DNA of 64,000 nucleotides. Origin: Xylographa opegraphella. Lineage: Eukaryota. The stretch is from positions 186,001-250,000 of the forward strand of contig JALDZX010000014.1 in assembly GCA_022813865.1 (NCBI GenBank), given 5' to 3'. How positions within the stretch are numbered: the first letter of the stretch is position 1; each line of letters begins with the position of its first letter. Both the position numbers and the translations under genes were made by a program. Below, piece by piece: positions 1-64,000 of this stretch. The notes under the pieces were generated by a model that was not told where the DNA came from, searched no databases, and saw only the letters and a program-made list of their open reading frames with translations.

Positions 1-1931
1 CGGGGCCCCATTGCTCCCTCTTCCATCAACAACAGGGACCTCCATACCCTCCGCAATGTTGATATTGGCAATCCCCGTATCCGGTCCGGTGAACCTCTTT
101 CTGCCAGTCGTAAACCACGTCACCGCACTGATCAGCCCGATCACTCCGATCGCGGCGGAGGTGTAGTTCATGTTCTCCTCGTCGACAGGGTTCACCGTCG
201 GGAAGTTGAACGTGATGGAGGCAAACAGTAAGAATAGGAAGCCAACAACGTTCAAGACAATACCGTACTTCCCGAGCGTGTACGGACCTTGGAGAACCTT
301 GGCATGGCCTGAGAGCCGAGCCAGGATCCGGACTAGAAGAGGCATTGCATAGGATAAGTCTGCACGGAATCACACCATCAGTATCGCGCACGACAGCCTG
401 GGACGTTCTGATTACTACTCACAGAAGCCTTCAGTGGCGATAGAAATCACCGTATTGAATCCTGTGACTGTGCCAAAATAGATCGAGTTCAGTGCCATCT
501 GTACGCCCAGTGCGAGCAGGATTGCGTAGACGGGAACTTGTCGCTTCTTCTCCACCTTAGCAAAGATGTGAGAGAATGGCAGACCATGATCGCGGGCAAA
601 AGCACTGTTCGCACGCCAGTTAGCGCATCGCCAATCCACATCAAACCCTGGGAGTTCCTACAAAAGACTCCGCGAACCCTCGGCGAGCAGGAACATTGCG
701 CATACTAAGACGATGACTGTGATGAGCGAGGCGAGGAAGCATGCCCCTACCACCGAGTTGGTGGAGTCGAAAAATATTTGAATCAAGGGGACGCCGGTGG
801 CAGAGCCCGCTGTTGCATCGATATCTCCGATGCAAAAGCATATCGAAATGAGGAATATAAAGCCGGTTACGGCACCAATGTATACGGACATAACGATGGC
901 TTTGGGGGCTTCGCGAGAGGCATTTTTCATCTCCTCCGTCATGTGCGCTGGAGCGTCGTAGCAGCCTGTTGTACATGTAAGCTATGGACCGAATGTCGGT
1001 CTCCATAGACCCTCCACCATAAGGTTTTCTTACACATGCCGAAAGCGCTCTGCAGCAGGCCAAGGATAGCAGTGAAGCCTGTTCCGAACCCTGTGAAGTT
1101 TTGGAAGTCGTGGAAGACAAAGCTAGGGGTTTGCTTGTGGTCATTCGTAGCAAGTATTGTAATGATAACGATGAGAAATGACAGGATGTTCCATATCATC
1201 ATTCCTCTCGATAACTTGTCGAGAAGATGCGGTCCGTATATGTTTGCAATGGCAGCCAAGATCGCAATGGCATAGGATAATAGCGCCGTGTGCCATCTCT
1301 CAATAACGTAGGATGGATTCGACAGGTTGGCCATTCCCAAAATGAAATTGGCACCGATAAAGTTGTTAACGGCTCCCATTGCAAGGATCCCTACACGTCT
1401 ACGCTCAGCATGATATTATATTTGTGACAGATCTCTCAACATACCCGTCAACATGAACCACCCAGTTACGTACGAAAGCCCTCGCGCTACGCTGGGAGGA
1501 GCCAGCACCGCAACCCAGGAGTACTGGCCTGATATCAATCAGTATGCATCTATATCAGCACGGCAAGCATGTATTCAATGTGACTTACCGCCAGCAACGG
1601 GATAAGCGGAACATATCTCAGCCATTGAATACGCAACGGCAAGCGTAACGACACTGATGCCAATCCACGACCAGATCATAACAGGCGGGCCCTAGAAATA
1701 ATTATTGGTTACATCTTCATGCTTCCTGGAATCTGGACGTACTCCTGACTCGACGCCCACGATCAGAACACCTCCGAGGGCCGTCCAGCTTGTCACTATG
1801 CTGAAAGCGAAGCCAATCATGCCCAACAGGCCGAATGAGCGCCGCAGCTCTTGCTGGTAGCCGAACTTCTCCAGCACGGCATCCTCTCGCACCTCATCGT
1901 CGAATACCTTGGTTTCTCTTGCAGTCGACAT
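1..1931 (-). CDS. APC-superfamily amino acid/choline/GABA permease (HNM1/UGA4-like), multi-exon, 3' end runs off the window
   Basis: Spliced exons give LEKFGYQQELRRSFGLLGMIGFAFSIV, GPPVMIWSW, AEICSAYPVAGGQYSWV, YDAPAHMTEEMKNASREAPKAI, AFARDHGLPFS and GPYTLGKYG. GT-AG introns lie between them. Confidence 0.9.
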
Positions 1932-2161
1932 GGCCCAGGCACGTCAGCGACGAAGAAAATCAGTAACGTGGTGGAAATAGTAGATGACCAAAAACGAATG
2001 CGCTCGCGGTGCAAAGCACGACTCCAGATATGTACTCGTCCATTTCAGCTAAAGGCCATGGCAAGATCTATTTGATGTGTTCCGGCAGACGAGACACCTT
2101 CCCATCCTAATACCGGGAGATGCGTCGGTTGACATCACTTTGTTTGCGGCTTGCGCGGTAC

Positions 2162-2186
2162 ACTGCTTATCGTGGGGATAAGCAGT
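2162..2186. promoter_or_regulatory. Palindromic double GATA site (AreA/NIT2-type) overlapping a CreA-type SYGGRG site, upstream of the permease
   Basis: ACTGCTTATC-gtggg-GATAAGCAGT is a perfect 10-bp inverted repeat about 230 bp upstream of the permease ATG. GTGGGG lies at 2172-2177. Confidence 0.5.
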
Positions 2187-2899
2187 CCAAGGAGGTTTGG
2201 ATTGGTCAAACAATCGTCCGGGTTGACTCGCCTATCGTTGCCAAGGCTAGGATAGAATACTCAGATCGCTTGGCACGTGGTCGCACGTAGAGATAATATG
2301 AGTAGTACGAAGTAGTGTAAAGTACCTCAGTGCCATTTCCATTCTGCTTATCTACCATTATACAATAGATTATCAATTACGCTTCTTCATTTCTCATCAT
2401 TTCTGCTATGTCCATCTCAATTGATCAAGGATTACGGAGTACCCACTCCGTAGCCATTGCTGGAATTGAACACAATTGCCTTGTGTTCTCTGTCGCTCTT
2501 TCTCGTCCCTCACCGTGGTTTCAAATGGTATAATGACCATGGACGCTGGATCAACGATAGGTAAGGCTCAAGCATGCATCCAGCAGACTTGGTAGCAATA
2601 ATATCGATCGTCCTTCGCATTTTGTCTCAGCGTCCATCCCTCCGCCTTTCATTCCGCAGTCAATTTAGAAATATCCCCTTTGTCCTGTGTCACCCATTCA
2701 GCCTGCTTATTCTTCGCACGAAATCTGAGCATCCCAATTCTTCCGTACAAGAAGACTCCACTTAATACGACCATACGGTGTCAGACCGATAATCGCCAAG
2801 AGGCGTGACACCCGCGAAGACCATATCATTCTCTGGCCTACAGTCCTGAACATTTACAGTAATTGAGTCCATCTTCAGATCCGGCAGTACGCTCTAATT

Positions 2900-3455
2900 C
2901 TCGTACAAACTCGGACCCGTGGACGGAAACGTTGTCAGAAGCGTCAAAGTATCTCGGAAGTGCTTGCCAGACCGCCGTCTTCGGCTTATCCTTCCTCGGT
3001 GGAGATGCGGAAACCTACGATCATATGGCGGAATTTTCGAAGCTGTATAAGAAGGGCTAGCCAGCTTAAACGTTAGCCATCATGAACCATAGTATCCAGT
3101 TTGTACGTCCCTCCGTGTGGATTAGATACCCTCACCCCGTCCGAGACCTCGGCCAGTATCTTCTGGCTGCGGAGCCGGAGTCACTGGCAAGCAACAAACC
3201 CTATCTCAGGCAACATGGCTGGACGTAGTGCCTTGTATCGAACTCGGTCATAAACAAGCATAGGCCCATTACGTTCGTCACATGCGTGGCGGGTCTTGGC
3301 CGTGAGCTTTGATATCTCAAGTGGCATAGCTCTCGAATCGAGCAGGATCGAATATATTTGATTGCGGATCTCACGAGGTAGTTGGAGGAAAGGAAACAAT
3401 GAGGAGGCTTCCTGGTTCGTAGACTCGATCGTGGCTGAGAATGCGTTCCGAGCAT
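2900..3455 (-). pseudogene. Degenerate gene with an N-terminal F-box-like motif
   Basis: FPFLQLPREIRNQIYSILL has no in-frame ATG (the ATG at 3455 is in another frame). The frame continues through stops: ACQ*LRLRSQKILAEV...TYKLDTMVHDG*RLSWLAL. The 3' boundary is approximate. Confidence 0.55.
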
Positions 3456-4052
3456 AATTGAATTAGCAGATGGTGTCTAGTTCAGAAGGACTATATATGG
3501 CTTCACCGAGAGCTTCTGGACTTCCATGAGGTGGATAATTGGGGTTCAGTGCGACCTGTGAAGTATTCTGTAGGTTGCTCGCCTTTTCCAACAACATGCA
3601 CAGTAAAGTACGTCGCCATTACATGTTGGTAAAGTTGGACGTTGACGCTGCTTCTGTAGTCTAGCTACATAGTCAGACCATCATACATCGAAACAATGAA
3701 AAATTTAAAGCTGTATCTAGGAAGACTACGTCGGGATATCCAAACAGCCTGAGAGGCAAAGGGAGATCTCAGTCACGAATGCCCTTCATCTGTACATCGC
3801 CGAAGTAATTCTTTCAAGTTTATCGGATTAATTACACATCAGGAGCTGTACATTGCTATGTTATGTTCAATCATATATACAATAATTCATCTTATGGACA
3901 ATCGGGCATGATATGTCATGCTCTTCCGGCTTTCGTGTTTCTGAGACACTCACTTCTGGCCAAACTGGGCAAAGTGCTCGCAGATATATTGAAGCCCGGA
4001 CAAAGACCAAAGTGTATACTGCACGAATTGAAACTTCTCCGTCAAGTTTGTG

Positions 4053-5868
4053 TTACTGTATTTCTTCGATGAAAGAAGTATCCTCACTGGTCGGTGAGTG
4101 CAGATCTCTAGCCTGTACGTGAGCAAATCGTAACCCCTTCTTCGTCGTCAATTGCTGATACAGTTTTCGACATCGAGCCGAATCTTCTCCCGGCAATGTC
4201 TCCAGTACAGAGAGTGTCGTCCCCAGGGGGAAAAGCGTCTTCTGAGAGCCAAAAAGACCCATTTTCTCGTCCATGCAATACGGCATAGAAAGCACGATGC
4301 TGGAAGCAAGCTCGATACGCTGGTCGATACAATACTTTGATGCCATCGCCCCAATGAATTTCTTGGACGAATAACTCGAAGATTGGCTTCCATCTGCTGC
4401 CTTCATATTGTAATCTGGACCATCCCGCGCATCGAATATACCTTGTGGAACGTTGTTGCAAATGCCAGCGACTGCACTACTGAGGATTATGCGAATAGCC
4501 CAATAATTCATGGTCACATGAGCCAGCTGAAGACTTGCAAACTCGAACGCTGTATCGTTAGTCTGTGTTGTAGATGAGTTTGGATCATCACGGAGGGTTC
4601 TAGCGTCACCGGGGCGAATCCAGTAGAGTGGCGATGGGGAGTCTTCAAGTAGTTCCTGATACCAGGACTCAAGCTCATTGTCAATTTCTAGGAAACGACT
4701 CAAGAATCTGACTAGCTCCTCCGCTGGTGCCACGTTATTATTGGGCCGTCGGGACATGTCTATCTCCTCGAGAAGTGCTGCAAGAGCGAATCCTTTATCG
4801 CATAATTTCTGTGGGACACTCTTCGCTTCACAACCCCATGGTTGGGTTGCCCAAGCCTCGCTGCCAAAGAACGAAGCTTTCCGCTCACGTAGAGCCATGA
4901 TCATCTATACTAAAGCATAAGGAAATTAGTCTTCAGGCTAGCTGGTTGCGATGTACACACGCATGTATTCCGGACATCCTCCAATATCGCTCGGGCTAAT
5001 GGCGAATGATACTTTTCTGGCCCTCGCAACTGTACCAGCAGCGCCATGCCGGCTTCGTGGTTCGCGACTGCAGATATCGAACCTGATGTTGCTTCGAAAA
5101 TCTAGCCATGTTTTAAGCATTATTCTAACTTAGAACGTACCCATTGACATCAAAATACCTCGTGGTATACAAGCACGCGACCTGCTGCTAACGTTTCGTC
5201 TTTCCACATGGATTGCTCATCCCAGAGCGCTTTTTGAAGCTCTCGCAGGGCAAGAACATAATTTATCTTGCCCTGCGTGGTCATGTTGTCATCGCTATTA
5301 AGGCGTCCTATTCGAGTCATGGATAACGCCCTCAAAGAGAGCTTCAGGGTTTCCCCAGGATCACGAATATCTGCCGCTTGTTGTAGCCACATAGGCGATG
5401 CGCTGTTTGCGAACTCCGCGCTCGAAGGTAGATATTTCCCAAGAAACAGGCCTGCGAACTGTGCATCGAAAAGACTTGAGCAGTTCATCTCCATCGGCAA
5501 TGAATGACTACCCCAAATCGACTTCCCTGTATCTCGTGATATAACCACTTCTTGGCCTTTGCCGACTGCAGGCGGTCTCCTTGATGTGTCTGAAGATGAA
5601 GCGGAGCTTGTAGACCGTGGGGGTTTTGCCTCCTCAAGCCTGCTTCTTCGTTGCTGGCCATGGATAGTTCGGTTCAGGAAAATCGGATAGCGCTCGTAAC
5701 CTTCGCATTGTCTTCCACTCTGTACACATCGTTGACAACTTGGTTCCCGGAGATCACACTAAAGATCATTTAGTTTTCAAGTGGAGGAGGGGGGAAGTCA
5801 TGACTTACCCTGACTTTGCGCCTCCTACATGTGTTGCATCCCTTCGACTTTCCAGCAACCCCTACCAT
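4053..5868 (-). CDS. Zn(II)2Cys6 fungal transcription factor
   Basis: MVGVAGKSKGCNTCRRRKVR, then intron 5808-5759, then CDLREPSCQRCVQSGRQCEGYER. Fungal TF middle-region exons follow (ORFs 5150-5548 and 4053-4904). Confidence 0.9.
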
Positions 5869-6816
5869 TATCAGCAAACAAAATAATCAGATGTTCCGGA
5901 AGGAGAGAGCATTGGCGGGAAAACATACCTCCCATCGCATCATAGACTTTAAAGTAAGAAATTCAGAGAATAAGAAATCAGTCTTCAGCACGTTCTCCAA
6001 TCATCATAAATAGTGAACAATAGATATAGCATCGACGTTGTCTCTATCATCGTACGTATACGTTGTCGCTGCTACAGTATTCATGATAAGGAGCTTGTAA
6101 CGGCGTATTCCTCTAACTGCCTGTATGGCGGAGATCTCTTGGCACGCCGCTGTTTGAAGCTCCTGTGACGCACAACATAGTCCCCCAAGGCAACAAGGAA
6201 TCATACCGGCATTTGAAGGATCAGAGATCCAATAACGATCTCAAATATGCTGGTTACCACATTTGAAGCACAAATGGCATGGCAGACGCGTCTTTATGCT
6301 GCTCCACGATGGCTGTGGGGGGGACGAGAAGCTTAGCTAATTTCTTGATAATCGGCATGACGCTATACTCTATCCGCCGCTCAAGTTGCGAGATCACGTG
6401 ATATCGCAATCCGGGCACTTCACGCCAACGTACCGCGGCTATGTAGGGCCGCGTTGTGACACACTAACGTATGGATTGATGTTGATATATCGGACTATCT
6501 TTATTAATTCGTCAGTGGATAAACCACGATTGTAAGGGTATTTTATTAGCTTGGTTCACGGTATACTTTGCGTGTTGCCGACTCAATCAACATTGGAACG
6601 CATAACTACACAGTGTATGAGGAACCAGAGTGATTGAGACAACTAATTACTTCCGAGATCCAACTTTATCGGCTATCAAATTTCAATGTACACAAGGACC
6701 TGCTGCTGCGAAGATCGCGCCCAACACTGTTGCAGAACGCCCCGTCAATATCATCGCACCTCCTGCGTACATTCTGTTCGCTAAATGGAAACACCTGGTA
6801 TAGTATTTCAATGTGC

Positions 6817-7437
6817 TTATTTACACATCACAAAAGCACCGGGCTTAGCTGCTCTCTGACGATAACGTTAGTGATTTGGCTAGGTTGGTCAAGACAAGGA
6901 GTAAAAGCATACCGCATGGGTCATGATACCACAATAAATAGCCGAGGACCGAGACCTGTACTGGAATACAATACGATCGGTCTCTGGGTCCAAGCCTTTG
7001 TAGACAGATCCCCGCTGAACGGGAAATTCGTAGCGATTATTTTTGTCTGGGCAGGCGGGAAAGGAGACTTCGGGATCGAGACCGTTGTAGATGTGCGGGT
7101 ACTTCGCCTTGCCAACTGTAGTTTTAGCGGTCACGTGGTCGACAGCTTCCTCGATGGACTGCTTAATCGCGCTGCTAGTATACTTGTAACCACTTCCAAC
7201 ACAAGTGACCGTCGACGGTACAGAGTTCGTGATGGATACGGTTGCGCCTTGGGCTCTCTCGGCAAGCCATGGGAACTGTTCGCTTTCCAAAGCCCAAGCG
7301 GCTCGAGCGTGGAGGTAGGCGTCAAGGGCTTCGCGGCGCTGAAGATAAGAGTCTATGGCTTCTCCATTCTCGATAAATAGGGCGGAAGTGCAAGCTGCGA
7401 AGACACAGGTCAATGAAGCTACCCCAGAGAGCTTCAT
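6817..7437 (-). CDS. Secreted RNase T1/N1-family guanyl-specific ribonuclease with a pro-region
   Basis: Signal peptide MKLSGVASLTCVFAACTSA. YPHIY, YEFPV, DRIVF and MTH match the RNase T1 His40/Glu58/Arg77/His92 motifs. Intron 6912-6856 yields the C-terminus RAAKPGAFVMCK*. Confidence 0.85.
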
Positions 7438-9042
7438 TCTGGGATGCGGAATGTGCCGTAATCGAAGTAGAAAGTGAAATCAAGAGTCCTGACTCTTAAT
7501 CTGTGGAAGAAAGGAAGAACGGATGAATGGATGAATGCTTTGAAACAAATGCGATGATGATTGATCTGGGGAAGTGACACGCAGAGATACAGAACGAGGC
7601 TTATATATCTTGCAGAATATTGTCAATTTGTTGCAATTGGGACACTCACCAAGAAAAATCCCCACTTCCAGGTACACCGCCAGGTTCCAACCATAGATGA
7701 ATGTTTTCTATAACAGTCTGATTAAAATTGAGAAAATGCCTGTTGCAACTTACGAGGATATGAAAGTAAAAGCTTATAGTGCCAACGAAAGCTGTATTCT
7801 CATTTTGCGCATCATTCCGAAACTTGGTCCACTGGTCAGTAGCCGACGACTAGATCGCGATTTAGATTTCGTAAGAGACGCATGTTCTGTTTCAAAATCA
7901 AAAAAAAACAATGACAACAGCTGCATTGAGCATGGGAATTAATTCAGACCCCATTTCGAGGTGTTTTTGGCCAACCAACGGTGCAGAAGAACGACCAGGA
8001 TAGAAAACAAGATTGACACGGATCAAGTATCGTCTGTATTCACCGAGAGCACATGTTTGCTAAAGCATGATTCAGCAGGAATCAAAACATCCTCACCCTT
8101 CAGCCTGTAGAGCTCACAAATCCCATCAATTTCAAGCAAATGTTCAAAACGGCTAGACTGGTCAGGAGCGCGGCTTTATTCTTAGATTCTTCTTTTTTAT
8201 AATGAATAATTAGGTACCGTATTAACATGTTTGTTTTTGTTCACCTCTTAATGCTGGTTAGGTGGGGGTTAAAGGCTGGGTCAGCCCTTAAGCACTACTG
8301 TTTACATGTTCGGTCGGTCGGTTCAGAACGAACTTTCCAACCGAAGTCAGGGGTAATACATAGCCCTACGTAGCCTTACGTAACCCTATAAGATCAGCAC
8401 ATTTACGTTGCCATGACTAAAATCATCGCATTCGTTACACATTTGCATTGTGACAAAGAGGCCCGGCTCCCAGCACGAGCTGACGTAAGGTCCTCTTGAA
8501 ACGTGCACAACACTTTGCATCCCAACCGCCAGGCTGCTTCCTGTATCCTTCATTGTTTAACATGAAGACATCATGCGAGAAATCGTCCTGACCAGGATGG
8601 TGCTAAATGTCTTTTCACGCATATACTAGGATTTCCACCTGAAATGCGCCACTATGCGCTGTTGGGTTTGGATTATTCAGACTAACCTCTCCGTACGCTG
8701 TGAAGTTCGTCGGATCTTTGAAGTCAAACCTGAAGACTGCCGTTTGTAAGGGTCTATGTTGTGTGTCTCTGGCAGGTATAGCGGCCGTTATCCTGTCCAA
8801 ACATAGTACCGAACCCAGGGTATTGATCAAGCAACATACTTTGTGGTGTCTTTGAGAGCCATGGTCTGCTTGTCCGCATTGTGACCGACTGTTGCCTCTC
8901 ATGACGGTTGGTACTACCGTGTTCTCCGAACCGCCTTAAAAGGCTTGCCGTGTCCGATTCATGCTTGGACCCATAGCTAAGTTCTCGTCAATCGCCGCCA
9001 CACCTAATCACAATAAGATTATTCGGTCCGAAATACATCAGG

Positions 9043-9883
9043 ATGTATGAAGAATGGTTTGAAGCTCGGAAGCATGAACAGTACGTTGAAGATACAGAGG
9101 CAGCATCGTTGCAGGCGTTACTATCTTGGATCATAAGTGCCGAAGAAGCGTCGAAACGGATCATAATGCCCGGGCCATCGAAGTCGGAAACAGCCAACCT
9201 GAAGCAATGGCGACTCTGGACTCTAGTGTTCGATGCTACCGAAGAACTTCCAGAAACCCATCCCATCCTTGTTAACTTAGTTCGGGAAATTCGGAAGCGT
9301 GCCGAAGTACAATTCAAGTACGGATCGGATACGATCGACTGGACAAACACCCGGAATTTCGACGAGAACTGGCGTGATACCCATGACTGTATGTCTACTA
9401 TATCTTTTCCCATAAATGTTCGGTGTAAATCTGACTTGTTCCTTTCGGGCAGCGTTACATGCCTGGCGTGAGAAGTCTCCGGAAGCGAGCCAGAAATGGA
9501 TTAACTTCAGCGCTTTCAGTGCACGGGTTGCAACTGCAAAACTCACTGCACTGGATACAGTATGGGGCTTCTTCGCTATCAGGGAGGCCTTGGAAGTTGA
9601 AGGCCAGTCTCAACAGCTTCTCAATACGGACGTCTGCGCTGCTACTCAGTGGATACTATATGCAGGGAAAGCGATTTATATGACTAAAAACTCCGACATG
9701 TCATACTGGAACATCGGGGAGAAAACAGCCTTGTGGAGAGGCGAGCCTGGCTTTAGCCGTCAGAGATGGGCGCTCTGGAAAGAACGATTCCATCGGGTTA
9801 AGCAGTTAAAGGCTTCATCTGAGAACACGAAAGCGTTGGTCAGGAAGGCTACGGATGCAATGGATATGATTGAGACGGACTAG
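9043..9883 (+). CDS. DUF3632-family protein
   Basis: Two exons (GTATGT donor near 9389, CAG acceptor near 9452). Motifs KWINFSAFSAR, AIREALE, AATQWILYAG and LWRGEPGFSRQRWALWKERF. Confidence 0.8.
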
Positions 9884-10288
9884 GAGCCACATGCCCAGTA
9901 TAGAGACTTGGCGAAATTAAAATGGTTATAGTAGTGATCGTATCGTATCAGAATCACAATGCGTCAATTAATGGCTCTTGCTCCCATACGTTCTTTACTG
10001 TTGGATATAGTTCGTGGTCGGAATTCTTTATAGGAGGCGATCTCAAGTTCCCCTCGCTGAGGTTAGGAGTCTACATAGCTGGAGACATAATTGTAAATTG
10101 TCTCAAAAACAACAACTCGTGCCAATTGGACATCGTAGGCCATAAAGCAACATTCAGATTGGTGGACAGCGTATTGAAGCAAGAATCAGCAAGACTATAT
10201 CAAGAAATCAATCGAACCTGCTTCTCCTGTACTGCACTTCAGAGGCCATTAAGGCAACTTTCATACGCTGCTTCAGATTTCAGATATC

Positions 10289-12228
10289 ATGGCTCCTTCG
10301 CTGTTACTACCCAACGACGGTAATGTGATCGTCAAACCAGACCTATCGTCTACTAGAGATAGCACACCCCAAGTGGTGGAGTCGGTAACAGCGAACAGCT
10401 CGGTGCGTAGCGCTGTGCTCCACCACGACCTCCACCACGCTCCGCTCAAGGTTATCGCTGCAAAAGGTAACTATCTCACTCTCGAAGATGGCCGCCGGAT
10501 CTTGTATGTTGTTTCAGATACTCCCCCTCTATCTAAGCATTGTTTTACGTGCTAGACACGACCCACTACAGGAACAAACATTTAATACACATCTTCTTGC
10601 GGAACAAGGTCCCACAACCCATCACTACCTCCCAAGCCTCTACTCTTATGAACCCGCTGACTCCATACTTCCATACAGCGATGCCACCGGTGGCGCCGCC
10701 GTCGCCTGCATCGGGCATGGAGACCTCTCCGTCAAAGAAGCCGTCGCCCAGCAAATGGACGAAGTCTCCTACTGCCACTCCCTTTTCTTCGGCAGCTCCG
10801 GCACCGAGAACCTCGCCCAGATCCTCACGGACTCGACCGACGGTGTCATGGCGCGAGCCTTCATCGTCAGCTCTGGTAACCCAGACCCCCTTTCCTCACT
10901 CATAGCCTCTTGTCCACTCCCAGACAAACCCGAGATGCACTAATCCCGCCCTCCAGGCTCTGAAGCCATGGAAGCAGCGATGAAGCTTGCGCGGCAATAC
11001 TTCCTTGAGCTCAAGCAGCCCGCGCGCGTACGCTTTATCGCGCGCAAAGAATCCTACCATGGCACCACCCTCGGCGCGCTGTCCATGAGCGGCCACGTCG
11101 CCAGACGGAAGCTCTTCGAGCCGATGCTGCTAGATAATGTGTCTCGCGTCTCGGCCTGCAATGCGTACCGCGGGATGCAAGAGGGCGAGACCACGGAGGC
11201 GTATGTACGCCGACTGGCACAGGAGCTGGACGACGAGTTCGAGCGCGTGGGGCCGGAGAACGTGTGCGCGTTCGTGGCGGAGCCAGTCGTGGGCGCTGTA
11301 AGCATCCCCCAGTACCTTGTCCTAGGTGAAGGAGCTAATATGGAGGTATTCCAGGCTCTTGGCTGCGTGCCCACCGTGCCGGGCTATCTCCGCGCCATGA
11401 AAGCGGTCTGCGTCAAGCACGGCGCGCTGCTCGTGCTCGACGAGGTGATGTGCGGCATGGGCCGCACGGGAACCATGCACGCCTGGCAGCAGGAAGACGT
11501 AACGCCCGATATCCAAACCAGTACGTGCCGCTCCCTCTCGTCTTCTACCCTTCCCGACCTCCATCAGACACCCCATGTCATCCCCAAAGCAACACCTTAT
11601 CTCCCCCCTCCTCTCCATCATCACCCTTCCAACCAATGCCCACCAAGCATCCCCTAACTTTCCAACCCGCACAGTCGGCAAAGGCCTTGGCGGCGGGTAC
11701 GCCCCCATTGCCGCCCTCCTCATCGCCCCGCACATCATCTCCGCCCTCTCCCACGGCAGCGGCAGCTTCCTGCACGGGCAGACCTACCAAGGCCACCCGG
11801 TCGCCTGCGCCGCCGCCTACAGAGTGCAAACAATCCTCCGCACGCAGAACCTGATCCCGAATGTCGCGCGCATGGGAGTCCTGCTCGCTCGCGGTCTGCA
11901 CGCCGGCCTAGAACGCCACCCCAACGTGGGAGATATCCGCGGCCGCGGTCTGTTCTGGGGGATTGAGTTCGTAGAGGATAGAAGCGCGAAGCGGGCATTT
12001 CCGGTGGAGAAGGGCGTGGCGTGGCGGGTGCATGAGCGGGGCATGGCGGAGGGGTGGGGGATTAGTTTGTACCCGGGCCAGGGGACCGTGGATGGTGTGC
12101 TTGGGGATCATGTGCTGCTGGCGCCGGCGTATAATGTGACGGAGGAGGAGGTGGAGTGGATAGTGAGACAGACGGTGGGGGTGGTAGAGGAGGTGTTTGC
12201 GGAAGTGGGCCGGGAGCGAGAGGGGTGA
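10289..12228 (+). CDS. Class III PLP-dependent aminotransferase
   Basis: DATGGAAVACIGHG, SSGSEAMEAAMKLARQY, SYHGTTLGALS, AFVAEPVVGA, LVLDEVMCGMGRTG, DIQT-IGKGLGGGYAP (PLP lysine), HGQTYQGHP. Four introns. Confidence 0.93.
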
Positions 12229-12559
12229 ATGAGGGCTTGTGAGGACCAAGGTCGAGTGGAGGTTTCAGTAGGAACGGTGCGAGGGAGAAATAGGGTATGT
12301 ATGTTCCGAGGACCACGAGCCTTTCTTCTAATATACATACACGCCCGAGAGGCGTTTTGATACCCAACGCCATGCTAGTATGCGTGAAGCCGGACATGCT
12401 CTGCCGCTCCTGAAGCCTTTTCCGCACCGTGACACTGAACGCCCAGTTATGCATTTTGCACACGCTCCAAATGATTAGACCACGACCAAAATTCATGGAG
12501 AGTCTCATGTCTGCTTGAGACACGTAACATATTCTCTCGTACCGCAGATACGTGATTCG

Positions 12560-15110
12560 TCACCCAGCCATGGGGCCGTCTTCGTCGTCCTCGTCCTCCA
12601 TTTGTTCCATCACCTCTTTTATGTAATGCGATGCCTAGGAACCATGAGCTCAAGTATATACGTATTAAGGAATATACACATACCTTCGGGTCCAAGTTCA
12701 GCGCCGTTGTGAAATGCTTGATCGCATCCCCCTTCTGCCTCAGAATTTTGTATACCCTTCCTAGCAAGAAATGAACATTCGCCTCATCCGGTACAATGTC
12801 CTTCAGCACATTGAGCTCCCTCAACGCCTCATCCGGCTGCTGTAGAGCCATCAACACCCTTGCCTTCTTGAAGCGCGAGAGCGCGGACTTCGGAGCCAGG
12901 TCGCACGATCTCGCATATTGGACCAACGCAGCTTTGGGGTTTTTCATCTTCTCAAGAACAACGCCGATGCAGCACACAAGCACGGCATTGGTAGGATTGA
13001 TGCCGGCCGCTGTACGATAATGTTGCTCTGCAACATTGTACTTGCCTTGCTTCTCATAGACTCGACCCAGGCCATACCAGGCGTTATAGTGGCGGTTTTC
13101 AGCGGCGATCCCGTTCCTGTATGCGGCCATAGCTTTGTCATATTCTTCGTTGGCAACGTGCTCATGTCCTTGTAGAGTGAAAGCGTAGGCGAACTTGGGA
13201 TCCAGCTGTGTCGCACGCTTAAAGCATTTCAAGGCCTGGTCATGATCTCTTTGTAACGAGAATGAATTGCCAACGGCGCACCAGGCTTGTGGGGATAGAC
13301 GATCAATATCTAAAATCTCATGTGCGAGAAAAGCCAGGTCAACTTCGCTTTTGAGATGCCAGAGTATTGTAGAGTAGACTTCCATGTCTTCCAGCCTTGC
13401 AGGAAACATTGCTTTTATTCGAGCAAAATACTTTTCCGCTTCGGTGTATGAGGTTTGCTCGAAGAGCGCCCGGCCCATCTGCGCAAGAACCCATGGCGTT
13501 TCTCTCTGGCTTGGTGTAATACTGTTGAATATCTTGAGGGCCTCCTCGCATCGATAGTGACTCAAAGCAAAATATCCGCTTCCTAGTTTGGTGAACAAAT
13601 CCAAAAGGTATTGAAGACTCTCGGACTCTTTTGTCTTTTCACTTACGGCAGGCTTCGGATTGAAAGGAACAGGGACGATTGGTTGTTCATATCTCCCTTC
13701 CTTGCTATCGATATCCATTGGATCGATGTGCTTTCGGTTTCCGCTCACCACTCTACCCACAGTCGAAAGTTGTGCTCTTCGCGTACCGATAGATTTAGCT
13801 TTCTTGATGTCTCGTCCTTCTTTCAAGCCCAGGCTTCCAGTAGACGCAGCGAACTTGTTACTTTGAGGTCTTATCTGGTTGAACAGCCGAACACTTCGGC
13901 GTTGCGGTGCCATAGGATCATTGATGCTGGGGTTCTGTTGCAACGTTGGGTTAGCGATAACACTTTGAGCGATTTGACCAGAGACAGTCCTCTTTCGCTC
14001 GGCCATTGAGGATGTCATAAAGGACGATATTGTAGACGCAACACCATCCATTTCTTCAGAGTCCCCATGTGTTCTTGACTTGATTCTGATGTGGGAGGCC
14101 TTCATTCGTGGTGGCGCATCAATGCCAAACTTCATGTCTAGACCAGCTATCGTTCGTGACTTTCTTGTAGGCGCTAAAGGAGGTTCAGCAGCAGCATTTC
14201 CCTCATGAATGCTGCGTACAGCCTTCCACTCAGCATTCCACGGGTCCTGTGGTGCGATGGCACAGCCGTTAGAACCCGTTGGCGTGTCCAGCACCTCACT
14301 TTCTATTCCAGTGCCTGTACCTATTGGTGTCACAGTAACCGTGCTGCCGTTTAGCTTCTCGTACAAAGCTGACTTTGTAAAACTTGACCGAGTATCATTA
14401 TTGACCCGATTTGTAGCAATACTGAAGGGGTCATTGGAACTGGGTATTTGCGGGGGTTGGGTCTTTTTATTTAATAAATTGTCCGACGGAGGAGAATCCC
14501 CAAGCTCGCCAAGGAAAGTTTCTTCACCTATTCCCGATTCCATAGCAATCATCATTGCTGGCGTCATCTTGAAGATATTCGGTATACGGACATTAACTCC
14601 CAGATCGCACAAACCAACAAAAGCGTCCCACATCAGCGAGTTGAGCTTTAAAGCTTCCGCATAGCATTCGATAGCACGATTTGTATCTCCATAAGCATGC
14701 GACAGCTTACCTTGCAGGCAGTGCACAGCGGCGGCATCTGGTAAAGGCTGTCTTCGAATGTCCGTATGCTTGTTCCAGCTATTTCTAGAGATCCACAAAC
14801 CCCTACTCTTTTCTAGTGCAGCAAGACCTTCTCCATATCTCTCCAAACCCAGACATGCCTGCGCAAAGATATAGGAGCATCCCAGATGTGTTCCTCTCGA
14901 CCCAGGATTCTTGCTGCTATCATAGGCTGCTTTCAACTGACCCAGCCTCAGATGACACAAAGCCAACAAATATGCTGCCTCTGTCGCCCGTGGTTCGTAA
15001 GCATGTAATCTACCAGCGAAGAATAGAGCGTTCCGAAGCAGGTTGCAGTCTAGGTGATAGTAAATCAAAAGACGTAACTGGTGTGCCACATGATGAGTTG
15101 ACGGTGACAT
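12560..15110 (-). CDS. CDC27: Anaphase-promoting complex TPR subunit Cdc27 (BimA/Nuc2)
   Basis: N-terminal QLRLLIYYHLDCNLLRNALFFAGRL. C-terminal TPRs LEDMEVYSTILWHL, SPQAWCAVGNSFSLQRDHDQALKCFKRATQLDP and HYNAWYGLG. The last intron, 12683-12635, gives ASHYIKEVMEQMEDEDDEDGPMAG*. Confidence 0.95.
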
Positions 15111-15699
15111 TGCGGTGGGTTGAGCTGTGCTTCAATCGTAAGGGAATGATCCTGGAATGAATAGCCGATGTGAGCCAATAGGAACAGTGAGAGGGAGGGC
15201 GATTGGTGGTGGCTCTTCGAAGCGCTCATCCAGAAGAAGTTCAAGAATGTAGATTTCCTCAGAGTTCCCCGATCCTCCTATTCCCACCAGTGAATAGTAC
15301 GGCCTTGGTCGCAGCTCCCTTGACGCAGGTGCCGCTGATGCCTGTCACAAAGTTCCTCTAAGGATCTTGTGTAGTTTCAGCTTCGGCGTGAGAGCATGAC
15401 ATACATTACAGATCAGAGTGCTGAAACGGGTTCATCATTCGACCCTCGTTAAGGATACAGAGCGAAAGAAAGTCGTGAAGAGAAGGAGGACCGGAGTCGT
15501 GCGATAAGGTAGCAGGAGTTATGGAGGTATCGCGGGCGTGATGTTTCGATGTTTTGATTCTAGTCGGGGGGCGCTTGTCGAAAGACAGGGATCCTTGCGG
15601 TAGCGGTTGAAAAGGTCCCAACAGCAGGGCCCTACCCCGTTTTGAGCCGCATCTGTTCAAGCACGACACCTTTGTTTCAACTCCGCTCAATCTTGCACC

Positions 15700-16287
15700 A
15701 TGGCACAAGTCAGTCCCGACGCTCGACTCAAGTCAACTACTACAATTGCTAATACTAGCTAGAAAGCCGCAAAGCAACAAGCGGCGCGCAACACTGCCAT
15801 TCTGAAGCGTATTCACTTGCTTTCATTAGCCTTCAACGGCCTCTTCCTTCTGTTACGATTCCTAATATTCAGGTCATCCGGTACTCCTGCTACCTTCATC
15901 AGATGGATTCTCTTCTCGGTCCCGGCATTTGGTACTGAGTTTTGGTTCGAAAGAATCGGAAGACCGACAAGCGGTACCAATGGGGAAGTGAAGAATTCCG
16001 GTCAGGATCTTGAGGCCAAAGGATTGACAGAGTACATGTTCGACGTACTGTACTGGTCGTGGGGAACTATGTTTCTAGCAAGTATCTTCGGAGACAAAGC
16101 TTGGTGGATGTGGGCAGCTATACCGCTATACTCAGTGTGGTTGGCATATAGCACGTTTGGAAGTGTAAGGCAAGGAATGGCTGGTCTCTCAGGACCAGGA
16201 GCAGAGGGCGAGACACCCAGTAGTGCTGCTAGTAACCGGCAGCGGAAGCTGGAGAAGAGAGGCGGACACAAGGTGCAGTACCGATGA
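15700..16287 (+). CDS. SND2: SRP-independent targeting protein 2 (TMEM208/DUF788)
   Basis: MAQ, intron 15709-15762, then KAAKQQAARN. Motifs SGQDLEAKGLTEYMFDVLYWSW and SNRQRKLEKRGGHKVQYR. Confidence 0.88.
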
Positions 16288-16688
16288 AGCACATTGAGAT
16301 GGATGAGCACGGATCATCTTCGGAAACTTTACTCGTTGATGCAACTCAAATGATCGATTAAAGGTCGCACATACAGCGGACTAGGCTCTGTTTGAAAGAC
16401 CAATCAATCCTTGCCGCTCCCGCCTTTGAACCGCTGAAAAGCCGATACACAACGCCGCCCAGCCACGACGCAAGAAGGCCCCCAGTACGCGTCGCTGTTG
16501 AGTGACTTGAGGCGAACCTATAATTGAAGTGTTGAATTATGACCAGTTCATACATCAATGCATCATCGCTCGAAACTATTCAACATATGGTTCGAAAACC
16601 TTAATCCCAAAACTGTAGTCCATGTACGTGCAAAATATACCTTTCTTGTGGCATAGAGCACCCTTCTGTGCGGTCGTTGAGTTTGTAA

Positions 16689-17831
16689 TTAGAAGCAAAA
16701 GACTTGGTCAGTCAATTTACTGACCGGCCTCGGTTTCTCGTACCCTAGCGAGTCTACGGCCTTCTTCATCGCGCTTACCATTGGTGGTGGCCCGCAGATC
16801 AAGATCTTCATGTCTGGAGCTGGTGGAGGTAGTTTGGTCTGGTCATATGTCAGTCCCTGGTAAACTCCTAAAACGATTTTGCCGCAACAGTATACCTTGA
16901 TCATGTCGGGCGTGACGAAACCGACACCCCCATCCCACTTTTCAGGAGGATTGTTCAGAACATAGTATACTCTGAAGCCAGCATCTTCCTTTGCCAAAGC
17001 ATCCAGATCCTCCTTTAACAAGATATCTTCAGGGTTCACGTTCGCAAATATTAGGTCAACCTCCGTTGTATCATTGCCTCCATTCCTTGGCCTGCCCCTG
17101 ATAATCGCCCTGATGATCTGAAGCATTGGCGTAATTCCCGTTCCCCCAGCAATCATGCCAAACCGCTTGACCAGGCCGGGCGTGTAGACCATAGCACCTT
17201 TCGGGCCCTTGACCTTCAAGGTTTGTCCAATCTTCATCTGTGCCATGTGTTTGGAAATGTTGCCCGTTGGATAAGATTTGATGAGAAGATCAAAATAGCC
17301 ATAATTTTCGTCCGAAGATATGGGCGTGTACGAGCGGACGATTTCCTTGACTTCGCCATCTGGTTGAGTGATGTCGGCTGCAACAGACATGTGCTGGCCA
17401 ATTGGAAGGCCTAATATGCTGTTTGAGGTCGGGAGATTGAAGCGGTAGCTAGGACTGATGAGTGCTTGCAATGAATTCGAAGTGTATCCGAGGCTTACAT
17501 TGCCACATTATGGGAGAGGACTGTTTTCTCTTTGAGCTCAAAGTCTTGAAAGGTATCGGGCTTGAGAACTTTCTTGGTCTCTGATTGGTAACAGTGAATC
17601 AGTAGCCGTTCCAGACGCCGAGGGGCCACGATTGCATTGCATCCGCTTGTACTTACGATTGACATATATTTTCCACGTTCCGAGCGCTAGAGCGAGGACG
17701 ACTGCATAGGGTAACCATTCGACTTTGACAATGGCACACCCAATTAATAGCAGCCCAGAAGGAATGTACACTCCGTTAATATACTGCGGAGAAAGGAAAG
17801 AAACCGGTTTGATTTGGTTATGCGAAGCCAT
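16689..17831 (-). CDS. CBR1: NADH-cytochrome b5 reductase
   Basis: N-terminal membrane anchor; [53 protein letters not shown]. Three introns. Confidence 0.95.
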
Positions 17832-18220
17832 TGCGGTTTGACACAAATAGCAACTTATGGAAGGTGCTTCGTCTGACAGTAGAGAAATCCGCTACCGTCT
17901 TGCCATCATGTTGTGGGCTGTGCTGTGATAGTGCTTTCGCGATTGACCCAACTTTATGCTCTCCGACCTCGCGACCTCCGGCTGTTCTTAAAGGGAAAAA
18001 GTTGTGTACTATCCCGTTTTAGGATATCGCTCGCGCTATCGATAAGCTTCCAAAACAAGGAGTTCGGGGTTCAAGTTAAGGTACACTCAATTACCTAACG
18101 TACCTGGCACTTACGGACGACCGTATGTCTGGGATGGCGCAGTACTCACCACCGGCAATGTTATTGCTGCAACAGCTGGAGTAAGAGTCTGGTCACATAC
18201 AGCCTGATTCCTGCCAGCTC

Positions 18221-18836
18221 ATGGAAGATAAAGAGTTCTCCTTACATACATGGGGAGAGCTAAGAACATTGATAGGTCCGTCATACGGGCATGGAAATGA
18301 CAAGATCGTGCTAAATCAGTGTAGCGGACAACAACTTAGCTGCACTACGGCGCAATCCCTCAGAAGTCATCAGATATCATTCCTGGCTGGAGGAGATCAA
18401 ATCTGTCTACGGTTCTGCTACCGCTTACCTGTGCCAAGAGCGATTACACTGGATACCTCTCCCATTAACTACAACGGAAGCAGGGCTATCTTTTCCTTGT
18501 CAAAGTAATATAATATTTGCCGACCCTGGAGACTACAAGATACTTCGTAATGACTGGCCTTATGGCGTTACGCCAGATATCACACATTTGGTGGTATGGG
18601 TGAAGAACAGGATACCGACAGACCGTGATACCGGAGACTTGACAGCCGAGTCAAGATTGGCGATAGCGAATTTTATCCAAAGAACCTTCGTGGAACAAAT
18701 TGGCGCTAGCAATGCAACTGATTATGTATTGTGGTTCAAGAACTGGTCGGCCTTGCAGAGTGTCCCAGGCATAGATCATGTGCACGTTCTCGTCCGGAAC
18801 GTACCTGATAGTCTGTTAATCAAGTGGACTGGCTAG
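18221..18836 (+). CDS. DUF3605 / GlcNAc-induced protein 1-like (HIT-like) protein
   Basis: LHTWGELRTLI, an intron, then LRRNPS, IKSVYGS, DYKILRNDWPYG, HLVVWVK and WFKNWSALQSVPGIDHVHV. The start codon is uncertain. Confidence 0.75.
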
Positions 18837-19405
18837 ATCGGCCCTATAGTCGATATCTCATTCTCCTCGGAGGATGAATCGAAACTGGGGCATTTACGAA
18901 GCCATCGGAGTCGTGCAACGATGCTGTCAAGACGAAGTGGTGGATTCAAGGGTGGCCATATAAAACACTGCGAACCAGAATACAGTTCACCGTGTTAATG
19001 CAGTATGTAGAGGAACGTCCGCAGTGTCCGGGTCGGAATAGAAAGAGCTACTGTTACACTAGACATGCTAGAAGATGATGAGTCTCATATTGAACACGAG
19101 CATGCCAGCGCTACCTCTGAACTATTCTACTCTTTTGGGGGGGGAGAATTATACAAGGCACTCGCAGAGCACCAGGCCTGGATAACCCATAGCTTACACT
19201 CCTAGATCCATCTTTAAGAAAAAAAGTCGATATGGTCGATCTAGAAAGCGCATCTTACATCTGACTGAAGCTTCACATCCAAGCCGAGCAGAAACGAAGC
19301 TTAGTTTGGTCCATTACACTGAACTTACCCGGTGACAAAAGTAACCCAACAGCGCGAATCTTTCTAAAGTAAGGTCATTAGCTGCGCTGTCAATATATTT
19401 TATAA

Positions 19406-20353
19406 ATGATACAAATGACTGTTCCTCTATTCCGCCTCGCTCTAGACGCTCATCGCGCGTTCCCGATTCCCAGTACGTCTGCTACTACAGGTCCTACTCC
19501 CTTGCGGCAAGCAACCCCTAGGTGGTCTGCTACGCCCGCGCCGGCTCGTGCGCTTGCGTTACTTTCTCCAGAAGAAATAGCCTCTGTTCTACGGTTCATA
19601 CGTCCTGAAGACGCGGCTCTAGCCCTAGGATCATGCTTGCTGAAACGGCTTGCTGTGGTCCGGGGCGTGGGTGCGACATGGGCAGAAGCGGGGAGGGGAA
19701 TGAAGAAAGAAGCCGGCGGTAAACCGGTCTGGAAGAGTGAAAGTCCTGAACAGGGTAAGGTCGAGTTCAATGTAAGCCATCATGGAAGCGTTGTGGTGCT
19801 TGTGGCCGACTCTGGACCAGAGAATGGACCCAACCGAGTCAGAAGGGTCGGAATTGATATAGTTAAGATCGATGTGCCTATAACCACTCCAGCCGTGAGA
19901 AGAGCAGGGTCTTGGGAGAAGTGGGTAAGAATATATGCAGACGTTATGCCGGAGGGAGAAGTGAGAATGATTATGAATGAAGAGAATATAGAGGGTTGTG
20001 GCCAACTTAGCCTGGAGGGTAGGTTACGAAGATTCTACACGTTTTGGGGACTCAGGGAAGCATATGTCAAAATGTCAGGTGAAGCTCTGGTCGCACCGTG
20101 GCTGAAAGAGCTGCAATTTCTCAATGTCAGAGCTCCTCCTAAGGGCGAAGAGCTCACGCAGGGCGCTGTAATCAAAGGCGTAGAGGTGTGGTTATGCGGC
20201 CAGAAGCTTGAAGACGTGGGAGTTGAGTTAGAAGCTCTAGGAGAAGATTACATCGTCGCTACCGTCGTTGAGCGAGGCTCGAAAGGCGAAGAGTTTGCAG
20301 CATTTGAAAACGTGGATATTGAGAGAGAATTGAGCACACTAGCCACGGGATGA
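19406..20353 (+). CDS. npgA: Sfp-type 4'-phosphopantetheinyl transferase (NpgA/Ppt1/Lys5)
   Basis: EDAALALGSCLLKR, GKP, EFNVSHH, VGIDIV and LRRFYTFWGLREAYVKMSGEALVAPWLKELQF. Confidence 0.9.
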   Translation: MIQMTVPLFRLALDAHRAFPIPSTSATTGPTPLRQATPRWSATPAPARALALLSPEEIASVLRFIRPEDAALALGSCLLKRLAVVRGVGATWAEAGRGMKKEAGGKPVWKSESPEQGKVEFNVSHHGSVVVLVADSGPENGPNRVRRVGIDIVKIDVPITTPAVRRAGSWEKWVRIYADVMPEGEVRMIMNEENIEGCGQLSLEGRLRRFYTFWGLREAYVKMSGEALVAPWLKELQFLNVRAPPKGEELTQGAVIKGVEVWLCGQKLEDVGVELEALGEDYIVATVVERGSKGEEFAAFENVDIERELSTLATG

Positions 20354-21763
20354 TTACCCAATTTATACTCGAAGACTCATTTTATCCGGGGCTTTTCAGG
20401 AAATCGTCTAAGGGCGGGTTCCAAACATATCACAATTCACTGTCCAACCTTGTGAAGGGCGGACCACTTTCTGATGCTGGGAGCCACGAAGACGCCGCTT
20501 CATCAGAATTGATCCACGACGACTCTCTCTAGATACAATAGCTTCACCGCAATCGTTTCAGAGTATGATTGGAGGCTGCTTTACATGATAAAGTCGCCTC
20601 TATTGCTACAAAATTTTAGAGAGGCTCGGCTCGTTTCATGGACGCTTCTTTAGCAAATGCCTCAGAAGACTTGGTTAAGTCAATCATGCCTTCTTAAAAT
20701 CTAAACTTAGGCATCGAAGTCAACAAAACGCCTGTGATTGGAGAACCATGTTGCCATTTAGTATTCCGGACCAAAAGCATTCGACGGAGAGATGTGGTGA
20801 CTGTATGTTCCACCTGCTGGACTCTGCTCTCCGCTCAGTGTTGGGTCAATCTTGCCAATGTATGTTGTTATCTTAGCTGTCAATACCTGCTGCGCATGGA
20901 GGACATTTGTCAAGTGGTGTTCTTGTAAGCGCCACGACCTCAGCCTGTCATTGCAGATTGCTGCCTTAGGGGGATGGGGGTCGAAATCGAAATTTCGGGC
21001 ACTGCCTCAGTGATGCATGTTGTTCCTCCCGCTATATGCGGGCGTAGCAAGCAATAATTAAGCGCCTGCAGGAGGAGTTAGGGGTTTCACGTGGGTTCTT
21101 GAAAGCCCCCCCGCAGGAATCATAGGGGCCTCATGGGGGTTATCCCCCGTGAAGAATCCTCTATAATAACGGAAGCATCCAAGGGGACGTCCAAGAAGCT
21201 CTGCCCCATTATTGGAAAAAGATGCCACAGCAAGCTGCATATCTGGCGAGAGGTTCCCTCACGACGAACCCCATCTTGCAACAGCTTACCTATGCCCAAG
21301 TGTACATGTATGCTTGATCATAAGACAGAGAATGTATTTGTTATCTTACTCGTCCCACTACTTTGTCTCAGCTTCGCCCCCACACGCATTTCATCATTGC
21401 AGTAGTTCGGTCGCAGATTCGCCCGGCTGTTTGACAGTGAAATCCACGACGAACTGCACAGCAGCCATTTCCATATGAGTGGTGCTCATGTGCCGTTAAT
21501 ATTTCACCGTGGTATTGATAATATGCTGTTACTGTTTCGATGTCTCTTGAGACATTAACGCCCCTATCGTTTGCAGATGACTCTGAAGTATGGACTCCCC
21601 TTCAACAATTTTCTCCTCATCCCAATGATGACACTCGTCCACTACCAGGAATGGGCTCAGATTCTACTTTTTGCTGCCGACAGAAGTCTCTTAGATGTAT
21701 CTCTGTCTGCTTGAATTGCTGTGCCGATGGTAAGGCGGTTAGAAAATCTCATATTTCCTCAAA

Positions 21764-22786
21764 ATGTACTCTGATTTGCTACAACTGTACATCAGTTTCG
21801 TTTTCGGTGCCAAATTCGTGCTTGGATGGGAGACCAAGCTGCTATGTGATCCCTTCATTGGAGTCGATATTGTTACGGATCACTGCTCTCAGGCCATGTC
21901 TTTCATGCACGATATTGTGCTGGCAGATTCTAGCCCGAATCAAGGATTCCGAAGACGCCTCTTCACCCGCGATAATGGAGATCATCCATCTCAGCTGCCC
22001 CAAAGTTTCACGTATGGTAGCTGTGCAATAGGTGTCGACCTCGATGGCATGTCTGGCCTGGCGGTTGCTTCTACTTGGGATGCGCTCTATGAAAAAGTAG
22101 GCACACTTTTGACCGAGTGCGTCAAGACATCTGATCCAGTCTTTCAACGCAAATTTGGCGGTTACTACAAAATTGATGGCTTCACGTTCGTTGTTGCCAA
22201 TCCCGCCACAGTAATTACATCGGGTACTTGCCTAGCAAGCCCACCGTACCGGGGCCCCGCCGACAACGATCTCAGTATGACTATATCAATGCGCGCTGAG
22301 GACCTCGCAATGCGGTCGAAGGATATAGTTACACGTCTTATCCCTGGAAAAATTCAAGGGGGACTTGCACCATTCAGCTCGGACACTTACAAAGGGGTAC
22401 TTGTTCGACAACAAGGTCCTTGGCTTCTATCCGGAGATACATGGGTCCCAAAGCCGGATTTGGTATCCGACCAAGAGTTCTTACACACTGGCGGCTGGAT
22501 TCTCTTCAGATCGATGAGACCCTATTCCCACTGTTTCCCTTTGTATTTCCCGGACTTGTTTGCGGGATCTTCGATTCTGCCATCTGAGGGACAGCAAGAG
22601 ATCCACCTAAGGGGTGCATGGCTAGCCGAGGGTGTTCGCTGGCGTCGGTGTAGGGCAAGGCAAATGAATATCATCAAAGGACTTTCGTTCCAGTGGGAAT
22701 GGATTCTCATCAACGCGCCTGGAGCGCAAATTGAGGCGGACGTGCCGTCTCCTCACATTTCTCGCTCGGCGATTCACCTGACGTAA
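21764..22786 (+). CDS. Hypothetical, probably secreted, Cys-containing protein (340 aa)
   Basis: Long uninterrupted ORF with a hydrophobic N-terminus (LLQLYISFVFGAKFVLG). The N-terminal region has spaced Cys (LLCDP, DHCSQA, GSCAIGVDL, STWDAL, TECVK, FGG). The 3' exon structure is uncertain. Confidence 0.55.
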   Translation: MYSDLLQLYISFVFGAKFVLGWETKLLCDPFIGVDIVTDHCSQAMSFMHDIVLADSSPNQGFRRRLFTRDNGDHPSQLPQSFTYGSCAIGVDLDGMSGLAVASTWDALYEKVGTLLTECVKTSDPVFQRKFGGYYKIDGFTFVVANPATVITSGTCLASPPYRGPADNDLSMTISMRAEDLAMRSKDIVTRLIPGKIQGGLAPFSSDTYKGVLVRQQGPWLLSGDTWVPKPDLVSDQEFLHTGGWILFRSMRPYSHCFPLYFPDLFAGSSILPSEGQQEIHLRGAWLAEGVRWRRCRARQMNIIKGLSFQWEWILINAPGAQIEADVPSPHISRSAIHLT

Positions 22787-23074
22787 TGTCGGAGAGTCCG
22801 AATACCATGCAAGGAATGAACCAGTTAGGTACGAACAGCTTAGAGCTTATAGGTATCGTCTCGCGGCCATGAGGACACAGCAAGCGTGGTCAGATTGTGA
22901 TGAGAATGGGAGATCTGCTCGGTGAACAGGTTGCTGTATATCTATCTATGCGCCACCAACAACTCGATCGTCGACTCAACATAATACATGCATGCTCCAT
23001 GCAATTGATACTACTATACAAGCCCGCACGCATCCAGCCGCCATTCATCCATACAACGCAACTTCAGCATTTGC

Positions 23075-23762
23075 TCAATGATACCAAAGTCTGAAGCAGC
23101 TGAACGGTTGACTGTCCCAACATTGCCCCGCCGGCGTCTCGTATCCAGCACTGTACAGATACGTATCACACGCATCGATCGTGCTCCGGCTGAAATCAAG
23201 CTGCTCGTTCGCAGGAAGGCTTCGATACGACATCCCTACAACGTTATAGAGCTGCGGAGCGCCATCGTATTGTACATCATACAAGACATTGTCGAACCAC
23301 GTGCTGTCACCCGAGCATCCTGGACCTACGAACCAGCCGAGTCCAACGCCGGAGGGAAGCTGGAAAAGCGATCAGCTGAATGCTACACATACGAAAATTT
23401 GAAGATATTTGAAGATAAGGCCCGCGTGGCGTCTGCGGCGCTTGTGCAGCGGGAGGTCCGCCTACCTGGTAGCCTTCCAGTGTTCTCTTCTTCTGTCCCG
23501 GTCGACCGACCATGTCCAGTTGAGCGAGCACCCATAGCGAGGCGTTCGAGCCTGCGGTGGTGTGGTAGCCGTCGCCAACTCTGTGGGTGTAATCTTCCGG
23601 GATGGGTCCGTAAGGGTCGACCCCTGCCGTGAGTGCGTCGGCGATTCGATCGGGACAGCAGGCATTGGACACATTGGCGGAAGGAAGCAGTGCCGAAGCA
23701 GTCGCCGAGGATGAGTCCATGAAGACCGTGATTGTCGCGAGTAAAATGTGGGAGAGATGCAT
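23075..23762 (-). CDS. Small secreted Cys-containing protein with a Kex2-type pro-domain
   Basis: Signal peptide MHLSHILLATITVFM, pro-region ending QKKR. Intron 23465-23360 (GTAGGC..CTGAT..CCAG) joins in frame to LPSGVGLGWFVGPGCSGDSTWFDNV...QLDFSR...ACDTYLYSAG...QCWDSQPFSCFRLWYH*. Confidence 0.75.
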
Positions 23763-24564
23763 ATTGGATCCGGTATACAGTGAGCTCTTGCGGCTGTAAT
23801 GAACGAGCGCTATCACCGAGACTTGCTCTGCTGCGAGCTTTGGGGATGCTAAACTGCAGCTGGGTAATTTGGGGACCTGGAAGGATTTGGAGAATGGATA
23901 TGCTGGATAGTGCTCGGCTTTATGTGAGACGAGATGCCGAGTAAGGAGGCATTCACAATGTATGAGTCCTTGACCCCGTACATGACATAAGATTCACATT
24001 CCGGTCGATGAAACGCATCCAGAGTAGATTTGCGTGCCCACAATACCATTAATATGGCACACCATCTGAGATAATCGGAGCGCGAATAGCGTTGAACCGG
24101 AGGAGCTGAATGATTTCTGCAAGGTGCAGGAATGGTGAAGTGGATTTGTATCTTGGGGCTTTATCGGGGGAACACGAGTGGAGTTTGGTACTTGGGTTGT
24201 GGATTACGCTAAGCCAGTCCTCGCAAACTTCATGCACAGGTGTTACATCCATGATTGGATTTGAGGCTCGACGATTTTCTCAGTAGTTCGCCAATACGTG
24301 AAAGTAAAGAAGTTGAGAAACAATCAGAATATGATGAATAGTAAATAACAAGCAAAAGCGACAAAACATGGGATAGCGCTTGAATCCTACGCAGTAAAGC
24401 AGAAGATCACAGTCACTGATTCTCTCTGGGCCAAACGAACATGTCCAACCACACAGTCCATCTGACTCTTCAGAGGCCAAGCGTTTATGTTGAGAACCAA
24501 TTTTTCGATCGTAAGAGAGCCCTCAGAGTCACAACATACCAAGGAGTTGGTCCGCATAAGATGA

Positions 24565-25532
24565 CTAGGAAAAATCTTCCTCTATATCTCGTATCTCTTC
24601 GCCAAACTTTTCCCAGTAACCATCTTCAACCTGGTCACTCAAGATCTTCTCGTCATCATCAAGGTTGGGAGGGTTTTCCACTTGTAGCTCCGTAGCTGTA
24701 GACTCGCCTCGACTAGTCCTCATGTCGAAAACATTCAACAATTTCAACTGTCTCGATTGAAATTGAACTCCATCTTGAATGTCAACGTACTTGGCACCCA
24801 CGCGATGATACTGCGCAGCCCACACTCGATCGCCAAGGAAGGTACTACCGCCGCCAACCGTGAGACCAGAACTCGTCTTCCAATGGACATTCGGATTGAG
24901 CTGTAGCATGGCAGCAATGCCAGAAGGGTCCGGTAACGGCGCTGTGATCGACCCACCAAGGTCGGAGCTTTTGCCGGAGACGCTCAAACAAGTGGCATCT
25001 TTCATCATGTAAATCCCGGTCAAAAGCCATATGGAAGGGTCTCGCATTGTCAATCCGTAATAATACTTAAGCTTCTTCGAGACGGCGAGGCGGGACTGCA
25101 ACCAAAATCTGGCTGCGTCAGTCTGTAGGATAACGTCCTCGAAGAACTTCGCGGGCCTGTTTGCGCACGTCAAGTGAGAATAGATCATCAGATGTAGCAA
25201 GAAGCTATTCACTTTATGCATTCGATCTTCGAGCCAGTGCTGGCAACGACCACGTGGTAGTTGTCGTTGTTGCGAGAACTGTTGAGTTCTGCGAGATTCA
25301 GGATGCCTCCGCCAAACCTACATCCCTTGCCGGTCTTGTATACTACCCAGCAGTTACTTCTCGGATCATTGATAGTCCACAGATCGAGGTCATTGGGGGT
25401 AAGCTTTTCATGGATATAAGGATCTTGGAACCTGGGGTTCACGAAGTCAAACACAAGGCTTCCTAGTGTAAGGAGTCTAGGATCGACCCCCTCCCGGTAT
25501 CCAACGTATGTGAGTTTCTCTTCTGATACCAT
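24565..25532 (-). CDS. Fungal gasdermin-like pore-forming protein (HET-Q1/RCD-1 family), 303 aa
   Basis: Exon 1 (25532-25213), a 56-nt intron (GTGAAT...CAG, 25212-25157) and exon 2 (25156-24565) form an open 912-nt CDS. Motifs LTLGSLVFDFVNP, IWLLTGIYMMKDA and DRVWAAQYHRV, Gly/Ser-rich beta-hairpin-like segments, an acidic C-terminal tail and an adjacent protease gene. Confidence 0.75.
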
Positions 25533-25653
25533 AATGCTCGTTATATCACTCCTTTGATGATGGTGCTTTTGATGAAGAACGGCGCACGATTGGATCCTAC
25601 CCTTACCTAATGACAACGACACCTTTCCATGTTGAGTTAGGGCAATAGCCCCA

Positions 25654-28600
25654 ATGAGCTCGCCAGACTGCTGTTCAGCTCAAACTTGAAGCTGCTATGT
25701 GATTCATATAATAACTTGGAACAACATCGACTTCAGGGAAGTCTGTGACATTTTCGGCGGCACCATCTTCCTCGAAGAACCTCGTGGCAATTTTGCAACC
25801 GCGCGCGAGCAGATCAAGCAGCGTGAACATTCTGTTGCTGAAGCCTCGAACGATGAGAAGGCAGCTATTCCCTTACTTAAAGCCATTCACGTTGCTCTCG
25901 TTGGCAGTCTATTCGGTGACGATGAAAGCCCAAAGTTTCAGCAGTATATGTCTCCCCTCTATGTAGGAGACTTTGGCCCTCGATGGCAATTTAGAATCAA
26001 AGCTTATATTGTACTCGTTTCTTCGTGGCAGTTTTATCCACCATTATTTCGTTTTTGCAGTTTAGAAAGAGGCCCCATGTCTATGCTTCTTGACACTATT
26101 TCTCGAGCTCACGTACATAACTCCCACCTGGTAACAGAACTTCTGGAATCGGTGGATGGAGTCGAGCCTCTAGATGAGCTGGAGTTCCGGATCATACGGG
26201 AAGTATGGACTTTGTCACACAGGGCATTGGAGGGAGCGCGTATCTCGAATCCTTCGTATTTGTATCATACCCTCGGCTCCAACAATAGCAATCATAAGCC
26301 GGAGGTCTTTGAGAACTGTTGCACTCGTCATGCAGATGTTAGGGAGCTTGCCGAGGCTCTCAACCTTGACCTTGATACGATCTCCAACTATGCGGAACGA
26401 CTCATCTTCGAAGTTCGCCAAGCGCAAGGCTCACCGGACTCTGGCGAGCTGTTGGAGAATCTGAAGAAGAGATATGAAGCTTCGAACGATGAAGTCGGCG
26501 TAGGTATCTGTTGTATGTTACGTGCAGATTTCATAGTATCCGGTCCATTCACAAACCCAATAGCATTGAACCTGCTACCTGTGGATGGGTGGGACTATCT
26601 AGGAAGCGATACAAACTTGAATGAACTTAGTGCAACACCAATCCAATCCAAAGGATATTCCTCCGACACAAAATCCCCGACTTAATGGTGTGTCAGATGT
26701 GTCAGATGCGTCAGAAGAGCTAGAATCTATGCACCTGAAGGAGAAGGCCGGAAATCCAGAAGACGATCGAGATCCTTGGAAAGTTGCAGTGAGGGCTGCA
26801 ATTGTTTGCTATGAAGAGGCTGAAAGTATATTTGTACGAGCGGGCGCCGTTAGAGGTCAAGCTCTCGCTATCTCACGAAGGGCGTGTACGCTGCTAATAC
26901 AAGAACTGCTCCCCCGAACTTATTGGGACGATAGGGATAGCGTGATCCTTGATTAAATAAAGATTTTATTTGAGCAAACGTGTGAGCTATACGTGAAGGC
27001 TGGCGATACAATACTAGTGAAGCTGACTCAGATGCATATTATGCTGTTGGCGAGCCACTGTAACGACGACATCTACGAGGTGAAGCACGATATTGGTGAG
27101 TGGGGCTATGAGAACGGTAATTGGACGTATGCAGCACAGCTTGGTTTATTGGCATTCCGGCTCGGAGATCATCTGCGATATGAATGTGGCTCGAGCAGTA
27201 GAGCACGTTGGAGCTACGAGTGTGCGGGTTTGGTACTTTCGGAGCTGCGAGCTCAGGGGACGACCTTGTTCCAGCTGCAATGTGCAATAGTATCTCTACT
27301 TCTATCGACTAGCAGCCCGAAAGCTTGCAAGATCTATGTTCAGCTTGCGCAGCTCTTCTTCGAGAAGAGACTAATGGTCGAACTAGAGAAAGCAGCGGAG
27401 CAAGACCCATCGTGGTCGTTAGCATTGGGGTTCTTTGGCATGGTTCTTGCGGATCTTCTCATTGCCTCTTGTCAAAAGATGGAAAGTGCAACCACGATGA
27501 GAGAGGTCTGCTCAGCCCAATTGACACTCATGGAATCTTATGATTCAAGCCCACGCTCGCTCGAATGGCTTAGGCATAAGCGTGCAGTGGTTCAAATATA
27601 CTCTTTGATTTCAGAGTACGAAGAAGACCTCGATCGTGGAGATTGGGAAAGCGGTGAATCAAAGTTGACTGATTTCCTCGAACACACGACTGCTTCCAAG
27701 GATGAAGACATTGATACAAAACTAGCTCGTATAGATGTTTGCTTACATTTACAAAACTTTGATATGGCTCAAAACTTGCTGAAGACAGTCGATGTATGCG
27801 AGCTACTCACGGAATTTAGGATGGGTCTGGCATCTCTCCCAAATCCAGCGGACAAACTATATAATCGACGGCGGTCGATTAAAGCCTGTGAGAGTAAGCT
27901 ACAACGATGCATCAACGCCCGAGACTGGAGAAAGGCAGCAGAGCTGGTTGAGCTTCTTGAGAATTTATCGCCTGACCATTTCGAGTTTCCTGGCAACTAC
28001 TCGTACGTGGAACCGTGGCAACGCTTCCTATGGATTGGACTTCTCCAGGAATCGCAGAAGAAATATGAAATGTCCTACCATGCTTTCTCTCAGAGCCTTT
28101 TGGTTTTCTATTATGAATGGATCAGTGTCAGCGATTCGGACCAAAGGCGGTCGCAGCTGAACCACACCGATTTCAATCGCATAGCAACAGCTCTCGCACG
28201 CTTTCATCTCCGCAGACATAATGCCGAGGCTCCGGTACAGAGGATTTCCTCTCGGAAGGTGGATTGACAAAAAGTTCGTATAGTTGAACGCTGGAATACG
28301 GATTTCGTTCTGTCGAAAGATGCAGGCCAGGTTGATGCTTTGGAAGCATTAGAGAGGGGGAAAGCACTCTCGATCGCAGCATCACTTTCATTCAAGGCGG
28401 AATCATCGATTGCTGAAGTAAGAGAATGGGATCGAACACACCATAGATTCAGAACATGGCTCGACTTAATGACGCTTAGGAGACCTCGGACCAAGGACGA
28501 GGAAAAGGAATACCAACTCTTGGATAATTCGGCTCTAGAGATGGAGTTGAGAGCAAACCCTCTTAACGTTGACAAAAGGCCACTTTCCGAACAAGTGCTA

Positions 28601-29814
28601 TTGTATCCTGAAATCCTAGATGGGATCCCAGATGATACTGTCGTTATCTACTACAGTTTATCTGATGATGGCCTAGCTCTGCTCTCTATCGCTCGGACAG
28701 GCATTCTTTCCGCAATCTGGAATCCGGATATTTCAGCGTTGCAACGAGGAAAATGGTCTGTCGCTACGTTGGTTCAATCGCCGCGTACAAAGACAACGTG
28801 CCAGAAGATTGGCTCATATGCCTCACCTCATCAATGTCAGAAGTCTTTATTGAGCCAGTTCAAACAGATATCAAAAGTAGGAGCCAAGTTATCTTTGTTC
28901 CTTCCGGAGACCTAGCTCGATTCCCCTTGGGGGCTTTACTTCTGGATAACGTACCCCTATTGTTGAACAAGGCTGTATTTCAGGTTCCCAGTCTCTCGGC
29001 TCTGTATCATCTTCGTCAACGGCCTATGTGCAGTCAATCTCGCGTCTCTGTCATTGCAAGACCTGGTAGTATGAAAGAGGATGGCGAAGCTGCCCTCCCA
29101 ATGGCTGGCATAGAGGCACTCCTGGTTGGCCAAACTTTCGGTAGTACCCCTTTGGAGGCGTCCGGCGTTTCCAAGAACCAATTTCGTGAAGAGCTAGAGC
29201 ACTGTTCCATTATGCATCTTAGCACACATGGATACTTCGATGTTTCGGCTCCCTTATTATCCTATATTTCTCTTGAAGAGCGACTTAGAGTCATTGACAT
29301 GCTTGCAGTACGGACGAAGGCTGTTCTTGTCATTTTTAGTGCGCGTGTGAGCGGGACTGGCATCACGAATAAGGGCGATGATGTGCTCGGATTCTCACAT
29401 GCGATATTAGCAGCTGGTTCTCATGTGTATGTGGGTGCTCTATGGACTGCAAACGACCTTGTTACGATGATACACATGATCTTGTTCTATGTGGAGCTGG
29501 CGTCGATGGAAAAGCCAGCCCGCCTGGCAAATGTTTGGCGTCAAGCGACTCGTATGCTATACTTTGCCGAACCTTACCTGATAAAGGGACTCTTGACAGC
29601 TTATCTCGGCAGGTGGGACGAAATCGAAGCAGCAGGCTTGCTTCCCAACCAGTTTGTCCGAAATGGGCGACGAAAGCTGCAGAAAGCTATCGTTGAGTGG
29701 CTCACTCCTTCCGGACAGGCAGCCTTGGATCTTAAGCATCCTTACTACTGGGCCAATTTTATCATGATTGGGAACGCAAACATAACTATGCATGCAGTTC
29801 AAAGGCCTGTTTAA
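25654..29814 (+). pseudogene. Disrupted helical-repeat (TPR-like)-CHAT caspase-like protease gene
   Basis: CHAT motifs ALEALERGKA, VIFVPSGDLARFPLGAL, LPMAGIEA, MHLSTHG, VIFSA(R), GDDVLGFSHAILAAG, VGALWTAND and HPYYWANFIMIG. In-frame stops at 25687, 26954 and 28265, frame changes within 26621-26682 and near 28740, and CGT (Arg) at the catalytic Cys position 29344. Confidence 0.85.
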
Positions 29815-30372
29815 GCAATAATATCCTCGTTAAAGGACTCCCGGTTGGTTCTGAAGGCCCGACTCTATTGTAGTATCATTCAAGGACCAGGATTTACCTG
29901 ATACTACGTGATGTTCTCTCGAAGTAGAGATTACCTCCTTGTTTCCAAAACCAACCCGATCTCCCTTGAATATGAGGAATCTTGTGGCCAGAAGCTAATT
30001 ATTTCCAACTGCACACCGAATTCAAGGAGGCCAACGTCGCATGAGAAACCCATTGGACTTATACAAGCTCTGACCTGTAAAACAGGTTTGGAGCAAAGCC
30101 AGAAAACCAAAGATAGGAGACCAATCTAACAAGGCGCAGAAGTGGTGCAATAGGGAAGAAATGCCTGTCTCGTTATTGTGATCGCTTGTCTTGTGTATAT
30201 TTCAGCACAGAGCTGCAAGAGCCCCAGTATCATCAGGTACGCTGCCCCATATGACGTCGTGGACAAACAGCGGATACTTTTCACCTCGACTCAACCTCCA
30301 CACCGTCTCTCGGCTCAGTTTCGGACCGAATCAATCGTTTTTGTGACTTCAGCATTGGAAGCTTCTGATGAG

Positions 30373-31488
30373 ATGGCAAACTTGAATGATATCCCTCCCG
30401 AGATACGTTTACGGATCTATCCCTACGTTCTTCTCTCAGAACAGACCATTGTTCCACTTGCAGCTGAAAAGCCTTTGGAGGAGAACATCCTTCGCTCACA
30501 CTATGAGACCGCCATATTCACCGTCAACAGAAAGATCTCTCGTGAAAGTCTCTCATACTTCTATTCTCACAACTCGTTTGTGGCTGTGGAGACCAACACC
30601 ACTGGTTTCCTCTCCCAATGCTGCCGTGCCATACCAATGAACTTCGGACATAGCAGGACGCAGTTTAAGGAGTATGTCCTAAAACTACAATTCTATCAAT
30701 TTCTCGGACATACAACAATGCGCCACACTCGTTGTGCTTTTGCTGTTTTCGCCCGCCGATACCTCCGGAACTTCATCAGGCTGTTCGAGGCCTATCACTC
30801 GCCCATTCGTCAATTATTACCGGAGAAGGTTACTATGAGGATGAACATTGTGTTGAAAACGACCGGAGATCGCTTCAGGGACACTCCAGGCATCAAAGCC
30901 TCTTTGGTGAACGATCTCAAATTGCTTCGGGGATTCCCGGACGCCATTGAAGATTATATGTCGCTTACAATTTACAACTTGCCATCCCATCTCAACGACC
31001 TCGCGGTCATCAAGAATTACGAAGAGGCCGAACAAATCAGCACCGCAGGCGAGCGCTATCGCCAGCTGGCAGACTACGACACCGCCCGTGGCGAATATCT
31101 GATAGCACTATTCATGGCAACAGTCCCCAAGCATCCGGATCTTGAGCAAGGCTTCTTAGACACCGTGGATTTACTGTACGTGAACCTGCGTCGCAAGATG
31201 TCGGTCCTGGATTCCCAGCAGAAGCGGCACAAGTGCGCCATCGTCGAGGCTAGCAAAGCCTTCCACACACCAGGCGGTCGTGATCTCTGGGACTTCCTAA
31301 GCGACGAGCACATCACCCCGCTCTACGCTCGCTGGGCCTCCGCACTGGCGGACGATGGCCAGTACGAAGAAGCGATCAGCCTTTTTGAGAAGTGGCCTCC
31401 ACTCGTGACGAGCCATCCATCCTACCGGACCTTGTTTGAGGAGCTGAAGGCTGGTCGGAAAAGCCACGAAGCCCAGCAGAATACGTGA
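30373..31488 (+). CDS. Hypothetical protein with an N-terminal F-box-like motif and a C-terminal TPR-like region
   Basis: MANLNDIPPEIRLRIYPYVL, VNRKISRESLSYFYSHNSFV, and C-terminal helices (AGERYRQLADYDTARGEY; ALADDGQYEEAISLF). Confidence 0.7.
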   Translation: MANLNDIPPEIRLRIYPYVLLSEQTIVPLAAEKPLEENILRSHYETAIFTVNRKISRESLSYFYSHNSFVAVETNTTGFLSQCCRAIPMNFGHSRTQFKEYVLKLQFYQFLGHTTMRHTRCAFAVFARRYLRNFIRLFEAYHSPIRQLLPEKVTMRMNIVLKTTGDRFRDTPGIKASLVNDLKLLRGFPDAIEDYMSLTIYNLPSHLNDLAVIKNYEEAEQISTAGERYRQLADYDTARGEYLIALFMATVPKHPDLEQGFLDTVDLLYVNLRRKMSVLDSQQKRHKCAIVEASKAFHTPGGRDLWDFLSDEHITPLYARWASALADDGQYEEAISLFEKWPPLVTSHPSYRTLFEELKAGRKSHEAQQNT

Positions 31489-32136
31489 GGAAGGCGTTAA
31501 CGGCTCTTGGTTTCGAGGTATTTTCTTTTTTTCAATCAAATGCTTCTGCATTCGTCACGCCCCCCGGGGTTTCGATCCGCTCTGGCCCCGCTTTGGAACG
31601 ACGAACAGCCACATAGGCTCAGCTGTGCGAGACGAAGTCCATCCATCCATCTCATAAGACTCGCCAGGCCTGCCCTCCTCCTTCTACCCTTTCACGAAGC
31701 TACATCTTTTTGGAACTGCAACGTGCGTAGCCCTACCCCAGTCCTTCCGTTCACCGGTGCCCGGGCCTGGGAACCCACCGAGGTCTCGAGGAAACGTCCT
31801 GGTTGGGACGGAGATGGGGACGGGCTTCGAGCGGTTGACGGCCGCTTGGGGGCGAGTCTCACTTAGTACTCTATAGGTAGGGAGATAGGGATTCGAGAGG
31901 AGTTTTGAAGTATGCACTGATATGAACTGGGGATGAAGGGCGCGGGAGCGAGGGACCCCGGGACGCGCACCAGTGGTGGGTAGAATAGTACCGTAGGCCC
32001 AAGGACAGACGGGACCTGCAACGCGGCCTTCGTCGGCCGCGCAAGCTGGCGCAGCGTAGATGAAGGTACAGCCAGCGGGGAAGAAAAACACCGACACGGA
32101 CGACGAGGCGTTGAAAAAGTCTACGTCGCGGCATCA

Positions 32137-32139
<3 letters not shown>

Positions 32140-32167
<28 letters not shown>
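32140..32167. repeat. (AC)n microsatellite
   Basis: About 14 AC units downstream of the DFG5-like stop codon. Confidence 0.9.
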
Positions 32168-32542
32168 CGAACGAGTTAGTAGCGAGGACTCTCACACGAG
32201 ACCGTGCGCATCTGTATCATAAGCAAGCAAGCGGCGCAGGCATGAAGTAGGTTCTTTATTTTCTAAATATCATACATACACCAAACGACTCCTCGCCGGA
32301 GAAAAAACGGGACGAGCCCGAAGACAACAGAGCAACCCCCCGCCCCCCAACGCCAGTTTCGATGCCGGACAGCGTACCCCGATCTTGTGTGTGTGTGCGC
32401 GCGCAACCGGACCCATGCAGCCACTCCGCAGGAAGCTCCTCGATACACTTCGTCTCTTTGTACAAGCCAAGCCATGCTGCCCCTTCATCGGCCCTCTTCG
32501 TCAGCTACTTTCCCCACCTCTTCACCCCGCCTTCCCCTGCGC

Positions 32543-34175
32543 CTAGACGATCATCCACCACGTCGCTGCGATGATCAAGATCAGCGACAGTGCCGTCAAG
32601 ATGCCCGCGCCGGCCTTGTCCCCCGTGCCCACGCCCCTCCCGAGCGCGACCTGGCCACTCGACGGCTGCTGGCTACCGCTCGCGCCACCGGCGGCGGGGT
32701 TGCCGACGCTGGTGCCGCCCTTGTCGGCCGTGACCGGGCCGGCGACCTTCTCGATGAGCAGGTTCTGGAAGATGGACATGGCGCTCATCTGCTCGCCGAC
32801 GCCGAAGTAGCCGTCCCAGACGGTCTGGTACCAGCGGCGGCCGCACATGTTTGTCGCCTGGCCGGTGCACTGGGCGGCCGCCGCCTGGGCGGACGCCGTC
32901 AGGAGTGGCATGATGAAGGGCGCCGTCCAGGGAGCCAGCTGCGTGGTGATGGCGAGCCAGCGGGAGAGGTAGGCTTTGAAGGACGGCTCGTCGGGGTCAC
33001 AGGTCTGCGGGCTGGGGAACTCGCACGCGACCTCCGACATGATCTTGCCGCCGGGGGGGGCTTGCGCGGGTGGGTTGTTCAGGCCCGCGCTTTGGACGAA
33101 GAAGACGCTGGTTCCGTTCTCGACGAGGCCAGAGAGGCGCGTGCCCCAGGTGGCGTTGCCGTTGGTCTAGAGTGCGATTAGCTACTGTAAGTGTATATCT
33201 TGGCGAAGGGGTGATTTACAAAGTTGTACATGTACGCGCTGCCGGCAATCATGCTCCCGACATTGTAGGTCCAGTAGGTCTCGACAGCGCCGGAGCAGTT
33301 CCCTGTCCTGGACGTACCGTCCCAGACTTGATAATTAGCTGCAAGAATCGGGCTACCTGCAATCCAATCGTACGCCTTCTCGGCCCAGTCTGCATAAGTT
33401 TGGTTGCCGGTGTATCGGGCGAGTCGTGCGGCGAGTTGAAAGAATCCTCCATTCGAGATCGTGTTCTTGTAATCGTAGCCAGCATTGAATGGGTAGATCT
33501 GCCATCGGAGTCCTCCATTGCAGGCACCGGTATCCCATCTCAATACCTGGTCATTGAATACGGCCTGAGCCAATGAAAGCCACGAGGGGTCCGAGGCGGG
33601 TGGGTTGGGAAAAGTTAGCTCGGCCGCATCCATGGCTGTGAAAGCCCAGAAGACCTGATCATCGTTGCCCTGGTGAAGAGTTAGTAAGGGTGATACACTT
33701 TGTTGGGAAGAGACATCAGTTACCAAATCCTTTGTCTGATTTTGCGGCATGAAGTCGTCGTTCGCACCGACTTGGAATTGAATCGCCTCCGCGACAACAT
33801 CATTGTACGTACTATCGCCCGTGAGGTACCAGTAATGAATCAACTGTCCAAACATCGCTCCCGCTTCCCACCAGAAGTATGGTTGTGGCAACAGTCCAGG
33901 AATGCCGCCTGTCTGGTTTCCAGTGTATACTTTCATCATGTTATAAGCGGCGGTTCCCGCGGCGGCTTTGATAGAATCTGCCAGTGACGATGGTTAGCAT
34001 ACATCGTGAGATCGTTTAACAACGGTCGTTGGACGATATGGATTCCCGTTCGGATTCGGTGTCACGCACCTGCACTGGTAACATCCAGAGTGATGGCAGC
34101 CCCGACTTGCGCATATCCGCCACCGAACAAGGTCCCCAACACCCCCAGCGCCTCAGCCTGTCGTCGAAAGTACAT
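32543..34175 (-). CDS. DFG5: GH76 endo-alpha-1,6-mannanase/transglycosidase, GPI-anchored (Dfg5/Dcw1)
   Basis: [20 protein letters not shown] (catalytic Asp pair), [40 protein letters not shown] and the GPI signal [13 protein letters not shown]5 versus DCW1 is not resolved. Confidence 0.93.
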
Positions 34176-34569
34176 GATGGGAGTGAAATGTGAGAGTTGA
34201 GATCCAGCGAGCGAATGGGATCGAGGAGATTAAAGGAGCGATCGGAACGAGCGAGGTGGATAGAGACGCAATCAAGTTTGTCGTATGTCGCAAACTCGGC
34301 ACGCTGCCATCTATCCGTAAATACCAGTGCCGAGTGCGGGCCGATGGGAAGAAGAAGAAGATTTCGTTTGGTGGCAAGGCGAGTGAGTGTTTGCGTCGAG
34401 GTTGATGATAAATTATTGGAGAGAGACGTAATTCGTAGGAATCAGGGTGTGGGATGGGCGGTGGCAGCTGGTGGTCGTGTTAAGGAACCGGCGCAGCAGC
34501 GGCCGTTAATCGTTAATACGAAGTGACCCCCTGTGTTTGGCCGGTTTGTTGATTATGGAGGGAGGGATG

Positions 34570-34592
34570 AGACAAGGACAAGGACAAGGACA
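34570..34592. repeat. (GACAAG)n short tandem repeat, about 4 units
   Basis: gacaaggacaaggacaaggacaa lies upstream of the DFG5-like gene. Confidence 0.75.
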
Positions 34593-35067
34593 AATGATGC
34601 CGCGACGACTGAGAATTTTCCAACGCTTCTCATCCAATCAAACCACGGCACACTCCTATTTGGGGGTGCACGCGGGCTGAGATATACGCCGACCGGCTAG
34701 CCAAGCGTCCGCACAGGGCATGGTCGACGCTAAGTCATATGGGGCAAGGTGTGCCCAAGCGAGATCAAGACGAAAGAACAAAGTAATTTACGGTACGACG
34801 CTACACCTTACTTATATAGATGAACAATGTATACCGGTGGCGGCAAGATGCAGGCTGAAGAAATACCCCAGAGCAGCAGCCAGCTAGACGATCTCGATAT
34901 GCTACGGAGCATCTCCCAGAGACGAGCGCCCTTCCCCTTCACTCTATTTAACGCGCGAGACACAGGTGCTTCTCTGGTCTTGGTGGCCAACTCATTCAAG
35001 CAATGCCGTAAATGCCCATCGCCACCCGCCCATCATTTCGTAACTCAATTGACCCACCCCCAATGCT

Positions 35068-37241
35068 TCACCGGACATCAATCTTCTCCACTTCCTCTCG
35101 CGCCTCCCTCCACGTTTCGAGGTTCTTCTTCGCCCAATCGATATGGCACTTGGCGTACGCAATCTGGACCGATGTCAGCTACAGGCGCCGGACAGAAGCA
35201 CTTTTGGACACGATCGCAGTACCATATACCGCTTCAGATCCTCTTCCTTCTCCGTTTGGAACCGCTTCAGGTCCTTCAACACTCCCGAGCTCGCATCCTT
35301 AACATCCTTCTCCGACACCCCAAGCGCTTGCTCCAGCTGTCATCACACCGTCAGCCCGCAATTCTCCGCCTGTGCGTCGAAGCTACCGTAGTCCTACCTG
35401 TACCAAGCTCTCCCGCGTCTTCCCGATCTGGTCCCTTCTCGTCCGCTCGGGATCCACGTCGACGATCCCGTGCACCGCATGGCTGATCCGCCCGAATATC
35501 TTGTTCGTCACGAAGCCGCCGCTGTGGCTTTTCTTCACCCCGGGCGAAGCCGGATCGTCGGATGAGCCCGACGGTGGCGAGGAGGGAATATCGGCGTGTG
35601 TGGGAGGGAAGTCGGAATCTATAGACGCAGTCTCGTCGAGGCTCGGATCGCGTCGGTACCGGTTGACGTCGGAACTGTTCCTCGCGGAGCCAGACGACGC
35701 CGATCGGGACGGTGCGCTCGGTGCGCCGGTGCTACTGAGATACTGCTCGATACGCTTAGACTCCGATTCGCTGCGTTCCAGCGTTTCGAGGAGCGCGCGC
35801 TTCTTGGCCAGCTCATCCTTTGTCATTTCTTCTTGTACTCTTTTGAGAATTCTGAAGCGGAGAACACTGCGGACCACGCCCGCGAACTGGGCACTTTCCC
35901 GCATCGGTTCTGCGAAACTGGCGCCGAGAGTGGAGGAGAGTTCTTCCGTGGCAATATAAGATGAATCGACTGCTTGTCCGATGCGCTCGATGGCGGCAGC
36001 GACAGTCGGTGATTGCTCGGACAAAGAGAATGCATTATATCTTGCGCCGAGTTCGGCCATATCGGTCGACAGTGACGTGAGATGGCTGAGAGTTCTCCGA
36101 TTTACTCTTTCAATGTTTCCCTGAAGCAGAAGCTCTAGCTCTCGCGTTGATGATTCGAAATTAGTGAAGTAAGGGTCAAGGTCTTGTTCTGAGAGGTTCT
36201 GTGAAGCTGGCGGAAAGCGTCCGAACACTTGCGGGCCAGGTATCGAGTGTGCGGCAGAGGAGGCCATGGTGGAGCCAGGGGGTGGAGACATTGGGGTACC
36301 ACTCGATGAGGTTAGCGAATTGGATCTAAGCTTTGCAGTGGTCGATGGGACTGGAAGCCACTGGTGAGCGGGTGTAGGGTGTGCTGGATCTAGGGGTGGA
36401 GCTTTCATGTTGCTCTTTGGTATTGTAGCGACTGGTGCAGAGTGAAGAACTTCTTGCTGCGACGGCGATTAGTATAACCAAGCGATGTATGGCGGGTGAC
36501 CTACCCAGCTGGCATTTGGGTCCAAGAATCTCCACCATACACCATCTTCCCGAACTTCTTTCATCTTGCGGCAGCGATTTAAGAAGACACTAAGCATACG
36601 CTTCCGCAGGTCTATTATGTTCAAGTCTTCCTTCGCCTTCGTGGGCTTCGCTGCGTAATCGGCCATGGAGTGCTTCTCGGGTATTGGCGGGATAATGAGG
36701 GTGGGGTGTAAATTGACCAGAGTTGCTCTCAAAGAACTGAACTCCGAATACCGCCTGCGGACCTCAAGATCCTGTTAAGATGAGATTAGCCGAAGGTGCG
36801 CGCAAGCGTATAGAGAACATACCCCCGTCCGAATTGTGTACACAATGTAGCTCCGCCCGCTCTCATGGCTCATCCCAGCGTCGGTAATCACTATCTGCAA
36901 GTCCGGGTTCTCATACAGTATCTGCTCAATCCTGCTATCGTACCCCCCCTTCTTCCGCGGCACGTTCGGGTGCTGGTCCGGATACTCCTCGTCATCTTCG
37001 TCGCTCAGATCTCTCGATCTCGAAACAAACTCGGGCGGCTCGTTCATCTGCGAGGAATGGTCGGAGGTGGGGGTGACGGGTCGCTCGAATTCTGTGGTAG
37101 CCGGTCAGCAGTCGCTCTGGTCCTCCGCGAGGGCAAGAGAGCTTCACGATCAGAGTGTGAGGCTGCCTGCGGGATGCCCGTGGTAGCGGTTTCCTGACGG
37201 TCGAAAGACCCGTACGGGTTGTTGTCCTCGTCATTCCACAT
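35068..37241 (-). CDS. SNX41: PX-BAR sorting nexin Snx41/Atg20
   Basis: MWNDEDNNPYGSF, PX domain YIVYTIRTG/VRRRYSEF/HPTLIIPPIPEKH/RKRMLSVFLNRC, BAR region ELGARYNAFSLSE, and last exon IAYAKCHIDWAKKNLETW...VR*. Confidence 0.92.
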
Positions 37242-38178
37242 TCTGTTCAGAGCTGGACGATGTCGGGATCTTTGGATACTTCCTTCATGGGTATTTCGTC
37301 GTTCACAGCTGCAGATGCTCAATAAGTTGCTCGAAATCCTTGTGTCTGTTCGGAATGCGATTGGCCGAGCTGTGACGACGTGCTGCAGGGCTATCAGATG
37401 CCACGCTAACCCCAGATATGGACTGGTGTCGGCTTATCAATACTGTATTGTCTACAACATGGGAGGTGTAAGATATGAGCTGTCGAGGCACGTCTGCTAA
37501 GCTGAGGGACAGAATATTTACAAGAAGTCTGGTATGGGTTTTCGATCACTGTTAGACTGCCATCCTTTCCGTATGTTTCCCGCGAACAGCTCAGTACGGA
37601 CTATGTTTCATAAGCTATCCTCAATCTCGGCTATACGAGGTCTGCCTCTCCCATAGAATCAGCTGTATTTCACAACCACGATCCTCGTGCCGCACAAAGT
37701 AGACCAACGCACTTCGTATGAGTGGCAACAATCCAAATCGCCGACCCCTATCCACAGTCTCATCCACAGATTAGTCCTTCTTCGTCGTGGCATAGATACA
37801 CGACTGGGAAGAAGTATAGCGCAAGAATTAGTCGTCTCTCGTACAATCATCACACCATTCATCATGCCTTCGTGGCTAAAACAATCGCTCGCTAAAGTTT
37901 GACGCATGAGAGGAAGAGTTGACAATGCAAAACAATATAAAACTCCATTCGAGGCAAAAAGAAAAAACTGAGATTTTGGGTTGTAGTTTGATCTGCAGAC
38001 TTTTTGACGCAAGAACACCATTCGTGCTTTTGATGTTTCGAGAAGTCCTTGGGTTCTCAAGGATGAAAGCCTGTTCTCCCCCATTTTAATGTTGAAAAGT
38101 TTCCCAGCAGTGGTATTCCTCCGGGGCTCCGAGAGCCGCACGCTTTTGGTCTTTCGATGAGCACAGCAACCGCCTGCC

Positions 38179-40326
38179 TTAGAAAGGCTGACTTTCGGTC
38201 AGACCTCTCCGGCCGACAACGCTCCGTGAACTCCTTCGACTCCTACTTTCAGTCCTCAGTCTCGTTGGCTTGTCAGTCATGTCTCCATCCACGCCCCTCT
38301 CCTCCTCGTGCCGTGTTCGCTCTCCCACCCGATCCTCGACAACACGGCTCTTGCTTCTCCTCCGAGAGTATTCCACCTCCCCAATCTCTTGGACACCTTT
38401 GCCACTCCCTGCATAAGAATACCTCCTTACACTCCTATCCCTTGTCCTTCCATCGCGGGAGGAGACTGTAGATTTCTGCCCAATGCTGACCTCCATAGCG
38501 CCACCTGCATCCTGCCTCTGACGGAAACTGATCGTCCTGTCCTTTATGTCTCCCCCTTTAAGGTCAAGCTTCATGCCTTGAGGAGCATTTGCAATACTGA
38601 TAGTGATGGCGCCATCCAACTTTTCGGCTCCACGTTGTTTATCCATCGAAGAGCGTGAAGGCGTCTTTGATTTCTTAATGTCGCTCCCTTCGCGACTGCT
38701 ACCGGCACGACTGCCGGAGCCGCTGCCATGACTGGCTTGTGTCTTACTGCGATGCCGTACGACTTGGTTGATCTTTTCTGCTGTAAGAGGTATAGGACGA
38801 TCAGCACCACTCTTGGCATCTTGATATGCCTCAGCTTCAAGCACTGGATCGCCACGGCCGCCGTGGTACGATACCGGACGACGTCCACGCCCGAGGGTTG
38901 TTTGTCGTGAAGGTCCGGCGTCTTCAGTAGGAGAGGTCTCGGGTGTACGCTTGTGGTGGTGAGCAGTCTTTAATGAGGAGGCAGAAGGTCTCGTAGTAGC
39001 AGAAAGGCGTGACGCGGGACGTGCTTCTTCTATGGACTGGCGTCTTGAAGATGTTGCGTATGGAAGGTCCTCTTTTTCATACATCGTCTGGCGCGGGCGC
39101 TGGCTCGAGTGGGTGGAGGTCGTAGTCGCTGCATGGCGTATCGTCGGACGCTGCAGGGTTTGACGCCTCGAAGGTAAAGGCCGCGATGGTGGTGGAGGCA
39201 TTGAGCGGTAGTAATCCGCATCCCACTCGATTGCTTCTTCCCGCTCAAGCAGAGGGAACGGCTCGTCGAGCGGCGTTATAGGAGATGGCCGTTCACTCCG
39301 GTGTGCCGACATTCGACGGAACAACTGTGGTTGATTGTGCGAACCGGCTGTGAAAAGTAATGGAAGCGAGTAATCCGCGACTACTTGCGCAGAATACATG
39401 GACGAGCGTCGAAAAGGCATATCGTGAGAAGGCGGCCACTCCGGTGGTGGTGGTGGTTGATATGGCGGTCTGAATGTTGTTTGCGGAAACGGATATGCAA
39501 CATGGCGTGGTGGAGAGGTTTGCAACGGAGTAGGAAGGAGAGTACTGGAATGGGGATAGTAAGGCTGAGGTTGATAAGATGCAGTGTCGATATAGAGAGG
39601 TTCAGGCGGTGGTTCGACATAGCTTGGCTGCACTCGCACGTAGTAGCCTTCCGCACCCACGCCCGCATGGTAACTCGCCGGTCTGGAACGTGGGCCTTGC
39701 CCTGGAGTCGGTCGTGGACGGGCAGTTGGTGGGCGTGATAATGGTATGGTCTGGACTTCTGGGGCTCTTGGGGCCCGGCTTGCTTGCGGTGAAGGTGGCC
39801 CTGTATGCCGAAGTCGCTGCGGGCGTTCTGGTGGAACGTTGCGAGAAGCGGATGGGGCTTCCACTGGGATTGCTGAAAGCCGTATCCTGGCTGCGGCTTC
39901 TCTCCCCTCGAATGAACCCCGACGTAAGTCACTGTTCTTCTGCGCCCTCGACAAAGTCCTTCGCAAACTGGGCTTCTCCGGGCTCGGCTCTCTGTTCTCG
40001 CCCGCCATCTGTGCGCCGCTCGAGGCGTTCTTGCTTGTAATCTGCAGACTGCCGGAGCTCATAGATATACCTGCAAGCTTCGATCCCTGCGACGATGAGC
40101 CGTAGCCAGCCACCGTCGCGAGCGTTTGACTCGAGTAGCCGGAATCGCTTGCTTCATCTCGTCCCTTGGTTGTGTTGATGGGCTTGTTGTGAAGCTCTGG
40201 CCTGGATCGCTTGGCGGCAATATTGGCCGTCTGGCGGGTTCCAGGAACAGTAGCGTGGGTGTCTTCGCTGTAGTCTTCGAGATAGGCGGCGTGGCAGTCG
40301 GAGCGCAAGGGGTTGTTGCTGGACAT
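38179..40326 (-). CDS. Hypothetical low-complexity Pro/Ser/Arg-rich protein (715 aa)
   Basis: A 2.1-kb single-frame ORF with AYLEDYSED and DSGYSS near the N-terminus. No catalytic domain was recognised. Confidence 0.75.
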   Translation of the reverse strand: MSSNNPLRSDCHAAYLEDYSEDTHATVPGTRQTANIAAKRSRPELHNKPINTTKGRDEASDSGYSSQTLATVAGYGSSSQGSKLAGISMSSGSLQITSKNASSGAQMAGENREPSPEKPSLRRTLSRAQKNSDLRRGSFEGREAAARIRLSAIPVEAPSASRNVPPERPQRLRHTGPPSPQASRAPRAPEVQTIPLSRPPTARPRPTPGQGPRSRPASYHAGVGAEGYYVRVQPSYVEPPPEPLYIDTASYQPQPYYPHSSTLLPTPLQTSPPRHVAYPFPQTTFRPPYQPPPPPEWPPSHDMPFRRSSMYSAQVVADYSLPLLFTAGSHNQPQLFRRMSAHRSERPSPITPLDEPFPLLEREEAIEWDADYYRSMPPPPSRPLPSRRQTLQRPTIRHAATTTSTHSSQRPRQTMYEKEDLPYATSSRRQSIEEARPASRLSATTRPSASSLKTAHHHKRTPETSPTEDAGPSRQTTLGRGRRPVSYHGGRGDPVLEAEAYQDAKSGADRPIPLTAEKINQVVRHRSKTQASHGSGSGSRAGSSREGSDIKKSKTPSRSSMDKQRGAEKLDGAITISIANAPQGMKLDLKGGDIKDRTISFRQRQDAGGAMEVSIGQKSTVSSRDGRTRDRSVRRYSYAGSGKGVQEIGEVEYSRRRSKSRVVEDRVGERTRHEEERGVDGDMTDKPTRLRTESRSRRSSRSVVGRRGLTESQPF

Positions 40327-42074
40327 TGTTTTGTCTCAAGTGCTCGAGCGACGATTAAAGCGCGGCCATGCGTAGGGCTGGCCGAGCGGCGGCGGCCTAA
40401 TCGATAAGGGAAGCTGCGTTGTCCCGCGCGAAGAAAAAAGCCAGAAGCAAGCCAGGAACGTGAATGCTGGACGGGCAGGTCAGCGTGCTGATGTACGGGC
40501 GAAAGTCAGGAGCCTCAGCAAAGCGAGGTGTAAGAGGGCAAGAGCGTTGTGTCATCCGTCTACAACACTGCACCGTGTCCTGGCCGAGTGGCCTATCGAG
40601 CGTGCAGAGGGAGAGAGTGTGGCTAGGGGCCGAATTGTGCGGAGAGTCATCGAAATCAAAAGGTCATTGTTTGGATTGAAGCCCAATTGGCGGCCGGCAG
40701 AGGCCTCCTGCATAAGTCAATCTGGATTTTCTCGCTGCCTAGCTGCAAAGCCCGCACGCTGATGTTACCTTCGTTCACGATGTGGGCGCACTTAAGGCCT
40801 CTAATGGGTCGATCCTCCAACGCATCATGCCTCTAGGCGATTTACCGTCTAGTACCAGCACCAGCAACCGGCACCAGCACCAGCAACCGTCAATCCTACC
40901 CAACCTGCATCGCTGTCGAGGCCGCGGGCCACCGTCGTGATCTTCGATTTCGGGGGCCGACCATGGCGTGGAGTAGTCTGAGCAGTTGCGTGGAACTAAT
41001 GTGAGCCATAAGATAATACCATAAGGCGACAGTGCGGTCTCGCATCCGCGCCACGACTGGCCGCCCAATGGCCAACGTGGTTCCAATCTTGACTTTGCCA
41101 ATTTCGAGCCCTGATACCCAATCACTCCTCAATGCTGGCCGATCCCGACAGACAGACCCGGCATGAACATCACCGACACAGGTACGCCGTATGGACCGCT
41201 GTGACGCACGTCGTGTGTCTCGAGCCCCTAATGATTGGAAGAACCGCGAATGCTGGCATGTCGTAAGCCTGTAGCCGAACCTAGTCGTTACTGCCAATTA
41301 TAGCTGCTTGTCAGAAGCAAGTCATATTACACCAGCAGAGTATTGAGTCTCGGAAATTTTCTGCCTTTCGGTGGAGCATGGACATCTCGAATGCTTCAAA
41401 GTACGAGCGAGGCTCGTTGAGCCTTTATGCGAAGTGTCAATCAATACTAGCTGCTTCACTAATTCAGCGCTGCTCGGTGTTGGCCCTTGATAGCCTTCAT
41501 TCTGAAGAGGTGCCCCGTTCGAGGAGTGTCATTTCGAATGGTACAAACATGCAAACGCTTTGGGCAGCAAAGGTCGGCATTCATGATGGCACACGGAAAC
41601 CTGTCTGAGAGCACGGCAAGAACGAACGTATGGGATGATGATAACAGTGGTTTCGATTATAATAGGTTCGATATATGATAATAACCAAGGGGCTGTGCAT
41701 CACAGTATCCGGCAGAATCCGCGGCTTATTTGTATGATTTCCAATGTTCTGACCGCTCTTTTCGTAAGGGGTAGTATTGGGGGTGTGGAAGATTTGCTGC
41801 GTTGTTAGTGATCATAGCCAACCATTTCCCCGAGATTCGCGGAAGATAATGAGCATTGCATTAGGAGACCACAAATCCTGACCACGAGATAGGAGCCTTT
41901 GAGTCGTTCAATTGCGTGCGCACCTTAGTGCCTAGGGTCTAAAACCCGTCCAGTAAAGGAAGTAGGCGATGTAGCGCCATGACTGCTCTAAACTCCCTCA
42001 ATGCTTACAATGCAAGCCCGGCTCCATGTCTCTTCCACCAGAACACTTTCAACGGATAGCCCCATACCAGAACA

Positions 42075-44411
42075 TCACATCCTAACCTTTGTCAGCATCC
42101 CTCGATTACTACCAGAATGCAAATACTAACCGTTGCAGCGGACTCAAACCTAGCAATTTCATACCGTTGTTCAATACCTGTCTCGCCGCTTCGTACAGTG
42201 CCATACGAGCCTTCTTGAGTTCAGGCTCACTCCCAACCACCTGGAGTACATCATAGCTTGAGCTCAACATATGCGTCATCTTGAACAAGTACGACAACAC
42301 AGTGATCGGTTCGAGGGTCTTCAGGGTGGTTTGCACCACCTCAGGCCATGTCGATAGTGCACGAACGAGGTTGATAGCATGCGACTCTTTTAAGAGCGAG
42401 AGGTCTGCGTTGTTGAGCTCCTCATTGCTGACCTGAGCTTTTCTAGTTATGGAGCAGAGGCGAGCATGCGCGTATTGAAGATATGGACCGGTGTCACCCT
42501 CGAAAGAAGTCATCCTCATAAGATCGAAAGTATAGTTATTAATGCTGCATAAGGGTTAATCGCCATGAAGAATGAATCAGTTGATTAAGGAGCATACCGT
42601 TTGCCTGTCATGTCTTGAACCATAACAGCTGAGATCCCCAGGATATCAGCCGTTCCCATAGGATCGTCAAGTTGCGAGTATTTGTCCTTGATCCGTTGAA
42701 GGTCTTTCTCATTCTGATTCCCCTTCTGATCTTCGGTTTCACCTTTCATGACCGTGTGCATACGTTCAGCGGCGTCCCTCAATATATCATCTAAAAATTT
42801 CACGGTTCCTCTTCGTGTGCTCATGCCTAGCACCATTCCAAAATTAACGTGTTGACACTTCTTCGCGATGTCCTCATGTCCCATGAGCTCCAGGATCTTG
42901 AAGAGTTGAGCAAGGTGCAGATCCTGTTGTGCTGCAACAACATATATCATTTTGTCGAAGTGGTAAATCTCGTCCCTCTTCACAGCCTCACCAATATCCC
43001 GAGTCAAATAGAGGGATGAACCGTCCTTCTTCTGTACCAGAGCCTTGCCCAGTTTCTTCGTTTTTGGGTCCTTGGTCAGATCAACAACAACAGCACCCTC
43101 GGAATCTTCTGATACACCAGACTCCCTCAGTCTTTTAGCAGCAGCATCCATCCGGAATTTTTCCACTTGTGATTCTCCCGAGAATTGATCGTAGTGAATG
43201 TTAAGTCGAGCATAGGTCTTCTTGTACTTTTCGATACTCAGGTCTCGAAACTTCCTCCACGTCTCAAGTGCTTTGGGGTCGCCATCTTCGAGACGCTTAA
43301 AGGATTTTCGAGCCTTTTCATTTGTACTTTCTGCTTCTAATGTTGATATTTCCAACTCTAGAGCCGACGTATCACTCTTGGCCTCTTTAGCCTTCTTGAG
43401 CTCTTCCTTTTTCTCTTTTATGGTTTCTTCTTCTGGCGCTGAGACTTTGTTGATCTCAACATATATGTCGAAAAGATGGGCGATAGGATCTGCTTTAAGT
43501 TTCTCCTCATCTCCGTACAGCTCGAATGCATTGGCGAGTAAGCCATATTGCCGTCCCCAATCGCCTAAGTAGTTCATGCGAATCACATCCCAGCCGGCGG
43601 TCTCGTACAAGTTCGCTATAAATCCTCCAATAATCGTACTTCGCAAGTGACCCGCGTGAAATGGTTTAGCAATGTTGGGTGAAGAGAACTCAACAATGAT
43701 CTTTTTCTTTCCCAAGGATGGGTTCTCCGGATCTTTCAAGCCTAGTCGAGGATTACTACCGTATGCTTGTTTTGTTCGCAGGACAGTTTGGATAATGTTC
43801 TTCATGAGCGGCTCAGGTTTATAGAAGAATTGTAAAAATGTCCCAGAAACGACAGGATACTCAACAAGATCCGAGCTAGGAAACTTCCCAGCCCATTCTA
43901 CAGCTAGATCCCCAGGACTCTTGCCCTTGATTCTAAGGCTAGGCACCGCTAGCATGAGATCTCCCTTATCCTGTGATATCGTGGTCTGAAGCCGCGGAGT
44001 GATATCCACTGCAGAAATCCCTACAATGGGCGCCAGAAGCTCAGCTACATGCTCTCGATAGTTATCGATGGGGTTTCCTGCCGGCATAACTTCTTCCGTA
44101 GCTTCACCCGTAGGAGACGTCTCTGAAGGCATTGTAGAGGTCATTGGGGCTGACAAAATATGAAACGCTTTTGTGTTACGATCTTGAGCTGATTTCAACC
44201 CGTTCCTCAGCTGCCTAGACACATCCAGAAACAGACGCTTGAAGGGCAAAGAGCTCGTAGACCAGCGTCTATTCAACACAAGGTTCTGTGTCCTAAAAGT
44301 CCGGTGTCTTAAAAAGTACAATCTGACCTGGGAATTGAACCTCGGTAGACTCGAGAGACCATGTATTTTCGTGTAAGAGCTCTTGGGAGGGATTACTGGG
44401 TAGGTTTTCAT
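42075..44411 (-). CDS. Arginyl-tRNA synthetase (alternative start at 44144)
   Basis: IVEFSSPNIAKPFHAGHLRSTIIG (HIGH), NYLGDWG, LYLTRDI, GMSTRRG, FEGDTGPYLQYAHARL, and a final micro-exon encoding M*. Confidence 0.96.
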
Positions 44412-44420
44412 AAATGAGAC

Positions 44421-44427
44421 TGACTCA
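44421..44427. promoter_or_regulatory. Gcn4/CpcA (cross-pathway control) site TGACTCA
   Basis: Exact TGACTCA immediately upstream of the ArgRS ORF. Confidence 0.55.
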
Positions 44428-44914
44428 TAGCTGGATCTCAGAATAATTGAATTCGGACGGCAAACCGGTCGACGCGAAGAGACTAGCCCAGTATGGTCAA
44501 TGCAACTTAAGGTAGGGAGCGGTTCAAGTTTTTTCCGCTAAAATAATTCTTGCCAATGTCGTGGCGGTGCTGCGAAAAACCTCAATGATTGAGGACTTTC
44601 ATGACTGTCTGGATGGCATTCAACGATGATGATCTTTGGTCATTAATCATGATGTATAATCGTACGAAATACCTTTGGGTGTTCCTTCAAGACAATTCAG
44701 AAAGACGACCTCCATTTGTGAAAATACGTTATGTACAGAACTCGACGTAATGCTGTACACAGAATTTAGACAGCAGCCGCGTTTCCAATGCTCACGCACC
44801 CATCTATCACCTGCATTCCTGGCTTCATATCTCGTAACATAACCTACACATATGTAGTGTACTCAAAGAAGGCCAGTGCCTGCCGTCAATCGGTATCCAA
44901 TTCTACCTATACAA

Positions 44915-46883
44915 TCACCAAGTTTCCTGAACCACGTTAGTGAACAGTCCCGAACAGTCAATGCTAGTCATGACTCACAGCAATATACTGCCCATCAGCT
45001 TTCTTCCGTGCCCAAAATTCCACTGCCTCTTCCCGATTGAGGGTTCCCTTCTCCATTACCACTTCGACTAGTGCTTTCTCAACGCCCTCCCCCATACCTT
45101 TACTGCTACCACAGACGAAAACTCTTCCATCAGGCGCATTGATGATGAACCACACTAGGTCCGCTTGATGGCGCACTTCGTCTTGTACATATTTACCACG
45201 ACCGCGTCGGCTCTGCACCACTTTCTTGACCTTGTCTTCTTCGACCCCCCATTCTCCGCTGTACAATTCGTCTAATAGAGAATCGCGGACACCTTGCAAG
45301 ACCCAGACTTTGTTGGCACAGTTTGCGGACTTGAGCCTTCGCTGCACGAAGCCTCGGAACGGCGCAACTCCAACACCGGCACCAATAAGCAGCATAGGGC
45401 CATCGGAAACAAATTCTTTGGCGAGAGGGTTTGCCATCAGGCCTCGGAACATTGGGACACGAAGGTCCAGATCTTCAGCTTTGGTGCCAGCGCTTTCGGC
45501 ATCTATTATCTGCCGTGCCACACGTTCCAGATAGCCTGATCCAACGCCAGTTCTTGATCCACCACGCCAGTTCGGCATTTCATGTACCGTAACAGCTATC
45601 TCGATCAGACGACGGCACTTGTTCCCCTCCCGCGTACATGATATCTGAGGATCTTGAGAGAGAGAATAAAATCGCGGCATCAGCGTGTTGAGAACAGATA
45701 ACAAATGGTCCAGAGGAGGTCTAGAAGATGGAAATGCGCTTAGAAGCTGACTGAGGGTGACGTAGGGACCAGTTCGAAGGTCACAAAAGGAGGCCTGCCC
45801 TTGGGTAGATGAAAGATAGAGTAAGATCTGCTTCTCGTTGGACGCTTCGGCGTATTCTCCAAGCACTCGTAAGAGGAGCTTTGTCGGGGGAAAGCTCTGG
45901 ACGTCGGAGCACCACGTAAGTAGTTCCCTTCTGGTGGTCCTGAGTTCTCGAGGCATTTCATTTCCCCATATTGTCGGCCACCGCCCATTGGTTGTACGAA
46001 GAATAATTGGCCTGTCCCGAACAAATGTCGGAATAGCCAAGGCCTCAAATATCTCGTCCACAAGTATTTGCGGATTAGGGGCGCAAACACCGATCGCACC
46101 TCCAACGACAAAATCGACGTTACCACTCTCTATCGGATAATTCGTTACGTCCAGGTCGAAATGATAGGTCTTCTTCTCCGCACCTGGCTTCGTCAACTCT
46201 CGAGCATGATAAACTTTTGCGGAGTAGACATCATAAGGTGGATGAGGCGTAACAAATTTGGGCGGTTGTTGAGTAGTGAACGATTCCCGTATTGGTCCTG
46301 AACCTGATGTAGGGGTGAAGAAGACAGTCTGCTCCGGAAGCTCTACGATTTTAGTAAGCTTAGTGTCAAGACTGAGACCCCGGAGTTCCAATTTGAGGCT
46401 TCGAAAAGCATCATTATCCGGGGCCGAGATCGGAATCAATGTTGCATCAACCGGATCACTATCGGCCGAATTGAGAAAGCAGCATCCACCACCACAACAT
46501 ATTTTCTCGACTAAATTTGTACCAACTTCCTCCCCAAGGATTCGTCTCACATCACCGGGGCTCGATGAAATGAGAACAGTCGAGGCCCGTCGCTTTTGTT
46601 CTTTCGAGGGACTTGCCGATGCAATAGATAGAGTCTTGTCCAATCGTAAAGCATCAAAGACATCATCAGAATGCGGGTCGGAAACTGGCGTTGAAGGAGA
46701 TTCTGAGTCGGACGACGACGTTGAAGTATCTGTCAGAGGCGGCGATGACGCGGTCAAACCTCTTATGTCTTTAGAGCCATGGTGCTCTGGGAGTGCTGCA
46801 GGTTCCTCTGGGATTGGGTCATTCGGATGTGACGTAGAAGTTTTGGGAATGAGGTGATGACTATCAGAACGTGAATGAAGCAT
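44915..46883 (-). CDS. FAD/NADPH-binding diflavin-reductase-family protein lacking a recognisable flavodoxin domain
   Basis: KKTYHFDLD, GGAIGVCAPN, PRFYSLS, GVGSGYL, LLIGAGVGVAPFRGF, GKYVQD, VFVCGS, and a terminal exon ETW*. The start is taken at MLHSR. Confidence 0.85.
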
Positions 46884-47750
46884 TTCGTGAGGTAGAGTGG
46901 TGGGATAGGAATTGGAGAGAAGTTTAACTATGAACGAATCATTAGCATAGTCCACATTTAGTAATACAGAACAATGTTTAGTTCATGTACTTGAAGATTC
47001 ATACTTAGCGTATATGAACCAACATGTGAATGAGAGGCGATTCACGAAATGCCTCGAGCCCGACCAAAGTAAATGCTACACAATGCAGAACGCCAGGAAA
47101 CCGAGTGTGTATTAAAGCGATACAGCTTGACTGTTTGAGTGCATAGTTAGATATAAGACTAGAAGCGATATAATCAACGCGGATTGACTTGGTAAGGGAG
47201 GTATCAACAGCATTCTGGATGTCGTTGGAGCCCGTAATTCTCCGCATTAACAATCATGCTACGGAGTAATAGGTAGTCTTTGACATCATCGCGACTAAGA
47301 TGACTAACATCAGCTAGTGCGGCAGGGTCCTGGACCCTAATTGAGGCTGAAGTGAGAGTAAGACTTTCAGGGGAGTTGCTGGTGGACAAAATGTTCAGAT
47401 TGACATATCTGACTACCAGTAATTCATAAAGATACTAGCAGGTTTCTTGGTGTCTTCAGCGTCAGCCTACGCCACTATCTTAAACTATCACTACAAGTTC
47501 TTCAATGGCCAGCTGCGTGAGTGAGAGTGTACCGTTGTGTCAATGGTCCTATTGTTGCTGCAAAAGCCATTCCAAACTTCCAAGTGAATCGATTGTCAAG
47601 TCCTCTAGCATCTTTAACATCGCAGTGTTCTTTCTTTCTGTCAGAACTTTCCAGTGGCCTAGGCTCCTTCATCAGATATACAAAGTGGAAACAGCCGTTA
47701 GTGTATAAAAGTCCTCTTGACAAACATTAACCAGATCTATCTACTGTCAC

Positions 47751-48989
47751 TCACATCTTTCCATCCATAATCTCACCCACAACCTCTTCCGATAAACCCC
47801 ACAAGTCCTCCGCTAATCCCGGATCTGAGGCCTGGGCAGATGTCTTCATTACTGACCCATCAGTAGTTAAATACGCAGCTCTGTACTTCTCCGCCTCCCG
47901 CCTCACTTCTGGACTCGTCGCCGCAAACAAGGCCGAGATAGTGCCAGTTGTTATAGAGACCGCAAACACGTGGAAAAGCGGCTTGAGAAACCATGGGTAT
48001 GTCACGAAGCTGCCCTCGGTGGCCACCATGCCCGGCATTACAGACATAACAATAATGCTCGAGTTTTCGGCATTGAGGCGACGTTGGAGCTCGACTTTGT
48101 ACAGCTCGTTCAGCAACTTGCTGTAGCCGTAACGGATGATCTGCCCATAGAAACTCTTGGCTGTTTGGTAACTTGGGTATGGTGCGTTCAGCTGTTTTAG
48201 TGTTTTGAGGCCTGGTAGCTTAGGGCATAAGCTATATGCTGCCGAGCTCATCTGTCTCTCTATTCAGTCTGTGCACATGCACGGCGAGAGATCATTGGCG
48301 ATCACATACGATCACGATTCGCGTGTCAGAATCCGGCTGTGCAGCTGTAGCCTTCAGCACAGGCATGAGATGCTGCACAAGCACGAAGTGGCCGAAATGA
48401 CTGGTCGCAGCTTAGATGCGGATACAAAAAAATTCGGACTATCGACGTACTTGATTGCCACAGAAAGCTCAATCCCATGCATCGTGAGCTCAAAGTCTGC
48501 CGCCAGCCGGGCTGCAATTGTTTACTGTGGTTACACCATTAGTATGAGAATACCACAATTGCCTCGACCCCATAGGGCGCAAATACCAATGATATCAAGT
48601 CTCTTTTCCCTCCCCATGAAATCTTCCGCCGATTTTACCACATCCTTCGGCTCTGTAAGGTCTAACGGCAACCACACAACCAGCCCCTTCTCCTTCACAT
48701 CCGCGTGGGCGTCCTCAATTTTTCTGATAGCAGCCTTCGCTCTCTCTTCGGAGCGCGCTCCCAAGTAGACTTTGGCGCCATGAGTCGCAAGACCCTCGAC
48801 AATGGCGGCTCCGATACCCGCACTAGCGCTGCTGTCAACATATAATCATGATAGAACTGCTCAGAGACAAGGAACTCACTTGCCACCCGTCACAAGAGCA
48901 ACTTTCCCAGTCAGGTCCGGGATATCCGTATTCGGATCCCAAGATTTCCCGTATCCGAGCTGTTTGGACAGACTGGATAGGGGACTCAT
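47751..48989 (-). CDS. Short-chain dehydrogenase/reductase (retinol dehydrogenase/WWOX-like)
   Basis: IPDLTGKVALVTGG, an intron, then AGIG; GAKVYLGARSEERA, LDLTEP, EKRLDI, RYGYSKL (YxxxK) and VMPGMVAT. Confidence 0.9.
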
Positions 48990-51236
48990 GACGTGATCGA
49001 AGTAGAAAACATCGACTGTTACGAGCTACTGTAGACGAAAGCTATAAGGAGCTTGCTTTACAGTAATTCTGTCAGCTGTGGGTTGACGGATAGGCTACAA
49101 GACAGATATGTTCATACCCTAGATAGTGCTAGTGTCTGATGTAGACCAAGGTGGATTAAGAGGTTGCAGCCACCATGATACCTTGTCACTGTGAACTAGT
49201 TACCATACAGCGGCGACCTCGAAAGATTCTACATGTTCGCCGCACATATTACGAAAGATCCCTCAGCTGCGTAGCGATGAATCATCTTGGGATTTGAACA
49301 CCTGGTAATTAATCATACTCATACTTATTCCGGTTGCTCTTGGACTAATCTGATACAATTAAACCCCGATCTTTCCTCCCGCAGCAAGGACGAGCTCGAA
49401 GGAATCTTGAAAAAGTTTGACATGTGCGCTTGCAAGGACCAAGATGTCGTTGCTACCTCTAGTCAGGTTCGTAGTACAATACCGAGAGTATGCATAAGTA
49501 TGATAATTGCTTTGTTTGGATTCCTTTGCTCGGTTTGGATGCCTTTGCCATATCATCCATGTGAGCCAAATATCAAGCCCCTTCTTCCAACTCCTTGATG
49601 GTTCTCTACCCAGGTCCGAGCCATGTCCACTACCTTCAATGCCTGGACATACTTAGCCAGCGGCCTTCGAGTACCTGACTACTGAGTATCCGCCTCCTTT
49701 TCCCGCTCATCTTCCCTTCCGCCTAGCACTTCTGCCTCGCTACACAATCACGCTCGCAAAGCGCACACGCATTACAAGATGCTTGCAGTCCCGAAGCGTT
49801 CTACCCCCTTCTGGTAAGAAGGCGACAGGGCACACGCGCAGGAGGGCGGAATTGTACGTCTTACCATTTGGGCTATCACGAGAGGGTGGTCCAAGGAGAA
49901 CTAAACGGTGGAGGAGCGTAGCCTTGCCACGAGATTCTCTCCGTCAGAAGCTAATACGAGCTGGATCGCGTTGCTTCCGGGACCCTAGGATGACTCGACT
50001 GGGGTCTTTACAACTTACAAAGGGTTATAGCCACTTCCTGTGTAAAATATCATTCGTAGACCCGAAGATGTTTGCGGTCGTCGACAAGGCTAGCATGCGG
50101 GTAAAGGGCTACCCGTGCACGGGCCCCTACGTCTCAAAAGAACACGCGGCTGGCTTACGCAGGGAGAGTCATCGGCTGACTATATAAGACAGAGCGGGTA
50201 GGTATACTCCGCTATTGTAGAATATTAAGCATGATATCTGGTTCGCGGTCGTAAGTGAGGTCGGCCAGAGACGTTGGTTGGATACGATATCACCCAGTAG
50301 CGTGTACGACTCGCACAAGAAAAATGGGTAAATAAACCAAGATATGTTGTTCTTATATTATGTGTTATACATGTTGTCGCATACAGCATGCGGTATCCCA
50401 ACAAAGGTTGCATCCATAACCCCCAGCTGTCATCAATGTAGTACAAATTATGCCCAGGCCAGCCGGGGTTGAAACCGGGTCTATGGTCATGATATCCAAG
50501 ACAAAAGTTTACCAGCCGCACCCCTGAAGAAACCAAGGAAGCAAACCGACTCATAGAAGAGCGGGGCTCGACACCAATTCCCAGAAAGTAGAAAGTCGCC
50601 ATCGAAGGAAATCAAGCTTGATACACCAACAACCTCACGAAGTCCAATCCTGATTCAAATGCCAGGCTCTATATTGACGTTTTGTATGCGGGAAAAATCA
50701 AAACTCCCAAAGCGCAAGTCACAGGGACAAATCATTGCCAGCGCAAGACTAACGAAACAAAAGACACACCGGAGCAAAAGAGACGCTACAATCGTGAAGT
50801 CGTGACGAATACAACGGCTCAGAGAGAGTCGCGATTGGAAGGCAACAGGCAGACGTAAATTGTAAGATAGGCTATCAGGCATCGGGAACGATAAGAAGGG
50901 CGCATGTGATGGGATAATGCCATGCGCATGGTTTGTGGAGTGGCGTGGAAAGGATATCCCAGGATACAGACTGTGTAGGGCATCCATGAAGTCCAGAACG
51001 AAGGTCGCAAGATGTATTGGTGTGTCAGCCAGTGTTGGCACTGGCTTGCCTAGCACTAGCTTCTGCTGGTTCCGTATTCTCGGGTTGGGAGCGCACTTGA
51101 TCATTGATGTGACTGCCTCATGCCGCTTTAACAAGCGGGTCGGCCCATGCGGCCTCCCTCATGTCCGAAGTTGTACTGATCCTGTATGGTACAGCAGCAG
51201 ATGAATTCGCGATAGAGGGTGTAGATACTGGTCGGC

Positions 51237-52640
51237 CTAGATACTACGGGACTCGTACTGCGATTCAGTGTCGGAATCGAGCCTTTCCAGATACGGGGAG
51301 TCGCGGCTTTTGAAAGACGACACTTTCGACGCTTTTGGCTTTGTTTCCAGCTTCCGAGTTGCAGCAAATTGGTGATCGAATGTTTGGAGCACTCGAAGAG
51401 CCTCTGCCTCCGATGATATCAGCGCTGCATACTTGTCCTCATGGGGTGCGCTGTTGGACGATATCAATTCCCATGTGTCTGAATCGATATCTGCAGCAAG
51501 GGCATCCGTTCGCCAAAATTTGAGGACTAGACCCGCCCATGTCTCGTCGCTCATGGAGCTGGCTTGCAAAGCTTGAAGCGTCGTCGCTTTATGCCTCGTA
51601 TGTTCGATGGTTGACGACTGCAGGCGGTCCAATATCCACTTGTTGATACGTGCTCTCGCTATGCGGAAGTTCTTTCGAAAATACGGTATTGCACTATCGC
51701 TCTGGTGTGTATGCGTGATCGATCTCGTTTGATACTGCTTCGAGGTCGTTTTGCTCGATGAAATGGATGATGGTAGGTCTGGCCATTGCCGCTCTTCTAT
51801 GTGATGGCCAATCGCTACTGCTTGTTGCTTTAGCAGTCCCACGTCCTCCTTCGCGTGGTTCAAGTCTTGCATGATGCGCCTATAATTTACCTTAAAGTCT
51901 CGAATTGACTGTGGGTCGCGTGGACTTTCTATGTCATGGAGAGCCCATGAACCATCAGCAGGGCCGGCAAAATTCCGAGCATGACTAGTTATGTTGCGCC
52001 TGCTGTGCTCATGAAGAATATCTAAGAGTTGTTCTTGTAGAATATTCGTGTCTCCAACTCGAGACTGATACGCCTCAAGGATAGACTGCTCTGGCAAAGC
52101 TGCATTGTGCAAGTTTGATCCTTCGTCCGAAGAAGAGCTGTTCTTTTTGACCGAGGTTGACCACTCTGGCGCATAATTCCTTTCTCCTGATGTTGAAAGT
52201 GTCTGCGATTTGATCATGAGCTCGGCTTCATCCAAGTCTAGCTCGACACCATCGTATTCGTCTTCCGCTCGATCATAATCATACTGTAGTACCGCAAGAT
52301 TTTCTCTCGAAGATTGTAACTCGTTCCAAAGATTGTCGAATTCGGATACTTCTCCAGGCAAACCGTCTTTCAGCGCACGTCGAACAAATTCATGGAACCT
52401 TGCTTCAATTTTGCTGTATGCCCATCTTTCTTCTCGCAGTTCGTTGCGTTTTTCCTTCAGTCTCAGTCTACCTCGGAATAATGCATCTCTCAGCTCCGCA
52501 AGCCTCTCTTCAGCCGTGTGGTTCTCTTTGTGTTCGGCGAGGTAGTATGATTGTGGCTGTAGAGGAGTGATTTGCATCAGAGTTGCCTCATTTGGCTCCA
52601 GAAATGGTCCGTCCAGAGAGTCGTCTCCACTAAAGAACAT
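51237..52640 (-). CDS. Hypothetical coiled-coil protein
   Basis: A long ORF (494 codons from a TTG; first ATG at 52640) with heptad-rich LRLKEKRNELREER and YDYDRAEDEYD segments, plus RINKWILDRL. Confidence 0.7.
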   Translation of the reverse strand: MFFSGDDSLDGPFLEPNEATLMQITPLQPQSYYLAEHKENHTAEERLAELRDALFRGRLRLKEKRNELREERWAYSKIEARFHEFVRRALKDGLPGEVSEFDNLWNELQSSRENLAVLQYDYDRAEDEYDGVELDLDEAELMIKSQTLSTSGERNYAPEWSTSVKKNSSSSDEGSNLHNAALPEQSILEAYQSRVGDTNILQEQLLDILHEHSRRNITSHARNFAGPADGSWALHDIESPRDPQSIRDFKVNYRRIMQDLNHAKEDVGLLKQQAVAIGHHIEERQWPDLPSSISSSKTTSKQYQTRSITHTHQSDSAIPYFRKNFRIARARINKWILDRLQSSTIEHTRHKATTLQALQASSMSDETWAGLVLKFWRTDALAADIDSDTWELISSNSAPHEDKYAALISSEAEALRVLQTFDHQFAATRKLETKPKASKVSSFKSRDSPYLERLDSDTESQYESRSI

Positions 52641-53700
52641 CGAGCCCAAGTGTCGCGATGTGACGCCAAGTGGGTCGTGGATATGATGGTTGGACAGCCT
52701 TCGGTGGCACCCTCCCCACAAGGATTAATCGTTCTCTCCGAATGAGGCCGTACACGGTACCTGCGAAGATGAGACTCAGTGATCCAAAATCCCATAATGA
52801 TTGATCAGGCCGTGTCCTTAACGTGCTGCAGTAACATTGACCTGCTACTCAGCCGAAGGGGGTTGGTCATGACACATATGAAAAACAAAGCACAGGCAAG
52901 TGCCACATTAATCAGGCAAGGGCGGCAGCCTGGGTGTGATGTGATCCAACAGCCTAGGATATTGCATAATTATGGAATGCTGTGGCCGGAATCCGCAGCT
53001 CAGATACAGCAAAAATGGAAACGGGTAATCTCGTAGAGCGGCAAGGCGCCGTAATTTGAGAACAGGCGACCTCGCGTGACTGGCCCGATGCAGCCTGTCC
53101 TTGGGCAGCTCAACAGCGCCTGATCGGATACCCTCAGGCCTTGCTCCAAGTTGTTTGGATGTCAAACATTACACGTGTTGCCGTCGATAGCTCCCATGCG
53201 AGCTGATCAGGATTCAGTCATCCGAACATGTTGGAGCGCGCCTTCCCAGAGTAAGGTAGCCAAAGGAAGCAGAATGCCTGCCTGCACAGCGTGGGGGGGG
53301 TCGAGTCGTGGGAAGTGGTGTCTTCGTGGACCCCCACGCCTGAGTCTTCCCTTCCTGTGTACCGTACACTAATTGCACCTTCCGATCCTCCGCAGCGTCT
53401 CGTGGCGCTCATTGGCTCGCTTTTCCGAGCTAGTCCGTGGCCCGCTCGACATCGCTTAACCTTGCAGGACAGGGATATGACATTTGTGCATGAATTGCTG
53501 CACCAGATGTAACTGCTGCTCCAATCATTCCTCGCCGCACCTCCTCTTCGACTGACAGCCATTTTTCCTGCTCAAGAGTGGTGCCGCGCTACCAAATCAA
53601 TCTCCCAATATGGTGCGCAGGCAGAGCCGCATCTGGGGGTGGCTATATCTTCCCCCGTGGGGAAATCTCTGTTCCACATTAACCGTGCTTGCTTGGAAGA

Positions 53701-55369
53701 ATGAGCTCTACCTCGAAGAACAAGTCTGCTGATACTGAGTGGAAGTGGAGTGAGGAATATCGGAGATATTACCGACAAGAAGTACGTGACGGTATGTTCG
53801 AGCCTCCTGCGGATGACGACATGGGTTCGACAGGGATAAGGTAGGCTAACTTTGCAGCAAGGCAAATGGTTTAGTATCTGGGACACTGGAAGGTAGGTAC
53901 TTGGGCCGTTCGCATTTGCTTCTTCTGCCTACCTAGCTAACCTTGGCAATTTGAAACGAAGTCACGTCGCCACTACAGAAACCGTGATTCATCCTATTCC
54001 TAGGAATGTGAATTCCCATGTAAATAGCAGTCAGAGTCGGAGCGCTGCAGGCCCTAGTGGCCTGAGCGCGAGGCCACAAAATCAGCGCTACGGCTCCCAA
54101 TGCTATACATACGGAACTCAAAATACCTCTTTGGGTCAAATTTCTACCGGCCTTAGCAACCTATCCCTTGTGGGACGAGACAGTTCTGGTCAGATTGGCC
54201 ATACAACGCAGGGGCGTGACCTCGTAGTCGCCTCATCGTCAAGTACCAGCGGAAATCGAAGCCACTTATGAAAACACTCTAACGGTAGTCAGGACAGGAT
54301 GCTGCATACAGACAAATGGCAACACCGACTGCAGCACAGGAGGCGTATGCATATAGTCCACCTCAAGGAAGCGCCCGACCCGTAAACGCACGTACAGCTT
54401 CGGCACCAGCGCCTCTTCATCATGACACGCGTTATCTTAGTCAATCAATGCCTGCAAGTGGCAGCAATCGAAGCAATGGGCAGCAGATCGCACAAGGTAG
54501 AAACAATACCAGGTCTCCGTGTATGTAGGTCTAACTTTCACAGAGTACACAACAGGAACTGTATACAGACCTCCAGCTCCGAATTCACAAACGACTTCAA
54601 GGAATTCGGCAAACCCTGACTACAGACATGCAGCCACAAGTACTGAGGATGACGACATACTCAGCAATTATGCTGCACCCATTCTGAGAGGAACACTTGG
54701 TCATCACGAAGCCCTAGATCCCTGTAAGTAGCTCGAGATCTCTATATGGATCAGTGGTTGAGACAACCAAGCTTTCCGAAAGATCGATAGCCACCAGGAG
54801 TGGACGTTCTTCGTGAAAGGACGTGTAGGTCACCCAACGATCGACCACTCCACCACTCTTCTAACCTCTTCAGGTTTTTTCGACGTTGGTGTGGCAACCT
54901 GCAGAAGAGAGTCACCTCGAGGGTCCGAGCATGGTAAGATACAAAGAAAGAGCGTACGCAAAAGTCTATCGATATATTGTCATAACGCCGAAGTGCGCCC
55001 GACACTACTCAAAGTGCATGTCAGTAGTCATAAGCAACCACTTGCTTACATTGCAGCATTCTAATCCAGCGCAGCCGTATCTCGACACACCGACGTCAGG
55101 GAGCTACAAAGAAGGGACTTAACCAGAGCGAACATTGTATGGTATATTCCGACGACAATCCCCCCGCCAAGCTGCCATGCGAAACAAAGATGAACAAAGA
55201 CCCGGTACACATGGTACCAACAGATCCAACCCAAAAGCTCGATCATACTTCAAGAGTTGATCTCGCCAGAACATACCCGGTCGAGCATAACGTTAAAGTA
55301 CAGAATGTCGGTAAGATCTCACAGCTTCATTTGAAGCGATTGGTTGGATACGTCAAAGACCTTCAATGA
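53701..55369 (+). CDS. DUF6590-domain protein, multi-exon
   Basis: Exon 1 MSSTSKNKSADTEWKWSEEYRRYY. C-terminal FFVKGR-VF, RYIVI, ISTHRRQGATKKG, EHCMVY and KLDHTSRVDLARTYPVEHNVKVQNVGKI. Confidence 0.7.
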
Positions 55370-56174
55370 AGCTCGTGGTATCGACGACAGCCAACAGCTA
55401 CAGCTGTACACTAACATCGACCTGTAGGCGGCGTCTGTGGATTGTTGGCAAACATCTTATTTACGTGCATTGTCTATCACCAGACAATGTCCAAGGCGGC
55501 ACAGGCAGATCCAATTTCCAAGACTAAGAAGGCCAGATATGGTCGCCGATTCAGCCTGTGCCTGTCGTCTTTTCTATCGCAGCTTATCACCTGTTCTCTA
55601 GTACTTGCGTATCTTGCCCTTTGTTTCAGACGGCCGCTGCTCTACCTAGGGGATTTGGTCTGGATTTCGTTTCGTAATAGTAATGATAACGCGACTGCTT
55701 TAGCCTTTCTGTTGGCATGTTTCCTTGTTACGAGCAAATGCCTTGACCAGTATAGCACACAAAATCACCAGTCGATATATAACATCAGTATTAAACATTG
55801 AAATGAACGCGTCGATTGTTGTAGTAGATGAAACAGATACGCAGATTGCTATACAATTCGCAGCCAGCAACAATTGGAGACTTGACGTAGATTGAAAGCA
55901 ACTTCCGATAATCAAAAGACTCAACGCACTATTCTCTTCGTGGAACGGATTGTGTGGCAATGAGAATTCTGAGGGACGGCATGGCCACGAAGAAAATGTT
56001 TGTGGGCAAATAAGGTAGGTACCTACTTTGTACACCTTATGTAACTTATCCAAATTGTTTAGCCTCCTATGGCTTAGTGCTTCGACACTGCCGATTGCGG
56101 GCCAAAACTTCCAATCTGTCAGATATCCCAAGGTGAGGCGCTGTCAGAAACCTGACGCAACAACGAATCTAGTT

Positions 56175-58246
56175 ATGAAGCGTAAACTAAATGAAGAAGA
56201 TGTTCCGGCTCTGGTAGTTTCAGAAAGTCCGAACAAAACTCATCAAACATTTGAGAACCTAGGATTGGACACTCGCCTACTTCAAGCCATAAGTCATGAA
56301 CAATTTACAACTCCCACGCCTGTTCAGTCAAGAGCTATTCCGTTGGCACTCGAGGGCAAAGATATTCTGGGTATGTGGATTACTTGCTGTATAGTTTCTA
56401 CCGTAATTACTGACAGAGAAAGCCCGGGCGAAGACAGGATCGGGCAAAACAGCTGCCTACATTCTGCCTATTCTTGAGGCAATCTTGCGCAAGAAGGCTG
56501 TAGGTCGGAACCCAAGTCGTCGTTTGTGCCACGTTGATTGTGCTACAGACCACGGTAACAACAAGAGCAACAACTGCTCTGGTCCTTGTGCCCACAAGAG
56601 AACTGGCAGAGCAGGTGACCAAGGCATTCACATCATTTTCCGCCTTTTGCGCCAAGGATGTTAGCATCATCAACCTGACACAAAAGACACCCGATACGGT
56701 GCAACGTTCGTTGTTGGCAGATTTGCCAGATGTCGTCGTTGCAACACCAGCTCGGGCATTCCTCAACGTTAGCACCTCAGCGCTTTCCTTACAGGACCTA
56801 GCACATCTGGTCATTGATGAGGCGGATCTCGTTCTTTCCTATGGATACGAGGAAGATCTACAACATGTTGCGAAGGCTATACCCAGCGGTGTTCAGACAT
56901 ATCTGATGAGTGCAACTTTGAGTGTTGAGGTGGATACAGTGAAAGGGCTGTTTTGCAGGGATCCTGTTATCCTTGCCCTAGATCAAATTGAAGACGAGAA
57001 TAACGATGTGAGCCAGTACGTGGTCAAGTAGGTGTTACCAAGCTCTTATATGGTAGAAAAGCCCAGCTAATCCTTCGGTAAAAGGTGTGCAGAAGACGAG
57101 AAATTCCTCCTGATCTACGTGATATTTAAGCTCAAGCTCGTCAAGGGGAAATGTATCATATTCGTTGGAGACATTGACAGGTGCTATAGACTGAAGCTGT
57201 ATCTAGAGCAATTTGGGACGAGAAGCTGCGTCTTGAACTCCGAATTACCTGTGAACTCACGTATCCATGTAGCTGAGGAGTTTAATAAGGGAGTTTATGA
57301 TATTATCATAGCCTCAGACGAAAATGAAGTTCTCGGGTCTGAAAACCATCATACAAGGCATATATCCAAAATTACCAGCACAAGTACGACCACGAAAACA
57401 ATCTCGGCACAGGAAGGAGAAGTCGAAGCAGCAGATCGTACTTCCTCAGATCTAGTTGAAGCCGAGCACCCAGATGAACAAGGAGAAAAATCTACTGCAC
57501 AGCCGAGCATCAATAAAAAAGCCCGCAAATCTGCCAAACTGGATAAAGAATATGGCATCTCGCGCGGTATCGACTTCAAAAACGTCGCCTGCGTCTTAAA
57601 TTTCGACCTCCCTACCACTTCGAAGTCGTACGCCCATCGAATCGGCCGTACTGCTCGTGCAGGCAAAACCGGCATGGCCTTATCTTTCGTCGTGCCTGCT
57701 TCACTCTACCGCAAACACAAACCTACGTCCTTCCCCACAGCCCAGCATGACGAGGCTGTCCTCGCGAAGATTACTGCACAGCAATTAAAGAAAGGCAAGG
57801 AAGTCAAGCCTTACCACTTCGATATGCAGCAAGTCGCCGCCTTTCGATACCGCATGAGCGACGCGTTACGAGCCGTGACCCGGGTGGCGATCCGCGAGGC
57901 GCGGACACGTGAGCTGAGACAAGAATTGCTGAAGAGCGAGAAGCTGAAGAGACATTTCGAGGAGAATCCAGATGATCTACATCATCTGAGGCATGACGGC
58001 GAATTGAGAGCCGCAAGGGTACAGCCCCATCTGAAGCATGTGCCAGACTATCTGATGCCGAGTAACGGTGCGAAGGGCATTGCTGGGAGAGAGATTGGAT
58101 TTGTGAGTCTGCGGAAGGAGAGTGATAATCGGATACGGAACGCGAGGTTGAAGAATCAGAATCGAGGAAAAGGAAAAGGAAAGGGGAGGAAGGTAGGGAG
58201 AAGGGCGGATCCGTTGAAGACGTTCAATGCGAGAGGGAGGAAATAG
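56175..58246 (+). CDS. DBP9: ATP-dependent DEAD-box RNA helicase Dbp9
   Basis: MKRKL start, [70 protein letters not shown] and HLKHVPDYL. Confidence 0.96.
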
Positions 58247-58369
58247 TGAGTAACTTAGCATTAGATTCAGTCGCTTGTGAGTCTGAGAATAATGCAAATA
58301 ATACAGGCGGCCATTTGGGACCTTTTGCAGAATTTTGGGTAGTGTTGTGTTGTGTTAAAATAAACATTT

Positions 58370-58596
58370 TGTTGAAAGGTACGATGGGTACTGAAGCGCA
58401 GTGGTCATTCTAGCAGAATATATGGGTAANNNNNNNNNNNNNNNNNNNNNNNNNNNNNNNNNNNNNNNNNNNNNNNNNNCGCTAGTGCGCGAGCATATAG
58501 TCTCGTAGTTGTTCATAGCTAATACAACACACTTGTTTACCCAAACATTCTGCTAGAATGACCACTGCGCTTCAGTACCCACCGTACCTTTCAACA
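58370..58596. repeat. 60-bp inverted repeat pair (TGTTG...CAACA) bracketing an assembly gap
   Basis: 58370-58429 matches the reverse complement of 58537-58596 at 57 of 60 positions. Confidence 0.9.
58430..58479. other. Assembly gap (50 N)
   Basis: Run of N characters. Confidence 1.
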
Positions 58597-59025
58597 CTTT
58601 TTATACTTTTTATATTTTTTATACTTTTTATATTTTTATATTGTTTATACTGTTTATATTTTTTATACTTTTTTTATTTTATATTGTTTATATTTTTTAT
58701 TTTTTATATTGTTTATGTTGTTTATGTTTTTTATGTTTTTTATATTGTTTATGTTGTTTATGTTTTTTATGTTTTTTTATATTGTTTATGTTGTTTATGT
58801 TTTTTATGTTTTTTTATATTGTTTATGTTGTTTATGTTTTTTATGTTTTTTTATATTGTTTATGTTGTTTATGTTTTTTATGTTTTTTTATATTGTTTAT
58901 GTTGTTTATGTTGTTTATGTTGTTTATGTTTTTTTATATTGTTTATGTTGTTTATGTTTTTTATGTTTTTTATTTTTTTTTATGTTTTTTATTTTTTTTT
59001 ATATTTTTTATATTTTTTATATTAT
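58597..59025. repeat. Degenerate 9-bp tandem repeat (TTTATGTTG/TTTATATTG/TTTATGTTT)
   Basis: About 430 bp of 9-nt-periodic T-rich units, almost devoid of C. Confidence 0.9.
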
Positions 59026-59029
59026 AAAA

Positions 59030-60920
59030 TACGGGTAGCTAAATAATATAATTTTTTAAAATTAATTAATTTTATTTTATATATAAGATTTATTAATTTA
59101 TTAATTTATTTATCGACGACTTCGCGATTTTTAAAGTCGACTAAATATATTTTAAAAGTTAATTTATAAATTAATTATTAATTAATTATTAATAATATTT
59201 TTATTTCCTTTAGTTTTAAAATATTTATTACGTTATTATTAACTATTTATGATTCTAGGAAATTATTTTTTACTTCGACGATTTTGACTGCGACGATTAA
59301 ATTTTTATTATAAATATTATTTTTATTTAAAGATTTTATTTTTATTTTTTCGACGGTATATTGTATTAAAAAATATTAAATGTTAAAATATAGGTTTATA
59401 AATTTTTTATTATTTTTAAAATAAACCGCCAGATCTGCTTCGTTTAAAAATATTAACAAATATTTATTAACGTTATATTTTTTATGAAATTACTAAGGTT
59501 AATTCTTTACGATATTGTTATAAATTAAAAATATTATTTATGGTATAAACGTAAAAAAGATTTGCGTTTATTAGGTATACGGAAAAACTTTTATACGTTA
59601 ATTTAAAATGAAAATTACGATTAAAAGAAAGTTTTCGATATTTTAATTATAATAAAGGTTTTAATGCAAAATAAAAATATAATATTTTTTAAAGTAAAAA
59701 CACTTTTTTCAATTTTTTTGTCAATTAAAAACGTAATAACTATATTAATAATTGAATTTTCATAATTATTAGTAATAATTCTTTTAACAAGGTTTTAAAC
59801 GAAAATTTCTTAATAAAAATATTAATTTAATAAAAGTTTTCGCCTTAATTGCTTTATAAAATACGTTTTCAAAATAATATAAATTATTACGAGCGTATTG
59901 TTTGCGAAATTTTTAGAAAAATAAAATTTTAAATTTACGTATTTATTAATTCGATGTTCATTAACATTAAGTTTTTAAATGATAAATAACGAAATTATTT
60001 TCAAAATATTTAATTTTTATTTTTATTCGAGTAAAAACTTTCGATCGATTAAAATTATTATATAAATTAAATTAAAATATATTTAAATAAAAAAAATATT
60101 CCATAAAACTTTTATTTATATTATAATATGATATTATTTTTAACAATTTAAATTGTTCGCTTATAATTAAACGTCGTTTCATTTTAAAATATAAAAAATA
60201 ATCATAATAATTTTATCGACTGCTATAAACTTTAATTTGATTATTTTTTGTTTACATAACAATATTTAGTTTTTTTTAAATTTACACAAAAATTATTCTA
60301 AGATTTAAAAATCTTATCGTACGTATTATATTAATATTTGGATATTACGAAACATATCGCGAATTTATAATTTTTTACGAAAATTTTAATGCTATTTAAA
60401 TAAATACTATAATTTTGATTTTAATAATTACACGATTATTTATTTTATACGTTATAATAACCTTGACTGTAATAAACTTTATAATAATTTTGCTTGTAAT
60501 AAATTTGAATTTTTTTTATTAGAAGTTTTTTTAATATTAATAGCAGCGAGTTTTATGTTCTGAATATTTTACTGTTTTTATCATAATAAATTATTAATCG
60601 CTATTTTAAGGAATAATAATCATTTTAATAATCGTTTTAATTTAATAAAAGTTTTTTTAATCTTTCGACGGTTTTTCGGCCGCGTTATTTATATTTTAAA
60701 ATCAAATTTAATTATTTAACGTAATTTTTAAATAAATAATAATAGTTGCCGTGATTATTAAATTAAATTCAATAAGAAAGTGTCAAAAAATTTAAATAAT
60801 TTAAAAAAAAGTTAAAAAAGTATTTTATAAGCGAATAACTTTAAAAAATAATTAAAAATTTTAAGAATTTTTCGAATTATTTGAAAAATTATTTTCGACG
60901 CATTAAAAGGGGGTAATTTT
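59030..60920 (+). mobile_element. Heavily RIP-mutated repeat, possibly the 3' part of a plus-strand Ty3/Gypsy element
   Basis: Extremely AT-rich with no ORFs. A faint VFH-like relic lies near 60095 and a polypurine-tract-like TTAAAAGGGGGTAAT at 60903-60917. The family assignment is weak. Confidence 0.4.
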
Positions 60921-61049
60921 ATTTATCTTCAAATTTAGATTTAAATTAAATTTAATTATTTGGCTACGAATGGTTAAACGGCTTATATTTATTAAATTTA
61001 TTGATTTATTTTGATTTTAAATTTTTAAAAAACATTTATATAATAATAT

Positions 61050-64000
61050 TAACATTGCATTTATTATTACGATTCTGCTTCTCATTAGTATAGTTCGACT
61101 AGGGATCGGAGTTGAATTCGTCGCTGAATAAATAAAGAAACACAGTAACAGGCTTATCGTTCTTTAAAAAATTATTATTTTCGTATAATATTGTGTTGAA
61201 ATTTACTAATTTAAAATTATAACATAAGTTAAACACGCCTTTTACAATAAAGGAAATTCTTTATTTTATATAAAAGTTCTATTTTAAAATACCTTTCAAG
61301 CCTCTCGAAAAAAGTCAGTAAAATAAAGAAATTATGCCTCCCATACCTTTTAAGAAAACAGAGAAAATATTTAAAATAAAGTTGACTCGATTTTTATTTT
61401 ATACAATATTAATCAGAACCTTATTATTAATTTCCCCCGCCAGATTCTTATTCTAAAAGAATTCTAGCAGCTTTTTTATATTATATCAAAATATGTACTA
61501 TTCAGCGCTTACCGCCGAAAAATTTAATCGCACAGTATTTGTAATAAAAAAAGTTTACGATACATTTTTGCGATCGCTGTATCAAAGAATATTTAATTTG
61601 CGAGGTTTTTTTAATATTGAAGTTTTACGCAAATTATATTGCCGTTAAAGCTCCTTATTCTTTAATTATTATCGAGGCGGATCGTCGTGACTTAAAGAAA
61701 CGAAAAAGTAAAATAAAACAATAATTAATTAAATCAAAAAAAGCCGTTGATCGTATCAAGCGTCGGCTTTTGAATACTAAAAATAAGAAACGGGAGATAT
61801 TTTAACGTAAAATATTTAACATCGAAGCCTTAAAAAATAATAAACATTACGAGGCGAAAGCCCTTACCAACGATTTCTTTTAAGTTTTTTTCGTCTTTCT
61901 TTCCTTTTAAAACTTTGAAGGTTTTTTCTTTAAAATTTTAACTTTATTTAATAATACTGTTAAAAAAGCTCTTTGCAGTTTTCAAGGCTAGTAAATGGTT
62001 TTTTTGTATTATTTGATTTTAAATATCCCTTTTATTTAATTAAATAATTCTGACTTGTTTAAACTTTTCTTTACTTCGAATTACTGTTTTTTTTCTTTAT
62101 TATATTAAAAGGTTACTTATAATAAAGTACTCGCGTCCGCTAATTTGAGTAGAAAAATATCAAATACCGGGTATCTCTTACATTTTTGGCAGGTTGAGGA
62201 GGTAATTAATTAATCCTTTAATTTATTTAATTAGAAATGATTTAATCTTGATATAATCGAGTTTCTTGCTTCGATTTTTACTAACCATTAAATTCTTTGT
62301 AAAAAATATACTATATCCCCCTTCTTTAGCTGAGGTTCATTTTTTTTACCATTATATTATATAATAGCAATTTTGTTGTTGCTTTGCTGAATATTTTTTG
62401 ACAGCGCCATATGTGTATCTTTTAAATCCGTTCCTAATATTATTACCATGTTAGCATTAAATCCTGGCCTTTTTTATTTAAACAATTTTGAATATTGTCC
62501 CGTATTAGCGAAAAAGGGTAGCATTTTTATTATTATAAATTATTTATCGTTTAGTACCAATCACTTCAATAGTAATAATAATATCCAATTATTTTGCTTC
62601 AAATTAATAAAGTGTCGTAAATACAGTTTTAAATTTTAATTCATTCTTTCTGTTTAATTATTTATTTATAAATAACAAACGATTAACATCCTTAACTTGA
62701 TTTTTGATTTAAACATTAAAGTCTTTTAGAAATTTAATATAAATAGTTCATTTCTGTTAAATATTATTCCTACTGAAAACTTATGATCTTTTGTTAATTT
62801 ATTCAATAAAAAGAAAGCCAGCTGTTTCGCTGTAAATAACTTTTTTAAAAAATACGATAATAAAGTATTTAATAAATTTATTTACAAATATTATTATCGA
62901 ATCATATTTCAGTTTTATAATTAAATTTTCTAACTTTAATAATTTGTAATAAAATTAATTAAGATTTATTCCCACGGTTTCTCTGAAATGTTTAAAAATT
63001 AAATATTTTTATATACTGTATATTTTGTTGATTTATTTTTTTAACACAGTACGCATTTCTTTATATACTTTTTATCTTCGGGAATTCATAGTTTTTCTTT
63101 ATAGATTTCATTATTTTGATAACCCCTGAATAACGATTTATTGATTTATTAATATTTAATTATTTCTTCTGCTAACAGTTGTATTAAATCTTTTGCAATC
63201 ACCGTAATCTCGAAAGCTACGATTTATTTTATAGAAATAAAAGCTACATTCTTATTTTTCCGTCGTAATACTTCGTTTATTAATTCTTTGTTTATCAAAT
63301 TTTTTCTTTTGCTAAATATATCTGTTATGTTATATTAATTTTTCTTAATATATATATAATTTTGAACTTGTACTGTTCTAAAAGTTTTATTTATTTTACT
63401 TGTTTTTTATTAAGTACTTTCGTCGTAGTAAAACTTAATAGATTTTTATAGTTTATATAAATAGTAAGCTTTAAGCAATTTTCTGTATATACTCTTTAAT
63501 TTTAAATAAATATTACTATAACGAGTAATTTCTTATTGTAAATATTATACTTCTATTCTGCTTGTAACATTTTTTTGAACAATATAAAATAGGGTATTAT
63601 TTCTTATTTTATGTTTATAATAATATACATTTATAGCTAAATTTAATACGTCTGTTTTTATTCTCGCAAACTTTTCTATTTAAAAGGTTATTAAAACTAA
63701 TGTTTTTATACAGTTTTTTTTTAAAAGATCAAAGGCTCGTTGTTGGTTCGAATCCCATTTAAAGTTTCTATTTTCATATCAAATTCGTCCGAGATATCGC
63801 TTTTTTAAATAATTTTTAATAAAAATTATATTAAAGTTTGCAAACCGTAGGAATCTCAAGACCTTTTTTATTATTATCAATTAAGGCCATTGGAGTAGAG
63901 CTTATATTTTTCTAAATTTATTTTAATTTCGTTTTTATTAATTATAAATTTTAGAAAGGCTACTTCGTTCTTACTAAATTTACATTTTTCTGGTTTAAAA
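61050..64000 (-). mobile_element. RIP-degenerated Ty3/Gypsy (chromovirus-like) LTR retrotransposon, pol region
   Basis: Minus-strand relics FLRFANFNIIFIKNY (from FLGFANFYRRFIKNY), FKWDSNQQRAFDLLK, KTDVLNLAI (from ETDASDxAI, RNase H) and YPVFDIFLL (from HPVFHISLL, post-integrase). A candidate 3' LTR start TGTTAC lies at 61150. Confidence 0.85.

Follow-up and report, generated by a model that had tools for sequence, protein, structure and literature searches.

Within the 64,000-nucleotide stretch of contig JALDZX010000014.1 analyzed here (the window), Xylographa opegraphella carries a gasdermin-like gene on the minus strand and, divergently oriented on the plus strand 193 bp away, the pseudogene of a TPR-CHAT protease (Table 1). 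The question raised by this locus is whether the gasdermin has outlived its partner because it serves a purpose of its own, or whether one gene of a decaying module simply broke before the other. An earlier note on this DNA had suggested that the haplotype could be a heterokaryon-incompatibility allele, while allowing that simple decay was a real alternative given that the gasdermin is a roughly four-fold smaller mutational target. Simple decay is better supported by our results than the heterokaryon-incompatibility reading, with a size ratio of ~4.5, and in our view the X. opegraphella locus is a gasdermin/CHAT pair of a known kind that is in decay.

Table 1. Features of the X. opegraphella gasdermin/protease locus (positions in the window)
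Feature	Position	Strand	Details
Gasdermin-like gene, intact	24565..25532	-	303 aa, 912-nt CDS, one intron
Gasdermin exon 1	25213-25532	-	ATG at 25532-25530
Gasdermin intron	25157-25212	-	56 nt, GT..AG
Gasdermin exon 2	24565-25156	-	TAG stop at 24567-24565
Spacer between divergent genes	25533..25725	.	193 bp; from both gene models
TPR-CHAT (caspase-like) protease pseudogene	25726..29814	+	Intronless, ~1,360 codons
Lost protease start codon	25726..25728	+	ATC (Ile) versus orthologue Met1
Frameshift 1	26683..26695	+	13 nt versus one codon in relatives, net +10 nt
Nonsense TAA	26954..26956	+	Codon 407 of the read-through
Nonsense TGA	28265..28267	+	Codon 844
Frameshift 2	28739..28740	+	2 nt versus a Ser codon in relatives, -1 nt
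CHAT protease domain	28837..29775	+	Pfam PF12770; dyad His CAT 29227-29229 kept
Catalytic Cys>Arg (CGT)	29344..29346	+	Cys in relatives
Residual 353-codon ORF	28753..29814	+	First ATG past frameshift 2 to the original TAA

The gasdermin-like gene bears no lesion, as had been claimed: its 303-aa reading frame is unbroken, the splice signals of its intron are intact, and exon 2 is 100% identical to the NCBI protein MMC26_002758 of X. opegraphella (303 aa). Sequence searches did little to place the product. Pfam returned nothing at E ≤ 10 for three gasdermin orthologues, no Pfam gasdermin family matched any of 45 aligned family members at E ≤ 0.1, and sequence-only PDB searches with gasdermin exon 2, the full gasdermin and the CHAT piece of the window gave chance-level matches (E 0.27 to 0.51). 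When the family profile was compared with PDB, RCD-1-1 ranked top at a nonsignificant E of 0.15. The ESM Atlas listed at rank 19 (score 0.93) a cluster in which 13% of members carry PF26164 Bact_GSDM, which we treat as a lead only. Placement came from an AlphaFold2 model (pLDDT 80.1, pTM 0.82), for which all three Foldseek matches at E ≤ 0.001 were RCD-1 chains (E 1.1e-4 to 5.6e-4), followed by bacterial and then by Trichoplax and mammalian gasdermins. VIA Z values for the model were 9.6 (rmsd 3.6, 166 aligned), 8.7 and 7.9 against RCD-1, 7.1 against a bacterial gasdermin and 6.0 against GSDMD; values below 8 may mean just a common arrangement, and those above it belong to RCD-1 rows only. As modeled, the protein is predicted to adopt the fold of a gasdermin N-terminal domain.

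In the X. opegraphella protein, none of the nine family positions that are invariant or nearly so has changed (G24, F111, P147, W150, T153, G154, W219, A220 and A221). The C-terminal tail is conserved at Arg256 (32/43 family members) and Trp288 (30/42), and the model places a confident C-terminal helix at residues 285 to 302. The protein would be a pore former whose tail is a putative cleavable inhibitor. Cleavage would then be the activation step, with conserved Arg256-Gly257 as a possible site.

The partner belongs to the CHAT proteases. Its translation from 28669-29814 matches Pfam PF12770 over residues 57 to 369 (profile positions 8 to 289 of 289; E 5.2e-29, 102 bits versus a cutoff of 24), and a 27-sequence CHAT family profile hits type III-E TPR-CHAT/Csx29 structures (E 7e-11), the H-G and A-C motifs lining up between the two. 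Besides this motif alignment, what is generally understood of clan CD proteases leads us to take the His and Cys of these motifs to be the catalytic dyad. The four upstream protease pieces of the window matched no Pfam family at E ≤ 0.01, hence no Pfam TPR. Positions 350 to 800 of the 27-sequence profile do match TPR proteins (GPSM2, designed CTPR and IFIT1; E 1e-10 to 1e-5), in a mixed fungal and bacterial alignment whose bacterial members include some with clear TPRs. When eight relatives were used in tblastn, the pseudogene resolved into three frame segments in colinear order (25726-26682, 26696-28738 and 28741-29811). The X. pallens orthologue (1,357 aa) is colinear with the pseudogene, whose identity to Xylographa orthologues is 79 to 84%.

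Comparison with 14 relatives revealed six lesions in the protease: loss of the start codon, two nonsense codons, two frameshifts and replacement of the catalytic Cys by Arg. All eight full-length relatives begin with M-D-F-R at 25726, where the window reads ATC. The earlier note had instead counted the TGA at 25687 as an in-frame lesion. This codon closes the frame 39 nt upstream of 25726, with no in-frame ATG between the two; since it sits upstream of the orthologous Met1 position, it is no lesion, and the true 5' lesion is the lost start codon. The first frame change had been placed within 26621-26682. The shift is real, but it lies just past that range, at 26683-26695, where the old frame stops at once (TAA, 26683-26685) and three tandem 9-nt units (26690-26716) adjoin it.

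The other lesions are as first described. At the column of the TAA at 26954, relatives have E (five), G, K or D, and none has a stop; at that of the TGA at 28265, the seven closest relatives have R (six) or G (relative P0001), and a more distant clade has D. The frame change near 28740 is the loss of 1 nt at 28739-28740, from a column that is Ser in 14/14 relatives. The catalytic His of the HLSTHG motif at 29227 is kept, whereas SAC has become SAR through CGT at 29344, a position that is Cys in 14/14 relatives and invariant in 27/27 diverse fungal and bacterial CHAT proteins. The protease consequently retains only the His of its dyad, and it has neither a start codon nor a continuous reading frame. 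Public annotation contains no full-length protease gene here, only a 353-aa remnant; the corresponding 353-codon ORF, which carries the Cys>Arg change, has an exact match in NCBI/nr on a 456,519-nt contig. The central observation of a dead protease next to an open gasdermin is therefore upheld on both counts, with two items of the lesion list amended (the TGA at 25687 and the position of the first shift).

Two sources of these lesions were considered and rejected. Introns do not account for the frame changes, a point on which we agree with the first description, because orthologous proteins run colinearly across the 13-nt and 2-nt gaps. RIP was rejected on its indices, which are the same in the flanks (TpA/ApT, 0.68; [CpA+TpG]/[ApC+GpT], 1.35), and it is also disfavored because at least E>TAA and ATG>ATC are transversions, as inferred from the orthologue residues.

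The pseudogene looks young, since its replacements are no more numerous than those of intact orthologues and still avoid conserved sites. In Tajima counts of the protease, window-unique versus orthologue-unique replacements numbered 53:62 with X. pallens, 60:73 with X. carneopallida and 48:75 with X. soralifera. Only 8 of 63 window-unique replacements fell on invariant sites, as defined from the other nine sequences, although such sites make up 394 of 1,167 (binomial P = 1e-4); the intact X. carneopallida protein gave a similar 10 of 71. Neighboring genes provided no calibration of divergence, with exact matches for three of seven ORFs, all of them singleton 90% clusters.

Relatives point to an ancestral pairing that may have been damaged more than once. 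X. pallens encodes a full-length protease (1,357 aa) and gasdermin (303 aa) on consecutive locus tags (006679/006680) of one contig, X. soralifera has both on consecutive tags 000708/000709, and four further records hold protease and gasdermin fragments on contigs of matching size; the comparison thus indicates that the gasdermin/CHAT pairing is ancestral. In X. soralifera P0006, residues 359 to 380 fit the wrong frame of the window (score, 78 versus 14 and 11 for the other frames), and the last 44 residues are absent. X. parallela P0003 likewise fits the wrong frame past residue 160 (38 versus 12 and 11), P0004 (99% identical to it) begins only at residue 168, and relative P0001 begins only at residue 418. 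The out-of-frame stretches and truncations in the X. parallela and X. soralifera orthologues would fit recurrent decay.

We consider it probable that the module is decaying, that its protease was recently pseudogenized and that the intactness of the gasdermin needs no special explanation. Modules of this kind are known in fungi, and according to PMC8851545, 19% of 1,884 fungal gasdermin genes adjoin a CHAT-type protease gene. In an intact module, the gasdermin-like pore former would be kept inactive by its C-terminal tail, and the large TPR-CHAT protease on the other strand, once triggered, would cut this tail off. The 193-bp spacer is presumably a promoter shared by the two genes. In X. opegraphella, the protease has recently become a unitary pseudogene, and the pathway encoded at the locus would now be off because of the start loss, two nonsense codons, two frameshifts and the Cys>Arg change at the catalytic site. 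The gasdermin ORF may still be whole because it is ~4.5 times smaller than the protease, was orphaned only recently and is harmless while autoinhibited, which would put the module at an early stage of birth-and-death decay and the orphan gasdermin under neutral evolution. For its 912-nt CDS, 0.89 to 1.12 disruptions would be expected if it were neutral, with a probability of 0.33 to 0.41 of finding none, so its intactness proves nothing about selection. On the other side, a random replacement would hit one of the two dyad residues of the protease at P ~0.09, so the inactivation was maybe not purely random. At a 4.5-fold difference in target size, one broken gene beside an intact neighbor is by itself no evidence of selection.

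The gasdermin could instead have been kept by selection as an executioner fired by another protease in the genome, by a pathogen protease or, in a het-like manner, by a protease encountered at hyphal fusion. We regard this as unlikely, although several observations speak for it. The ORF and splice sites are intact, 9/9 conserved positions are kept, and the 30 lineage-unique gasdermin replacements lie at variable sites (mean column entropy, 3.01 versus 2.61 for all sites; permutation P = 0.002), with only four in the most conserved third. This avoidance of conserved sites is compatible with selection for retention, but it mostly spans the time before the protease died. Thirteen of the 30 changes cluster at residues 234 to 279, in the linker and tail around Arg256, which could reflect retuning to a new protease. 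Against three outgroups from one clade, tail counts for the window versus X. pallens were 15:3, 14:1 and 13:2; the asymmetry vanished with a second outgroup lineage (6:4 and 7:8) and is not seen for exon 1 (5:4). The tail may have evolved faster in the X. opegraphella lineage, which would fit relaxation as well as retuning.

Other fungi lend retention some plausibility. Of the fungal gasdermin genes surveyed in PMC8851545, 20% have no protease neighbor, and het-Q is described there as a split gasdermin/protease pair able to act in allorecognition. Candidates for another activator in the same genome would be an S8 protease or a CHAT paralogue. No X. opegraphella protein was found among 87 and 81 CHAT relatives, each set scored from 7,999 candidates of 629 to 2,004 aa, which argues weakly against retention. 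The het-like version is further weakened by X. pallens, in which the full-length genes lie side by side. With both genes in one cytoplasm, the protease must normally be latent beside its gasdermin, and fusion with a protease-positive strain would then presumably add nothing lethal. Idiomorphic haplotypes would be unrelated, each without the other's gene. Here, the protease remnant is colinear, point mutated and 79 to 84% identical to its orthologues, and the damage in X. parallela and X. soralifera fits recurrent decay.

A more specific possibility is that X. opegraphella maintains a balanced polymorphism with the protease-null/gasdermin-intact haplotype on one side; protease loss would then have been selected, and the gasdermin would be a tripwire for a foreign or allelic protease to cleave. 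We hold this to be improbable; if true, it would make the locus the first candidate allorecognition or immune cell death locus in a lichen-forming fungus. Such a polymorphism might also extend to other Xylographa species with a damaged-looking protease. In it, the Cys>Arg change might have come first or have suppressed a deregulated CHAT-only fragment.

We give very little credence to the idea that the 353-codon CHAT-only ORF (28753-29814) is expressed and that its product, like a pseudo-caspase, regulates the gasdermin or serves as its decoy without protease activity. The frame runs open between its ATG and the original stop and is annotated by gene callers, only the Cys is missing from an otherwise intact CHAT fold signature, and the Cys>Arg change is, as noted, mildly improbable by chance. 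Since the isolated CHAT domain of Podospora Q2L-6 acts on its gasdermin, according to PMC8851545, a product consisting of CHAT alone might still be able to bind the gasdermin; however, a 3' ORF of 353 codons is expected by chance in a young pseudogene. Among sequencing runs, one carries this DNA, and two others of the same study matched none of it even at 80% likeness. Finally, although the lesions are known from one sample's DNA alone, we dismiss as most improbable of all that they are sequencing or assembly errors in a really intact gene, given that a Logan contig from a separate assembly (13,047 nt, word depth 165), probably from the window's own sample and not a second individual, repeats every base of 24500-29900 (5,401 identical, 0 other letters, 0 gaps) and so excludes an assembler slip, that the six lesions are independent and of four kinds, three being base substitutions and not homopolymer slips, and that public annotation likewise has only the remnant.

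Module decay thus remains our preferred reading, and its interest lies in the nature of the pair. What the caspase-gasdermin axis is to animals, gasdermin/protease pairs are to fungi, and the X. opegraphella locus would offer a dated snapshot of how orphan gasdermins originate, the partner decaying in place by point mutations and small indels while the gasdermin ORF stays untouched. It also brings lichen-forming Lecanoromycetes into the range of the CHAT-type pair, and congeners show signs of repeated damage. A natural protease-null/gasdermin-intact genotype, together with X. pallens, where both genes are full length, is of modest value for tests of cleavage specificity. Our literature search found no paper on the X. 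opegraphella genome and, in the texts consulted, no account of a partner protease that had decayed; the string "pseudogen" is absent from the main text of PMC8851545, whose datasets S1 to S3 may list orphans or lichen fungi.

Known systems resemble the Xylographa pair to different degrees. Two are prokaryotic: bacterial operons of a gasdermin with a caspase-like or CHAT protease, whose gasdermin fold was matched at Z 7.1, and Csx29 of type III-E CRISPR, matched by the CHAT profile (E 7e-11) in an alignment that superposes the catalytic H-G and A-C motifs. Both have other regulatory domains and are distant in sequence. Neurospora crassa RCD-1 (PDB 8jyy, 8jyz and 8jyx) provides the best structural matches to the gasdermin model, although at only 10 to 14% identity. 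RCD-1 is described as becoming active when two allelic variants interact, with no cleavage involved (PMC8851545, PMC13475620), whereas the gasdermin family studied here ends in an acidic tail and a C-terminal helix and is partnered by a protease. With het-Q1/het-Q2 of Podospora anserina, the haplotype studied here shares the effective state of a gasdermin without a working protease. However, het-Q2 is an S8 subtilisin rather than a CHAT protease, and the het-Q idiomorphs are unrelated in sequence, each without the other's gene, according to PMC8851545, in contrast to the colinear decayed remnant in X. opegraphella.

The likeness to Q1-6/Q2L-6 of P. anserina, which we compared by description, lies in a two-gene cluster of a gasdermin and a TPR-CHAT protein, as in Xylographa. 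There, the CHAT domain of Q2L-6 is reported to cleave the neighboring gasdermin Q1-6 (Clave et al. 2022, PMC8851545), and activation is presumed in both to proceed by removal of a short C-terminal tail. The N-terminal region of ~1,000 aa in the window has no Pfam TPR match, so that the TPR likeness to Q2L-6 holds at the level of the family profile only. The CHAT gene of X. opegraphella differs above all in being a pseudogene with six lesions.

The protease gene of Xylographa opegraphella, a lichen-forming ascomycete, is a pseudogene. Eight relatives compared with the window by tblastn gave a single colinear, intronless alignment in three frame segments, and lesions were compared in a 15-sequence alignment of the window and 14 relatives (see the table). 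The earlier note had listed a TGA at 25687 as an in-frame stop; this codon closes the frame upstream, but since the orthologous Met1 falls at 25726 and there are no ATGs between the two, it lies outside the ancestral CDS, and the true 5' lesion is the lost start codon. The two internal stops, the second frame change (given as near 28740), the retained dyad His at 29227, and the Arg codon replacing the catalytic Cys were all exactly where that note had placed them. Its first frame change was also real, but the range of 26621-26682 stopped just short of the actual site, which adjoins three tandem 9-nt units. Neither the catalytic Cys column nor the dyad His column varied in an alignment of 27 diverse fungal and bacterial CHAT proteins (27/27).

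Coordinates of the gene pair, the protease lesions, and neighboring features in the window
Feature	Position	Strand	Detail
Gasdermin-like gene	24565-25532	-	ATG at 25532; product 303 aa
Gasdermin exon 1	25213-25532	-	320 nt
Gasdermin intron	25212-25157	-	56 nt, GT..AG
Gasdermin exon 2	24565-25156	-	592 nt; TAG at 24567-24565 closes frame
Protease remnant	25726-29814	+	~1,360 codons
Lesion 1, start-codon loss	25726	+	ATC vs Met1 in 8/8 full-length relatives
Lesion 2, net +10 nt	26683-26695	+	13 nt vs one codon in relatives
Lesion 3, nonsense TAA	26954	+	15-sequence alignment
Lesion 4, nonsense TGA	28265	+	15-sequence alignment
Lesion 5, -1 nt	28739-28740	+	two nt vs Ser codon in 14/14 relatives
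Lesion 6, catalytic Cys>Arg (CGT)	29344	+	Cys in 14/14 relatives
ORF without Pfam family	30373-31485	+	annotated protein of contig
ORF without Pfam family	38182-40326	-	annotated protein of contig
ORF without Pfam family	51240-52640	-	annotated protein of contig
Scaffold gap, run of 50 N	58430-58479		

Because a 13,047-nt Logan contig with a word depth of 165, built independently from the single public run with matching DNA and probably from the same source sample as the window, was identical over all 5,401 bases compared, an assembler slip is excluded as the cause of the lesions, although they may be strain specific. Repeat-induced point mutation (RIP) was ruled out as their source, the dinucleotide indices of the pseudogene being equal to those of its flanks. 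The only public annotation at the protease locus is a remnant ORF of 353 aa (28753-29814, +). This CHAT-only ORF, in which Arg replaces the catalytic Cys, stands as an NCBI/nr protein record, and an annotation-based survey would score the protease-dead fragment as a CHAT neighbor.

The identity of the ancestral protein is clear from its final third, which matches the CHAT domain PF12770 (E = 5.2e-29; 102 bits versus a cutoff of 24). A search with the CHAT piece found at least 87 long relatives; among the matches listed, the closest was from X. pallens (1,357 aa, 83% identity), and further close relatives came from X. carneopallida (1,356 aa), X. soralifera (1,308 aa), and X. parallela (1,158 aa). 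The profile of the 27 CHAT proteins matched TPR proteins over positions 350 to 800 and type III-E CRISPR TPR-CHAT/Csx29 structures (E = 7e-11), the H-G and A-C motifs of Csx29 being in register with those of the family.

The small gene was harder to place by sequence. No Pfam family was found at E ≤ 10 for its product or two orthologues, none of 45 aligned members (0/45) matched a gasdermin family in Pfam, and PDB searches with the sequence returned only noise. An exhaustive phmmer search nonetheless yielded 152 relatives at E ≤ 0.001, of which those 45, members of 235 to 378 aa, were aligned; their profile ranked RCD-1-1 first in the PDB at a nonsignificant E value of 0.15. From this alignment AlphaFold2 produced a confident model (pLDDT 80.1, pTM 0.82), for which the only three Foldseek matches with E ≤ 0.001 were all to chains of RCD-1, a gasdermin-like protein of Neurospora, followed in the ranking by bacterial, Trichoplax, and mammalian gasdermins. 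VIA-align gave Z scores of 9.6 (rmsd 3.6, 166 aligned), 8.7, and 7.9 against RCD-1 entries, 7.1 and 7.0 against bacterial gasdermin, and about 6 against GSDMD, GSDME, and GSDMA3. We therefore accept the predicted protein as gasdermin-like from its modeled fold and gene context rather than from sequence statistics. In the model, an acidic linker is followed by a confident helix at the C terminus (residues 285 to 302). Within the linker, Arg256 is kept in 32/43 family members and Gly257 in 23/43, making Arg256-Gly257 a candidate cleavage site. The X. soralifera gasdermin as annotated (P0091, 287 aa) lacks the final 16 residues, aligned to window 24565-24615, and thereby most of the conserved and presumably inhibitory C-terminal helix.

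The two genes are divergent and 193 bp apart, and exon 2 of the gasdermin matches the X. opegraphella hypothetical protein MMC26_002758 (303 aa, on a contig of 456,519 nt) at 100% identity. The pairing is ancestral: in both X. pallens and X. soralifera, the locus tags of the two genes are consecutive.

The protease appears to have died recently. With an X placed at each break, its read-through is 79 to 84% identical to Xylographa orthologues, and the intact orthologues are 79 to 89% identical among themselves. Tajima counts (window:orthologue, with the protease relative P0007 as the outgroup) were 53:62 for X. pallens, 60:73 for X. carneopallida, and 48:75 for X. soralifera, showing no excess of window-specific replacements; other outgroups gave similar results. 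Only 8 of 63 window-unique replacements fell at sites invariant in nine other sequences (394 of 1,167 sites; P = 1e-4), no higher than the 12/41 and 10/71 of intact lineages. The lack of a replacement excess, together with this avoidance of invariant sites, suggests that the branch was mostly spent under constraint.

The gasdermin is free of lesions, as the earlier note had observed, with an open 303-aa frame. However, with five ORF-disrupting events over the 4,086 nt of protease, a neutral CDS of 912 nt would be expected to collect 0.9 to 1.1, so that the probability of finding none is 0.33 to 0.41; an open frame thus says nothing by itself. In favor of constraint, 9/9 invariant or near-invariant family residues are kept in the gasdermin, and its 30 lineage-unique replacements shun conserved columns (4/30 in the most conserved third; P = 0.002). 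The X. pallens and X. soralifera orthologues show similar avoidance, which in X. opegraphella is mostly a record of the time before protease death. On the side of relaxation, residues 234 to 279 (linker and tail; window 24565-24780) hold 13 of the 30 unique changes, around the conserved Arg256, a cluster that could reflect either relaxation after protease loss or simply a fast-evolving acidic linker. Relative-rate counts against X. pallens in exon 2 were 15:3, 14:1, and 13:2 with three outgroups, all from one clade, whereas the skew was not seen with another outgroup lineage (6:4) or in exon 1 (5:4).

Congeneric proteases also appear damaged, at positions corresponding to window 26190-26920 and 29680-29814. 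Residues 359 to 380 of P0006 (X. soralifera) fit the wrong frame of the window (score 78 versus 14 and 11), and the protein ends 44 residues early, with invariant C-terminal columns lost. P0003 (X. parallela) fits a wrong frame beyond residue 160 (38 versus 12 and 11). N termini lie at residue 120 in P0003, 168 in P0004 (99% identical to P0003), and 418 in P0001. Such damage could be genuine, or it could stem from annotation or assembly; the pattern fits recurrent birth and death of the protease gene.

The neighboring genes are of housekeeping type (APC3-like TPR protein, flavin reductase, phosphopantetheinyl transferase, GH76, and arginyl-tRNA synthetase), and each of the three ORFs without a Pfam family is alone in its 90%-identity cluster. 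A CA/GT dinucleotide microsatellite at about 32100-32190, upstream of the GH76 gene, lies in a stretch of 63% GC and shows as T-H-T-H and V-C-V-C in ORF translations. Immediately past the helicase-C ORF 57071-58246, an AT-rich block begins at the 50-N gap and runs to the window end (58400-64000; about 20% GC, range 0.15 to 0.26), with RIP-like indices of 1.06 for TpA/ApT and 0.78 for (CpA+TpG)/(ApC+GpT).

Taken together, the best reading, which we consider reasonably probable, is that a cell-death pair of known type has recently lost its activating protease by ordinary decay. Protease loss would leave an orphan gasdermin that, because it is auto-inhibited, would be harmless. One small oddity is left over, namely, the Cys>Arg change on a dyad residue (chance P of about 0.09) together with the surviving CHAT-only ORF. 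The earlier note had proposed that the combination of dead protease and open gasdermin could be a heterokaryon-incompatibility allele, with the gasdermin triggered in trans by another protease or by a protease-positive strain at hyphal fusion. This is less probable. In X. pallens one genome holds both genes at full length, which implies that the protease is latent as a rule; protease loss alone would then create no lethal combination on fusion. Moreover, whereas the Podospora het-Q locus is idiomorphic (PMC8851545), the X. opegraphella locus is not idiomorphic in that sense.
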